Below, in pieces: positions 1-64,000 of a DNA stretch of 64,000 bases; within the stretch, counting starts at the first letter, position 1; each line of letters opens with the position of its first letter. Under the pieces are notes generated by a model, which saw nothing but the letters and a program-made list of their open reading frames with translations, ran no database searches and had not been told where the DNA came from. The position numbers and the translations under genes are program-made. The stretch comes from an uncultured Clostridia bacterium (GTDB lineage: Bacteria > Bacillota > Clostridia > Christensenellales > UBA1242): assembly GCA_934746715.1 (NCBI GenBank), contig CAKVFI010000001.1, forward strand, positions 135,653 to 199,652, in the 5' to 3' direction.

Positions 1-444
1 GATTACGAGCCTGAAAACACACTTGTTGCAGTGGATGAAAATGACAAGGTTTGCGGGTATTGTGCTTACTCTTGCGATATGGACAAACTTAAAACCATCA
101 CCAATAAAGTTATTGCAAAAAAAGTCGCAAAAATAAATTTGCTTTATTCTTTGTTTTTAAAAGGATGTGTCAAAACTTCTTTAAAACTTTCCAAATATTA
201 TTTAGGTGGGGGATTTCATCTCAACATCGACAGCAAGCATCAAGGTCAGCACATTGGAAATATGCTTTTGGACGCAATGGGCAAACATCTTAAAAATCTT
301 GGATATAAATATATGTATCTTGTTACTGAAAACAGAAAAACAAGAGGTTACGGCTTTTATATGCATTACGGCTTTGAAGAAGCAAAAAAATGTGCTTTGG
401 GCACTTTGTGCTTAACTTATGATTTAAGCAAAATTAAACAATAA
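1..444 (+). CDS. GNAT-family N-acetyltransferase, probably truncated at the 5-prime end by the window edge
   Basis: The frame is open from nt 1 (DYEPENTLVAVDENDK...), so the GTG at 31 is probably internal. GNAT motif-A-like HQGQHIGNMLLDAMGKHL and GYGFYMHYGFEE. Confidence 0.6.
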   Translation, partial: DYEPENTLVAVDENDKVCGYCAYSCDMDKLKTITNKVIAKKVAKINLLYSLFLKGCVKTSLKLSKYYLGGGFHLNIDSKHQGQHIGNMLLDAMGKHLKNLGYKYMYLVTENRKTRGYGFYMHYGFEEAKKCALGTLCLTYDLSKIKQ

Positions 445-480
445 ACGTTAAATTAAAAATCTTTTTAAAATTAGGCACGC

Positions 481-535
481 AAAAAATGCAGTTTTAAATT
501 TTGTGATTAAACTATTTTTAAAACTGCATTTTTAT
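481..535. terminator. Bidirectional intrinsic terminator between convergent genes
   Basis: Perfect ~15-bp stem AAATGCAGTTTTAAA / TTTAAAACTGCATTT flanked by an A-run and a T-run. Confidence 0.6.
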
Positions 536-568
536 TGACTATTTAAGTTGTTTTTAACATTTTTATGT

Positions 569-1417
569 TTAATTTTTGTCACATAAATATGTTAATTTTG
601 TGCCATAAGTTTTTTCGTAAATATTTTTCCATATTGTGTAATTTTCTTCTTTCATTTGTTCAATATTGGTTTTTACATCAATGTCTGAATTTGCATAAAT
701 TGGTTTTTCAATATGCATTGTGTAAATTTGCACAGGAAAACCATCTGGGCCAATTTTATCACTATCCTGCATTGTTACAAAGCAAGGGATAACCGGCACA
801 TTGTTTTTAACAGCAAAACGGAACGCTCCATTTTTAAGAGGCTTTGGTTTGCGATAATTCCACCACATACTTTCTTCTGGGTAAAAAAGCACAAAATTGC
901 CTTCTTGCAACAATTCGTTTGTGCAACGCAAAAACTTTTTCATTGTATCCTTGTTTTGGCTTAATGGCAAAGTGTCGCAATATTTAAAAATTGGTTCAAA
1001 TCCCCTTGGCGGGTTGGTATAATTGCCTTCTCTAACAACCTTAAACAAGCGTTTGTGTTTATGCTTTGATTGTCTAAATGTTTGATCCATAATAAAGCTG
1101 TCAGCAACACCAAAATGATTGCAGGTTACTATTGCACCAGTTTTAACAGATTGCATGTTTTCAATGCCAACAATTTTATCAAATCTAAACAAACCCGCTT
1201 GTTTTAATTGTTTGAGCATTTTGCCTGCAAGTTTGTAGGTGAAAAACCTTTTTATTTTATTAATTAATTTTTTGCGTTTATAGTCAATTTGGTCTGGAAA
1301 AAGCTCGAAAGTTGGAGGGTCATTTTCAACATCTTTGTCAAAAACGCCATTTAACTCCAACTCTTCAATCTTTTTTAGCACATCAAGTCTGTCCTGTGCT
1401 TTTAAAATCTCTTCCAT
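569..1417 (-). CDS. Lysophospholipid/1-acylglycerol-3-phosphate acyltransferase family (PlsC-like)
   Basis: HX4D block CNHFGVADSF and second block FYPEESMWW; SD AGGAGC upstream. Confidence 0.7.
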   Translation of the reverse strand: MEEILKAQDRLDVLKKIEELELNGVFDKDVENDPPTFELFPDQIDYKRKKLINKIKRFFTYKLAGKMLKQLKQAGLFRFDKIVGIENMQSVKTGAIVTCNHFGVADSFIMDQTFRQSKHKHKRLFKVVREGNYTNPPRGFEPIFKYCDTLPLSQNKDTMKKFLRCTNELLQEGNFVLFYPEESMWWNYRKPKPLKNGAFRFAVKNNVPVIPCFVTMQDSDKIGPDGFPVQIYTMHIEKPIYANSDIDVKTNIEQMKEENYTIWKNIYEKTYGTKLTYLCDKN

Positions 1418-1428
1418 TATTGCTCCTA

Positions 1429-2523
1429 TTAGCTTTTTTGCTTACGTGGTTTTGCAATTGTATTATCAATAACATCAAACAAATCTTGTTGTTGCAATTC
1501 TTCCAAATCACATGCAACAATTTCATTTTTAACAAGTGGTGATTCCTTTTCATCAAAGATAGCATCAACAATCTTTTTAATTCTAGCATTGTCAACAACA
1601 TCGTTTGCTTGTTTAACGATATTTTCACAAAGCGTTTGTGTTTGTTTTTCTGCAATTTTGATTGATTCTTCTGTTTCGCTGTTTTTGGCTTGCATGATTT
1701 CATCATAATATCCGCTTGTCTTTGCATATTCCCAAAAATATTTTTCGTACAAAATGCCGTCTTTCTTCCAAGGTTTTAAGTCAAGGTTGAAGTGAAATAA
1801 TTTTATATCCTTTTCCTTGATTGTTGTGCTTGGGAATGGTTGCTTGTTCCAAACTAGACTAATATATTTAACTTTGCCACGGCAAATGCAGTTCAAATAG
1901 TCTTGATCTTGTGCAACTTCAAATTTAACTTTGCCAAGCAAATCAATAAATTTGCCTTCAAAATCAATTTCGCGCAAACGTTTTGTGTTCATAAGCAAAA
2001 TGCCTGCATTAAAATATTTTGAATGATTACCCTTGCCAAGTGGAATATGATTTTCAACATAATCCCAAGCAAGAGGTGTGTTTTGAACAAAATTATCTGG
2101 AATTGCACCAACTAAATTGTCTCCAAGGTCTATGTTAAAAAGCTCACTAATATCACCTTTAACAACGATATCACTGTCAAGATACAAAACTTTGTCATAT
2201 TGTTTGTACAAATTTGGGATAAACAATCTGTAATATGTTGCTTTTGAATAATAGTCACGTGTGTGCAACTTGTTTGCAATCAATTCAACATATGAAGTGA
2301 TATCTTCAAAGCTGATTTGAAAATTTTGATTGGAATATTTTTGTTTAATTAATTTTTGATTTCTCTCATTAACATTGTTTGCGTGTAAAATTTTGATGTC
2401 ATACTGATAGTTTTTTGAAGCATTTTCTTCTAAAGACTCCAAAGAAACTGCTAAATATGGTATATACTTGTCATCGCAAGTAAAGATAATTGGTATTATG
2501 TTGTTTTTGTTTTGATTATTCAT
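1429..2523 (-). CDS. Glycosyltransferase family 8 (retaining, LPS galactosyl/glucosyltransferase-like)
   Basis: IPIIFTCDDKYIPYLAVSLESL, DxD context LYLDSDIVV, FNAGILLMN. Confidence 0.75.
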   Translation of the reverse strand: MNNQNKNNIIPIIFTCDDKYIPYLAVSLESLEENASKNYQYDIKILHANNVNERNQKLIKQKYSNQNFQISFEDITSYVELIANKLHTRDYYSKATYYRLFIPNLYKQYDKVLYLDSDIVVKGDISELFNIDLGDNLVGAIPDNFVQNTPLAWDYVENHIPLGKGNHSKYFNAGILLMNTKRLREIDFEGKFIDLLGKVKFEVAQDQDYLNCICRGKVKYISLVWNKQPFPSTTIKEKDIKLFHFNLDLKPWKKDGILYEKYFWEYAKTSGYYDEIMQAKNSETEESIKIAEKQTQTLCENIVKQANDVVDNARIKKIVDAIFDEKESPLVKNEIVACDLEELQQQDLFDVIDNTIAKPRKQKS

Positions 2524-2524
2524 A

Positions 2525-3370
2525 TTAATTTTCTCCCTTTAAAAAATTGTTTTCGTAATATTTTTTTAAATAAATGTATTCGTATAAAATGTCATCAAAT
2601 TGATAATATTTGAATACTTTGTGTACTTTGCTTACATTCCACTGTTTTATATTTGCTGTGTGTGGATATGGCTTCCAGAACAATCGTTTGCTGAAATGCC
2701 TAATCACAGTGTTTTTGTGGCAATATTTTTGATCATTAAACCTTTGTGGCAAAGTTTTGTATTTGGTTGTTGCATGCCAAACCGCATCTTGATCTGCAAA
2801 CAGCCATTTCTTTTCTCTAATTAACTGCCTTGCTTTTTCAAACAAACCAGTTTCCTTAATCTTTTTCATGTTCAAAAGCAAAACACCAGCATTGATATAT
2901 TTTGGATTAATTGCAAATTTGCCATAATGGTCAGTTGCGGCGGCGTACTCATACTCATCAATGTCTTGATTGTAAAGTTCAGTTATATCTCTATTAAACA
3001 AAAGGTCAATATCTAAATATAACAACTTGTCTGGAACATTTGGAATTAAGTCTGCAAACAATCTTAACAATGTGTATGGTGAGCAATAGCAACTTTCGTT
3101 TGGGCTATTTTCAAATTCTGCCTTATAATATTCTCCACAATCAATTTTTTCCACATCATTTTCTGGATTGTAAGATTTAGCAACATTATTAAGGAATTCA
3201 ATCATTTTATCATCAATTGCGGTATATTCTGGTTTAATTCTTGTTATATCCATTGTGTAGATATAAAACTTAAATGGTTCTTTGGTTGTTGTACGTTTGA
3301 AAATTGAAAGCATTGTTGTTAACACACCATCAAACACTTTTGAGTTTCCTGAAAATAAAATGTTAATCAT
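2525..3370 (-). CDS. Glycosyltransferase family 8 paralog
   Basis: LYLDIDLLF (DxD), INAGVLLLNM; 8-nt overlap with the upstream gene at 3363-3370. Confidence 0.75.
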   Translation of the reverse strand: MINILFSGNSKVFDGVLTTMLSIFKRTTTKEPFKFYIYTMDITRIKPEYTAIDDKMIEFLNNVAKSYNPENDVEKIDCGEYYKAEFENSPNESCYCSPYTLLRLFADLIPNVPDKLLYLDIDLLFNRDITELYNQDIDEYEYAAATDHYGKFAINPKYINAGVLLLNMKKIKETGLFEKARQLIREKKWLFADQDAVWHATTKYKTLPQRFNDQKYCHKNTVIRHFSKRLFWKPYPHTANIKQWNVSKVHKVFKYYQFDDILYEYIYLKKYYENNFLKGEN

Positions 3371-4139
3371 TTTCCTCCTTTTTTATGTACTTAATAAATT
3401 CGTAATCACTTAATTTGCTTCTTTCAACCATTGTGTTGTAAACTCGGTCGTGCAAGTCTTGAATACGCTCCTTGCTTGGCATTTCCTTGTTTGGATAAAA
3501 TGGACCATCAATATAAGTAATTATCTGAACTTTGCCATTTTTGCGCTTGTGATAAGTGTTGGTAAAACAAAATGCAGGCACATCATATTTAACTGGATAT
3601 CTAAACGAAGTTGACACAAATGGTCTAATTTTTGTGTAATAAGGCCAAATATGTGCTTCCGGATAAATTAAAATTGATTTGCGCTTTTTTATTATTTCGT
3701 CAACAGCTGTAACAAACTTTTTTGTTTCGTGAACATTTGTTGGTACAGGCAAAGCACCCAAACGTTTAACCAACCAACCCAAACCTTTGATGTTAAGATT
3801 TTTGCGGTTGACCATAACATATGCTTCGTGATAACTTATTCTTTTTGGCATTGATGCATCAAAGAATTGTTGAGTGTGATTGCCATAAATAAAATAACTT
3901 GTGCGTTTAACTTGTTTGAAAGCTTTTTTGTTTACAATCTTCCAAGCAAATTTTGTTTTTGCATAAATCATTGAAACCGGCCATGCAATGATATTATTCC
4001 AAAAGAAGTGTTTAATTTGCCAAAACAAGTTATTGCTGTAATAAACATATTTTTCACTAACAGGCTTGTCTTGTTCAACATCTTCAGAAAAATCTTCATT
4101 AAATTCATCACTGAAGTATATCGTTTGCTGCTCCTTCAT
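3363..4139 (-). CDS. Acyltransferase, PlsC/LPLAT family
   Basis: HX4D block YGNHTQQFFD and LIYPEAHIWPY; SD GGAGGA upstream. Confidence 0.65.
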   Translation of the reverse strand: MKEQQTIYFSDEFNEDFSEDVEQDKPVSEKYVYYSNNLFWQIKHFFWNNIIAWPVSMIYAKTKFAWKIVNKKAFKQVKRTSYFIYGNHTQQFFDASMPKRISYHEAYVMVNRKNLNIKGLGWLVKRLGALPVPTNVHETKKFVTAVDEIIKKRKSILIYPEAHIWPYYTKIRPFVSTSFRYPVKYDVPAFCFTNTYHKRKNGKVQIITYIDGPFYPNKEMPSKERIQDLHDRVYNTMVERSKLSDYEFIKYIKKEEND

Positions 4140-4579
4140 TTATCCTCCAACGACAACATCATACTATTTGTTTATTCGTTTTTGCAAGAGAATTGTCAAA
4201 TTTTGCTCTAAACATTAGTCTTAATTATTAGAATACTATCTATCAAATAATAGAATCATTTTTTACATCTCTTTAAATTGGAATTGTAACTCTACTTACT
4301 CTACTGATAGTAGATTTTTATAGTTTTTGCTGTGTTTTTAGCAAAAAATAATTATTGTTAGGCTTGTTTTTAATAAAAATTGCCATTGTGATTTAATTTG
4401 CCCAAAACGCAAAAATTTTTGATTTTATATCGCTTTTCCCTTTTATTTTGATTAAAAAGCCAACAAAAACAAACAATTTTGTTATTAAAACAACTTGAAA
4501 AAGCAGCAATAAACGCAACAAAAACAGCAATAAAATAAAAACTAATTTACTTTTAAATTTGATTTTTTAGCATATTTCG

Positions 4580-4608
4580 TTGCTTTTGATGGCTATTTTT
4601 TGTATAAT
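4580..4608 (+). promoter_or_regulatory. Candidate sigma-A promoter for the SHOCT membrane protein gene
   Basis: TTGCTT (4580-4585), 17 nt, TATAAT (4603-4608), about 28 nt before the ATG at 4637. Confidence 0.45.
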
Positions 4609-4636
4609 GCTAATAGAATATAAAAGGAGTTTGTCT

Positions 4637-5458
4637 ATGGAAAAAACAAAAATGGATCATGAAAAACTTTATCGTTTAATCCAAACAATCGCAGTTATTG
4701 GAATGTTTGCATCTGTTGCGTTAGCAATTATGATGTCATTTAATGTGCTCAAATATTCTGCTGCCATGTTGTCTTTGGTGTTGGTTATCTTGGTTGTGAG
4801 TATTTCTTGCATGATGGTGTTGCCTTGGGTTAAACAACTTTCAAAAGGTGAATTTAAAATTCTTTGTTATGTAATGTTTGGCTTGACTGCTTTTAGTTGC
4901 GTCCTTTGGGCAGCAGACATTATTGTTGGCGTTAAAATTGCAGACGCCGTTAAAGCTGATAACGCAGCACAATTGCTTGGGCAACTTAAATTTTTGCAAA
5001 TCAGTTTGTTTTTAACTTTTCAAATTGTAGTGGCAAATTCGGTTGCTAGTTGTGTGGTTAAATATCGCAAAACTATGGTTGCTTTTCAGGTTATCACATA
5101 CATCAGCAATTTGTATATAGACTTGTATGGCTCGATTGCCTTATTTTGTGTTAAAATTAGCAACGATGGCTTGAGTTTTGCAAACAATGTTAGTTTTATT
5201 TCAAACAAAATTTCAATTATGTTTGCAGTTATGGCTCTTGCTTTTGTTATCATTTCAAACTGGGTTGTTAAGCGCATGGACAAACGCCGTCAACGCGATG
5301 CCCTTGCCCCAATGTTTGAAGATAACAAAAAACAAAATCAAGCTGGTGAAAAAACAGTTCAACAAAAGTTGAAAGAATTGAAAGAAATGTTGGACAATAA
5401 TTTGATTTCTGAAGAAGAATATGCAAAAAAACGTGATGATTTAATTAATCAACTTTAA
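4637..5458 (+). CDS. Multi-pass membrane protein with C-terminal SHOCT domain
   Basis: The start is moved to ATG 4637 (MEKTKMDHEK), preceded by AAAAGGAG. Several hydrophobic helices; SHOCT-like tail LKELKEMLDNNLISEEEYAKKRDDLINQL. Confidence 0.6.
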   Translation: MEKTKMDHEKLYRLIQTIAVIGMFASVALAIMMSFNVLKYSAAMLSLVLVILVVSISCMMVLPWVKQLSKGEFKILCYVMFGLTAFSCVLWAADIIVGVKIADAVKADNAAQLLGQLKFLQISLFLTFQIVVANSVASCVVKYRKTMVAFQVITYISNLYIDLYGSIALFCVKISNDGLSFANNVSFISNKISIMFAVMALAFVIISNWVVKRMDKRRQRDALAPMFEDNKKQNQAGEKTVQQKLKELKEMLDNNLISEEEYAKKRDDLINQL

Positions 5459-5469
5459 ATTTTTAAAAA

Positions 5470-5497
5470 ACCGCCAAAAAATTTGGTGGTTTTTTTC
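5470..5497 (+). terminator. Intrinsic terminator
   Basis: ACCGCCAAA-AAA-TTTGGTGGT stem followed by a T-run. Confidence 0.65.
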
Positions 5498-5626
5498 TGC
5501 ATATTAAAGCAGCGTCATAATATTAATTTAAATATCAACTTATATTATAGCATTAAGTTTAATTTACTAGACAAAAACATTATCTTTTGATAAAATATGG
5601 AAAGAATTTTAATTAAAGGATTTATT

Positions 5627-8329
5627 ATGGGATTATTTTCTTACTTATTTGCTTCAGACAACAAAAGAAGTCTTATCAAAATTGAAAAAATTGTAAAACA
5701 AATTGAAGACAAGGCAGACATCTACTCTGCCATGAGCGATGCAGAATTGCAAGGTCAAACCGCCATTTTAAAAGACAGGCTTAAAGCTGGTGAAACAACT
5801 GATGATATTTTGCCGGACGCGTTTGCCGTTGTGCGCGAAGCTGCAACCCGTGTGCTTGGCATGCGTCACTTTCATGTTCAACTTATTGGTGGCGTTGTTT
5901 TGCACCAAGGGCGTATTGCTGAAATGCGCACCGGTGAAGGTAAAACTTTGACAGCAACCACTGCAGTTTACTTAAACGCACTCACTGGCAAAAATGTGCA
6001 TGTTATTACTGTTAACGAATACTTGGCAACAACACAAGCAGAAATGATGGGCAAACTTTACAAATTTTTGGGGCTTACTATCGGTTGCACTCTTGCTGGT
6101 CAACAAGCACCAGAAAAGAAAAAGGCATATGAATGCGACATCACTTACGGCACAAACAATGAATTTGGCTTTGACTATTTGCGTGACAATATGCAAGTTA
6201 GCAAAGACTACAAGGTGCAACGTGGGCACAATTTCTGTATTGTGGACGAAGTGGACTCCATTTTGATTGATGAAGCACGTACCCCACTTATTATTTCTGG
6301 TGCAGGTGGCAAGTCAACAGACCTTTACGCAGTTGCTGATAGATTTGCAAAAAGTTTGAAACCAGAAGATTACGATATCGACATCAAACATAAACAAATC
6401 CGTTTAACTGAAACTGGTGTTAGCAAGGCAGAAACTTATTTTAAACTTGAAAACTTGAGTGATATCCAAAACCTTGAAATCAACCACCATATCAACAACG
6501 CTTTGCGTGCAAATTATATTATGGAACGCGACATCAACTACATTGTTAAAAACGATGAAGTGTTGATTGTTGATGAATTTACCGGCCGTATTATGCAAGG
6601 CAGACGTTATAGCGACGGCTTGCACCAAGCAATTGAAGCCAAAGAAGGCGTTAAAGTGCAAGAAGAAAACAAAACTTTGGCAACAATCACCCTTCAAAAC
6701 TACTTTAAACTTTACTCTAAATTGAGCGGCATGACTGGTACTGCAAAAACTGAAGAAGGTGAATTTAACAAAATTTACAACTTGGATGTTGTTACCATTC
6801 CAACAAATAAGCCTGTGCAACGTATTGATGAACAAGACCTTATCTTTTACACTGAACAAGCAAAATACAATGCAATTGTTGAAGAAATTAAGGAAAAATA
6901 TGAAAAAGGTCAACCTATTTTGGTTGGTACTGCTTCGGTTGACAAATCTGAACGCATAAGCAAAGAAATTAAAAAATTGGGCATTCCTCACAACCTTTTG
7001 AATGCAAAAAACCATGAACTTGAAGGTCAAATTATTGCGCAATCTGGTCGTGTTGGGCAAGTTACAATTGCAACTAACATGGCTGGTCGTGGTACAGATA
7101 TTTTGCTTGGTGGTAACCCAGAATTTTTGGCAAAACAAAAAATGCTTAACGAAAACGTTGAACCTGCTGTGATGGAAAAAATCACTTCTTACAATGCAGA
7201 TTTAACTGACGAAGAAAAAGTTTTGAAAGACAAATACAACAAATACTACACCGATTTTAAAAAGATAACCGACGAAGAAAAGAAAAAGGTTATTGAGCTT
7301 GGTGGTCTTCACATTTTGGGCACTGAACGTCATGAATCTCGTCGTATTGACAATCAGTTGCGTGGTCGTGCCGGACGTCAAGGCGACCCAGGCTCAAGCA
7401 TATTCTTTATCTCTCTTGAAGACGATTTGCCACAACGTTTTGGCGAAAACAGAATGAAAAACTGGTTCTCTATTGTTTTCCGTGGAAATGAAGATATGCC
7501 TTTGCAATCTCGCATTTTGACAAGGTTCTTTGAATCTGCACAAAAGAAAGTGGAAGCAATGAACTTTGGTGCACGTAAAAATGTGCTTGAATATGATGAT
7601 GTGCTTAACAAACAACGTCAAATTATTTACGGCGAACGCGACAAAGTTTTGGACGGAGTTGACATTCACCCACAAATTTTGGAAATGCTTAAAGAATTCA
7701 CTTTTGAAACAACTGCAAATTATTTGGACGAATCAAAACCATATTATGAATGGGACTTGGAACCTTTGAACAAGGAATTGGAGTCAAAGATTTTAAAACC
7801 TGGCACAAACCTTGTTACCGCGGATTTTGTTGAAGGGCTTGACTCTAAACAAGTTGCCCAAAACATTTATGAAAAGCTTTTGGAAATTTACGAAGCAAAA
7901 ATTGCAGAAGTTAAAAAATTGAATATAGATTTCAGCATTATTGAACGCAGCGTATTGCTCCGTGTGGTTGATAAGTTCTGGACAGACCATATCGATGCAA
8001 TGAACACCCTTCGCAACGAAATCGGCGTTATGGCATATGGTCAAAAAGACCCTGTTGTTGCTTACAAAAACGAAGGTTTTGAAATGTTTGACAAAATGAT
8101 TACTGATATCCGTGATTACACTGCCGAAACATTGTTTAAATCACAACTTAAAATTGAAGTTATCCCACAACGCCCAGTTGGCCCAGTTAATGCTGGCAAC
8201 ACAAATAAAGGTGAAAATGTGCAAGCACGCAAACGCGACACTCACATTGGCAGAAACGACCTTTGCCCTTGCGGAAGCGGAAAAAAATATAAAAACTGTT
8301 GTATGATTAAAGACATGGCAAACAAATAA
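5627..8329 (+). CDS. secA: Preprotein translocase ATPase SecA
   Basis: Start at MGLFSYLF (ATG 5627, AAAGGA upstream). Walker A MRTGEGKT, DEAD-like VDEVDSILIDEARTPLIISG, C-terminal zinc finger CPCGSGKKYKNCC. Confidence 0.97.
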   Translation: MGLFSYLFASDNKRSLIKIEKIVKQIEDKADIYSAMSDAELQGQTAILKDRLKAGETTDDILPDAFAVVREAATRVLGMRHFHVQLIGGVVLHQGRIAEMRTGEGKTLTATTAVYLNALTGKNVHVITVNEYLATTQAEMMGKLYKFLGLTIGCTLAGQQAPEKKKAYECDITYGTNNEFGFDYLRDNMQVSKDYKVQRGHNFCIVDEVDSILIDEARTPLIISGAGGKSTDLYAVADRFAKSLKPEDYDIDIKHKQIRLTETGVSKAETYFKLENLSDIQNLEINHHINNALRANYIMERDINYIVKNDEVLIVDEFTGRIMQGRRYSDGLHQAIEAKEGVKVQEENKTLATITLQNYFKLYSKLSGMTGTAKTEEGEFNKIYNLDVVTIPTNKPVQRIDEQDLIFYTEQAKYNAIVEEIKEKYEKGQPILVGTASVDKSERISKEIKKLGIPHNLLNAKNHELEGQIIAQSGRVGQVTIATNMAGRGTDILLGGNPEFLAKQKMLNENVEPAVMEKITSYNADLTDEEKVLKDKYNKYYTDFKKITDEEKKKVIELGGLHILGTERHESRRIDNQLRGRAGRQGDPGSSIFFISLEDDLPQRFGENRMKNWFSIVFRGNEDMPLQSRILTRFFESAQKKVEAMNFGARKNVLEYDDVLNKQRQIIYGERDKVLDGVDIHPQILEMLKEFTFETTANYLDESKPYYEWDLEPLNKELESKILKPGTNLVTADFVEGLDSKQVAQNIYEKLLEIYEAKIAEVKKLNIDFSIIERSVLLRVVDKFWTDHIDAMNTLRNEIGVMAYGQKDPVVAYKNEGFEMFDKMITDIRDYTAETLFKSQLKIEVIPQRPVGPVNAGNTNKGENVQARKRDTHIGRNDLCPCGSGKKYKNCCMIKDMANK

Positions 8330-8449
8330 ACCTATCATTGTTAAAAATTAAAATTATCGTAAAAAACTGTAATCTACATTTTAATTTAAACATTAAAATA
8401 TATTTACAACAAAAAACTCATCAAAACGACGAGTTTTTTTGTTTTTGAT

Positions 8450-9043
8450 TTACATTTCGCGGCGAGATTGAAGTGCTTTTGACAATGTCATTGCATCAGT
8501 ATATTCCAACTCGCTGCCCATGCTAACGCCTTGCGCAATACGTGTAACTTTAACACCAAGTGGTTTAAGCAAATTGGCAATATACATTGCTGTTGCTTCG
8601 CCTTCCACATCTGGATTTGTTGCCACAATAACTTCTGCAATATTTTCAGCTTGAACGCGTGCCAAAAGTGATTTTATGTTGATGTCATTTGGGCCTTTGC
8701 CTTCAAGTGGGTTAATCACTCCATGAAGGACATGATATGTGCCATTAAATTCACGCACCTTTTCAAGTGCTGTAACGTCTTTTGGCTCTTTAACAACGCA
8801 AATGATATTATCCTTTTTGGGACGAGAACAAATATCACAAATTTCTTTATCCGTAAAGTTTGCACACACTTTGCAATAATGAATGGTTTGCTTTGCATTA
8901 ACCATTGCATCGGCAAAATCTTTAACCTGATTTTCGTCCAAAGTTAACAGATAATAAGCATATCTTTGAGCAGTTTTTTTGCCAACACCCGGCAAACGAG
9001 AAAATTCGTTAACCAGCCTTTCCATAGAGTCAATTTGGTTCAT
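8450..9043 (-). CDS. recR: Recombination protein RecR
   Basis: HhH LPGVGKKTAQRYAYYLL, C4 zinc finger CKVCANFTDKEICDIC, Toprim region. Confidence 0.95.
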   Translation of the reverse strand: MNQIDSMERLVNEFSRLPGVGKKTAQRYAYYLLTLDENQVKDFADAMVNAKQTIHYCKVCANFTDKEICDICSRPKKDNIICVVKEPKDVTALEKVREFNGTYHVLHGVINPLEGKGPNDINIKSLLARVQAENIAEVIVATNPDVEGEATAMYIANLLKPLGVKVTRIAQGVSMGSELEYTDAMTLSKALQSRREM

Positions 9044-9381
9044 TACATCAACCCGCCAAGGCCGCCCATTGCGCCCATTTTGTCTTTGCTTAATTCATCT
9101 GCTTTTGCAATAGCGTCGTTAAAAGCAACAACAAGCAAATCTTCCAACATTTCAATATCGTCTGGGTCAACTGCATTTTTGTTGAGTTTAACAGACTTTA
9201 ATTCCTTTTTGCCTGTCATTGTAATTTGCACCATATCTCCACCAGCCTTGCCAACAACTTCTGCTTCTTCCAACTCTTGTTGCGCTTTTTCCATTTGCTC
9301 TTGCATTTTGCGTGCTTGTTGCATGATTGCGTTCATGTTCATTCCGCCACCAAAGCCGCCATTAAAACCACCATATGCCAT
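9043..9381 (-). CDS. ybaB: Nucleoid-associated protein YbaB/EbfC
   Basis: G-rich N-terminus, MQQARKMQEQMEKAQQELE, and the conserved dnaX-ybaB-recR order. Confidence 0.9.
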   Translation of the reverse strand: MAYGGFNGGFGGGMNMNAIMQQARKMQEQMEKAQQELEEAEVVGKAGGDMVQITMTGKKELKSVKLNKNAVDPDDIEMLEDLLVVAFNDAIAKADELSKDKMGAMGGLGGLM

Positions 9382-9402
9382 AATTTTATCTCCTAATTAG
9401 AT

Positions 9403-10890
9403 TTATTCTTTAAACTTGATTTTTGACTTAAATGCATCTTTTAAACTGTCCTTAACATCTTGAGTGGACACATTTGTGTTATCATATTCCACTTCGATAT
9501 CTTTAATGCTTTCGTCAAACAAATTTACTAACTCCAATATTACATTAATTCTATCTTTATTGTCAATCATTTGATATGCACCCAAATCATTTGTGTGGAT
9601 AACAAGGCGATTTAACCTTTTTTCAACTTTAACAACGCTTAATAATGCATTGGAAAGTGCAAACAAATTGCGTTCCTTTGCCTTGATGAGCACATTGCCC
9701 CAAACTCTGTCAGTTTCGTTGGAACTAACTGCCGCTGGTTCAGCTTTTGGTTGAACTGCTTGCACCGGTTGTTGAGCATTTAAAACAGTAGGTTGAGCTG
9801 GTAAAACGGTTGGCGTAACAACCAAATCTAGGCAAGTTGATTCAAACAAATTTTCTGGATTAATACTATATTTCAAATCTAATTCAACATCTGCAAAACG
9901 GCTGAACGCTGTTTTTAAATAATTGATGTCAAACATTGCAGCAATGTCGCTGTATGATGCAAATTCACCCGGCAAGATATCCAAGACTGAATAATCTCCA
10001 ACACCAACTTTAATCATAATCAAATTTTTAACAAAATCTGCCATTTCCTTGCAAAGCACTTGAATGTTTTTGCCAGTGCCCAAAGCACGTTTGATTGAAA
10101 CAAACAATTTGTTGATATCCTTGTTTGCGATGCTCACTAATATATCTTTGATGTTATCCTTGCTGGACAATCCAATCACACTTTCCGCTTGAGCATAAGT
10201 TATTTCGTTGTTGCAATACGCTGCAACACTATCCGCAATTGAAAGCATATCACGCACGCTGCCTTCCCCTGCTTTTGCAATGAGATGCAAAGATTTTTCA
10301 TCACACTTAATGCCGCGTTTTTCAAACACATTTTTAAGATGTTCACTTAACAAATCAACTGGCAAAAGTTTAAAGTCAAAGCGCATGCAACGGCTTAAAA
10401 TTGTTGCTGGCAATTTGTGAATTTCGGTTGTTGCCAAAATGAATATAACATGTTTTGGTGGCTCTTCAAGTGTTTTAAGCAATGCATTAAATGCACTGTC
10501 GGTTAACATATGCACTTCGTCCACAATGTAAACTTTGTATTTGCCAATAAGTGGTGGATATGCAACTTTTTCACGCAAATCACGGATTTCTTCCACGCGG
10601 TTGTTTGATGCTGCGTCAATTTCAAAAATATCTGTGTTTGGCTGGCTTAACGCAACACACTCTGCGCACATATCGCAAGGATTTCCGTCAACACTGTGAG
10701 TGCAATTGACAGCACGAGCAAAAATTTTGGCTGTGCTTGTTTTGCCAGTGCCACGAGGCCCACAAAACAAATAAGCATGCGACAAATTGCCAGTTTTAAC
10801 CTGATTTTTTAATGTTTGAATAATATAATCTTGCCCAACAACATCATCAAAATTTTTTGGTCTAAATTCACGATACAATGCCAAACTCAT
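9403..10890 (-). CDS. dnaX: DNA polymerase III subunit gamma/tau
   Basis: Walker A GPRGTGKTS, zinc module CTHSVDGNPCDMCAEC, DEVHML, SRC motif ILSRC. Confidence 0.93.
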   Translation of the reverse strand: MSLALYREFRPKNFDDVVGQDYIIQTLKNQVKTGNLSHAYLFCGPRGTGKTSTAKIFARAVNCTHSVDGNPCDMCAECVALSQPNTDIFEIDAASNNRVEEIRDLREKVAYPPLIGKYKVYIVDEVHMLTDSAFNALLKTLEEPPKHVIFILATTEIHKLPATILSRCMRFDFKLLPVDLLSEHLKNVFEKRGIKCDEKSLHLIAKAGEGSVRDMLSIADSVAAYCNNEITYAQAESVIGLSSKDNIKDILVSIANKDINKLFVSIKRALGTGKNIQVLCKEMADFVKNLIMIKVGVGDYSVLDILPGEFASYSDIAAMFDINYLKTAFSRFADVELDLKYSINPENLFESTCLDLVVTPTVLPAQPTVLNAQQPVQAVQPKAEPAAVSSNETDRVWGNVLIKAKERNLFALSNALLSVVKVEKRLNRLVIHTNDLGAYQMIDNKDRINVILELVNLFDESIKDIEVEYDNTNVSTQDVKDSLKDAFKSKIKFKE

Positions 10891-11483
10891 TAAATTTCTC
10901 CTTTAAGTGATTTTAATATCTTTTTTATTGCTTGCAAATTGTTGTCAATTTGCTTGGTTGAAACATTCATTGCTTCTGCCATTTCAACATAACTTTTACC
11001 ATTTAAAAACATCTTTAAAAGTTTAAATTGCTCATCTGTTAAAAGTGACTTAACCTTGCTCATAACCACAACATTAAGTTCTTTGTTGATATAATTTTGC
11101 TCGATATCACTATCATCATCAGCAAGCACAAGTTTTATGTTTTCTTCATCATCATCTCTATCATCAAACTGGCTGATTGAAACATAACTATTGAGTGGTG
11201 AATTTTTTTTGCGATTGGCGTTTTTGATTGCTGTTTGAATTTGACGCTCTATGCAAAGCGTTGCAAACGAACCAAAATTGTGGTTTTTTTGTGGATTGTA
11301 AACATAAACTGCTTTAAACAAACCAATCATGCCTTCTTGAATAATATCATCAAGCCCAGCACCAACCAAAAAGTATTCACGAGATATTGCCGTAACCTTG
11401 GCACGAAAAAGGTTGACGATGCTTTCCATTGCATTTTCATCGCCTTGTTGTGCTTTTAAAATCAAATCATCAACTTCCAACAA
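10890..11483 (-). CDS. sigH: Sigma-70 family factor, SigH (Spo0H)-like
   Basis: EYFLVGAGLDDIIQEGMIGLFKAVYVY...FATLCIERQIQTAIKNANRKKNSPLNSY closely parallels Bacillus SigH. Sits after mrnC-rlmB as in Bacillus. The start codon (TTG) is uncertain. Confidence 0.8.
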   Translation of the reverse strand: MLEVDDLILKAQQGDENAMESIVNLFRAKVTAISREYFLVGAGLDDIIQEGMIGLFKAVYVYNPQKNHNFGSFATLCIERQIQTAIKNANRKKNSPLNSYVSISQFDDRDDDEENIKLVLADDDSDIEQNYINKELNVVVMSKVKSLLTDEQFKLLKMFLNGKSYVEMAEAMNVSTKQIDNNLQAIKKILKSLKGEI

Positions 11484-11488
11484 AAACC

Positions 11489-12211
11489 TTATTCCCCGCG
11501 GCGTTGCCTTACAACTTCATATATTGCAATTGCACCTGCACATGACGCATTTAAACTGTTAACCAAACCATACATATCAAGTGAAAGCACTTCATCTGCA
11601 GTTTCTTTAACCAAACGTGACACACCTTTGCCTTCACTGCCAATGATAAGTGCGGTTGGATATTTAAAATCTGCATCATAAATACGTTTGCTGCCTGCTT
11701 CCAATGCGTAAGTCCAAACACCTTGCTCTTTTAAATATTCAATTGTGCGTGTTAAATTTTTAACCAACGCAACTTTGATATGGCTAACCGCACCCACACT
11801 GGTTTTGTAAACAGTTTCATTAACCAAACAAGCGCGATTTTCTGGAATAATCACTCCATCAACGCCAGCACATTCACAAGTTCTAATAATTGCGCCAACA
11901 TTATGTGGATCAACAATGCTGTCCAAAATAACAATAAATGGTGCTTTGCCCTTTTCCTTTGCAACATCCAAAATATCGTCTACATCGGCATATTTAAAGT
12001 TTGGCACATACGCCAAAACACCTTGGGTTTTGCCTTTGTTGATTTTTTCAAGCAATTCCTTGTCCACAATTTCAACCGGAATGTTTAACTTGCGTGCAGC
12101 ATCCACAATATTGTTAACTTCAAAATTGTTGCACTTTTCCGCCAAAATTTTATCTATATGTGAGCGAGAACTAATCAATTCTCTAACAACATTAATACCT
12201 TCTACTATCAT
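11489..12211 (-). CDS. rlmB: 23S rRNA 2-prime-O-methyltransferase, SpoU/TrmH family (RlmB/YacO-like)
   Basis: SpoU motifs DSIVDPHNVGAIIRTCECAG, LIIGSEGKGVS, SLNASCAGAIAIYE. Confidence 0.85.
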   Translation of the reverse strand: MIVEGINVVRELISSRSHIDKILAEKCNNFEVNNIVDAARKLNIPVEIVDKELLEKINKGKTQGVLAYVPNFKYADVDDILDVAKEKGKAPFIVILDSIVDPHNVGAIIRTCECAGVDGVIIPENRACLVNETVYKTSVGAVSHIKVALVKNLTRTIEYLKEQGVWTYALEAGSKRIYDADFKYPTALIIGSEGKGVSRLVKETADEVLSLDMYGLVNSLNASCAGAIAIYEVVRQRRGE

Positions 12212-12597
12212 AACTTTTGCTCCACAAACCTTTTAAACATACTTTTTAATTTTTTTTGCTCATTTTTCAAATGCCAAAATCCAACAAGAGCTTCAAATTG
12301 GGTTGCCAAACTATACTCTTCGTAACTAGAATTTTTTGCTTTGTTGTTTGGATGTGCATTTCTTGCACGCATGGCAATTTCTGTTTCTTCTTCCGTCAAC
12401 TCTGGTTTGATATCTTGCATAATCAGCGCTTGGTTTTTTGCACAAACAATTTTGTTGGCAATTTTGTTTAATCCGTTTGCCTTATATTCTGTGCTTTTAA
12501 CCAAAAACTCTCTCACCATAAGTGAAAACACTGCATCACCAAGATACGCCAAAGTTAAAGCATTTTTTTGAAAAATATCTTTTTCTTCACTTTGCAT
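12208..12597 (-). CDS. mrnC: Mini-ribonuclease 3
   Basis: LAYLGDAVFSLMVREFL and ATQFEALVGF RNase III-like signature; 4-nt overlap with rlmB. Confidence 0.85.
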   Translation of the reverse strand: MQSEEKDIFQKNALTLAYLGDAVFSLMVREFLVKSTEYKANGLNKIANKIVCAKNQALIMQDIKPELTEEETEIAMRARNAHPNNKAKNSSYEEYSLATQFEALVGFWHLKNEQKKLKSMFKRFVEQKL

Positions 12598-12603
12598 AAG
12601 TTT

Positions 12604-12632
12604 ATAATAACATAATTAACCAATTTTGTAAA
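12604..12632 (-). promoter_or_regulatory. Promoter abutting the mrnC ATG (candidate leaderless start)
   Basis: On the minus strand: TTTACA, 17 nt, TATTAT, 6 nt (AAACTT), then ATG at 12597. No SD. Confidence 0.5.
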
Positions 12633-12929
12633 GAAAGTGCAAAAAAATAATTTTATTTTAAAACATTGATAAATGCGTTAATAAATCAATATTGGTTTGC
12701 GCCACTTAGCGACAAAGAAAACGGTTTCAAACTATTAAGTTTTCCGCTTGTATTAAAAGCCTATAAAAAAACAAATTTATTTAAACACCAAAAAATGTCG
12801 AAAATTCTTTGACAAATGAGCAAAAATACTTTACTATTATTATAATAAAAGTGAATTTTTGTTTTGATTGCATGTTTTTTTACAGCAAACTGCAAGGCTA
12901 AACATTTTATTTTGGGGAGAATTTTGTTT

Positions 12930-13451
12930 ATGGAATTCATTAAAAAAATGAAGAAACGTGAATTTATTGAAATGGGGCTTAAAACTCTAATTGCATTTTT
13001 TGCTTGCTTTATTGCTGTTGTTTTGATGTGTGGAATGATTTACTCTATCGGCATCAAATCTTATATGAAATATGGCAAAGGCTCAATTTCAACATCAACT
13101 GAAACAACTGCTTACTGCATCAAAGTTAAAGAAGACCAATATTTTGTTTTGTACTACAATCCAAACAGTGAAGGTTCAAAATTAACTGCAAACGCAATAA
13201 CAGATTCCAACTTAAAAACAAAACAACAATGTGAAGAACTTACAAGTGTTAAAGACACTGTGTTTGGCGCTCCAAAAGCATCAATCATTTTGGACGAATT
13301 TGTTGAAGGTTGGCACATTGCAATTGTTGCAGTTATTGTTGCAGGCGTTATGGGTTACTTTGTTTACAGGTTTATTAAACTTGCCAACGATTACAAAAAA
13401 GTTGAAGACAAGTTTGAAAAAACTGGCGTAATTGAAATTGAAAACGTTTAA
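12930..13451 (+). CDS. Hypothetical two-TM membrane protein
   Basis: The start is moved to ATG 12930 (MEFIKKMKK) behind GGGGAG. One N-terminal and one C-terminal hydrophobic helix. Confidence 0.5.
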   Translation: MEFIKKMKKREFIEMGLKTLIAFFACFIAVVLMCGMIYSIGIKSYMKYGKGSISTSTETTAYCIKVKEDQYFVLYYNPNSEGSKLTANAITDSNLKTKQQCEELTSVKDTVFGAPKASIILDEFVEGWHIAIVAVIVAGVMGYFVYRFIKLANDYKKVEDKFEKTGVIEIENV

Positions 13452-13452
13452 C

Positions 13453-13481
13453 AAAAAAGGCATTATCAAATGCCTTTTTTT
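13453..13481. terminator. Bidirectional intrinsic terminator
   Basis: AAAAAAGGCAT-tatca-ATGCCTTTTTT between convergent ORFs. Confidence 0.65.
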
Positions 13482-13693
13482 GTGCGATTATCTTCAATTT
13501 TTACATTAACTTGATTGATTAATGGAATGTAATCTTCCCACATATATTCTCGAATTGGTATTGGTTTGCTAACATCAAAATACAAAACCATTGCAGGATA
13601 AATATGATGATATTTTTCAAAGATGGTAACAGCAATTAAATGATTTGTTTTGATTAAATTTTTTGCTTTTGCGTGGTAATTAAAATATGCCAT
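13466..13693 (-). CDS. Hypothetical 75-aa protein
   Basis: ORF only; I recognise no motif. No SD. Its first 17 nt and its upstream region are part of the 81-bp tandem repeat. Confidence 0.4.
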   Translation of the reverse strand: MAYFNYHAKAKNLIKTNHLIAVTIFEKYHHIYPAMVLYFDVSKPIPIREYMWEDYIPLINQVNVKIEDNRTKKGI

Positions 13694-13953
13694 AATTTAT
13701 TATGAGCATTATTATTTTAATTACTCTCACTCTTCTTCGTACATCTTTCATATGAGCTAATTAAAATATGCCATAATTTATTATGAGCATTATTATTTTA
13801 ATTACTCTCACTCTTCTTCGTACATCTTTCATATGAGCTAATTAAAATATGCCATAATTTATTATGAGCATTATTATTTTAATTACTCTCACTCTTCTTC
13901 GCACATCTTTCATATGAGCTAATTAAAATATGCCATAATTTATTATGAGCATT
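13678..13953. repeat. 81-bp tandem repeat, 3 full copies plus a 33-nt partial copy
   Basis: Unit starts at 13678, 13759, 13840 and 13921 (AATTAAAATATGCCATAATTTATTATGAGC...). The full copies are identical except for one T-to-C change at 13902. Confidence 0.95.
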
Positions 13954-14078
13954 TTTATTACACAAAATTTATAAGCCAAAACTGGGATTATGTGCGTTAA
14001 AATATTCATAAATTTTTGCAACAACTTTTGTTTATGTTTTGCATAAATTTTATGTATGATTAACTAGCCAAATTAATG

Positions 14079-14107
14079 TTGACTTTTGATTTTGCAAGTT
14101 TTATCAT
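14079..14107 (+). promoter_or_regulatory. Promoter abutting the folD ATG (candidate leaderless start)
   Basis: TTGACT (14079-14084), 17 nt, TATCAT (14102-14107), 6 nt (ATCGAT), then ATG at 14114. No SD. Confidence 0.5.
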
Positions 14108-14113
14108 ATCGAT

Positions 14114-14980
14114 ATGGAAATAATAAATGGAAAAGAAGTGGCATCAATAATAAAAAAGATGATTGCCCAAAAAGTTGAAAAAAATTATATTAAATTAGGC
14201 AAGCCTGTGCCAACTTTGGCATGCGTTTTGGTTGGCGATGACCCAGCCAGCAAAGTTTATGTTGCAAACAAAGAAAAAGCCTGCAATTTTGTTGGTTTTA
14301 ATTCTGTAATCAAAACTTTGCCAGCAGATGCAACACAAGAGCAAGTTGCCAAAGTTATAACTTTGCTTAACAATGACAGCAACATTTCTGGCATATTGCT
14401 GCAACTGCCATTGCCAAAGCATTTGGACGAAAATGCACTTGTAAACTTGATTTCTCCGCAAAAAGATGTGGATAGTTTGACCGACCTTAATTTGGGCAAA
14501 TTGTTTGCAGGCAAGCATATTGTTGCACCATGCACAGCAACAGGAATTGTTGATTTGTTGGATAATTACAACATTCCTATTCAAGGCAAACGCGTGGTTG
14601 TTGTTGGCAGAAGTTTGTTGGTTGGCAAATCTGTTGCAAATTTGTTGGAGCAACGCAATGCAACCGTTACTGTTTGCCACAGCAAAACCCAAGATTTGGC
14701 AAGCGTTACAAAGCAAGCTGACATTTTGATTGTTGCAATTGGCAAACCAAATTTTGTAACAGAAGACATGGTTAAACAAGATGCTGTTGTGATTGATGTT
14801 GGCATAAATCGTTTGCAAACTGGACTTGTTGGCGATGTTGATTTTGATGATGTTAAAGATAAAACATCTTACATCACTCCTGTTCCCGGCGGCGTTGGCC
14901 CAATGACTATAGCAGAACTGATGAAGAACACCCTCACTTTGCATGAGTTAAGTGAAAGCGAAAATGAAAACACAATTTAA
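14114..14980 (+). CDS. folD: Bifunctional methylenetetrahydrofolate dehydrogenase/cyclohydrolase
   Basis: VGDDPASKVYVANKEKA, GILLQLPLP, VVVVGRSLLVGKSVANLL, PVPGGVGPMT. Confidence 0.95.
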   Translation: MEIINGKEVASIIKKMIAQKVEKNYIKLGKPVPTLACVLVGDDPASKVYVANKEKACNFVGFNSVIKTLPADATQEQVAKVITLLNNDSNISGILLQLPLPKHLDENALVNLISPQKDVDSLTDLNLGKLFAGKHIVAPCTATGIVDLLDNYNIPIQGKRVVVVGRSLLVGKSVANLLEQRNATVTVCHSKTQDLASVTKQADILIVAIGKPNFVTEDMVKQDAVVIDVGINRLQTGLVGDVDFDDVKDKTSYITPVPGGVGPMTIAELMKNTLTLHELSESENENTI

Positions 14981-14981
14981 C

Positions 14982-15012
14982 AAAAAAACCACACAATTGT
15001 GTGGATTTTTTT
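14982..15012 (+). terminator. Intrinsic terminator after folD
   Basis: Palindrome CCACACAATTGTGTGG (14989-15004) followed by a T-run. Confidence 0.65.
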
Positions 15013-15053
15013 ATTGCTTTAAACAAAACATATTTTGGTTAAAAATTGTTTTA

Positions 15054-16064
15054 TTATTTTTGCTTTTTTGTATGCTTGCATTCATAATTATAACTGGTTT
15101 TGCACATATCTTCAAGATTGCGTGTTGCTTGCCAATTTAATTCCTTTTTAGCCTTATCTGCACACGCATAGCACTCTGCAATATCGCCTGCCCTGCGTGG
15201 AGCAAACTCATATTTAACTTTGCCACCACAAACCTTGTTGTAAGCATTGACCATTTCAAGCACAGAAACACCATTGCCTGTGCCCAAATTGATGATTTCA
15301 TAACCTTTCATTTTGCCAAACATTTTAAGTGCAGCAACATGCCCCAATGCCAAATCGCAAACATGGATATAATCACGAACACCAGTTTTGTCTGGCGTTG
15401 GATAATCATGACCAAAAATTGAAAGTTTGTCAAGTTTGCCAACCGCAACACGAGCTATAAATGGCATCAAATTGTTTGGTCTGCCGTTTGGATCTTCACC
15501 AATCAAACCTGATGAGTGCGCCCCAACTGGATTGAAATAACGCAAAATCACGGCTTTAAAATTTGGATAAGCGCGGCAAGTATCTTTAATGATTTCTTCA
15601 ATAAACAATTTTGTTCTTCCATATGGATTTGTTGCTCCTGTTGGCATATCTTCTGTGAAAGGCACTTTGTTGTTTTCGCCATACACGGTTGCAGAAGAAC
15701 TAAAAATCAAATTGTTAACATTATATTTAAGCATACACTCAATTAAATTAAGTGTGCAAATAAGATTGTTTTGATAATATTTAACTGGAATTGCAACAGA
15801 TTCCCCAACTGCTTTTAATCCAGCAAAATGGATAACTGCATCAATTTTGTGGTTTTCAAAAAATGCCATCAATTTGTTTTTGTTGCACAAATCAAAAACA
15901 CACAATTCAATTTTTTTGCCAGTAATCTTTTCAATGGCTGTTTTAACCGAACGTTTGCTGTTGCTCAAATTGTCAATCACAACAACTTCATGTCCCTTAT
16001 TCAACAATTCAACTGCTGTGTGTGAGCCAATGTAACCCAAGCCACCTGTTAATAAAATATTCAT
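15054..16064 (-). CDS. galE: UDP-glucose 4-epimerase
   Basis: Start at ATG 16064 (MNILLTGGLGYIGSH) behind AGGGGG. SSSATVYG, YGRTK catalytic YxxxK. Confidence 0.93.
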   Translation of the reverse strand: MNILLTGGLGYIGSHTAVELLNKGHEVVVIDNLSNSKRSVKTAIEKITGKKIELCVFDLCNKNKLMAFFENHKIDAVIHFAGLKAVGESVAIPVKYYQNNLICTLNLIECMLKYNVNNLIFSSSATVYGENNKVPFTEDMPTGATNPYGRTKLFIEEIIKDTCRAYPNFKAVILRYFNPVGAHSSGLIGEDPNGRPNNLMPFIARVAVGKLDKLSIFGHDYPTPDKTGVRDYIHVCDLALGHVAALKMFGKMKGYEIINLGTGNGVSVLEMVNAYNKVCGGKVKYEFAPRRAGDIAECYACADKAKKELNWQATRNLEDMCKTSYNYECKHTKKQK

Positions 16065-16143
16065 AAACACCCCCTAAACTTTTAAAATAATTATATCATG
16101 TCGATTTTAAAATTGTTATCAAATAACAAAGATTTGCAAAATT

Positions 16144-19100
16144 TTAAATCAACTCTCCAGTGTTGATTGAATATATGTACATATGCTCAACCTTTTTGCC
16201 GTAAGCATTTTCAACTGCCAACTTATATAATCTCAATTGTTCGGCATATTTTTGTTTTAACACGTCTGCTTTTAAATTTGAAAATTTGTAGTCAACAATG
16301 TCAAAATGGTCTTCAAACTCAATTAGCATGTCAAGCACACCTTGCACAAGCACTTTTTCGTTTACCTTGCTTTCCGCCACCAAATCATTGTACGGCAAAT
16401 ACATCATAAAATCGGTTTCTTTATGGATTGATTTTGCACCTTTTGCCAACACAGACAATTTGCTGTGTGCCATTTTTATTTTTTGATAATCAACATCGTC
16501 AAAATTTGTGTTTTGTTGATACTCTTGCGTTAAATCAAGCAATTCAAGTGCCTTGTGATAGTGCGTGCCAACAATGGCTTTGTCTTCATTAACTTGATAT
16601 TGAACTTGTGGCGTTAAATATGCTTTTGTGCTGAATTTTTGTGCTTCACTTTGTTTTGAGTTTATGCCAGTTACTGTGTTTTTGATTGGAATAGCAAAAC
16701 TATCATTTGAGTAAACAAAATCTGGATTTTTAAAGTCAATTTCCGGCACAACTTCAGTTGAACTAACCGTGTTGTTTTTTACATCATCAAAAAAGATAAA
16801 TTCGCACAAATCAAAATCTGTTTTGCCCGCAACGATTGCCGACTGATAACAAGACAAAATCATGTTTAGGTAACTGGTTTTTTTAAGTTTTTCTTCCAAC
16901 TGCTTTGGCGAATATTGCCCAGTTATAATGAGTTTGTTTTTTGCCCTTGTTAATGCAACATACAAAAGGCGCAATTCTTCTTTATACCCTTTGCTTGCGT
17001 TTGCAATTTTGATTGCATACTTTGGCAAACTTAAGCTTTTTGTGCGGTTGATTGTGTCGTAATCATTTATGCCCAAACCTATGTTTGCGTTAAACGTGAT
17101 GTCATCATGCTCGCGTAGATATGAAAATGTTTTGCTTGCGTTGTACAAAATCACAACAGGATATTCAAGCCCTTTGCTTTTGTGGATAGTTTCAAAAGTT
17201 ACGCTATCTTCTTTGTCCATATCCAAATAGTCATTGCCACGGCTGATGTTTGTTTCAATGACCGCAACAAACTCTGCCAAACTTAATGAATTTTCAACAG
17301 TGAGAGATGCAATAAATTGCTCAATCAACTTTAACTCTTTATTTCCAAATAGTGTTGCAAGCAAATAGTTTTTAACACCCATATCGTTTAAAATATATCT
17401 CACCAAATTTGAATTGGAACTTGCCAAAGATTGAAGTTTAATTTTGTTCAATTTTTCAAACCCCAAAGCAATATTTTTGTTTTGAGTGTTTAAAAGCAAA
17501 TCATCAAGCAAACTATTTTCTGAGCTGCGCAAAGCCAAAATTTCATCAAATTGCAAATCAGTTAGTGCCAAAAACGCCGCCAAATAATCCACATCATCCG
17601 CTGTGTGTGCAACGCATTTTAAAATTGAAAGCAGCAATTTTACGCCTTCGCTTGTTGAAGTTTCAAGTTTGTTGTTCAAATTAACTGGCACTGCATTTTG
17701 CCTTAACATTTCAATCAAAATTTGAGAGTTTTCATCATTTGTGGAGCGTGTTAAAATTGCGATATCACTGTATGTTAAACGGCGGTTTTGTTTTAAATTT
17801 GCATCGTAAAATTCCGTGCCAATCAACTCTGTTATGGTTTTTAACACCAATGCAGCTTGATAAACTTTTGGGTTGTTTTCTTCCGTTTGTTTATCGTTTT
17901 TAACGCTATATAAGCCAGTTGCAACAACCTTTTCGTTTTCATTTGCAACAAGCAATATTTTTGTTTTTTCGTCCAGAATATCATCACGACGAGGCTCAAT
18001 AACAGAACTCTGCTTGTAATCTATATCTGCTGTGTGGGTTGTCATCAACGAACAAAATATTTCGTTGATAAATTTTAATATTGTTGGATTGCTGCGGTAA
18101 TTGATGTTCATGTCAAACGCTGTGCCAATTGCTTGGTTTTGTTTAAAGCCGTTGTACTTTGACAAAAACCATTCTGGGCTTGAGCCACGGAAACCATAAA
18201 TTGATTGCTTTACATCACCAACAGTGAACACTTTTGTGTCCTTGCCTGCAATTTGCTCCATGATGTTATCTTGCAATGGATTAACATCTTGATACTCATC
18301 AATAAAAATGTATTTATACCTTTGATTTAATTCATTTTTTACGCGGTCAATAGACAACAACTCCAACATTTTGCGCGACATATCGTTAAAGTCCATAAGG
18401 TTGTTTTTTGTTTTGATTTTTTCATAGTTTTGCATAAACAATTCCAGCAAATCCAAAACATAAGAAAAATATTCTGCAATTCGCTCGCTTTGCAAGTCGT
18501 AATCTTTAGTTATGCCGTTTTCTTCCAACTGGTTGATTGTTTCGTTAAACGATTTTATTTCACTGTTTAAATTTTTAAGTTCTGCAAATTCTTTGGTTTG
18601 TTTTGGTGTAAACGCACACAAATCTATTGTTTCCAACGCTATCAAATTTGCTTTTAGCCCCAAAAAGTTGTTGATTTTTTTTAGTTCATCAATGTTTGAT
18701 TGGATGCGTTGTTGAATATCTGCTGGATAAAATGAATAATTGTCTTGCAACAATTTGGTTAAATCTTGCGCTTTTTTGATTAAAAATTGATTTACAATTT
18801 GCGTGCTTTTTTCGTTTGTCAAATATTCATTTTTTGCGTCCAACAAAAACGCAACATAATCTTCCAAATTGATTATATCGTTATACATATCAACAATTTG
18901 TTGTTCCAAAGTGGTTAAATTGCGTGCATTGCCGCCAAAAAGGTCAAGCAAAACATTGATTTTGTTTTTGTCCGCGCTCAATGTTTCAACTGCGCGTTTC
19001 ATTGCTTTGTTGATGTAATAATCGCGAGTTGTGTCTGAAATAATTTCAATATTAGGGTTCAAGTTTAATTCATAAAAATATTTTTTTATGGTTTTTGAGT

Positions 19101-19437
19101 TAAATCCGTCTATTGTATCAATGCTGGCAGTTTGCAATTGGTCAATTTTGTCCAAAATCAAGCGTTTTTTTTCTGCTTTTTGTTGTTCGTCTGCTATATT
19201 GTCACATTCTGCAAGTTTTTGTTTTAATTTGTTTTCCAAACGCTGTTTCATTTCAGTTGCTGCAAGCACTGTGAATGTTACAACCAACAAAGATGAAATA
19301 TCTATGTTTTGCTCAATAATCAAATTGGCAATTTTTTCAATCATAACTGTTGTTTTGCCACTGCCTGCCCCCGCACTAACCAATTGATTTTTTGCTTCAC
19401 TGTTGATTATGTTTAATTGTATAGGTTCAAAATTCAT
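16144..19437 (-). CDS. addA: ATP-dependent helicase/nuclease subunit A
   Basis: Start at ATG 19437 (MNFEPIQL), overlapping the addB stop in ATGA. Walker A AGAGSGKTT, UvrD motifs, C-terminal RecB-type nuclease IVDYK. Confidence 0.9.
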   Translation of the reverse strand: MNFEPIQLNIINSEAKNQLVSAGAGSGKTTVMIEKIANLIIEQNIDISSLLVVTFTVLAATEMKQRLENKLKQKLAECDNIADEQQKAEKKRLILDKIDQLQTASIDTIDGFNSKTIKKYFYELNLNPNIEIISDTTRDYYINKAMKRAVETLSADKNKINVLLDLFGGNARNLTTLEQQIVDMYNDIINLEDYVAFLLDAKNEYLTNEKSTQIVNQFLIKKAQDLTKLLQDNYSFYPADIQQRIQSNIDELKKINNFLGLKANLIALETIDLCAFTPKQTKEFAELKNLNSEIKSFNETINQLEENGITKDYDLQSERIAEYFSYVLDLLELFMQNYEKIKTKNNLMDFNDMSRKMLELLSIDRVKNELNQRYKYIFIDEYQDVNPLQDNIMEQIAGKDTKVFTVGDVKQSIYGFRGSSPEWFLSKYNGFKQNQAIGTAFDMNINYRSNPTILKFINEIFCSLMTTHTADIDYKQSSVIEPRRDDILDEKTKILLVANENEKVVATGLYSVKNDKQTEENNPKVYQAALVLKTITELIGTEFYDANLKQNRRLTYSDIAILTRSTNDENSQILIEMLRQNAVPVNLNNKLETSTSEGVKLLLSILKCVAHTADDVDYLAAFLALTDLQFDEILALRSSENSLLDDLLLNTQNKNIALGFEKLNKIKLQSLASSNSNLVRYILNDMGVKNYLLATLFGNKELKLIEQFIASLTVENSLSLAEFVAVIETNISRGNDYLDMDKEDSVTFETIHKSKGLEYPVVILYNASKTFSYLREHDDITFNANIGLGINDYDTINRTKSLSLPKYAIKIANASKGYKEELRLLYVALTRAKNKLIITGQYSPKQLEEKLKKTSYLNMILSCYQSAIVAGKTDFDLCEFIFFDDVKNNTVSSTEVVPEIDFKNPDFVYSNDSFAIPIKNTVTGINSKQSEAQKFSTKAYLTPQVQYQVNEDKAIVGTHYHKALELLDLTQEYQQNTNFDDVDYQKIKMAHSKLSVLAKGAKSIHKETDFMMYLPYNDLVAESKVNEKVLVQGVLDMLIEFEDHFDIVDYKFSNLKADVLKQKYAEQLRLYKLAVENAYGKKVEHMYIYSINTGELI

Positions 19438-22400
19438 TGTTCGCCCCCTAAAAAGCTGTCTATGCCAACTTGCTGTGCACTGCGCTCTTGCTGTGCGTTG
19501 CTTTTTTTCAAGCATATTTGCACATATGGGCAACTTTCACACAACAAGCTGACACCACTTGGTGTTGGTTTGATGAAACCCGACTTGATTTCTTCAATTG
19601 CCAACGCTGACACTTGTTTTGAATAATCTTTTAGTGTTTGCATTTCACTTGGTTGTAATTCTTTGTCCCCAAACTTACGGGCAAGCCCAGTTTTGGCAAC
19701 TGTTAGGTTCACGATGTCGCTTTTTTCTCCCGGTTGCAAGCGATTGTCCAAATTTTTTACATTCTCTTCTGTATTTTCAAAAAAACCTTTAAGAGAATAT
19801 GTGTTTTTGTCGGTTGTGTAAGCATTGTGCAGCGGCAAATAAAACTCGCCAACAACCCTTTGTTTGCTGGCATTTTCCATTGCGCAAGCATACAAAAACA
19901 ACTGCAACTTGTTGCCGTAGTAAAGTTCTTTCAAACTTGCTTCTGCCTTGCCTGTTTTGTAGTCCACAATGCGCAAAGACGAGCCGTCGGTATCCACACG
20001 GTCAATTTTACCTTTTAATTTTGCCTTGCCCAAATTTAATGCAGTTTTGTCCTTAAACTCATATTCAAACTTAACTGGCTTAAAATTGCAATTTTTGTCG
20101 ATGTAATCAACACCATTTAAAACCCTCACCGTTTCATCAATAAGGTTGGTTAAAACTGGACTTTTTGCATTGAGTTTTAATCTTTCATCTCTTTCTATAA
20201 TCTTAAAAATCTGCGTTTTTGCAAATTCATACAAATCGCCAACTTGCTTGTTTAAAGTGTAATAATTAAACAATATTTCATGCAAAATGTTACCAGTATC
20301 AAGTGGCATGATGTCATTTTTAAGGCGTGGTTTAACTTTTAATGTGTAATTCAAAAAATGATTAAACGGACATTTAAAATATGTTTCCAACCTTGAAGCA
20401 GAAATTGTGTTAAAGTTAAAACATTCATTTGAACTGTTCACTTGTTGCAAGTTTTTTGTGTTGATAAATTGATTAAAAATGTGAGTTTTATTTTCCAAAT
20501 TTTTTTCAACATAGTCTTGTTTTGACAACGCAACAAAACCACCAAACAAATTTGAAATTGGCTTTATGTTTTGATTGTTTTGAGTCAATCTTAACAAAAA
20601 TTCTCTTATCAACTCGCTTTGAGTGCGTGAGTACAACAATGTTAAGTTTGTGTTGAACAACAAGCAACTGTTGAACAAACGCAACCTTGCCAATTTGTTT
20701 ATATGTGCAATTGTTGGCGCAAGTTTATATTTAAAATTAAGTTCTTCAATTTCGCTGTCCACAATCACGCCGCAATCGTTTTTAAAGTTTGGTGCATTTT
20801 CTGCCGAGCAACCAATTATATACAAATTTTCAAATCTTTCACAAAAATTGTTGGCGTCAACCACTTTAACTGCATCCAAAGTTAATGGCAAATTGCTGAT
20901 GTTTGTGATATCCCCCAAATGAAAAAACATATCTGCAACCGTTTCCAAACTTGCAGTTGGGTAAAACTTTTCAATTTCATCAAATATATTTTTGATTGTT
21001 TCAATGGATTTATTAAGCAAAATTTGCTTTGAAAACAACTCTTCTTTTGCTTGCAAATCTGCCAAAGTTTGCTCAAATTGCAAATTTTCAAAAGCGGTGT
21101 TTAACACTTGTTTGATTTGAGTAATTCCAGTGTTTGCCAAATTGAAGTTTGCCAAAAATTTAATCAATTCATCTCTTGCGGCATTTAAATCAACTGCTGC
21201 AAAAGCTTTGTTTTGGTCTTTGAATGTTTTGGAATTTAAATCTATCTTTTTTGTTAAATTGCCTTTAAAATCAATTTGAATTAGCCTTAAAATTAACGCT
21301 TGTTTTGCAATTTCGTCAAGCGCAAAAAATGGTGAATTGATTATGTCGATATAATGGACCAACTCATACGGCTCAAGGTTTAGGCGGAAAATATCGTTTA
21401 AAAATTTGTAAACAGTTGAATCGCTTAACCTCAAATTTCCGTCCAAATAAAAATTGATTTCATATTTGCCAAAAATTTGCTTAATTTGTTCTGTTAACCC
21501 ATCAACGCCAAAAACAGCAACACCAAAATTTGAAAATTTGCCACCATTTAAAATTTGAGTGCGAATATCGCGCGCAACTGTTTCAATTTGTTCAAAATTG
21601 TCGCGGCAAGCAAAAATTTTAACCCTGTTGTCGTTGTTGACTGTATTGCTTGCTTTTATGCCAAAAAGGTTTTGTTTTAAATAATTTTTTAATTGGTCAG
21701 CTGAATTTGAACTGTAATTTTCAACTTCAAAAGGAAGTTGATTGATGTATGCTATATTTTTAAGTTGAGTGGCAACTTCATCATTGTACAAATGTTGATT
21801 GTTTGATTTTGCAAAATAGTTTGCCACAACAAGTTGGTTGAAATATGCCAATTGTTCAATGGCAGTGTACTCCACCGCAGTAAAATCATCAAAACCAACA
21901 AAAACAAGTGTTTGATTTTGATACTTTTCCTTTAAACTAAAACAGCACATCAAAAATTGGTCAGTTATGTCAAGCAAACCTGCCTTTAGTTGCTCATATT
22001 GGTCAAAAATCATTGCCAAATCATGAATTTTGTCTTGCAATTGAGTGTTTGTGTGTTTAAATTTAAGCATTTCTTCAACTGTAATTTTGGACGCTTTAAG
22101 TTGAGCAAGAGTGCTAAAAATTTCTTCTGCATAACTGAATGAATATGTTTTGTTTTTAAGCACTTTAAGTTGTGTGCCCAAATCCATCAAAATTTTGTGC
22201 ACCAAAACAATGCACCCCAATTTGCTTATTTGTTTGGATTTGTCCAGTGCCAAATCTCTTTTAACAAGCCTATCCAACGTGCTAACTTTTATGTTGAAAC
22301 TTGCCTTTAAATTGAGTTTTTCAAAAATGTGTTTTTCCATAAACAAACTCAACTTATCTGGCACTATAATGGTTATGTTTTGAGTTAACTTGTCCGCACA

Positions 22401-22460
22401 AAAACTAGGCACAAAATCCAGTGCCTCATCAAATGAATTTAAGTTAACCAATTTTATCAT
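19434..22460 (-). CDS. addB: ATP-dependent helicase/nuclease subunit B
   Basis: C-terminal nuclease RIVDYKTGK. Fe-S cysteines CPFNHF plus CESCPYVQIC. Translationally coupled to addA. Confidence 0.88.
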   Translation of the reverse strand: MIKLVNLNSFDEALDFVPSFCADKLTQNITIIVPDKLSLFMEKHIFEKLNLKASFNIKVSTLDRLVKRDLALDKSKQISKLGCIVLVHKILMDLGTQLKVLKNKTYSFSYAEEIFSTLAQLKASKITVEEMLKFKHTNTQLQDKIHDLAMIFDQYEQLKAGLLDITDQFLMCCFSLKEKYQNQTLVFVGFDDFTAVEYTAIEQLAYFNQLVVANYFAKSNNQHLYNDEVATQLKNIAYINQLPFEVENYSSNSADQLKNYLKQNLFGIKASNTVNNDNRVKIFACRDNFEQIETVARDIRTQILNGGKFSNFGVAVFGVDGLTEQIKQIFGKYEINFYLDGNLRLSDSTVYKFLNDIFRLNLEPYELVHYIDIINSPFFALDEIAKQALILRLIQIDFKGNLTKKIDLNSKTFKDQNKAFAAVDLNAARDELIKFLANFNLANTGITQIKQVLNTAFENLQFEQTLADLQAKEELFSKQILLNKSIETIKNIFDEIEKFYPTASLETVADMFFHLGDITNISNLPLTLDAVKVVDANNFCERFENLYIIGCSAENAPNFKNDCGVIVDSEIEELNFKYKLAPTIAHINKLARLRLFNSCLLFNTNLTLLYSRTQSELIREFLLRLTQNNQNIKPISNLFGGFVALSKQDYVEKNLENKTHIFNQFINTKNLQQVNSSNECFNFNTISASRLETYFKCPFNHFLNYTLKVKPRLKNDIMPLDTGNILHEILFNYYTLNKQVGDLYEFAKTQIFKIIERDERLKLNAKSPVLTNLIDETVRVLNGVDYIDKNCNFKPVKFEYEFKDKTALNLGKAKLKGKIDRVDTDGSSLRIVDYKTGKAEASLKELYYGNKLQLFLYACAMENASKQRVVGEFYLPLHNAYTTDKNTYSLKGFFENTEENVKNLDNRLQPGEKSDIVNLTVAKTGLARKFGDKELQPSEMQTLKDYSKQVSALAIEEIKSGFIKPTPSGVSLLCESCPYVQICLKKSNAQQERSAQQVGIDSFLGGEQ

Positions 22461-22466
22461 ATGAAC

Positions 22467-22495
22467 ATATTAGCATATATTTTTTTAATTGGCAA
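22467..22495 (-). promoter_or_regulatory. Promoter abutting the addB ATG (candidate leaderless start)
   Basis: On the minus strand: TTGCCA (22495-22490), 17 nt, TAATAT (22472-22467), 6 nt (GTTCAT), then ATG at 22460. No SD. Confidence 0.45.
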
Positions 22496-22596
22496 TCTTT
22501 TTGTTTTTGCTGTTGTTTTGGTTTTTGCCAAATATTGTAAAAGCAAATTTTGCATATAATTTTTGCAATCGCACAACATACAATTGGAGGTGCTAG

Positions 22597-22761
22597 ATGT
22601 CTAAAACAAAACAATGGAAACCTGGTGAAACAGTTCCACAATCTGCATCATACACAGCGTATGACAGTGAAGGACACAATGGCGGAAGTTTGTACCTTGA
22701 AAAAGGCAAAAGATTTCCTGCCACACAACATTCAGGTAGCTATTACACTTTAGGTGAATAG
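22597..22761 (+). CDS. YjzC-like small protein (54 aa), absent from the ORF track
   Basis: GGAGG lies 7 nt before ATG 22597. MSKTKQWKPGETVPQSASYTAYDSEGHNGGSLYLEKGKRFPATQHSGSYYTLGE resembles the Bacillus YjzC pattern (KPGEKAP...GDKFP). Followed by a terminator. Confidence 0.6.
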   Translation: MSKTKQWKPGETVPQSASYTAYDSEGHNGGSLYLEKGKRFPATQHSGSYYTLGE

Positions 22762-22792
22762 TACTCTAACGAACATCAGTTCGTACTCAAAC

Positions 22793-22823
22793 AAAAAAAA
22801 CGAGCAAATAATGCTCGTTTTTT
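22793..22823. terminator. Bidirectional intrinsic terminator
   Basis: A-run, CGAGCA-aataa-TGCTCG, T-run, between convergent genes. Confidence 0.65.
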
Positions 22824-22837
22824 GAATTTTGTTGGAT

Positions 22838-24238
22838 TTAGAAAATATCTGCAATTTCAATCAATTGATAATCAGCCAATTCAGCATCTGTTGGGATTTT
22901 TGTTTCATCAAATGTTTCTGTCATTGAAACTTCAAGGTTGATATTAACATTCATAATTTCAACACCAGCAACTGATTGTTTTGCTGTTAAAACAACTTTA
23001 ATTGTGCCATCATTTGAAACAACAAGTTTCAATTCATTAACACTCATAACACTCATATTTGATGACACTTGAGAAATTGTCAGTGTTGCGCCATTGCTGT
23101 CTTTGGTTGAAGAAATTGTTGCACCAGCTTGTTGAATTTGCGCTTTAAAGCTGTCGTAATCTTTTATGCTTTGAATACCATCAATAACATCTTGAATTTG
23201 CCCCATATCAACACCTGGATTTGATGAACCACCACTCATATTTGCAAAAGTGTTTGCAATGATTTGAGTTGGAATATCTAATGTGTATTTGCCATTGATA
23301 TCATCTCCATAAATGTCTTGCGCTATCATTTCTGGCAAAGTGCTAACCATTTTGTAAAATTTGCCTGCTTCAAATGTTGGTTGGCTGTTGCTTAAATAAA
23401 CTTCACCATCAAATGTGTAATAATTGTAATATTTTGTTGACCAGTCTGCTGGTTCGGTTGTAAGCAATTCAAATTTGATGTATTGGTTTGTGTCTGCATC
23501 AAAGTATGTGTAAACAACATCACTCAATTGATAATATGTTTCTTTTTCGTCATAAACAGGATTTGTGTTTGCAACATACGCAAAATCCATCACATAATAA
23601 TTTGCATAGTTTGTGTCCCAATCTTCTGGTATGCCAAAAATTTGTGTATATGTTTCAGTTGAAGCATCATATGTGTAGTATAATTTGTAATAATTATATC
23701 TTGCAGCTGTGTTTTTAACATATTGGCTGTTTTCTGTGTCAACAAGATAGTAGTCGCCATAGTTTATTGCCCAGTCCGCTGGTGCACCATCTCCATAATA
23801 TGCAACATACATATCATCGTTTGCTTGAGTTTTTAAATATGCGCGCACCCATTGTGTCATTTCACCATCAAAGTTTTTGGTGTTAATGTACGCATAAATG
23901 TCATTTTCAGCACCGGTTCTTGCGCCTAAACCTGCCTCAAAATTCAAGTCAAACATTGTTTCCATGTTGCCTAATTGTGTGTCTGTAGCATTACTCCTTG
24001 CTTGCATATTTGCACCAAACTTAACTTTAAATTCAAATTGTTTTTGGTTTGTTGCATCATTTTTTGTTAATGCTTGCAAATTGTCCCCATAAGTTGCAGC
24101 AGTTGTGTAAAAAGAGTTAAATGTTTCCTTGTTTTGTGCTTCAATTTTGGCAGCATCATCATTGCCGCAAGCTGTCAAGCTCAAACATGCAACGCCAGCC
24201 AAGCCAAACGCCAACGCATTTTTTAAAAATTTTTTCAT
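22838..24238 (-). CDS. Lipoprotein of unknown function with a threefold PxDW-NY-YY motif
   Basis: Signal peptide and lipobox MKKFLKNALAFGLAGVACLSLTAC-G; SD GGAGGG. Motifs PADWAINYGDYY, PEDWDTNYANYY, PADWSTKYYNYY. Confidence 0.7.
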   Translation of the reverse strand: MKKFLKNALAFGLAGVACLSLTACGNDDAAKIEAQNKETFNSFYTTAATYGDNLQALTKNDATNQKQFEFKVKFGANMQARSNATDTQLGNMETMFDLNFEAGLGARTGAENDIYAYINTKNFDGEMTQWVRAYLKTQANDDMYVAYYGDGAPADWAINYGDYYLVDTENSQYVKNTAARYNYYKLYYTYDASTETYTQIFGIPEDWDTNYANYYVMDFAYVANTNPVYDEKETYYQLSDVVYTYFDADTNQYIKFELLTTEPADWSTKYYNYYTFDGEVYLSNSQPTFEAGKFYKMVSTLPEMIAQDIYGDDINGKYTLDIPTQIIANTFANMSGGSSNPGVDMGQIQDVIDGIQSIKDYDSFKAQIQQAGATISSTKDSNGATLTISQVSSNMSVMSVNELKLVVSNDGTIKVVLTAKQSVAGVEIMNVNINLEVSMTETFDETKIPTDAELADYQLIEIADIF

Positions 24239-24406
24239 AAACCCTCCAATTTTTGTTTATATTCATATGGTATATAATTTTGTTAAAATTGTCCAGTTAT
24301 TTTATTATCAAATCTTAAATTAACAAAAAAAATCATTATTCAACAATGCTCAATTTAGAGGCAAAAGTTATAATCAAAGTATTTAAAACAAAATCGTTTT
24401 AATTTG

Positions 24407-24435
24407 TTGACACACCCTTTTTGTTGTGCTATACT
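24407..24435 (+). promoter_or_regulatory. Candidate sigma-A promoter for tRNA-Ser
   Basis: TTGACA (24407-24412), 17 nt, TATACT (24430-24435), about 65 nt upstream of the tRNA. Confidence 0.5.
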
Positions 24436-24500
24436 AACAATGTTTTAACCAAATTATAATTTGATTGAAATAATTAATATTTTTATTTTATAATTCAAAT

Positions 24501-24591
24501 GGAGAGTTACTCAAGAGGTCGAAGAGGCGTCCCTGCTAAGGATGTAGGCGTCGAAAGGCGCGCGAGGGTTCAAATCCCTCACTCTCCGCCA
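24501..24591 (+). tRNA. tRNA-Ser (anticodon GCU), class II with long variable arm, CCA encoded
   Basis: Acceptor GGAGAGT/ACTCTCC, anticodon loop CTGCTAA, long variable arm, T-loop GGTTCAAATCC, 3-prime GCCA. Confidence 0.93.
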
Positions 24592-24775
24592 TAAACATTG
24601 CAAGTTCGGACTAAGTGATTTAGCCCGAATTTTTTATTTTTAAGAGTTCGTATCCCTTGTGGTCTACCAACATAAAAACAAAACAAACTCCAAAAAAAGA
24701 AGTGAACCTAATAAGTTAGACAACTTCATAATGTTCACCTCAAACTTGGGGTTTGGTTTGTTTTTTTATTAAACT

Positions 24776-27700
24776 CTACAACGGCATCTTTCTTGACCTC
24801 AACCAAATAACAAATCCGACCAGCATCACAACTGCTACCGAGCCAATTACAATACCCGCTACAGCTTTGCTCGAAAGCCCTTTTCTTTGTTTTGCAGAGG
24901 CAATTAAAAATCCGCACTTTGTACATTTTACAGGGTTGTTTTTGTCTGGCGATTTTCTGTCGGGAATATGCTCTTCAAAATTCAACTTGTTATTGCAAGT
25001 AGCACAGGTGTCCCAATGCCCCGTACTATCTTTTCCGCCGTATTTTGTTATGTTGTGTGCAACAGTTGTTCCATACTCTTTTTTGCAACCTTCGCAAACC
25101 GCTTTTGTTGTGCATGTTGCCATTCCGCCAAAACAATTTGCTGTTTGGGTGTGGCTACTATCTGTTTTGCAGGTACGGGTGTGTGTGCCGTTTCCATTGC
25201 TTATCCACTCACCCCAATCGTGTATATGATTATCAACTTGCTTTGTATAATAGTATGTTACAGTATGACCGCTATCATTTACAACTTGATTTAGCCCCTC
25301 TACCCAACTTAATGTATGTCCATAAAAGGATTGAGCAGGCTCCCAGTTTAGATTAGTTCCAACAGCCATAGGAATTACAGCTTTTGATGCGTTAGGAATT
25401 TCACTGCCGTCTTCAAACTTGTACTCTATATTAACATTTGCGTACGACTGCGTTTCGGTATTGTCGTGCGATAAAACATTTCCTTTTTCATCAGTTATTT
25501 CAAAGGCAATGGTATCGCCCACTTTTAGGTCGGCATCTGTGGGAATTTGATAAATTATTGAGCAACTTTCTAGTCCTGAATCAAAAATACTGCCCTTATA
25601 TTCCAGAGCACCCTTTGGCCAAAACTTGCTTTTTTCCTCCCATACCGGAATAGTAAACATCTGTGAGATTTCGAGTCTTTGACCGCTCATTGTAGTTGCC
25701 ACACTTCCGTTTGTCCGCTTTATCCAAACCCTCATGGTAATGTAACGAGTTGTACTATCTGAAAGATTTTGAACAATTGTGCGTAGTTCAATTTTGTTGC
25801 CAGCCATGGTTGTGTTAAATTTGGTTTTGTATGCACCGCTGAGCAATACCGTGTTGCGATAATTTACAAAATTCACATATCCGTTATATGTAGTATCCGT
25901 ATAGGCAGACAAATCTGAATATTGATCAGTGCATTTTTTTACTTCGGGGTCTGCAACATATAGACTTTTGCCATTTACAAGTTGAGACAATCTCTTGTAT
26001 CCTTGCAATTTGCATACTTCACAAAACTGGTAGTTTGTATCGCGCATAAGACACTCATAACTAGAATTGTAAGTAGTATTAGTATCCGCCGTTTTACAAG
26101 TAAAAGTTTTTCTAAATCCTAGCAACTTTTTCCACTTTACTTGCTCTGGGTTATGCGTATATGACACATTTAGCGAAGTATAGTCCGTTGTTGGTGCGGC
26201 ACTGGTCATATATTCATCGCCAAGACCTAGTAATCCGTGACCAAACTCATGTGCAAAAGTCTGCTGAGCACGATAACTATCCGATGGAGTTATAAAATAA
26301 TGAAAGCCTGATTTTAAATTATTATATGCATCTCCAAAGTTTCGACTAGTATTAACCAGCAAAGCAAACTGATTTATATAACTATGTACATAGTCAAATT
26401 GTCGGTACATTTTTTCATCGTCCCAATACATTGTGTTGGGGTCTGTATTGTTGGGGATATGAGCATCATGGATTTGCTCTATAAATGTAGGACCAATACA
26501 CCTTTCAAAAATATGGTTCTTCCAAGGATTGCCAAGATTAGTTGATATAGACGAAGAATTATTAGAACCTACAACCACATCGAAAAATGTGCTTCCGCCG
26601 TTTTCAAAACTGGACTCCGACGCCGTGCAAAGAGCATACACATTAAACCTATCTGCAAAACTGCGGTAGGGTTCGTATTGCATTGCACCGTTCCACACTT
26701 TTTTTACATCGCTTATAAATTTTTGTTGTTGACTTTTGGTGTATCCTTCGCCACAAATAACAATTACCATATTTTCTGTGTCGCTTCTTGTTTTTTGAAT
26801 GGTGTATATAGGAATTGTTGGATTCGAGTATTTGCCATCTTTAGAATAATATGGTCCAAGGGCAAGCGTTAGCTTTTTGTAGGTGCTTATGTCCCACTCT
26901 TGATTTGGGTCATCTACTGGTTCTGCAACGGTATAATCGTCCTCAACCTTATTAGGAGCAGAGCCCACATATGGACTTGCCTTAGTTCCACCACCCGAAG
27001 TTGCCACATAATAGTCTGTATCAAGATAAAAGGCAGGCCTAACTCCAATATAACTGCGCTGTGGCGACTCTCTGCCTATTGTTCCATTGTTGTGAACATA
27101 CCGCATATCGTGATTACAATCGGTTACCGGAGTTCTTAACCAATATGGCCAACTTGCACCTTGCTCATTTATTCCGACATAATAACTGCCAAAGTTTTTC
27201 CAAACGGTATTTACCTGCTTAACATCAAGCAAAAAAACCTTTTCGGTTGAATTTTCGCCATAAACACTATCATAGTTTTGGACAACATTTTGAATATCTG
27301 TATTTATTTCTAAATCTGAACGACCATCTCCATCATAAATTCCTTGCTTATATTCTGGGTGCGATACAAGCGAACGCTGGGTAATTTTTTTCATTGTGGC
27401 AATTTCCGCCTTTAAAAAGCCATTTAAAAAACCCGCTTTTTGGTCGTAAGCATTTCCGTCCACATAGTTCTCTTTTGGAGGATTGCCACATAGCCACTTT
27501 ACCTTACCTGCTACGGCAGTAGAATTTAACCACGAACGCATATTGCTATCCTTCCAATAATTAGAGCCATAGGTGTCACGCATATAATTACGACTATGAG
27601 ATTTTGAACGGCTATTGTCGCTTGTAATAGCGTCATACGGAAGCATGTCTATTATGCTGTCGGCAAGCATAAGCGTTCCACTGTCATCAATGCTTACACA

Positions 27701-27937
27701 TCTCCATACAATGTCTTTGCCATTGTATTTGCCAAGAGTTATATAGTCGCCAAGGTTTACCTGTGTTGTTGTTTTTGTAACATTTTCTGACAAAAGACCA
27801 TGAGCATTTGCAACTTTTTGGAATTTTAAATTGTTTATGTTAGCACAAAAATTTACCATTCCGGCACTAAAAAAGCTAAGAACGCACATTATGGCAATTA
27901 TTATGGTGTTATTTATTTTTTTTAAAAAACTTTTCAT
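24776..27937 (-). CDS. Secreted, membrane-anchored M64-type (IgA-peptidase-like) zinc metalloprotease with N-terminal DUF6273-like domain
   Basis: Signal peptide. WRCVSIDDSGTLML...NYWKDSNMRSWLNS and YWLRTP...GVRPAFYLD. Zinc site FAHEFGHGLLGLGDEY. Cys/His-rich module. C-terminal TM AVAGIVIGSVAVVMLVGFVIWL plus RSRK. SD GAGGT. Confidence 0.75.
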   Translation of the reverse strand: MKSFLKKINNTIIIAIMCVLSFFSAGMVNFCANINNLKFQKVANAHGLLSENVTKTTTQVNLGDYITLGKYNGKDIVWRCVSIDDSGTLMLADSIIDMLPYDAITSDNSRSKSHSRNYMRDTYGSNYWKDSNMRSWLNSTAVAGKVKWLCGNPPKENYVDGNAYDQKAGFLNGFLKAEIATMKKITQRSLVSHPEYKQGIYDGDGRSDLEINTDIQNVVQNYDSVYGENSTEKVFLLDVKQVNTVWKNFGSYYVGINEQGASWPYWLRTPVTDCNHDMRYVHNNGTIGRESPQRSYIGVRPAFYLDTDYYVATSGGGTKASPYVGSAPNKVEDDYTVAEPVDDPNQEWDISTYKKLTLALGPYYSKDGKYSNPTIPIYTIQKTRSDTENMVIVICGEGYTKSQQQKFISDVKKVWNGAMQYEPYRSFADRFNVYALCTASESSFENGGSTFFDVVVGSNNSSSISTNLGNPWKNHIFERCIGPTFIEQIHDAHIPNNTDPNTMYWDDEKMYRQFDYVHSYINQFALLVNTSRNFGDAYNNLKSGFHYFITPSDSYRAQQTFAHEFGHGLLGLGDEYMTSAAPTTDYTSLNVSYTHNPEQVKWKKLLGFRKTFTCKTADTNTTYNSSYECLMRDTNYQFCEVCKLQGYKRLSQLVNGKSLYVADPEVKKCTDQYSDLSAYTDTTYNGYVNFVNYRNTVLLSGAYKTKFNTTMAGNKIELRTIVQNLSDSTTRYITMRVWIKRTNGSVATTMSGQRLEISQMFTIPVWEEKSKFWPKGALEYKGSIFDSGLESCSIIYQIPTDADLKVGDTIAFEITDEKGNVLSHDNTETQSYANVNIEYKFEDGSEIPNASKAVIPMAVGTNLNWEPAQSFYGHTLSWVEGLNQVVNDSGHTVTYYYTKQVDNHIHDWGEWISNGNGTHTRTCKTDSSHTQTANCFGGMATCTTKAVCEGCKKEYGTTVAHNITKYGGKDSTGHWDTCATCNNKLNFEEHIPDRKSPDKNNPVKCTKCGFLIASAKQRKGLSSKAVAGIVIGSVAVVMLVGFVIWLRSRKMPL

Positions 27938-28619
27938 TAATTTTACCTCATTTTTGCTTTTTACTTGTGTCCATTTTATAAATAATTTTTAATCACAAAA
28001 CGGCTTTGGGGTTGCATTTTTGCGTCTTGCAAAAGCAAAATTGTGCCACCAACAGAGTGCCGAATGTAATTATGAGTTTTGTTGAATTAATCCAAAATAT
28101 GACAAATTTTTGGCTAATTTTAGGTGGCTTTTTATATAATCAATTTGGCTACCTTTTCTATATTTTGCAAATTTTTATAGATCTTAATATTAGGATGTTT
28201 AATCTTTTTTATGTTACTATTTTTGTCTTTTATATGTTAGCATATTGTTAGCAAAAAAATCAAACGGTTTGCCAGACCTAAGTGTGAAATCTTAAACCAA
28301 AGAATTTTTGCAATCAATGGCAATATCTTCTATATCCGCTATTTAGGAGCAGTCCTAACCTTGTGGTCGGGTTGCTCTTTTTTCTTGCTTATTTTCAAGA
28401 TTTGGTTCAGTTTTATAAATTATGGTGCTTACATTTCTATCATCATTATGTGGTAAAATGCCAGTTTTATGTAATTTATTAGCCAATTTTAGACTAGAGA
28501 GCAAATAATTACAGCCCTATCATGAGAGAAAAAATAAAGAAAATTAAGATGCATTTTCTACCAACCAAAACTTTTGTTTATAATGATTATTAAATTTTTG
28601 TAAAATAAATTGATTGGAT

Positions 28620-28906
28620 ATGATTTATGAAAACAATAATATTGATAAACTTGTAAATGACATTTACAAACCACATCAAAATGAATCACAAAAAAGTTCA
28701 GTAATAAAATCGTTACAGAAAAAAGAGCCTAGACACTTAAAGCTTCAAACAACTTAATATCTGCGATTGAACAAGGTGTTGTAACCGAACAAACAAAAAT
28801 AAGATTAAAAGCATTAGAAAGTCAAATATCTCAATACGACTTTGATATTGAACAAACAAAACATAACGCCTTAAAGTTTTGGTGTTTTGATATTATTAAT
28901 TTAGTC
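28620..28906 (+). pseudogene. Frameshifted C-terminal fragment of a large serine recombinase (tentative)
   Basis: Two frames read MIYENNNIDKLVNDIYKPHQNESQKSSVIKSLQKKEPRHLKLQTT* and then NNLISAIEQGVVTEQTKIRLKALESQISQYDFDIEQTK. The second resembles the conserved L-x-AIEQGI...RL-x-LE coiled-coil tail of large serine recombinases. No catalytic domain is present. Confidence 0.35.
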
Positions 28907-28954
28907 TAGTAACATTTGAAAAGTTTTAAGCATTATAAATTTAAAGGTGAAAAT

Positions 28955-29926
28955 ATGAAATATAATATTGCAATAATTGGTTCAACTGGTTTGGTTGGGC
29001 GCAACACTTTGCAAATTCTTGTTGAGCAAGGTTTGGTTGAACACAACTACTATTTGTTTGCAAGTGCTAGGTCTGTTGGCAAAACACAAAAAATTGGAAA
29101 AAACAAACATATTGTGCAGTTGCTTAACAAAGAAAATTTGCTTAATCGCCATTTTGATTTTGCGCTGTTTTGCACAAGAGAAAACATCAGCAAAACATAT
29201 GTAAAATTGCTTGCAAAAAGAGGCACTAAAGTTATAGATTTTTCTTCTGCTTTTAGAAAAAACTATCCACTTATTGTGCCAGAAATCAATTTTGATGATA
29301 TTGGCAACAGCAACATAATTTGCAATCCAAACTGCTCCACCATTCAAAGCGTGGTAGCATTAAATAACATAAGCAAAAAGTTTGGGCTTACTGATATTGT
29401 TTTTTCCACATATCAAGCGGTTAGCGGGGCTGGCAAAAATGCAATTGATGATTTAACGCAAACAAACCCACGCAAATTAAAAAAATTAGATTATCCAATT
29501 GTAAACAATGCTATACCTTACATTGGCGATATTGACAAATTTGGCTACTGCGTTGAAGAAAACAAAATGATGTTTGAAACTGCAAAAATTTTGCATCTTT
29601 CTAACACAAACATCATTGCAAATTGTGTGCGCATACCTGTTAAAAATTGTCATCTTGTAAGTGTTGTTTTTAAAACGTACAAGTCATCAACTTTAAAACA
29701 AATTCAATCAATTTTAAGCAAAAGCAAAGGAGTTTGTTTTGCCCAAAACATTTTGCCCATGCCAATCAATGCAAACAACAAAAATGATGTTATTGTAGGC
29801 AGATTGAAAAATCACAAAAATTTAAAAAATTGTTTTTCGTTTTTTGTTTGCGGCGACAATTTGCGCAAAGGAGCAAGTTTAAACGCTGTGCAAATTTTGA
29901 AAAATTTAATACAAAAAAACAATTAA
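28955..29926 (+). CDS. asd: Aspartate-semialdehyde dehydrogenase
   Basis: Start at ATG 28955 (MKYNIAIIGSTGLVG) behind AAAGGTG. Active-site NPNCSTIQ, SGAGK. Confidence 0.9.
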   Translation: MKYNIAIIGSTGLVGRNTLQILVEQGLVEHNYYLFASARSVGKTQKIGKNKHIVQLLNKENLLNRHFDFALFCTRENISKTYVKLLAKRGTKVIDFSSAFRKNYPLIVPEINFDDIGNSNIICNPNCSTIQSVVALNNISKKFGLTDIVFSTYQAVSGAGKNAIDDLTQTNPRKLKKLDYPIVNNAIPYIGDIDKFGYCVEENKMMFETAKILHLSNTNIIANCVRIPVKNCHLVSVVFKTYKSSTLKQIQSILSKSKGVCFAQNILPMPINANNKNDVIVGRLKNHKNLKNCFSFFVCGDNLRKGASLNAVQILKNLIQKNN

Positions 29927-30042
29927 AAATTATTAGTATCAATTTGTAAAATAAACAAATAAAAATCAAAAAATTAATATTTTTTAAATTTTTTAACAAA
30001 AAAACAGCAAAAATTAAATTATTTTGTTGTTTTTTTTAAAAA

Positions 30043-30585
30043 TTATTTAATTTTTATGATTTGTTTCTCAGTTACAATCAAATCCATTGGCACATCAAAA
30101 AGCATTGATTTAATATTTTCAACAACCTGAAAATCATAGCATATTGCAATTTTTATTGAAGTTTTTGCTTTTAAAAATTTGTCATAAAATCCGCCGCCAT
30201 AACCCAATCTGTTTCCTTTTTTGTCAACTGCCAAGCAAGGCACAATCGCAACAAAATCATCAATATTTTTAGGCACACCAACTGGCTCATTTATTCCAAA
30301 TTTATTAGTTTTAAAATTGGTTGTTTTTTCAATTTTGATTGCAACCATATTTTCACCTTGCACTTTTGGCAAAAACACAAGTTTGTTGTTATCAATCAAA
30401 AACTGAATAATTTCATCAGTTTTAACTTCACAATTAAAACTATTGTAAACAAAAAACTTGGTTTTGTTTACTTTTTGCAAAATTGGTTTTAAATTTAAAA
30501 ATATTTGATGAGATAGCTTTTTTATTATCTCACCACCCAACTGGTTTCTTAAATTTTTAAATTCAACTCTCAACTCATTTTTCAT
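30043..30585 (-). CDS. 5-formyltetrahydrofolate cyclo-ligase
   Basis: RLGYGGGFYDKFL and the overall MTHFS layout. Confidence 0.85.
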   Translation of the reverse strand: MKNELRVEFKNLRNQLGGEIIKKLSHQIFLNLKPILQKVNKTKFFVYNSFNCEVKTDEIIQFLIDNNKLVFLPKVQGENMVAIKIEKTTNFKTNKFGINEPVGVPKNIDDFVAIVPCLAVDKKGNRLGYGGGFYDKFLKAKTSIKIAICYDFQVVENIKSMLFDVPMDLIVTEKQIIKIK

Positions 30586-30600
30586 TTAAAGCAGTATATC

Positions 30601-30634
30601 AAAAACAAAAAAGATAGGCAATTAAATGCCTATC
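30601..30634 (-). terminator. Intrinsic terminator after ndk
   Basis: GATAGGCA-loop-TGCCTATC (30613-30634), followed on the minus strand by TTTTTTGTTTTT. Confidence 0.7.
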
Positions 30635-30662
30635 TTAAACAAATTGTTTAATTTTATAATTA

Positions 30663-31106
30663 TTAAAGACTTTTTGTTGCAGTGTCAACCAAATCTTCAA
30701 AGATTGCGATTTCACGTTTTGCGCTGTCCACACTATCTGATGCATGAACAACATTTTCAGTTACACGCAACGGAAGGTTCATGATAACAGGTATATCATA
30801 TCTTATTGTGCCTTTAACCGGATTTTTTGTGGATCCAACCAAACCACGGATTGTTGCAATTGCATTTTCACCAACAACAATCATGCCATATGCTTTGTCG
30901 CTTGTGATATATGCTTCCAATTCTGGATAAAAACCTTTGCCTACGTGTTCAGCATAATGTTGTTTTGCGTGGTCAGCATCATAATTAATGTAATCCGCTT
31001 GTTCAATTTTTAAACCTGCTGATTCCAATCTACGTCTAACTTCTTCAATAACAAACTTGCTGTTTGCAAATTCTGGTTTAACCATAACATAAGATCTTTC
31101 TTTCAT
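30663..31106 (-). CDS. ndk: Nucleoside diphosphate kinase
   Basis: ERSYVMVKPE, GSTKNPVKGTIRYD, catalytic His context NVVHASDS. Confidence 0.9.
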   Translation of the reverse strand: MKERSYVMVKPEFANSKFVIEEVRRRLESAGLKIEQADYINYDADHAKQHYAEHVGKGFYPELEAYITSDKAYGMIVVGENAIATIRGLVGSTKNPVKGTIRYDIPVIMNLPLRVTENVVHASDSVDSAKREIAIFEDLVDTATKSL

Positions 31107-31156
31107 ATTAACCTACCTTTTTGTTGTTGTCATTATAAACCACAACAAACATTTTG

Positions 31157-31927
31157 TCAATCAATATCGTTTAAATAGGCATCAACGATTATTTGATTCT
31201 TTTCGCTTTGTTCAATTATTGCTGCTTCCAAATTTGAGTTGTATTTTTTTATTTTTTCTGCAATTTTTTGCTTGTGAAATTTGTAAAGTTCTTCATTTTG
31301 CTCCCACCAATGAGTGTGAGGCAAATATAAAGTATATCCGTCTTCATCCTTGCAAAAAGCAAACAATGTGTCCTGATTTTTAAAACTGCCAAAACCTTTA
31401 ATTATATCAAGCCATGTTTTTGGAGTGTATTGTGAATCTATGCTTATATATTTATTATGAGTTGAGCGTTTGTTGAGCAAAGCATCAAGTTTTTGGTTCC
31501 AGCCTCTTTTTTCCTTTGAATATTGAGATGAGCAAAATTCAACTGTTTTGCCATCAACAACAATATATTTTGGAAAGGCCAACACAACAACAGGATATTC
31601 ATCTTTATACTTTTTAAAATTGTGATAGTCGTAATTTATAATTTTGTCGATTGTGGTTTTATCCACACTTGAACCCATTTTGCACAATGTGCCATCAACT
31701 GAGCCATAATGGTAAGCAGAAAGCCCAGATTTAATAACTGATTTCAATTTTAATTGTGGATTGCTATCCCCTGCTTCTTGTCTGTAATCATTAATTTGAT
31801 GAGCATACAAAATCATTTCATCTTTTTGCTTAAAACTTTCAAGATACGATGTTATTGCTTGTTTCAATTCTTCCATTGAATTGAAATGCAATTTTTCTTT
31901 TTCATTCACTTTTGATACTAAATTCAT
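31157..31927 (-). CDS. Hypothetical protein (256 aa)
   Basis: The start is moved to ATG 31927 (MNLVSKVNEK), because the TTG at 31963 in the ORF track is the TTG of a TTGACA -35 box. I recognise no motif. Confidence 0.5.
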   Translation of the reverse strand: MNLVSKVNEKEKLHFNSMEELKQAITSYLESFKQKDEMILYAHQINDYRQEAGDSNPQLKLKSVIKSGLSAYHYGSVDGTLCKMGSSVDKTTIDKIINYDYHNFKKYKDEYPVVVLAFPKYIVVDGKTVEFCSSQYSKEKRGWNQKLDALLNKRSTHNKYISIDSQYTPKTWLDIIKGFGSFKNQDTLFAFCKDEDGYTLYLPHTHWWEQNEELYKFHKQKIAEKIKKYNSNLEAAIIEQSEKNQIIVDAYLNDID

Positions 31928-31933
31928 GCGTAT

Positions 31934-31963
31934 ATTATAATATCTGCCAATTAAAATTGTCAA
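31934..31963 (-). promoter_or_regulatory. Consensus promoter abutting an ATG (candidate leaderless start)
   Basis: On the minus strand: TTGACA (31963-31958), 18 nt, TATAAT (31939-31934), 6 nt (ATACGC), then ATG at 31927. Confidence 0.55.
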
Positions 31964-32057
31964 GTTGTCAATAAATCAAAATTATAGAAAATTAAAAATT
32001 TTTAACAAATAATTTTAATTTTTCATTTAATTATATAGATAAAGTTTTGGGGGAATT

Positions 32058-32915
32058 ATGAAATTTGAAACCTGCACTGCCCTTGTTACACCTTTTGACA
32101 AAAACAATAAAATTGACTATCCAGCCTTAAAAAAGCTGATTGACTTTCAAATTGAAAATAAGATTGATGCAATTTTGATTTTGGGCACAACTGGTGAAGC
32201 CGCAACAATCAGTCAAAAAGAGCGAAAAACAATAATAAAATTTTGTGTTGAACACATACACAAACGATGTTTGCTTTTTGTTGGCACCGGCAGCAATTCA
32301 ACCGCACAAGCAACAAAATTAACAAAGCAAGCAAAAATGTTTGGTGCAGACGCTGCTGTGGTTGTAACCCCTTACTACAACAAATGCACACAACTAGGTT
32401 TGATTGAACATTATAAAGCAATCAACAAATGCAAATTTCCTTTTATTGCTTACAATGTACCAAGCCGAACCGGAGTTAACATCGAGCCAAAAACTTTAAC
32501 ACAACTTGAAAGTTTAAGCCACATGATTGGTTTGAAAGAAGCAAGCGGAGATATCAATCAAATTTTGGAAGTTTTGCACATTCACAAAAAACCAGTGTAT
32601 AGTGGCAATGACAAATTTAATCATTTATTTTTAACACATGGCGGAAATGGTTGCATTAGCGTGGCAAGCAATGTTGTGCCTAATCTTGTTGTGAGCGCTT
32701 GGCAAAACAAAGGCATCAGTTTAAATTTGCACAATGCGTTGTTTGAATTAAACAATTTGTTGTTTTGTGAGGTTAATCCAATACCCGTAAAATTTGCATT
32801 GAACAAATTAAATTTGTGTGAAAATTTTTTGCGTAAACCATTAACAATATTAACAGAAATTAATCAAATAAAATTGAACAAATGTTTAAAACAAATAATA
32901 AATAAAATAAATTAA
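32058..32915 (+). CDS. dapA: 4-hydroxy-tetrahydrodipicolinate synthase
   Basis: ALVTPF, ILGTTGEAATIS, YNVPSRTG, GLKEASGD (Schiff-base Lys context). Confidence 0.92.
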   Translation: MKFETCTALVTPFDKNNKIDYPALKKLIDFQIENKIDAILILGTTGEAATISQKERKTIIKFCVEHIHKRCLLFVGTGSNSTAQATKLTKQAKMFGADAAVVVTPYYNKCTQLGLIEHYKAINKCKFPFIAYNVPSRTGVNIEPKTLTQLESLSHMIGLKEASGDINQILEVLHIHKKPVYSGNDKFNHLFLTHGGNGCISVASNVVPNLVVSAWQNKGISLNLHNALFELNNLLFCEVNPIPVKFALNKLNLCENFLRKPLTILTEINQIKLNKCLKQIINKIN

Positions 32916-33020
32916 AAAACACCAAAAATAAATAAAAATTTAAAATATTTGGCAATCTTTAAGCATATTTTTGCAAATTTATAACAAATTTTAATATTTT
33001 TAATCATCAAAGGAGAGTTA

Positions 33021-33668
33021 ATGAAAGTTTTATTGATTGGTGGTTTGGGCAAAATGGGCAGAGAAATGCAAAGTTTTATGAAACAAAACAATGTTGATTT
33101 TTTTGCTGTTGACAAGCAAAATTTTGATGAATGTTTTGATGTTGATTTTGATGTGGTTGTAGATTTTTCAAATGCCGAAAGTTTAAAACAAAACTTGGAT
33201 TTGGCAACAAAAAAACAAACGCCAATTTTGGTGGCAACAACAAATCACAACAAAACAAATGAACGCATGTTAAAACTTGCAAGCAAAAAAATTGCCGTTG
33301 CTATTTGCCCAAATTTGAGCATTGGCGTTATGTGTGTTTCCAAAATGCTTGAACAACTCACCCCTATCAATAGTTATGATTTTGTTTTGACAGAAACACA
33401 TCACAAACAAAAAAAAGATGCCCCCAGCGGAACCGCAAAGCAATTTATAAAAATACTTTCAAATCAAGGCATAACTCCACAAATTGTTTCAGTGCGGGCT
33501 GGCAAAATTGTTGGTGAACACACCATAAGCGCGATTGGAGAAAATGAAATTGTTGAAATCAAACACACTGCTCTATCTCGCGATTGTTTTTGTTTTGGTG
33601 CAATTGAGGTTTGCAAAAAGTTAATCACTAAACAGGCTGGACTTTACACAATAAAGGACTTGTTATGA
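33021..33668 (+). CDS. dapB: 4-hydroxy-tetrahydrodipicolinate reductase (short form)
   Basis: N-terminal GGLGKMG, signature ETHHKQKKDAPSGTA. Confidence 0.85.
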   Translation: MKVLLIGGLGKMGREMQSFMKQNNVDFFAVDKQNFDECFDVDFDVVVDFSNAESLKQNLDLATKKQTPILVATTNHNKTNERMLKLASKKIAVAICPNLSIGVMCVSKMLEQLTPINSYDFVLTETHHKQKKDAPSGTAKQFIKILSNQGITPQIVSVRAGKIVGEHTISAIGENEIVEIKHTALSRDCFCFGAIEVCKKLITKQAGLYTIKDLL

Positions 33669-34699
33669 TAGTTTGCAAATTTGGCGGAAGCGCAACAGCA
33701 AGCAAAAAAGCTGTGGAAAATATATTAAAATTAAAGAATAATGAACGAAAAATTTGGGTGTTTTCGGCAATAGGCAAAGAAAATATAACAGACAAAAAAT
33801 TAACCGATTTACTTATCGCCTACACTCGCAAAAACTGCAATAAAGCTAAAACAAAACAACAAATAAAAAACAAATTTAATCGCTTGATTGGTTTTACAAA
33901 AGTCAAACTTAATACCAACAAAATTGTTGATGAATATTGTTTTAAATTTGATTGCGATTTTGACAAAGATTATTTTGTTTCTCGTGGCGAATATTTAACA
34001 AGTTTGATAATGTCAAAATATTTAAATATTAAATTTGTTTCGGCTGAAAAATTAATTTTTTTAAAAAATAACAAAATCAATTATGAAAAAACAGAAAAAA
34101 TGCTAAAAAAATATATTATTAAGCATAAAAAATTGATTATTCCAGGATTTTTTGCTTGTAATGAAAATATTTCACACAAATCAAATGTGAATACAAATTC
34201 ACAAACTGCAATCCAAAAACAGCAGCCAATTCAAAAGAATATAAAACTTTTTAGTCGCGGTGGTAGTGATTTTTCTGCTTGTTTAATTGCAAAATGTTTG
34301 GGTTCAAACTGTTGTGAGATATGGACAGATGTTAACGGAATTTACCCCATAAACCCACAAGTTTGTAAATCAAAAATTATAAAAAATTTATCCTATAAAG
34401 ACTTGCACACTATGACACAATTTGATGCAAAAGTTGTGCACAAAGATTGTGCAAAACTATTGAATGGTTGTGACACGCAATTGATTGTAAAAAACATTTT
34501 AAATCCATATCAAACAGGTACTACTGTAACTTCATTTTGCGAAAAACAAACCAAATTTTTGGTATATAAAAACACCAAAGACACAACAAATTTCGTGTTG
34601 AAATTTAATAATAATGTACTATCATTCTCTACCCCTAAAAACAAATTTAAAAATGCTTTAAAAGCTTTAAAACTCATAAAAAGCAAATTCTCATTTTGA
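33665..34699 (+). CDS. Aspartate kinase-like amino acid kinase, apparently lacking typical ACT tandem domains
   Basis: VCKFGGSA, SRGGSDFSACLIA, IWTDVNGIYPINP. ATGA overlap with dapB. Only 344 aa, with an insert (NISHKSNVNTNSQTAIQKQQ). Confidence 0.7.
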   Translation: MIVCKFGGSATASKKAVENILKLKNNERKIWVFSAIGKENITDKKLTDLLIAYTRKNCNKAKTKQQIKNKFNRLIGFTKVKLNTNKIVDEYCFKFDCDFDKDYFVSRGEYLTSLIMSKYLNIKFVSAEKLIFLKNNKINYEKTEKMLKKYIIKHKKLIIPGFFACNENISHKSNVNTNSQTAIQKQQPIQKNIKLFSRGGSDFSACLIAKCLGSNCCEIWTDVNGIYPINPQVCKSKIIKNLSYKDLHTMTQFDAKVVHKDCAKLLNGCDTQLIVKNILNPYQTGTTVTSFCEKQTKFLVYKNTKDTTNFVLKFNNNVLSFSTPKNKFKNALKALKLIKSKFSF

Positions 34700-34828
34700 T
34701 AGACTTAACAAAAATTATCTAATTTGAATAGAATCGCTCATTTTGGTTGCAAAAATAATTTTAAATTGTTAAAATATTTAATAATATTTAAGTGATTTAA
34801 ACTATTATCACAAAAAATGGGAGATAGT

Positions 34829-35575
34829 ATGGAAAACGAAGATATCAACTTGATTGTTGGCAACAATTTGCAAAAATTGAGAAAAAACAAAAAATTGACT
34901 CAACTTGAGTTGGCAGACAAGTTTAACTATTCAGACAAATCAATTTCAAAATGGGAAAAAGGTGAATCTTTGCCAAGCATCGATGTTTTATATCAATTGG
35001 CAAGATTTTATGGCGTAACATTAGACGATTTAACAAGCGAAAAAGAGCCTACACCCACTCAATCTGAAGCCAAACAATCTTTCCGCGACAGATTGTTTCC
35101 AACAAAACTTATAATTTCATTGCTTGCTGTTAGTGCCATTTGGATCGCTGCAACAATTTGGTATATCACAAACAAAATTGTGGCTGGTGGGAATTTGTAT
35201 ATGCTGTTTTTATGGTCTATTCCTATCTCTTTTGTTGTTTTAATTATTTTCAATGCAATTTGGGGCAAACGACAATGGTTGTTTTGGATTTTATCCTTTT
35301 TGTTATGGTCATTTTTGGTTTGTTTACATTTGCAATTGATTGAATATCATGTTTGGATAATATACTTTGTTGGCATTCCGCTTCAAATTGCTGTTATCCT
35401 TGGAGGGGCACTACTCCGCAAACCAAAAGAAAAAAAGGAAAAACAACCTAAACCACCAAAGCCAGAAAAACCTAAAAAAGAAAAAAAACACAAAAAACAT
35501 AAACAGATTGATGATGTAAATGCTGAAGTTCAACGTTCAAATGAAACCGAAGCTGAAACAACCTTAAACAAGTAA
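34829..35575 (+). CDS. XRE-family HTH regulator fused to a four-helix membrane domain and a Lys/Pro-rich tail
   Basis: Start at ATG 34829 behind GGGAGA. HTH LTQLELADKFNYSDKSISKWEKGESLPSIDVLYQLARFYGVTLDDL; hydrophobic helices; tail KPKEKKEKQPKPPKPEKPKKEKKHKKHK. Confidence 0.7.
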   Translation: MENEDINLIVGNNLQKLRKNKKLTQLELADKFNYSDKSISKWEKGESLPSIDVLYQLARFYGVTLDDLTSEKEPTPTQSEAKQSFRDRLFPTKLIISLLAVSAIWIAATIWYITNKIVAGGNLYMLFLWSIPISFVVLIIFNAIWGKRQWLFWILSFLLWSFLVCLHLQLIEYHVWIIYFVGIPLQIAVILGGALLRKPKEKKEKQPKPPKPEKPKKEKKHKKHKQIDDVNAEVQRSNETEAETTLNK

Positions 35576-35796
35576 TGTTAATTTAAAAAGGCAATGTTTT
35601 ATCAATAAATATTGTCTTTTTTTTGTTTTATGTTTTAAAAATGCCCATAAATATATTAAAAATAATTTGTATTATATAAAAATTAATAAAATACAATCAC
35701 TCTAAAACGTCAAAAACAAATATTTTTACATTTTTGCGTATTTTGTTTTTAAAATCTTGTTGTTTGTTGTATAATTTAAATAGATAGGGGTCGAAT

Positions 35797-36531
35797 ATGA
35801 AATTAGTTTATGTGGTTGACAGTGTTACCGATATCAAAAACAAAATTGACATGTTGCAAACACGATTTGGCAATGAAATTTATTTTGTGGTTAAAAGTCC
35901 TTTTCAATCATTGTTTAAATCCTTTGGATACAATATCAATGCCGTTTATACCAAAAATTTGGCAAAAGTTTTGCACACAATGCTTTTAAAATGCACAACT
36001 GATGATTTCTTGCTCTGCTACTCTAGCTTAAAATTGGACAATCAATTGCTTAACAAATTTTTGGGCAAAATTGGCGATGGACGCAAGTTTGTTAACCTTG
36101 TTCCTAATTACAACGTCTTTGAGCAAATTGGAGATGGAATTTACAATATTTATGTAAAAACAATGTTTAAAAATAAAGATAGTTTGGCAAGCCCAAAACT
36201 CCAATATATTCCAAAAGAATATATGCTTGATTTGTTGTCTTCACATATCGCAAACAAGATGTTTGAAATAGACCCAAGATTTGTGATTAATGTTTATATT
36301 GAAGATAAGGAAATTAACAAGTCTGCAAAAATCAAATGTAAAACAAGCAGATTTATGCTAATCCCTGTTATCATTGCGCTTTTGCTTGCTGTTGCAACCA
36401 TCATAACTTTGGCATTTGTCCGCCCCAACTTTTTGTTTTGGTTGGTTATGGTATTCTTGCTTTTGCTGGATATTATCATTGCAATCATATTCACCTGCAA
36501 AAACAAATTTGACGCGAGATTTTTAAATTGA
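35797..36531 (+). CDS. Hypothetical protein with C-terminal TM helices
   Basis: SD AGGGG. I recognise no motif. The last codons and the stop lie inside the first copy of the 44-bp repeat. Confidence 0.45.
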   Translation: MKLVYVVDSVTDIKNKIDMLQTRFGNEIYFVVKSPFQSLFKSFGYNINAVYTKNLAKVLHTMLLKCTTDDFLLCYSSLKLDNQLLNKFLGKIGDGRKFVNLVPNYNVFEQIGDGIYNIYVKTMFKNKDSLASPKLQYIPKEYMLDLLSSHIANKMFEIDPRFVINVYIEDKEINKSAKIKCKTSRFMLIPVIIALLLAVATIITLAFVRPNFLFWLVMVFLLLLDIIIAIIFTCKNKFDARFLN

Positions 36532-36664
36532 GCGTTCTCAATACATTAGTGTTGAGTCGCGTATTTTTAAATTGAGCGTTCTCAATGCGTTAGCGTTGAG
36601 TCGCGTATTTTTAAATTGAGCGTTCTCAATGCGTTAGCGTTGAGTCGCGTATTTTTAAATTGAG
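36511..36664. repeat. 44-bp tandem repeat, about 3.5 copies
   Basis: TTTTAAATTGAG recurs at 36521, 36565, 36609 and 36653. The unit contains TTGAG-CGTT-CTCAA and CTCAA-N10-TTGAG. The first copy differs by three transitions. Confidence 0.93.
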
Positions 36665-36781
36665 ACCGATATAGCAAATGTTATAAAAAAAGATACACTC
36701 AACCAATTATACGGTTTAGTGTAACAAACTAGAATTAAAAAAAGGACTTGTTTAAAGCCCTTTTTTGTTTTACAAATTTAA

Positions 36782-37063
36782 TTAGATTTTTGCTTCTACT
36801 GTGGCAATCTTTCTGCCTCTAGCGTCACGTTTAAAACGAACAACGCCATCAATTAAAGCAAACAATGTGTAATCTTTGCCGCAACCAACGTTTGTTGATG
36901 GGTAGATTTTTGTGCCTCTTTGGCGAACAAGAATTGAACCTGCGTGAACAAATTGACCATCGCCAGCTTTAACGCCAAGACGCTTTGATTCACTATCACG
37001 ACCGTTCTTTGTGCTACCGCCACCTTTCTTGTGGGCAAACAATTGAATATTGAACTTAATCAT
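36782..37063 (-). CDS. rpmA: 50S ribosomal protein L27 with cleavable N-terminal extension
   Basis: [32 protein letters not shown]. Confidence 0.97.
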
Positions 37064-37065
37064 AG

Positions 37066-37377
37066 TTACTCCTTTATTTTAATGTACTTTTTGTAATCGT
37101 TTGCAATTTGTTTAAGAGCCAAATAAGCTGTTTTCATCAATATTTGTGCTTGACCATCTTCCGCTTCAACGCTTATGCGCAAAAATGGAATATTTTCATC
37201 AATTTGATAATCAACTTTTGCTTTAACCACTTCACGCAGACCATTCAATGTTGTTTGCATGATTGTGGAAACCGCACTGCACACAATATCTTGCCCAGCT
37301 TCTGCATATCCAGAATGACCTTTGGCTTGAATTGTGCAAATTGCATCGTTACTTTTTAAAATTGTTAAGTTAATCAT
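37066..37377 (-). CDS. prp: Ribosomal-processing cysteine protease Prp
   Basis: [18 protein letters not shown]; located between rplU and rpmA. Confidence 0.9.
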
Positions 37378-37378
37378 A

Positions 37379-37684
37379 TTAACCTATGCTTTCGATTGTA
37401 ATTTTTGTGTATGGTTGTCTGTGACCTTGTTTTTTACGCTCGTTCTTTTTAGCTTTGTACTTGTAAACTGTGATTTTTTTGTCCAAAACGTGTTCAACAA
37501 CTTTTGCACTTACAACAATATTTTTAACAACAGGATTGCCAATTTTTGATTTGCTGCCGTCAACAACCATAAGCACTGGGAAAGTTACAACTTCGCCAGC
37601 TTCAGCATTAAGACGGTCAACAACAAGAGTGTTTCCAACTTCAACTTTAAATTGTTTACCTGAAATATTTGCTATTGCGTACAT
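37379..37684 (-). CDS. rplU: 50S ribosomal protein L21
   Basis: MYAIANISGKQFKVEVGNTLVVD...HRQPYTKI; SD GGAGG. Confidence 0.97.
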   Translation of the reverse strand: MYAIANISGKQFKVEVGNTLVVDRLNAEAGEVVTFPVLMVVDGSKSKIGNPVVKNIVVSAKVVEHVLDKKITVYKYKAKKNERKKQGHRQPYTKITIESIG

Positions 37685-37758
37685 ACTAGTTACCTCCTAT
37701 AAAGACTCACTTTTAAGGCACTCCAAGAGTTTTAAAGCCTGTTCAATGTGGTACTACG
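37685..37758 (-). promoter_or_regulatory. 5-prime leader of rplU-prp-rpmA, possibly the Bacillota L21 leader element
   Basis: About 75 nt lie between a consensus promoter and the rplU SD, with pairing potential. Assigned by position only. Confidence 0.35.
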
Positions 37759-37764
37759 ATTTGT

Positions 37765-37793
37765 ATTATAACAAACCAGCACAAAATTGTCAA
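37765..37793 (-). promoter_or_regulatory. Consensus sigma-A promoter of the rplU operon
   Basis: On the minus strand: TTGACA (37793-37788), 17 nt, TATAAT (37770-37765), with TG at the extended -10 position. Confidence 0.75.
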
Positions 37794-37973
37794 CAGTTAA
37801 AAAAGAATAATTTAAAAATGTTCAAATAGAAAAATGATTATTTGAAACATAAACCCAATGTAAACATGTTAAAACTATAAGCAATTTTTATTATTAAGTT
37901 TAAAACTCAAAGATAATTCTTTTTGTGCAATAAGCAAATAATAATTTTGTTAAAACTGATTTTATATATAGAC

Positions 37974-38804
37974 TTAATCAACTTTGCTGATTGTGGTGGT
38001 TAGTGGAAATTTGAGAGAAAGTGAAACGATGCTGTCCTCATCAAAATATTTGTTGCGTGTTTCTGCGCAATAAAAGATTGTGTAATGGTGGTTGCTGATA
38101 TGTTTTAACAAATCAAATAATGTTTCGTTAGCGTCAACTTTTAACATTTCAATCTTTTCATATTTACTGCTGCGTTTGGTTTTGAACAGGCTGAAATTTG
38201 GTTTTGTCTTTGGCTTTGAAATTGCAAAAAAAAGTGCAAACAGCAAATAAAACCAATTAATGTTTTCCATCACATTTTGAGTTAAGCTTTGGCCAATTGC
38301 ATTGATAATTGAACATATGAACAAACTTGCAAACAAAATTGTAAACGCCACGCGCACAAACATATCTGCAACTTTATAAGACTTGTTTGTTTTGAAAATG
38401 CTTTTAAATATCTTGCCACCATCAAGCGGATAAACTGGCAAAAGGTTGAAAAACGAAAGCACCAAATTGCAAGTGCAAAAATTGTTAAGCAGTTTGTTGG
38501 ATTGTGGAAAAATTGTGTAACACGCCAAACAAAGCACGCACAAAATCAAATTGAACATTGGCCCAGCCAAGTTGATTGCAAAAGCGTCCTTGTTGTCTAT
38601 TTCAGCATCAAGTTCAACAGCCAATCCAAACATGGAAAGATGAACATATTTAACTTTATATCCACGCTTGATTGCAACAAACACATGCGCCAGTTCGTGC
38701 AAAATTAAAGCAAGCAGATAATTGACAAGCAGCAAAAATTTTTGGCAAAAAATACAAATGCCAAAAAGCAAAAATATGCTTGCTCCAATCTTAAATTTTT
38801 TCAT
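37974..38804 (-). CDS. M50 family site-2 metalloprotease, SpoIVFB-like
   Basis: HELAH zinc motif in a TM helix and NLLPVYPLDGG. Lies upstream of rplU, as spoIVFB does in Bacillus. Confidence 0.75.
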   Translation of the reverse strand: MKKFKIGASIFLLFGICIFCQKFLLLVNYLLALILHELAHVFVAIKRGYKVKYVHLSMFGLAVELDAEIDNKDAFAINLAGPMFNLILCVLCLACYTIFPQSNKLLNNFCTCNLVLSFFNLLPVYPLDGGKIFKSIFKTNKSYKVADMFVRVAFTILFASLFICSIINAIGQSLTQNVMENINWFYLLFALFFAISKPKTKPNFSLFKTKRSSKYEKIEMLKVDANETLFDLLKHISNHHYTIFYCAETRNKYFDEDSIVSLSLKFPLTTTISKVD

Positions 38805-38840
38805 ATAGTATAATATTTAAAAAGCAAAAAATTTAGCACT

Positions 38841-39095
38841 TTAATTTGGCAATGTTTTAATCAATTTAATTCTATCTCCCACACACAAAATTGAAATTTC
38901 ATAATCGGTTTTTGTTGCTGTTATATCAACTTTTATATCGTCAAAATTCACTTCAAAATAGTTGCTGATAAGATAAAAAAAATCCGATTTCAAAATTTCG
39001 TTTAAATATTTGGGGCTGTTTTGTTTGTCCTTTTCAATCATTGCAGATAATCGATTTTTTAAATCCATAACTTTCCTTTTTGCAAAAATTAACAA
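38841..39095 (-). CDS. minE: Cell division topological specificity factor MinE (tentative)
   Basis: Downstream of minD. N-terminus LIFAKRK-VMDLKNRLSAMIEKDK parallels the MinE membrane-targeting helix plus AKERLQ segment. The start is a TTG; an alternative ATG at 39068 has SD AAGGAAAG. Confidence 0.55.
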   Translation of the reverse strand: MLIFAKRKVMDLKNRLSAMIEKDKQNSPKYLNEILKSDFFYLISNYFEVNFDDIKVDITATKTDYEISILCVGDRIKLIKTLPN

Positions 39096-39177
39096 AAATT
39101 TAATAAAATATTTAAAAATTAATCATAATTTTTGTTGTTTTTATGTAATTTTTCAAATTTTTAATTTATTTTTTATT

Positions 39178-39969
39178 TCAACAACTACGTTTTAACATCT
39201 TTTTTATTTTTCCAAACAATCCACGATATTTGTAAGTGCAATCAAACAACTTATTTTCGCCTGTTAAAACATTTTCTGCCAAAATATCAAAAGCACGATT
39301 ATATGCCAAGCGCCTATCACAAACATTTTCACTGCAACTTGTGATAACCGCATCATCATCTGGAATAACACCACCAAAATCAATACGTAATGATTTGCCA
39401 ATGTCGTAAACATCAAACATAAGTTTGTCTTGAATTAAATCTCCACGAGCACGATTGATAACAAATCTTTTGTTTGTTATGCCATAGCTTGAAAGGATTG
39501 TTACCACCTTATCAGCATCGCGAATACTGCTTAAATGAGGAGTTGTTACAACCAATGCTTCGTCCGCGCAACTAACCGCTCGCTTAAAACCAGCATCAAT
39601 GCCAGCTGGGCAATCAATCAACACAAAATCAAATGATTTTGACAATTCAAAAACAAGCCTTTTAATGTCCGCAAGTTGAATTGACAAATTATGATTTAAA
39701 TCACCAGTTGAAAGCAAATATAAAAGTGGAAAATAGTCATCTTGAACAAGCGCTTCTTTTAATCGGCAGCGACCTTCAAGCACGTCTAAAAAGGTGTAAA
39801 CAACCCTATCTTCCAAATTCATCACAACATCAAGATTGTTAAGTCCAATATCCATATCAATCAAACAAACGCGCAGATTTCTTTTGGCAAGTTGTCTGCC
39901 CAAATTTGCCGTAACAGTTGTTTTGCCGACTCCACCCTTGCCAGATGTCATAACAATAACACGTGCCAT
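39178..39969 (-). CDS. minD: Septum site-determining ATPase MinD
   Basis: Deviant Walker A SGKGGVGKTT, DCPAGI, C-terminal amphipathic tail. SD GGAGGGG. Confidence 0.93.
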   Translation of the reverse strand: MARVIVMTSGKGGVGKTTVTANLGRQLAKRNLRVCLIDMDIGLNNLDVVMNLEDRVVYTFLDVLEGRCRLKEALVQDDYFPLLYLLSTGDLNHNLSIQLADIKRLVFELSKSFDFVLIDCPAGIDAGFKRAVSCADEALVVTTPHLSSIRDADKVVTILSSYGITNKRFVINRARGDLIQDKLMFDVYDIGKSLRIDFGGVIPDDDAVITSCSENVCDRRLAYNRAFDILAENVLTGENKLFDCTYKYRGLFGKIKKMLKRSC

Positions 39970-40215
39970 AATTCCCCTCCTAAATTTTTATCAATTTAAC
40001 ACAAAACAAAAAAAATACAAACGCGAAAAATCGCTTATTTTTGCCTTCGCGTTTTTTCGATAAATATTTGTAAATTATTTGTTTTTTTATTATTTTGATA
40101 AATATTTTATAAATAATAAAAAATTATTTTAAATTATATTTTTACAACAAAAAAATGCCAAAAAATTAATTTTTTTGACATTTTTAATTATTTAATATTA
40201 ATTTTTAATATTTTT

Positions 40216-41211
40216 TTACAATGTAATTTTCAAAAAATCTTTATCGCCCGCCAAAAGTTTGCCAAGCCCCAACACAACCGCGTCAGCAGGTTCGTCTGCA
40301 ACTATGATAGGAAAATCTATTTTGCTTTTTGCATATTCATATAAACCTGCAATTTTGCTGCCGCCGCCAACAAACACAATTGCAGTGTTGTAAACATCAT
40401 TTGCAACTTCTGCTGGCAGTGATTTTAATACATCGTTAATACGCTCAAAAATTGCATCATAAACATTGCTGATTGCCAAGCGAATGTCGTTTGCAGTGAT
40501 TGACGCACGTGCCAAATTGTTGTTTTCTGTTGTGCCAACAAAATCATATGAATACATATCTCTGTTGTAAAGTGAAGCAACTTCGTTTTTTATGCTTTCT
40601 GCCGTTTGTTTGTCAATTTTCAAATCGTAATTGTCGGCAATAAATGTCACAATACTTTTATCCATATCTTCGCCACCCAAAAAGTACATTCTGCCAAAAG
40701 TAAAATCATACTCGTTAAGCACAGAAATATCTGTTACATTTTTGCCAATATCAACAACCATAATATGTTTGTGGGAATCAAAATCTAAACTTGATTGAAT
40801 GCAAACGCTGTTAAAGACAAACTCAACTTTGTTAACACCGCACTCACGCAAAACCTTTTTGATGAGCAAAAGTTGTTGTTCGTTTAATGCGCTAGGCACA
40901 GCCACAAGAGCATAAATGTTTGTTATAAACTTGTTGTCTTCAACAACATTTTCTATTATTTTGCCAAGCAAAAGGCGTGCCATTTTTTCATCAACTATTG
41001 TGCTGTTTTCAATTGGACGATAAACAGCATAGTTTGTTGATTTTGAATTAAACAATTTTTCCGCCTTTTTGCCAATTGCATGCACTTTAAAATTTTTTCC
41101 ATTTGCAGTGACAGCAAGGTACGCAGGTTCTTTTGCAACTATACCGCAACCCTTTTTATAGACAATAATTTCATTGCTACCAAATTTAAGACCCAAATCA
41201 ACCCTAAACAT
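40216..41211 (-). CDS. MreB/Mbl-family actin-like protein with degenerate nucleotide-binding motifs
   Basis: C-terminal VFVGGGSKIAGL...VADEPADAVVLGLGKLL matches MreB. Phosphate-1 reads DLGLKFGS and phosphate-2 reads DIGKNVTD instead of DLGTANT and DIGGGTTE. Confidence 0.65.
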   Translation of the reverse strand: MFRVDLGLKFGSNEIIVYKKGCGIVAKEPAYLAVTANGKNFKVHAIGKKAEKLFNSKSTNYAVYRPIENSTIVDEKMARLLLGKIIENVVEDNKFITNIYALVAVPSALNEQQLLLIKKVLRECGVNKVEFVFNSVCIQSSLDFDSHKHIMVVDIGKNVTDISVLNEYDFTFGRMYFLGGEDMDKSIVTFIADNYDLKIDKQTAESIKNEVASLYNRDMYSYDFVGTTENNNLARASITANDIRLAISNVYDAIFERINDVLKSLPAEVANDVYNTAIVFVGGGSKIAGLYEYAKSKIDFPIIVADEPADAVVLGLGKLLAGDKDFLKITL

Positions 41212-41231
41212 ACAATCCCCCTATTGTAAAT

Positions 41232-42740
41232 TTACAAAATTTGCAAGTTTTTGCCGTACACCTTTTTGAAATCGCCAGCAACTGACATTGCTTGAGAAAT
41301 TTCAAGAGTTGCTTCTCTTTCAACTTCTGTTTTTAAGATAACAGTGTCGCCCAACACATCGCATGCAATATCTTTGACACTGTTTGCACCAGTGATGTTG
41401 AGCATAGATGCCATTTTTATGATGATTGCCAACTTTTTAACTGCATCAAGGTCTTCATCTGTAACCAAATCCTTGTATCTAATCCATTCAGTTAAACTAA
41501 AGTCATCAATATTTTGGCTGCTGGCAACAAACGCTGCAAGCAAAATATCTTTTTGAGAAGCACCATAAATGTTACTGTTTAAAATAACAGCAAAATTGTT
41601 TTTGATGTAATTTTCAAAAGCAATGCGCTTGCCAGACATGCACATACTTGCAGCAATACGCAAAACTTTAACATAAGGACGAGATAACTTGTGCAAAACT
41701 TTGAGTTGTTTGTAAAGGATAATGGCCAAAGAGTAATTGCTGTCCAAATTTGCGCCAGTTGGACAAAACTCATTAATTGCACTCAATGAATAGCCCAAAA
41801 TGTCAAGCAAAGGTTTTTCGCCAGTTTGAGCCAACAAATTTTTTGCAACAATGCCATACATCTCTCCGTTTGTGGAAACATGAATGTCGCCAGTTATAAA
41901 TTCGTTGTGCAAAGCTTTAACAATTGCAACACCAATAGCAACAACATCGGCACGTTTTTCACTGATACCTTTAAGTTTTTTTGCTTTGTCCAAATCCAAA
42001 CCACGAATCAAATTGTAAATACCAGCAAAACTTTCACTTGAAATTTGATAGTTGTGCGCCACATCAAGTGGATATCTTGATGCCTTGCGTGACAACTTGC
42101 CCAAAGACAAGAAGACTTCTCCAACGCCAAAAAATTCACAATCTTCATCAAGGCTATAAAGCCAGTCTAATTTTTTAACTTCTTTTGAAACATATTCAAC
42201 AACCTTGTCCATACGCTCATCAAGTGGGCAATTTTCAAATTTATCCAAAAGTGTTACACACCCAAAAGGAAGTGAAACACTGTTTGCCACAACTCTACGA
42301 TTAAATTTGATAATTTCTGTTGAATAATCTCCAACTTGAATAAGCACACCACGTGACATTGCAAATGAGTACATGATTGCACTGTGCAACGCTGTTGTTT
42401 GCTCTTCTGTTGTCAACACTTTGAAATACAATGAAACAGTTTTGTAAACTTCATCCAAAAAAGCAATTTGATTGCGTGCTGTTGCAATAACAGGATTTGC
42501 ATAACAAATGTGATTTTCAATCTTTGCATTGTCAACTATTTTGCGAAAATTTTTTAAAACCGAAATTGTTTCTTGAATACGTGCGGGTTTAATGTAACCA
42601 TCGCGTTCCATATCTTGAATTAATTTTATAGGTTCAACAATTTGTTGTTCTATTGCAAAAAAACCTGTTTGAGTACATTTGAAGATTGTGAGTTTAATAT
42701 CGTTAACGCCCAATTCAAAAACTGCTAGTTTGTTGTTCAT
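41232..42740 (-). CDS. Ppx/GppA-fold protein (ASKHA superfamily), motifs degenerate
   Basis: The length and layout fit exopolyphosphatase/GppA, but the signatures read FELGVNDIKL and QVGDYSTE instead of DLGSNS and DIGGGSTE. Confidence 0.5.
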   Translation of the reverse strand: MNNKLAVFELGVNDIKLTIFKCTQTGFFAIEQQIVEPIKLIQDMERDGYIKPARIQETISVLKNFRKIVDNAKIENHICYANPVIATARNQIAFLDEVYKTVSLYFKVLTTEEQTTALHSAIMYSFAMSRGVLIQVGDYSTEIIKFNRRVVANSVSLPFGCVTLLDKFENCPLDERMDKVVEYVSKEVKKLDWLYSLDEDCEFFGVGEVFLSLGKLSRKASRYPLDVAHNYQISSESFAGIYNLIRGLDLDKAKKLKGISEKRADVVAIGVAIVKALHNEFITGDIHVSTNGEMYGIVAKNLLAQTGEKPLLDILGYSLSAINEFCPTGANLDSNYSLAIILYKQLKVLHKLSRPYVKVLRIAASMCMSGKRIAFENYIKNNFAVILNSNIYGASQKDILLAAFVASSQNIDDFSLTEWIRYKDLVTDEDLDAVKKLAIIIKMASMLNITGANSVKDIACDVLGDTVILKTEVEREATLEISQAMSVAGDFKKVYGKNLQIL

Positions 42741-43091
42741 ATTTTCTCCTTAACTTGTATTGCTTTTTCAATAATAATTACTAGATTCACATTAAAATTA
42801 TAATTGATTTTTGCTTTTAAAGTTAACAATGTTGTACCACTAATTTAAGTTATAGTCAATAGGTTTTTTAAAAATTTTTAAAACTTTTTTAATGCAAAAA
42901 ATTATCAAAAAAATCACATAAAAAATATATAGTTTTTGCAATTTGTTTTGATTTTTAAAAAATAAATTAAAAACACAAAAAAATACGCTAAAAATCGTAT
43001 TTTTAAGCATTTTTTAAGATTTATTTTTATTTTTTTAATAATTTTTATTAATTTTTGTGGCAAATTAAATTGCATATAATTATTTGCCATA

Positions 43092-43814
43092 TTAAATAAA
43101 TTTTTGAATATCTAATTTAAATGCCTCAAAAATCGAGTTGTTGTAATCTGGCTCAACTTTGAAAACCATGTTTTGTTTTGTGGTTGGATGAACAAATTCC
43201 AACTTGTATGCCCACAATGCAAGGTTGCCTTTGTGAGTTTTGTCGCCATACTTAAAGTCCGCATAAACAGGAGCATTTAATTGCTTGGACATTTGAACAC
43301 GAATCTGGTGGCTTCTGCCTGTAACCAAATTTATTTCCAACAAACTTAATGTTGTATCTTGCCCATTTTCTGTAAACGATTTTGTGCCCAAAACTTGATA
43401 ATTTAATATTGCTTGTTTTGCACCTTCTTCCGTTTTTGGTGCAATTGAAACAGTGTTTGTTTTTTCATCTTTTTTAAGGTATGTTACAAGTTGGTCATTT
43501 GCAATTTGTGGTTTGCCACAAATAACAGTTAAATAAGTTTTTTGCATTTGTTTTGATTTTAATTCTGCACTCAACCTTGCTGCCGCCTTGCTTGTTTTTG
43601 CAAAAACCATAACACCGCCAGTTGGTCTATCCAATCTGTGAACCAAACCTAAAAATACGTTGCCTGGTTTTTTGTCGCGCTCTTTGATAAAATTTTTGAT
43701 GATTGTGAGCATGTCAATATCCTTGCTTTCATCTTCTTGCACGGAAATATTGTGTGGCTTAACCACAACAATAATATGATTGTCTTCGTATAAAATTTTT
43801 GGTTCGATTTGCAT
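43092..43814 (-). CDS. RluA-family pseudouridine synthase
   Basis: Catalytic HRLDRPTGGVMVFAKT, GRSHQIRVQ. Confidence 0.9.
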   Translation of the reverse strand: MQIEPKILYEDNHIIVVVKPHNISVQEDESKDIDMLTIIKNFIKERDKKPGNVFLGLVHRLDRPTGGVMVFAKTSKAAARLSAELKSKQMQKTYLTVICGKPQIANDQLVTYLKKDEKTNTVSIAPKTEEGAKQAILNYQVLGTKSFTENGQDTTLSLLEINLVTGRSHQIRVQMSKQLNAPVYADFKYGDKTHKGNLALWAYKLEFVHPTTKQNMVFKVEPDYNNSIFEAFKLDIQKFI

Positions 43815-43885
43815 TAATTTTCCTTTTGATTTTTTAGTTTTGTTGATTTATGTTTGTAGATTTAATTAACTTTTGGTTAAAGCAA

Positions 43886-44728
43886 TTAAAATGTTTTGAT
43901 TGCGCTGCAACCACAAGGCAACACAACACCAGGTTGTTCGGTTGGCAAACCAACTTCGTAAGCGTCAGTTTTGCCGCCAGCAATTGTTAAGTTTAAAATG
44001 TTTGCCATCACTGTTGGTTGCAAGCCTGTTGTGTAACTGTTGATAAGCACAAAAAGTGGATTTTTAGATAACACTTTGCCACATAAACTAACAAAATCAA
44101 AAATGTTATCTTCAATTTTCCAAGTTTCGCCTTTTGGACCGCGCCCAAATGATGGTGGATCCATTATGATTGCATCGTAAAAGTTGCCCCGCCTAATTTC
44201 ACGCTCAACAAATTTGGCACAATCGTCCATGATGTAACGAATGTTTGTTATATTGTTCAATCTTGCGTTTTCTTTGGCAATTTCAATCATGCTTTTGCTT
44301 GCGTCAACATGCGTTACTTGTGCGCCAGCCAAAGCACATTCAATGCTTGCACCACCAGTGTACGCAAACAAATTAAGCACTTTGATTGGGCGATTTGCTG
44401 TTTTGATTAAATTGGTCATAATATCCCAATTAACCGCTTGCTCTGGAAACAAACATATATGTTTAAAGCTCATTGGCTCGATGTGGAATTTTACACCTTT
44501 GCGCTCAAGCACAAAACTTTTTGGCATTTTAGGGTTGATTTTCCACTCGCCTGACTTATTTTCTGTGCGGGTGTATTGCGCATCAACTTTTTGTTTGATT
44601 GGAGCGTTGTTGTTCCAAATCACTTGTGGGTCTGGGCGCAAAAAAGTAAAACCGCCAATTTGCTCCAATTTCTCGCCTTTTGCGGTTTTTAAAACTTTGT
44701 AATCCTTCCAATCTGTTGCTATTTTCAT
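43886..44728 (-). CDS. Class I SAM-dependent methyltransferase (RlmI/YwbD-like catalytic core, no PUA domain)
   Basis: VLNLFAYTGGASIECALAGA, HVDASKSMI, IMDPPSFGRG. Confidence 0.8.
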   Translation of the reverse strand: MKIATDWKDYKVLKTAKGEKLEQIGGFTFLRPDPQVIWNNNAPIKQKVDAQYTRTENKSGEWKINPKMPKSFVLERKGVKFHIEPMSFKHICLFPEQAVNWDIMTNLIKTANRPIKVLNLFAYTGGASIECALAGAQVTHVDASKSMIEIAKENARLNNITNIRYIMDDCAKFVEREIRRGNFYDAIIMDPPSFGRGPKGETWKIEDNIFDFVSLCGKVLSKNPLFVLINSYTTGLQPTVMANILNLTIAGGKTDAYEVGLPTEQPGVVLPCGCSAIKTF

Positions 44729-44734
44729 ATTTTT

Positions 44735-44763
44735 ATAATATATCTAAAAAGTTAGTTTGTCAA
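44735..44763 (-). promoter_or_regulatory. Promoter abutting the methyltransferase ATG (candidate leaderless start)
   Basis: On the minus strand: TTGACA (44763-44758), 17 nt, TATTAT (44740-44735), 6 nt (AAAAAT), then ATG at 44728. No SD. Confidence 0.55.
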
Positions 44764-44773
44764 TTAGGCAATC

Positions 44774-45493
44774 TTAATAAACATCAAGGATTTTTTTCAT
44801 GTCAATGATGTCTGCTTGTGTGATGATGCAATGTGGACGGCTTGTGTCCTTACCCTCTTTGGTGATGATAATAATGAGCAATTTGCGGTTATTTTCAAAA
44901 TAATTCATTGCTGCATCAATGGTAAGTTTGTCATCTGCCAAAATGTAGTAATAATCTTCACCCATTTGTGCAATAATTTCTGACACTGTTGTGTTGTCGA
45001 TATATTCTTGCAAATTAACACCTTCACCAACTTTTGCCCCCAACACACCAAGCAATTTGCGGGCATTAAGCACACCAATCAATTTATTTCCATTGTAAAC
45101 AGGCAAATTTGAATACCCTGTGCGTGAAATAATTTCCATTGACTCTGCAATTTTCATCTCTTGCTCAATAACAATAACATCTTTGTTGCCAACGCGGTCA
45201 ATTGCACGTGGTGGCTCGGCAATAATTTCTGAAAGTTTTTCAATCTTTTCCACAATGTCATCATGTGGCTCGGCAATGATAAATTTGTTGTTGCCAGTGT
45301 GCACAATTGCGTTGCGAAGTCTGCCAAAATCAATCAAATCTTCTTCGTATTTACGCACTACAGAGTTTAACAAAACTGCACGGCGCACAACATCACTGAA
45401 AGACATGCTGCGTTTAAAATCGTAAATTGCACGCAAATTGTAGTCAATTTGATTGTAGGCGGTTATAAAACGCTCTGCATTGGATTTTTTCAT
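44774..45493 (-). CDS. Protein with HEPN-like (Rx4H) N-terminal domain and C-terminal CBS pair
   Basis: N-terminal helical region ending in FGRLRNAIVH. The C-terminal half has two CBS-like units (SNLPVYNGNKLIGVLNARKLL; LLIIIITKEG...CIITQADIIDM). SD GGGAGA. Confidence 0.55.
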   Translation of the reverse strand: MKKSNAERFITAYNQIDYNLRAIYDFKRSMSFSDVVRRAVLLNSVVRKYEEDLIDFGRLRNAIVHTGNNKFIIAEPHDDIVEKIEKLSEIIAEPPRAIDRVGNKDVIVIEQEMKIAESMEIISRTGYSNLPVYNGNKLIGVLNARKLLGVLGAKVGEGVNLQEYIDNTTVSEIIAQMGEDYYYILADDKLTIDAAMNYFENNRKLLIIIITKEGKDTSRPHCIITQADIIDMKKILDVY

Positions 45494-45701
45494 ACTTTCT
45501 CCCTTAAATTGAAGTAATTTGTTTATATATTAAAATTTGTTAAAACTTAATTTTAATTTTATTATGTTTAATTATACCATATTGTCAAAAACAATTCAAA
45601 CAATTGGCTGCAAAATTGTTGCATTTTGCCCTTTCAAACTTTGATTTTTGTTGAAAATTTTAAAATTTTGTGGAAATTAATAGCAAAATTTAAAAAATGT
45701 G

Positions 45702-45730
45702 TTGAGTTTTTGTGTGCTTTTGTGTATAAT
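45702..45730 (+). promoter_or_regulatory. Candidate promoter of SRP RNA
   Basis: TTGAGT (45702-45707), 17 nt, TATAAT (45725-45730), about 7 nt before the RNA 5-prime end. Confidence 0.55.
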
Positions 45731-45736
45731 AACAAT

Positions 45737-46010
45737 GAGTTGTACTAGGCGGGGAGCTAGTGGTGCCCTGTAACCTGCAATCCACTACAGCAGGGCTGAT
45801 GTGCATTATGCGGGGCAAACTTGGCTGTGTTGAGTAGGCTTTGTGTATGTTGAAATTAAGGTCTTATACAATATTGCCCCTCGAACCATGTCAGGGCCGG
45901 AAGGCAGCAGCATTAAGAAGGATACAGTATGTGCTGTAAGGTTGCTTTGATGGAGTGCAAAAAGTTTATGCCAGCAGTTAATTTGTTTCAAGAATGCATG
46001 TGCAACTTAC
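45737..46010 (+). ncRNA. ffs: Signal recognition particle RNA, large Bacillus type with Alu domain
   Basis: CTAGGCGGGGAGCTAGTGGTGCCCTGTAACCTGCAATCCACTACAGCAGGG parallels the B. subtilis scRNA 5-prime domain. Domain IV core CCATGTCAGGGCCGGAAGGCAGCAGCATTAAG. The 5-prime GAGTTGTAC pairs with the 3-prime GTGCAACTT. Ends are approximate. Confidence 0.9.
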
Positions 46011-46014
46011 CATC

Positions 46015-46047
46015 AAAAAAGTTCGTATCATCTACGAACTTTTTTTT
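46015..46047. terminator. Bidirectional terminator shared by SRP RNA and the PFOR gene
   Basis: A-run, AGTTCGTA-tcatc-TACGAACT, T-run. Confidence 0.75.
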
Positions 46048-54903: not shown

Positions 54904-55779
54904 ATGTTTAAATGGTTAAAAAATTTATTCAATCCTGTAAAATTAATTCCAAAAGATGTGGAAAACGGTTTGATGACTTCAATGTACTACACAATCAAAT
55001 TGGGTGAAAAATTGAACGTGCCCGACAATTGTGTTTGTTTTTTGTCATACAAAGACAGGCTCTACGCCAAATTTGACGCTGGTGAACATGTTTTGGATGA
55101 ATCATGTTTGGCAAATTTAACCGCAAAACAAGCCGGCAGTGTTAAAAACAAAAAAACTGTTAAATTTGATTTGTTTTTTGTTAACTTAAACAATTTTTCT
55201 TACCCGACTTCACAAAAAGAAGTTGTGCCAGTTGACAAAAAACTTTGCAAGTTGGAACTTAAAACAAACTTTTGTTGCAATGTTGTTGATGCAGTTAAAT
55301 TTCAAAAATACGCTTTGTCTTTTTATGCATTAATCCGCCCAATTGATGCTCAACACCTTGTGCAAAGTTTTGTTGAAGAAAACATAAACAAATACTATTT
55401 AAAGTGCTCATTAGCCACTCCAATTGACAATTTAGTTGAAGCAGAAAATTTGAAAGCGTTTTTAAACAAAAAAGGTGAAAAAATTGGTTTAAATTTCTCC
55501 AAATTGGAACTCTCAATCTGGAACAAATCCAAACAAATTGACACTCAAAGCAAAAAATTTTATTTTGAAAATATTGTGCAAAACAAACCAAATGAAAGCA
55601 CAACATCTTCAACCTCAAACATTCAGCAAACAGTTGACAAAACTAAAGAAAAGGAATATTCTTTAGATGTTGACAACAACACACAAGAAAAGGTCGAACC
55701 ACAAGAAATTTGCCCAATTTGCAAGTGCAAACGCATTTCAAATGCTCCATTTTGCCACAAATGTGGGTTTAAATTTTAA
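54904..55779 (+). CDS. SPFH/Band-7-like (YdjI-type) protein with C-terminal zinc ribbon (tentative)
   Basis: The layout resembles Bacillus YdjI: N-terminal beta-rich region with FDLFFVNLNNFSY, then C-terminal CPICKC...CHKCG. Confidence 0.4.
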   Translation: MFKWLKNLFNPVKLIPKDVENGLMTSMYYTIKLGEKLNVPDNCVCFLSYKDRLYAKFDAGEHVLDESCLANLTAKQAGSVKNKKTVKFDLFFVNLNNFSYPTSQKEVVPVDKKLCKLELKTNFCCNVVDAVKFQKYALSFYALIRPIDAQHLVQSFVEENINKYYLKCSLATPIDNLVEAENLKAFLNKKGEKIGLNFSKLELSIWNKSKQIDTQSKKFYFENIVQNKPNESTTSSTSNIQQTVDKTKEKEYSLDVDNNTQEKVEPQEICPICKCKRISNAPFCHKCGFKF

Positions 55780-55805
55780 CAAATATAATTTTTTAAGGAG
55801 AAAAT

Positions 55806-55991
55806 ATGAAGTTTAAAAAGACAGATATCATTGCAACTGTGCTTGAAAAACATCCAAAAGGTGAAGAAATTTTAACAAAATTTGGTTTTCATTGCTTGTA
55901 CTGCCCTTGCAGCCAAATGGAAACACTTGAAGAAGCATGTGAAGTTCATGAAATCAACATTAATGAATTGTTAAAAGCCTTAAATGCGTAA
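55806..55991 (+). CDS. DUF1858 / hybrid-cluster-protein-associated redox disulfide domain protein
   Basis: DIIATVLEKHPKGEEILTKFGFHCLYCPCSQMETLEEACEVHEININELL; SD AAGGAG. Confidence 0.7.
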   Translation: MKFKKTDIIATVLEKHPKGEEILTKFGFHCLYCPCSQMETLEEACEVHEININELLKALNA

Positions 55992-55992
55992 C

Positions 55993-56026
55993 AAAAAAAC
56001 ACTCATAAATTTGAGTGTTTTTTTAT
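55993..56026. terminator. Bidirectional intrinsic terminator
   Basis: A-run, AACACTCA-taaatt-TGAGTGTT, T-run. Confidence 0.7.
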
Positions 56027-56069
56027 TTTTTGCAAGCAGTAACAAAACTATTTTAATTAAAATTGTTTT

Positions 56070-58862
56070 TTACTTTCTCTTTTTATTTTTTATTTTTGCA
56101 TTTTTTGCCAATTGGATTTTTGATGCTTCAAGTTTTGCGTTTTCTTTTGCAATTTCGTCATCAATTTCCTTTAAGAATGCATCAATATCATTAATTTCAG
56201 TTGGTTTTAATTCCTTTTTTGGCCTGCTAATTGGTTTAGTTTCTTGTTTTTCTTCAACTTGCTTTTTAGGTCTGCCAACTGATTTTTTTGCAGGTTGTTC
56301 AACTTCCGCTTCAACCTTTTTTGGTCTACCACGTTTGCCTGCTGGCTTAACTTCTGTTGTTGATTCAGTTGATTCAACTGGTTCTACAACTTTTTTAGGT
56401 CTACCAACTGACTTTTTAACTGGTTGTTGTTCAACTTGTTCAGGTTGCTCAGGTTGCTCTTTGCGAGGACGACCACGTTTGCCCGCTGGTTTTGTTGCAA
56501 CCTCTTCTGCAACAGCCTTGCGTGGGCGGCCAGCTTTGCGTTTTGCTGGTTGCTCAACTTCAGCTTCAACCTTTTTTGGTCTACCGCGTTTGCCTGTTGG
56601 TTTAACTTCTGTTGTTGATTCAGTTGATTCAACTGGTTCTACAACCTTTTTTGGTCTACCAACTGATTTTTTAACTGGTTGTTGTTCAACTTGTTCAGGT
56701 TGCTCTTTGCGTGGGCGGCCACGTTTGCCCGCTGGTTTTGTTGCAACCTCTTCTGCAACAACCTTGCGTGGGCGGCCTGGTTTCTTTTTCTCAACAGGTT
56801 CTGTTACGATTTTACGTGGGCGACCTGGCTTGCCCTTTGGTTTGCTTTCTTCCATTTGAACAGTGGATTCATCAACTGCATTTTGTTCAGTTGAATTTTC
56901 TTCAGCATTTTCCCCCGAATCTGCTGGCTGTTCGTTTTGTTGTTGGTCTTGAGTGTTAACTTGTTCCAACTCTGGTTTTACTTTGTTAGCATCATCTTCA
57001 TCGTCTAAATAATTGAAGTTGTAGTTTGCTGTGTCTTGTGGTTGCTCTTCTTGCTTTGGGCTTTGCTGTTCTTCATCTAAATAGTTGAATGTATAATTTT
57101 GTTGATCAACATTATTTTTTTCTGCTGGTTGTTGTTCTGGTTGTTCAGCTTGTTCGTTATTTGATTGGTCATCAAATGAATAAACTTGGTCAATATGTTC
57201 ATCGGCTGGAGCTTGCTCTGCCTGATTTTGGTCATCATAATAATTTGCATTTTCATCATATTGTTGATTGCCATCATATTGTTGATTGTTATCATAATTA
57301 TTGTCAGCATAATTGTAATTGTCATATTGTTCAGGTTGCTGCTCTTGTTCGGCTGGTTGTTGTTCAACTTTTTCTTGTTTAGATTTTTTGTTTTTGCCTG
57401 TTGCACGATTAACTTCATCAGAAACGCGAGAAATTATTTGTTCACGTTCTTGAATTTTTTGTTGATAATCTGCATCGATTGTTGAAATTTGTTCTTTTAG
57501 TTGTTCATTTTCGTCATAAAGGCCATTAACTTCTTGTTCTTTATGCTTCAACTTTTCTTCCAAATTTTTGATGTTGTCTTGAACTTTGGTGTATTTATCT
57601 GATTCGCGTTCTTCAACCACACGCAAGGCTTCGTCATACACTTTGCCACTGTAAGTATCAAACTCGCTCATCATAGATTTTTCAAGCACATTTCTTGCTT
57701 TTTTGATTTGATTTTCAAGGTCAGCAATTTCTGCTTGGTAGGTTTCCAAAACTTTTTTGTGCCTATCTGTTGCAGTGTCGTAATCGCGCTCCAAATTGCG
57801 TTGACGGTCAAGTTCTTGTTGTTGTTGCTTTTTCAAGTAGTTGGCTTCAATGCTTGAAGTAACTTCTTCCAATTGTTGCTTAAAGTTTTCAAATGTTTCT
57901 TTGCTGACTTGCATTTGACGTTGATATTCTTTGGTTGTTTCACGGAAGGCATTTTCTTCTTGATAAATTTCGTTGTTAACTTGTTCCATGTCTTGCATAA
58001 GTTTTTTACGCTCTGCAATGTAGTTTTCAGCTTCTGTCATGGCGCGTTCCAAAACAAGTGAACGCTCTACACCTGCTTCATCAAAGTTGAATTTTTCATG
58101 TTCAACATTGCGCAAACGAGCACGCTCCAACTCTTTCTTTTCTTCTTCTGCACGCTTTTGAAGGTATGCATACAAAATTGGAATGCCGCGTTTAATTTCG
58201 TTTTTGTCAAACAACACTTCATAGTCAACATAATCTGGCAATGTTTCAGTTGCTTTGTCGATGTTAACTTCAAAATATTGATAGTTTGAATACAAGTCGC
58301 TGATGATTGCATTGTGTTTGATGTTAAAGAAAATTGTAACTAAATAATTAACCATCAAAATCAAAACTGGGCAAAGAAGGCAGTGTTGCAAAATGTCGGC
58401 AAACCTATCTTCATATGAGCAATAGATGTTTAAAAGCAAACAAACACCTGCAAAAATATATGCCAAGATATTCATAATTTGAACATCGCGAGTGTATGTA
58501 CTATTTTTAAGAGGGGTTGCAACGCAGTTTTCAAATGACATATATTTGCTTGCTTTATCTTCCCTATAAAGCACATATTGTTGCCATTGTTTGCGAAGTT
58601 GTTTTGGCACACGGCTGGATTTCATTCTGTTGTTAAAAGCAATCAAATTGTCCTCATTAATTTGAGGATTATCCAAAAAATAATTGTTGAACATATCAAC
58701 TGCTTTAATCAAGCGAGATTCGTAAGAATGAGATGTTGAAATAATAACACAAAAAATTGTGAACAAAAACAAAGCACTGAAAATAATAAAATATCGATTG
58801 TAATTTAAATAATTGGCAAATGAAGAAAAGAATTTGTCAACTGCCTCGAATATATTACTCAT
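56070..58862 (-). CDS. Membrane-anchored coiled-coil protein with acidic Q/N/D/Y-rich linker and a C-terminal array of about ten AT-hook motifs
   Basis: N-terminal TM helices (YFIIFSALFLFTIFCVIIS; ILAYIFAGVCLLLNIY; CPVLILMVNYLVTIFF), about 300 aa of heptad-like E/K/Q sequence, a low-complexity NYDNNQQYD region, then PGRPRK, KRGRPRK and VGRPKK repeated. Confidence 0.7.
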   Translation of the reverse strand: MSNIFEAVDKFFSSFANYLNYNRYFIIFSALFLFTIFCVIISTSHSYESRLIKAVDMFNNYFLDNPQINEDNLIAFNNRMKSSRVPKQLRKQWQQYVLYREDKASKYMSFENCVATPLKNSTYTRDVQIMNILAYIFAGVCLLLNIYCSYEDRFADILQHCLLCPVLILMVNYLVTIFFNIKHNAIISDLYSNYQYFEVNIDKATETLPDYVDYEVLFDKNEIKRGIPILYAYLQKRAEEEKKELERARLRNVEHEKFNFDEAGVERSLVLERAMTEAENYIAERKKLMQDMEQVNNEIYQEENAFRETTKEYQRQMQVSKETFENFKQQLEEVTSSIEANYLKKQQQQELDRQRNLERDYDTATDRHKKVLETYQAEIADLENQIKKARNVLEKSMMSEFDTYSGKVYDEALRVVEERESDKYTKVQDNIKNLEEKLKHKEQEVNGLYDENEQLKEQISTIDADYQQKIQEREQIISRVSDEVNRATGKNKKSKQEKVEQQPAEQEQQPEQYDNYNYADNNYDNNQQYDGNQQYDENANYYDDQNQAEQAPADEHIDQVYSFDDQSNNEQAEQPEQQPAEKNNVDQQNYTFNYLDEEQQSPKQEEQPQDTANYNFNYLDDEDDANKVKPELEQVNTQDQQQNEQPADSGENAEENSTEQNAVDESTVQMEESKPKGKPGRPRKIVTEPVEKKKPGRPRKVVAEEVATKPAGKRGRPRKEQPEQVEQQPVKKSVGRPKKVVEPVESTESTTEVKPTGKRGRPKKVEAEVEQPAKRKAGRPRKAVAEEVATKPAGKRGRPRKEQPEQPEQVEQQPVKKSVGRPKKVVEPVESTESTTEVKPAGKRGRPKKVEAEVEQPAKKSVGRPKKQVEEKQETKPISRPKKELKPTEINDIDAFLKEIDDEIAKENAKLEASKIQLAKNAKIKNKKRK
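56300..56800. repeat. Intragenic tandem duplication (255 and about 246 bp) encoding the AT-hook block
   Basis: CAACTTC(C/A)GCTTCAACCTTTTTTGGTCTACC begins each copy, at 56300 and 56555. The copies differ by scattered substitutions and one 9-nt (PEQ) indel. Confidence 0.85.
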
Positions 58863-59235
58863 AAAAACCCCTTTAATTAATTAAAAATTAATTTTATTTG
58901 TTATCGTTATTATAACACAATCAAATGTTAAATACTAATATTTTTTGATATTTTTTTTAATTTTTTTAAATTTTTTTACAAATTAATTTTTTATTAAAAA
59001 TCAATTAAAAATGCTATTTTTAAGTATTTTAAAGGAGTTTTTTGATAAATTAATTTTTTAAATGAACAAATTATATAACCTAAAATTTTTTTGAATTTTT
59101 AAAAATTACATTAATATTATTAATATATAAATAAATCTATAAAACCTTATTTAAATATTATGGCAATAAAAATGCCTTAAATTAATTGTAAATTTAAAAT
59201 AATTTGTGTATAATATTAAAACAAAAGGAGCAAAT

Positions 59236-59949
59236 ATGTACTGGCTATATTACATAACTGGCATTGTGCTTGTGCCTGGAATTATTTTGGGCTTGTGGGC
59301 ACAAATAAAAGTTCAAACAACTTTTAATGAATACAACAAAATTCAAACTAAACACGGCAAACCGGCAAATGTGGTTGCTCGTTATATGTTAGACGGCGGC
59401 GGTTGCATAGATACAAAGATAGGAGAAATCAAAGGCAGTTTAACCGATAATTACGACCCAAGCAAAGACACAATTTCACTTTCTGAAGATGTTTATAACA
59501 ACTCAACTGTTGCAGCAATTGGCGTAACCGCACATGAAATTGGGCATGTTTTTCAACACAAAAGTAACTACACTCCTGTTAAATTGAGAAGTGCCCTTGT
59601 GCCACTATTAAACATTTCTGGCTTTTTTGTGTGGCCTCTTATAATAATCGGTTTGATTATGGAAGTTGGTTTTTACGTTAGCGGTGCAAAATGGTTGGTT
59701 ATTGCCGGAATTATCCTTTATGGATTAAACATTGTGTTTTGTTTGGTTACCCTGCCTGTGGAATTAAACGCAAGCAAACGAGCATACAAAATGTTGGTTT
59801 CAACTGGCGAAATGGATCAAGAAGAAGCAGAAGGCGTTAAAAAAGTGCTTAACGCAGCCGCTTGGACTTATGTTGCAGCACTTGTAACTTCAATTTTATC
59901 TTTGTTAAGATTATTGTTGTTTGTGTTTGCTGTTCAAAAAAAGGATTAA
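59236..59949 (+). CDS. Membrane zinc metallopeptidase, YugP/Zn_peptidase_2 family
   Basis: Start at ATG 59236 behind AAAGGAG. HEIGHVFQH and TM helices at both ends. Confidence 0.85.
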   Translation: MYWLYYITGIVLVPGIILGLWAQIKVQTTFNEYNKIQTKHGKPANVVARYMLDGGGCIDTKIGEIKGSLTDNYDPSKDTISLSEDVYNNSTVAAIGVTAHEIGHVFQHKSNYTPVKLRSALVPLLNISGFFVWPLIIIGLIMEVGFYVSGAKWLVIAGIILYGLNIVFCLVTLPVELNASKRAYKMLVSTGEMDQEEAEGVKKVLNAAAWTYVAALVTSILSLLRLLLFVFAVQKKD

Positions 59950-60962
59950 TGGAGTATTCTTTCCGCTCTGATTGAGCCAAACTTGCACATTACTTCATAT
60001 TCGCTAGTTGATGAATGATTGGCATAAATTGACAATGGGTTGGCAGAATTTAAAATATAAATTTTGTCGCCCTTTTTTAATGCCGTATTGCCAACATCAA
60101 GCATAAAACAATCCATGCAAATGTTAAGCACTTTGCATTTTTTGCCGTCAACATCAATGTTTAAGCCAATGTAGTGCATGTCAAAGCCATCTGCATAGCC
60201 AACTGGCAAAACTGCCACTCTAATATTTTTGTTGGCAACAAAACGCCTGTCATATCCAACCAACTGCCCCGCCTTAACCTTGTTGATTTGTTCAATTGTT
60301 GTTTGAATTGTGGCAACAGGATTAAAACCTAATTTATTGTTGCAATACAAATCAAAACCAATCCTTGCCATATCAAACTTGTGATTAAACAAATTAAAAA
60401 CGCTGCTGTTGTCGGTGTGAATAATTGGTTTTAAATTATGCTTTTTTGCCAAAGCAACAAATTTGTTAAATTTTTTAAGTTGAGTGTTAACGTATTTATC
60501 ACTCGTTGCAAAATGAGTGTAAAGCCCTTCCAATACCAACCTGCTTGATTTAATCTTGTTTAGGCAGAGTTCAAATTCCTTCAAACTGCTTGTGCCAAAG
60601 CGGTTCATGCCAGAATTGATTTTTAAATGGACTTTGATTGGCTTGTTTAAACTTGCCAAAAAGCAAACATCTTCCACGCAATTGCAAGTGTAAGAAAATC
60701 TTGTGTTGATATGTTCTCTATCTAACGCCGATGTTATTAAGATTGGTTTGTCAGTTAATGGTGCAATTTCTTCTGCTTCCAAAGCACAACAAACGCCAAA
60801 AAAATCAACATGGTTTGTTAAAGTTTTAACAACAAACTCCGCACCCACTCCATAAGCATTTGCTTTGACCATAGCACAAAGTTTTGTGTTTTTTGCTTTT
60901 GCCTTTAACTTAAGCAAATTGTTTAATAAATTTTGTTTGCTTATAATCAATTTGTTGAACAT
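59946..60962 (-). CDS. alr: Alanine racemase (short form)
   Basis: PLP lysine context AMVKANAYGVG, VGYADG; 4-nt overlap with the convergent gene end. Confidence 0.85.
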   Translation of the reverse strand: MFNKLIISKQNLLNNLLKLKAKAKNTKLCAMVKANAYGVGAEFVVKTLTNHVDFFGVCCALEAEEIAPLTDKPILITSALDREHINTRFSYTCNCVEDVCFLASLNKPIKVHLKINSGMNRFGTSSLKEFELCLNKIKSSRLVLEGLYTHFATSDKYVNTQLKKFNKFVALAKKHNLKPIIHTDNSSVFNLFNHKFDMARIGFDLYCNNKLGFNPVATIQTTIEQINKVKAGQLVGYDRRFVANKNIRVAVLPVGYADGFDMHYIGLNIDVDGKKCKVLNICMDCFMLDVGNTALKKGDKIYILNSANPLSIYANHSSTSEYEVMCKFGSIRAERILH

Positions 60963-61055
60963 AAATTTTTATATGACTCAATTTTTTATATTGTTAAGCT
61001 CAAAAATTCATTCCACCACTTTAAAACAAAAAAACACACAAATGTGTGTTAATTT

Positions 61056-61652
61056 TTAGTTTTTGTTTGGAGTTTCTTTGTGCATAGAAAACTCGCACCC
61101 ACAATAATCTTGGCGATAAATATCCTTTTGTTTGCAAATTTGTGTTGAACGAAGGTAACCATTTTCCTTTTTAAAATCTGCGTGAAGGTATTTTACACCA
61201 TATTTGCGCTCGTTAAGTTCCCCAAGTTGATTTATATATTCCGCATCTTTGTGTGGACTGATTGAAAGAGTTGTGGTTACAATGTCAAAATTGTTTGCAA
61301 CTGCAAAATTAAAAGTTTTGTCCAAGCGCTCGGCAATGCAAATTTTGCATCTATATCCGCCCTCTGGTTCGTCCTTAAACTTGCTTGCAACATCAACAAA
61401 ATCTTGATGATTGTAGCCGATATCCACAACATCAACCCCAAGTTTTTTAAACTCTAATTTGCGTTTTTCAAATTCATCTTGTGGATATATGTTTGGATTG
61501 TAAAAAAAGTAAGTGATTTCAAAATAATTTTTTAACTTTTCAATAACTGCCGATGAGCATGGCGCACAACAACAATGCAAAAGTAGTTTTGGCTTAATCA
61601 AACCAAAACTACTTATTTCTTCATGCATTAATTTGTTGTAATCAATTTTCAT
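61056..61652 (-). CDS. queH: Epoxyqueuosine reductase QueH (DUF208)
   Basis: LLLHCCCAPCSS, YRCKICIAERL, DYCGCEFS. Confidence 0.88.
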   Translation of the reverse strand: MKIDYNKLMHEEISSFGLIKPKLLLHCCCAPCSSAVIEKLKNYFEITYFFYNPNIYPQDEFEKRKLEFKKLGVDVVDIGYNHQDFVDVASKFKDEPEGGYRCKICIAERLDKTFNFAVANNFDIVTTTLSISPHKDAEYINQLGELNERKYGVKYLHADFKKENGYLRSTQICKQKDIYRQDYCGCEFSMHKETPNKN

Positions 61653-61699
61653 TGTTTTAATTGTAACACAAATATTTTATTTGTCAAATCAAAATTATT

Positions 61700-64000
61700 T
61701 TATGGCTCAACAACTTTTTCAACAAGTTTTAAAACCTTGTTTGTTGCGTCAAAACTGAAAACATATTCCTTGCCTTCTGCTTTGTCCACCAAAACATTTT
61801 GATTGTTTAAAATGTCAAGATTGATGTCGGTTAAAACTGTTTCGCTGTCAAACAAAACATATTCGTCGTTAATGGACATTTTTGTTAATGCGCCATCATG
61901 ATTGATATCTTTAACTTTTTTAATGTAAACCGGCTTTTCGTTTGAAGATGTGAAAGTTAAATTTTTTGAATTTTTTGAAATTGCAAACACTTCGCTTGAA
62001 TAACCCAAATTGTACATCCAAAAATCAAAACTTGAAACTTGTGCGCCAACCAAATACAAAATTGCGTAATCTGTTTTGCAATCTTTAGGCAAATCGTAAT
62101 TGCCAACAATGTTCATCAATCCAAAAGTTGCTGTTTTAGATTCTATAATCGCACTATCTTGCACGCAACCAATGCCATTGATGTTAAACGTGCCATTTAC
62201 AACAAAATTTTTGTTTTGCGCGTCGTAGCCGTAATTTGTTGCATAGGTTTTGTTGCTGTCAGTTAATCCAACTATCAAGCCAAACACTTTGCGAGGAGTG
62301 AGCCTCGATTCATTTTCGCCTGATTGTTTGATTGTGTAATAAGAACTTAAATCTAAAATGAAGTTGTCGACCAAAGATTTTGTTAAACTTAAATTGCTGA
62401 AGTTTTTAAATTTAACATCAAAGGTTGAACTTGCCATTTTGATTAAATCGTCTTCAGTTAGCCTTATTGCACCACTGCCACCATAATATGACCTATTTGC
62501 AAATGTTGTTGTGTTGTAATCTGCACCAACAATTCCGCCAACAAAGTAACCAGAAAGTTTGCCATCAACTGTGATATTTGAAATGTAACCATTTAAATTT
62601 CTGCCAACAGCACCGGCAACAATTGATTGATTTGTTTTGGCAATTTCCATGTAAATCGAGGCATTTTCAATCAAACCATTAAAGTTAAAGCCAACCAAAC
62701 CAGCTGACACATTTGTTGAATTGTTGAACAAAGTGCTTGAATTTAATTTAACCTTTGCATTGCTGATTATACCGCGGTTTTCACCAACCAAACCTGCAGA
62801 ATATTGATACCCTGCAAAGTTGCCGCCAGTGATGAGCGCACTTACATCAACAAGTTTGGTGTTTTTGCCAACAAGACCAACAGTTGCACCAACAGTTTCG
62901 CCTGCCATAATCAAGTTTCCGTCAACTGACAAATGCCTTACAAATTGCAAGTCTTTGTCCAAATCAACATCAATATTTGTTTTGCTTTGATTTGTTATGC
63001 CATCAACAATGCCAAACACTCCGCCTGCATAATAAACTGAACTTAAATTGCTTGAAACAAAACCATTGTTTTGATAATTTGCCATAAACACACTATAACT
63101 ATTGTCTTGTTGAGAACGGCTTGAATATGCACCAACATTTGAACTGATGCCGTCAATGTCATATCTGCCACGCACAAAGCCCACTGCTCCGCCAACTGCA
63201 TTGCCACCAACAATGGTTAAATCTTGTGCTTCTACTTGAATATTGTAAAGATTGTAGTTTTCACTAATGCCTGCAAGTGAACCAACTGCTTGTGTGCGAG
63301 TTGCGTTTACGCTTGTTGGAAGCAAGTGAATGTTTCTAACACTGCTTTCAACCGACAAATTGTTAACTGAATTGAGTGAACCAAACAAACCAATATTTGA
63401 AAGATTTTGAGATGAGTAAACTTTAAAGTTTTTGATATCCATATTGTTACCCTGCAAGTTGCCATTAAATACACAACTGCTGGTTGATGGATTTTCGTAA
63501 ACAGAAGCAAAATCAATATCATTAATCATGCGGAAGTAATACTTTGTGTTGCCGTAATATGAATTTGCTGGGTCTGATTGCCCCAAATAATAATCCCAAG
63601 TTGCAAGATTGTAAATCAAAATTGGGTTTTGTTTGTCGCCAAAATTGTTTGCAACAACATTATATTTATATTCACGGCTTACAACAACCCCCAAATCATT
63701 TTTAACTTCAACAATTTTAAGTTGCAAGTTTTTAAGTCCGTAATAAGTTTGTGGATATTGCTTGTTTTCATCCCCTGCTGGCAAAGCAGAACCTGTAAAC
63801 TCAACCTTTTCTTGTGTTGCAACAAGTTTTGGAAGCCCAACTGATGTTTTTGTCCACACTGCGCTGGTGTTGTTGCCAAACATAAATGTTGGATAACTTT
63901 CCTTGTAAGTGCGGTTTAAAACTGAAATTGTTGTTAAACCTGCAACATTGTTTTTGTAACCTGCCACGTCTTGTTTGATTTCGTAGCAGTTTTCAATGCC
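61700..64000 (-). CDS. Large surface protein with multiple GLUG-type repeats, N-terminus beyond the window
   Basis: The frame is open to nt 64000. Repeated G-x-x-G motifs: IGLFGSL, VGSLAGI, VGGAVGFV, AGGVFGIV, SAGLVGEN, SAGLVGFN, VAGAVGRN, VGGIVGAD. Confidence 0.65.
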   Translation of the reverse strand, partial: GIENCYEIKQDVAGYKNNVAGLTTISVLNRTYKESYPTFMFGNNTSAVWTKTSVGLPKLVATQEKVEFTGSALPAGDENKQYPQTYYGLKNLQLKIVEVKNDLGVVVSREYKYNVVANNFGDKQNPILIYNLATWDYYLGQSDPANSYYGNTKYYFRMINDIDFASVYENPSTSSCVFNGNLQGNNMDIKNFKVYSSQNLSNIGLFGSLNSVNNLSVESSVRNIHLLPTSVNATRTQAVGSLAGISENYNLYNIQVEAQDLTIVGGNAVGGAVGFVRGRYDIDGISSNVGAYSSRSQQDNSYSVFMANYQNNGFVSSNLSSVYYAGGVFGIVDGITNQSKTNIDVDLDKDLQFVRHLSVDGNLIMAGETVGATVGLVGKNTKLVDVSALITGGNFAGYQYSAGLVGENRGIISNAKVKLNSSTLFNNSTNVSAGLVGFNFNGLIENASIYMEIAKTNQSIVAGAVGRNLNGYISNITVDGKLSGYFVGGIVGADYNTTTFANRSYYGGSGAIRLTEDDLIKMASSTFDVKFKNFSNLSLTKSLVDNFILDLSSYYTIKQSGENESRLTPRKVFGLIVGLTDSNKTYATNYGYDAQNKNFVVNGTFNINGIGCVQDSAIIESKTATFGLMNIVGNYDLPKDCKTDYAILYLVGAQVSSFDFWMYNLGYSSEVFAISKNSKNLTFTSSNEKPVYIKKVKDINHDGALTKMSINDEYVLFDSETVLTDINLDILNNQNVLVDKAEGKEYVFSFDATNKVLKLVEKVVEP

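Follow-up and report, generated by a model that had tools for sequence, protein, structure and literature searches.

A candidate membrane-to-DNA tether of gut Clostridia with a ZorA-like membrane domain and an AT-hook tail

Why would an integral membrane protein of a gut bacterium end in a ten-fold array of AT-hooks? AT-hook or HMGA-type DNA binding is barely documented in bacteria, and in 2010 CarD and its orthologue were reported to contain the only prokaryotic HMGA-like domains (PMC2919716). In the window (the whole stretch of DNA analyzed here, 64 kb), we examined a gene whose product carries such an array and belongs to a whole family from common gut Clostridia.

Gene structure and predicted topology

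The ORFs of the window were read to define the gene, which is a single ATG-started ORF (Table 1). An earlier note on this DNA had described a 930-aa product built of several parts, and this description was borne out; the same layout recurs across the whole family. We distinguish five parts: three transmembrane (TM) helices, a coiled coil, an acidic spacer, an AT-hook array, and a conserved terminal helix. An antisense ORF of 291 aa (55984–56859, plus strand) was dismissed as a by-product of the repeat-coding DNA. The gene had also been credited with its own terminators on both sides, but only one terminator-like hairpin was found, which is bidirectional and common to the gene and a convergent DUF1858 gene. 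The upstream neighbor is divergent, so that side is a promoter region without a terminator. A putative extended −10 element (TGTTATAAT, 58917–58909) and a putative ribosome-binding site (RBS; AAAGGGG, 58874–58868) were read there by eye, making this the likely promoter and RBS. Owing to its poor −35 element, it is missing from the output of the consensus promoter scan.

Table 1. Features of the gene and its flanks, with positions in the window and residues of the product.
Feature	Residues	Position	Strand	Basis or remark
Bidirectional terminator-like hairpin		55993..56024	.	13-bp stem, A-run and T-run flanks
Whole gene		56070..58862	-	930 aa plus stop codon; single ORF; full-length homologues share architecture
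Conserved terminal heptad helix	886-930	56073..56207	-	DIDAFLKEIDDEIAKENAKLE...; ends basic KIKNKKRK
Ten AT-hooks plus SRPKK	672-885	56208..56849	-	Pfam AT_hook; core positions; shuffle test
Acidic Q/N/D/E/Y-rich disordered spacer	488-671	56850..57401	-	Net charge ~-33
Heptad coiled-coil stalk	267-487	57402..58064	-	AlphaFold; heptad periodicity
Membrane-proximal cytoplasmic region	181-266	58065..58322	-	Family's most conserved block
TM3	154-180	58323..58403	-	Hydropathy and AlphaFold; Pro165 in 95% of family
TM2	122-148	58419..58499	-	Hydropathy and AlphaFold helix 122-148
Conserved cytoplasmic loop domain	45-121	58500..58730	-	13 K+R; ZorA-like motifs
TM1	21-44	58731..58802	-	Hydropathy peak; AlphaFold helix 21-44; aligns with ZorA TM1 (hhalign)
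N-terminal amphipathic helix	1-20	58803..58862	-	AlphaFold helix 2-18; predicted outside cytoplasm
Likely promoter and RBS		58868..58985	-	A-tract-rich DNA; read directly from sequence

Where three to four TM helices had been proposed, hydropathy (TM centers near residues 25, 129, and 160) and the AlphaFold model (pLDDT 88, pTM 0.75; helices 21–44, 122–148, and 154–207) agreed on three, and the fourth was dropped. The TM1–TM2 loop contains 13 Lys or Arg residues, as opposed to 2 in the N-terminus (residues 1–23), and residues 1–20 are the equivalent of the short periplasmic N-terminus of ZorA, the defense protein discussed below. The positive-inside rule and the homology to ZorA, whose tail is cytoplasmic, together place the hooks in the cytoplasm. 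The AT-hooks are thus predicted to share a compartment with the DNA, and the check on topology that the earlier note had set as a possible refutation comes out in its favor.

The stretch that follows the membrane domain is indeed a coiled coil, but its length came out at about 260 aa rather than the 300 aa first estimated. This figure is based on the AlphaFold helices of the stalk model (228–254, 267–333, and 337–487) and on the hydrophobicity power at period 3.5, which was 73–79 against ~10 in shuffled sequences (p < 0.002). The stalk proper consists of the last two of these helices, contains a conserved IE.NY..KQ motif, and has a pLDDT above 90 over most of its length. A Foldseek search with the stalk model was uninformative, its matches being confined to long coiled coils of a generic kind (Smc, chemoreceptor, Vipp1). 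The period-3.5 signal is absent from the next part, which is acidic and of low complexity, as had been described, is ~185 aa long, and contains two FNYLD(E/D) motifs. The charge is arranged in blocks (net −33 over residues 500–700 and +21 over residues 700–880). The sequence and length of the spacer vary, and an acidic block precedes a basic block in 100 of the 112 family representatives.

Relationship of the membrane domain to ZorA

ZorA is the A subunit of the anti-phage ZorA5B2 motor of Zorya, a rotary motor driven by protons; it has three TM helices, and its long tail is pentameric and cytoplasmic (PMC11946911). It was the top match when the family profile was compared with the PDB sequences (E = 0.017), and the four best Foldseek matches to the AlphaFold model were all E. 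coli ZorA (probability 1.00; TM score 0.52/0.48–0.54), followed by TolQ, a second ZorA, ExbB, and MotA. When the family was aligned with four ZorA sequences using hhalign, the probability was 89% (P = 2e-6) over 163 collinear columns that included the loop motifs, and the score was 50, against ≤ 30 for the reversed and 40 shuffled controls. Based on these sequence and model comparisons, the N-terminal three-TM domain, taken together with the loop on its cytoplasmic side, appears to be remotely homologous to ZorA. The earlier view that the architecture corresponds to no named family needs correcting for the membrane domain, which is a remote relative of ZorA (MotA/ExbB/TolQ type). This relationship changes the likely oligomeric state of the protein and raises other mechanisms.

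The likeness lies in the three TM helices, in the folded cytoplasmic domain between TM1 and TM2, and in the way in which TM3 runs on into a long cytoplasmic coiled-coil tail. With the predicted cytoplasmic C-terminus, this is the layout of the A subunit of a 5:2 motor. The loop, one of the best-conserved parts of the family, has the pattern NPxI..NL..FN..MK..P..LR..WQ.Y.L.R...PS.Y.S...C...P, and its LRxxWxxY and R..PS..(F/Y).S...V..P motifs (LRxxWxEY and R..PS..F.S...V..P in the comparison with ZorA) align with ZorA residues ~80–127, including Pro126 of ZorA. The region after TM3 is also strongly conserved, with a column identity of 0.6–0.7 in 108 sequences, the motif D.A..T.P.YVDYE.LF..EI..GIP.L..YL.KRA ... 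F.F...G..G.L.L.RAM, and the invariant residues P209, D213, L217, F218, E222, I223, and L230. Overall, conservation is highest in the cytoplasmic loop and the proximal stalk, and within the N-terminal domain it is lowest in the TM helices.

TM2 lacks the hallmark GxxGTxxG motif, which makes the homology a remote one. The Thr/Ser filter residues of ZorA are also missing: in the alignment, Ala138 and Leu169 of this protein stand opposite Thr147 and Ser184. The small or polar face of TM2 (positions 134, 138, 141, and 145) is only moderately conserved, with Ser or Thr at positions 134 and 141 in ~61% of family members. None of 33 diverse members matched the Pfam MotA_ExbB (PF01618) or PADLOC ZorA models, even at E-values up to 10, and their N-terminal domains produced only scattered TM noise against Pfam and PADLOC (DUF2207_C, Tetraspanin, PycTM). 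The family profile had no significant direct match to E. coli TolQ or ExbB (P = 0.09–0.15), and when the N-domain profile was used for a second database search, nothing but short fragments came back and no new names emerged. Further differences concern the tail and the setting of the gene: the coiled-coil tail is ~260 aa here and ~500 aa in ZorA; it ends in an acidic spacer and AT-hooks, whereas that of ZorA ends in a chemoreceptor-like tip; and the gene belongs to the conserved core of a single Clostridia lineage.

The AT-hook tail and its variation in the family

The ten GRP cores and one degenerate SRPKK that had been noted in the tail lie exactly at the positions listed: KPGRPRK at residues 680 and 696, KRGRPRK at 715 and 797, VGRPKK at 735, 820, and 863, KRGRPKK at 760 and 845, AGRPRK at 778, and SRPKK at 881. 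Four of the ten GRP[KR] cores are RGRP. In 20,000 shuffles of the 260-aa tail, the mean number of such cores was 0.04 and the maximum was 3. AT_hook was also the only model matched when the whole protein was scanned with Pfam and NCBIfam (PF02178; 29.7 bits against a cut-off of 17.4, E = 3.6e-7). The identification as AT-hooks was thus sustained, since the tail has the GRP core flanked by Lys or Arg and exceeds the Pfam gathering threshold. It is predicted to bind the minor groove of AT-rich DNA; AT-hook-like peptides can bind RNA too.

The array contains a 255-bp tandem duplication, seen as a direct repeat (56232–56450 and 56487–56705, 85% identity), and near-identical alleles are shorter by one 82-aa unit, which comprises four hooks. 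The terminal helix is conserved in near and remote relatives alike, hookless ones among them. The family, which is unnamed, comprises ~195 clusters at 50% identity and 283 genome loci, and all its named sources are Christensenellales or “Ca. Onthoplasma”-type gut MAGs. The architecture of TM helices, coiled coil, and tail proved to be real and conserved throughout it. The tail itself varies: 49 of the 112 representatives have 2–11 hooks, ~40% of family members use AT-hooks, and some hookless members have histone-H1/Hc2-like basic tails (K/A/T/P repeats) in the same position. One distant member (P0188) matches Pfam HC2 above the threshold (40.8 bits). In about one third of the 112 representatives, a clearly or strongly basic tail is missing. 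Because these members lack it, DNA binding may not be the core function, and DNA tethering may be an add-on in the family.

A close parallel to the tail is the C-terminus of Myxococcus xanthus CarD and of HMGA1a, in which a highly acidic region adjoins multiple RGRP-type AT-hooks. The protein likewise has the layout by which an HMGA-like domain is defined, with the acidic block (residues 488–671) directly before the multi-hook array (PMC2919716). Orthologues in both the CarD family and this one exchange hooks for a histone-H1-like Lys/Ala/Pro tail, and in M. xanthus CarD the acidic region with AT-hooks and an H1-like domain were interchangeable and functionally equivalent by experiment (PMC2919716). 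CarD, however, is soluble and acts as a transcription factor; it has four hooks, and its N-terminal domain binds RNAP. The present protein sits in the membrane, carries ten hooks, and shows no similarity to CarD_CdnL_TRCF. The repeats of the distant members resemble those of chlamydial Hc2 and H1-like nucleoid proteins; Hc2 is small, soluble, and condensing, and the protein in the window has AT-hooks instead of Hc2 repeats. In eukaryotes, ELYS/MEL-28 links chromatin to nuclear-envelope assembly through AT-hooks. This is an analogy only, without homology; ELYS is no membrane protein itself, and it contains just one AT-hook region.

Gene neighborhood and possible roles

The gene shows conserved synteny with alr, queH, a Zn-peptidase gene, and an ltaS-like gene, and its other neighbors across the loci include addBA, dnaB, and ribosomal protein genes. 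It directly follows addB-addA in four of the five deep family branches sampled and at 10 of the 80 best-matching genome loci, with a gap of 46–274 nt where adjacent; in the clade of the window, it is ~37 kb from addBA. This ancestral position hints at a link to DNA-end processing, and the synteny may simply reflect shared ancestry. The gene occurred once per source genome in all but one case (two contigs of one MAG bin, each with a copy), and looks vertically inherited and near-universal in its clade.

In true zorA loci used for comparison, the next gene is zorB, motB, or a member of the ompA family. We searched for such a B subunit as a protein with either a single N-terminal TM helix containing Asp or an OmpA-like domain. 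No ZorB-, MotB-, ExbD-, or TolR-like gene was found within ~6–8 kb at ~90 loci or in the window, where no ORF combined a single N-terminal TM helix with an external domain. Among the candidates, a PRC-barrel neighbor at two loci (L086 and L093) was ruled out because it is soluble, and a lipoprotein and an 88-aa TM protein adjoining the gene at some loci are unlike MotB or ExbD. The neighborhoods examined contained no ZorC, ZorD, or ZorE genes and no defense island; Zorya is recognized by zorAB together with zorCD, zorE, or zorFG in a defense context, and the neighbors here are housekeeping genes. Because no B subunit was found and the positions of the ZorA ion filter hold Ala and Leu, motor activity is improbable, and the protein probably does not work as an ion-driven motor.

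The reading that we favor, to which we give about an even chance, is that the protein is a housekeeping, probably oligomeric tether between the membrane and DNA, built on a ZorA-type scaffold with a DNA-binding tail. The membrane domain would oligomerize like ZorA, ExbB, and TolQ, probably as a pentamer, and the stalks would bundle into a rod reaching ~35 nm into the cytoplasm. The end of the rod would bear several flexible arms, and a pentamer of this allele would present 50 hooks. These hooks would enter the minor groove of AT-rich DNA, which is plentiful in a source genome of ~33% GC, and multivalency would make the attachment of chromosomal DNA to the membrane strong but dynamic. The acidic block could be a spacer or a competitor that tunes hook binding, as with the acidic regions in HMGA and CarD. 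The likely cellular role would be the anchoring or organization of the nucleoid. RicO (Staphylococcus aureus), RocS (Streptococcus pneumoniae), and RacA/DivIVA and Noc (Bacillus subtilis) do the job proposed here, bridging DNA and the cytoplasmic membrane, but the likeness is functional only. They recognize specific sites through folded HTH or ParB-type domains and attach peripherally via an amphipathic helix or DivIVA, whereas the present protein combines integral TM helices with a long stalk and with minor-groove hooks of low specificity, and the Pfam and NCBIfam searches found neither similarity to RacA, RocS, RicO, or Noc nor HTH or ParB-type domains in it.

The adjacency to addBA could mean more than this, namely a fixed chromosomal hub for defense or repair, in which the ZorA-type base detects or marks a site on the membrane and the hook arms catch broken ends or linear, invading AT-rich DNA and present it to the AddAB helicase-nuclease. 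The gene order in the deep branches fits such a hub, as does that of B. subtilis, in which the genes of another coiled-coil DNA-end complex, sbcDC, fill the slot after addA. The nearest relative of the N-terminal domain is moreover a defense protein, and Zorya pairs ZorAB with the DNA-binding protein ZorC and the nuclease ZorD (PMC11946911), with the DNA-binding part here fused to the tail. We nevertheless consider the hub unlikely, because the Zorya genes and a defense-island context were not found near the gene, the neighbors are housekeeping genes, inheritance looks vertical and near-universal, and the clade of the window has ~37 kb between the gene and addBA. Since AddAB is a repair enzyme of universal occurrence, the adjacency may also be inherited gene order. 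Alternatively, the protein might be an active 5:2-type motor with a B subunit that is unrecognizable or has its gene elsewhere, with rotation of the stalk twisting, spooling, or moving the hooked DNA. A fold and tail architecture like those of ZorA, the small or polar face of TM2, and a near-invariant proline in TM3 would suit a motor. The empty search for a B-type gene around ~90 loci and in the window, Ala138 and Leu169 at the filter positions, TM helices that are poorly conserved, unlike those of true stators, and the lack of matches to the Pfam and PADLOC motor models make it very improbable.

That the basic tail does not bind DNA at all is quite unlikely. The protein would then organize the membrane or cytoskeleton during division, sporulation, or envelope stress. 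The ligands of its low-complexity acidic and basic blocks would be RNA, polyphosphate, or anionic lipids, or the blocks would associate with each other, for instance as a condensate. The members without a strongly basic tail, which retain the N-terminal domain, stalk, and terminal helix, are consistent with this, and the peak of conservation in the cytoplasmic loop and proximal stalk suggests a protein partner; an acidic-aromatic block followed by a basic one may also be typical of self-associating disordered regions. Nevertheless, GRP cores with Lys/Arg flanks are a specific motif for the DNA minor groove, the H1/Hc2-like sequences that replace the hooks in relatives are those of nucleoid proteins and point to DNA rather than lipid, and the number of hooks changes by tandem duplication with the motif strictly retained. 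A surface-exposed or secreted low-complexity protein with its tail outside the cell is hardly credible: three TM helices with an N-in orientation would place the C-terminus outside, which is the single point in its favor, but the charge count of the TM1–TM2 loop and the relationship to ZorA, ExbB, and TolQ, all with cytoplasmic C-termini, contradict it, and Pfam and NCBIfam revealed no signal peptide, sortase motif, or cell-wall-binding domain in the protein.

The combination of a ZorA-like anchor and an AT-hook tail has not been described before, judging from a literature search of incomplete coverage, which is weak evidence of novelty and returned nothing matching a membrane-anchored bacterial AT-hook protein or a ZorB-less relative of ZorA. 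Relatives of ZorA have so far been described only within B-subunit-bearing, ion-driven motors of phage defense. If our reading is correct, a relative that lacks ZorB, is inherited vertically, and carries a DNA-binding tail would broaden the uses of the ZorA scaffold and bear on the origin of Zorya. A bolder version, which we regard as distinctly improbable, is that a ZorA-type pentameric machine was recruited to a core job with a tail that grips DNA, forming an unrecognized branch of the 5:2 motors. In that case, and with a B subunit elsewhere or another drive, rotation of the stalk could twist, reel in, or translocate DNA; the ancestrally adjacent AddAB would add a built-in, Zorya-like handling of broken or foreign DNA; and a common origin of the ZorA of Zorya and the housekeeping tether would be suggested. 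Chromosome–membrane attachment is known in only a few model species, through RacA, RocS, RicO, and Noc, none of which was detected in this lineage. For these gut Clostridia, the family is a concrete, testable candidate for a tether, and one that would use a different physical principle, a long stalk with multivalent, low-specificity hooks.

Architecture and distribution of the family

The gene was borne out as one ORF of 930 aa starting with ATG, and all the protein elements that the earlier note had claimed were found in its product. The number of TM helices, which it had put at three to four, is three rather than four by hydropathy and in the AlphaFold model (residues 21–44, 122–148 and 154–207), in which an amphipathic helix (residues 2–18) precedes TM1. 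The coiled coil was recovered in a second predicted model as helices 228–254, 267–333 and 337–487, with pLDDT mostly > 90. Both long helices had a period-3.5 hydrophobicity power of 73–79, as against ∼10 in shuffles (p < 0.002), and this signal was not found in the acidic spacer. The spacer precedes the basic hook array, as proposed, with net charges of −33 (residues 500–700) and +21 (residues 700–880). Ten GRP[KR] cores lie between residues 680 and 863, with exactly the flanks that had been described, and SRPKK is at 881; 20,000 shuffles of the tail's own residues gave a mean of 0.04 cores and a maximum of 3. Pfam AT_hook (29.7 bits, cut-off 17.4) was the sole Pfam match, and the NCBIfam scan gave none.

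When residues 1–502 were used as the query, 368 proteins were found, of which the best 120 had 64–100% identity. Nearly all of these relatives were 650–900 aa long, most with a recorded AT_hook match, and the few with names were recorded as “hypothetical protein”, their sources being Ca. Onthoplasma faecigallinarum or Clostridia/Clostridiales MAGs. An exhaustive search of 1.84 billion cluster representatives with residues 1–235 gave 195 proteins at E ≤ 0.001, with identity down to 28%, and the matches listed appear to be family members alone. Scanning one genome per species gave 283 family loci. Among the locus titles listed, all were gut or faecal MAGs, labelled Clostridia, Christensenella, Christensenellales, Ca. 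Onthoplasma (classed within Christensenellales) or Lachnospiraceae, the last probably a mislabelling. One MAG, SRR6425769_bin.90, has one family copy on each of two contigs (654 and 596 aa as called; loci L023 and L027), which could reflect either mixed strains in the bin or a true duplication.

The architecture was kept across 112 full-length representatives: three TM helices (at about residues 25, 130 and 160), then a helical region that is mildly acidic, a strongly acidic block, a basic block in most, and a terminal helix. The acidic block preceded the basic block in 100 of the 112. Conservation peaked in the TM1–TM2 loop and in the segment between the TM3 end and about residue 360; the TM helices and the disordered tail were the least conserved. 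Conserved motifs on the predicted cytoplasmic side include YVDYEVLF..EI..GIP, IE.NY..KQ and FNYLDE. The acidic spacer, variable in other respects, has recurring FNY(L)D(E/D) motifs, at residues 591–597 and 614–620 of the target and in family proteins P0007, P0092, P0120 and P0046; they resemble short linear motifs that would bind a partner. Distant members (the family genes of loci L080 and L082, and proteins P0146, P0166, P0172 and P0156) have a conserved Tyr/Gly/Asp spacer motif, YDEYGGYYDxxGxYxYxxGxYYDxxGNYxDxxGG, without a Pfam match, of which NYDNNQQYDGNQQYDENANYYDD in the target may be a degenerate form.

The membrane domain and ZorA

Three independent approaches, based on sequence profiles and a predicted structure, converged on a membrane domain that is ZorA-like, the relationship being remote. 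Thirty-three diverse N-terminal domains of the family were made into a profile for comparison with all PDB sequences, and E. coli ZorA provided the only matches below E = 0.2 (best E 0.017), in an alignment that takes in the pre-TM2 motif and both TM2 and TM3 and extends past them. For residues 1–255, the AlphaFold model (pLDDT 88.2, pTM 0.75) had ZorA entries as its top four Foldseek matches (E 0.009–0.015, probability 1.00, TM 0.52/0.48–0.54), followed by TolQ, Shewanella ZorA, ExbB and MotA. Finally, hhalign of a 108-sequence family alignment against four plasmid-borne ZorA sequences gave 163 collinear columns (query 34–204, ZorA 25–219) with 89.3% probability, P 2.1e-6 and a score of 50.1; the controls, one reversed template and 40 with shuffled columns, scored 10–20, with a maximum of 30. 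Two motif pairs of the soluble loop were aligned, “LR.QWQQY.L” of the family with LRHAWNEFKESL of ZorA, and “R...PS.Y.S...C...P” with RATAPSASFFSEQQLVDIP.

By these sequence comparisons, the likeness to 5:2 motor subunits is specific to ZorA, and remote. The Pfam MotA_ExbB and PADLOC ZorA models matched 0 of 33 diverse family members, no match was found between the family profile and TolQ or ExbB of E. coli (P 0.09–0.15), and the GxxGTxxG motif in TM2 of ZorA, TolQ and ExbB is absent from the family. ZorA combines three TM helices and a cytoplasmic domain close to the membrane with a coiled-coil tail, a pentamer that reaches ∼70 nm into the cytoplasm (PMC11946911); the target has the same layout, but its stalk is shorter.

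Flanking sequences and gene neighbourhood

The earlier note had placed terminators on both sides of the gene. One terminator-like hairpin was found, common to the target and the convergent DUF1858 gene, and none upstream, where a divergent gene faces the target. This upstream region of 343 nt reads as a promoter, with an extended −10 TGTTATAAT and the RBS AAAGGGG. Its dense A-tracts (aaaaaaatttaaaaaaattaaaaaaaatatcaaaaaa) are an ideal AT-hook substrate, and autoregulation through them is conceivable. An antisense ORF over the hook array, itself reading “LRGRP” five times, was rejected as almost certainly spurious; RGRPR-coding DNA is nearly self-complementary.

The gene order conserved in the clade of the window begins with the giant protein and queH, followed by alr, the Zn-peptidase (divergent), the target, DUF1858, a zinc-ribbon hypothetical protein and an LtaS-like sulfatase. 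Counterparts of the giant protein in related genomes have 3400–3700 aa and are always upstream of queH. In distant genomes (L086 and L093), a pair placed like the zinc-ribbon and DUF1858 genes, likewise near the family gene, is annotated Band_7_1 (+DZR) and DUF1858. Elsewhere in the window, the Peptidase_M64 protein is likely a surface protease of a gut bacterium, and the recR/dnaX, minD/mreB-like and L27/Prp-like genes are ordinary Firmicute housekeeping content.

Features of the window
Feature	Position	Strand	Remarks
recR and dnaX	8450-10890	-	From N-terminal sequences alone
addA	16144-19533	-	1129 aa
addB	19434-22460	-	1008 aa
Peptidase_M64 protein	24776-27937	-	1053 aa; N- and C-terminal TM segments, Peptidase_M64 (IgA peptidase) domain, DUF6273
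L27 and Prp-like protease	36782-37377	-	L27 with N-terminal extension; from N-terminal sequences alone
minD and mreB-like gene	39178-41211	-	From N-terminal sequences alone
Zinc-ribbon hypothetical protein	54904-55779	+	291 aa; C-terminal zinc ribbon (CPICKC...CHKCG)
DUF1858 protein	55806-55991	+	Hybrid-cluster-associated redox disulfide domain; after the zinc-ribbon gene
Antisense ORF (rejected)	55984-56859	+	291 aa
Terminator-like hairpin	55993-56024		
Target gene	56070-58862	-	930 aa
Tandem duplication	56232-56705		255 bp, 85% identity; within hook array
FNY(L)D(E/D) motifs	~57003-57092		
A-tracts	58941-58985		Promoter region
Giant protein, fragment	61700-63967	-	Runs past window end; no Pfam match

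Candidate functions

All functional statements on the target are computational inferences. The best-supported reading, to which we give about an even chance, is a housekeeping membrane-to-DNA tether. The tail agrees with the HMGA-like definition (several AT-hooks with a contiguous, highly acidic region) and resembles the HMGA-like domain of M. xanthus CarD. Across the family, 49 of the 112 representatives had 2–11 hooks, and at least 10 others had a strongly basic tail of Lys/Ala/Pro/Thr, with a net charge of +21 to +36 per 120 aa; one of these passed the Pfam HC2 (histone H1-like nucleoprotein) threshold and two more were below the cut-off (E 5e-6 to 9e-5). By analogy, the variable tails may share a DNA-binding role, for which the best available argument is that the HMGA-like domain of CarD and its H1-like counterpart in an orthologue can be swapped with function kept (Garcia-Heras et al., 2009, as reported in PMC2919716). 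Hook number changes quickly: family proteins P0001 and P0002 are identical to the target over the first 502 residues and lack one 82-aa four-hook unit, and the shorter alleles (6 hooks in 852 aa and 7 in 841 aa, as against 10) show that the count differs between close strains. About one-third of the 112 representatives were without a strongly basic block, and this hookless third cautions that DNA binding may not be the core function of the family. An organiser or condensate role without DNA is quite unlikely.

Slightly more probable, though still doubtful, is a hub coupled to AddAB that handles DNA ends or foreign DNA. In distant members, the gene comes straight after addB-addA, co-directional, with gaps of 46–274 nt; this arrangement was found in four of the five representatives of deep branches with retrievable context and in 10 of the 80 genome loci that matched best, some of them in the vicinity of dnaB or the S10 ribosomal operon. 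The window itself has addBA ∼37 kb from the target, and none of the family-gene contexts examined resembled a defence island. That the target is a genuine ion-driven motor whose partner went unseen we consider improbable. True zorA genes are followed by zorB, motB or ompA-family genes; none of these was found beside a family member in ∼90 loci, nor was any ORF found in the 64-kb window that combines one N-terminal TM helix with an external domain. In the alignment, the target has Ala138 and Leu169 where ZorA has its ion-filter residues Thr147 and Ser184, TM2 across the family has a small/polar face that is moderately conserved at most, and TM3 has one near-invariant proline. Based on the missing B-type partner, the filter-site residues and the modest TM2/TM3 conservation, the domain is treated as a ZorA-derived membrane scaffold, not a demonstrated motor, and by analogy the scaffold is probably oligomeric; as a remote ZorA relative, the base of the target falls short in several defining tests of 5:2 motors and Zorya. 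An extracellular tail, the outcome that the earlier note had set against its proposal, is scarcely credible: the TM1–TM2 loop has 13 K+R and the N-terminal 23 residues have 2, and this asymmetry and the ZorA-type topology together predict a cytoplasmic stalk and hooks.

We found no literature account of a bacterial AT-hook protein anchored in the membrane, nor of a ZorA relative lacking ZorB, which, with incomplete coverage, is weak evidence of novelty. The Firmicute membrane-chromosome tethers RicO, RocS, RacA and Noc have the same proposed job as the target, but no domains in common with it. As a housekeeping tether, the target would have a ZorA-type, probably pentameric, membrane base, from which a coiled-coil rod would extend ∼35 nm (245 helical residues × 0.15 nm). 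Long acidic linkers would bear multivalent AT-hook arms, and these would grip AT-rich DNA by its minor groove, in a genome with ∼33% GC.
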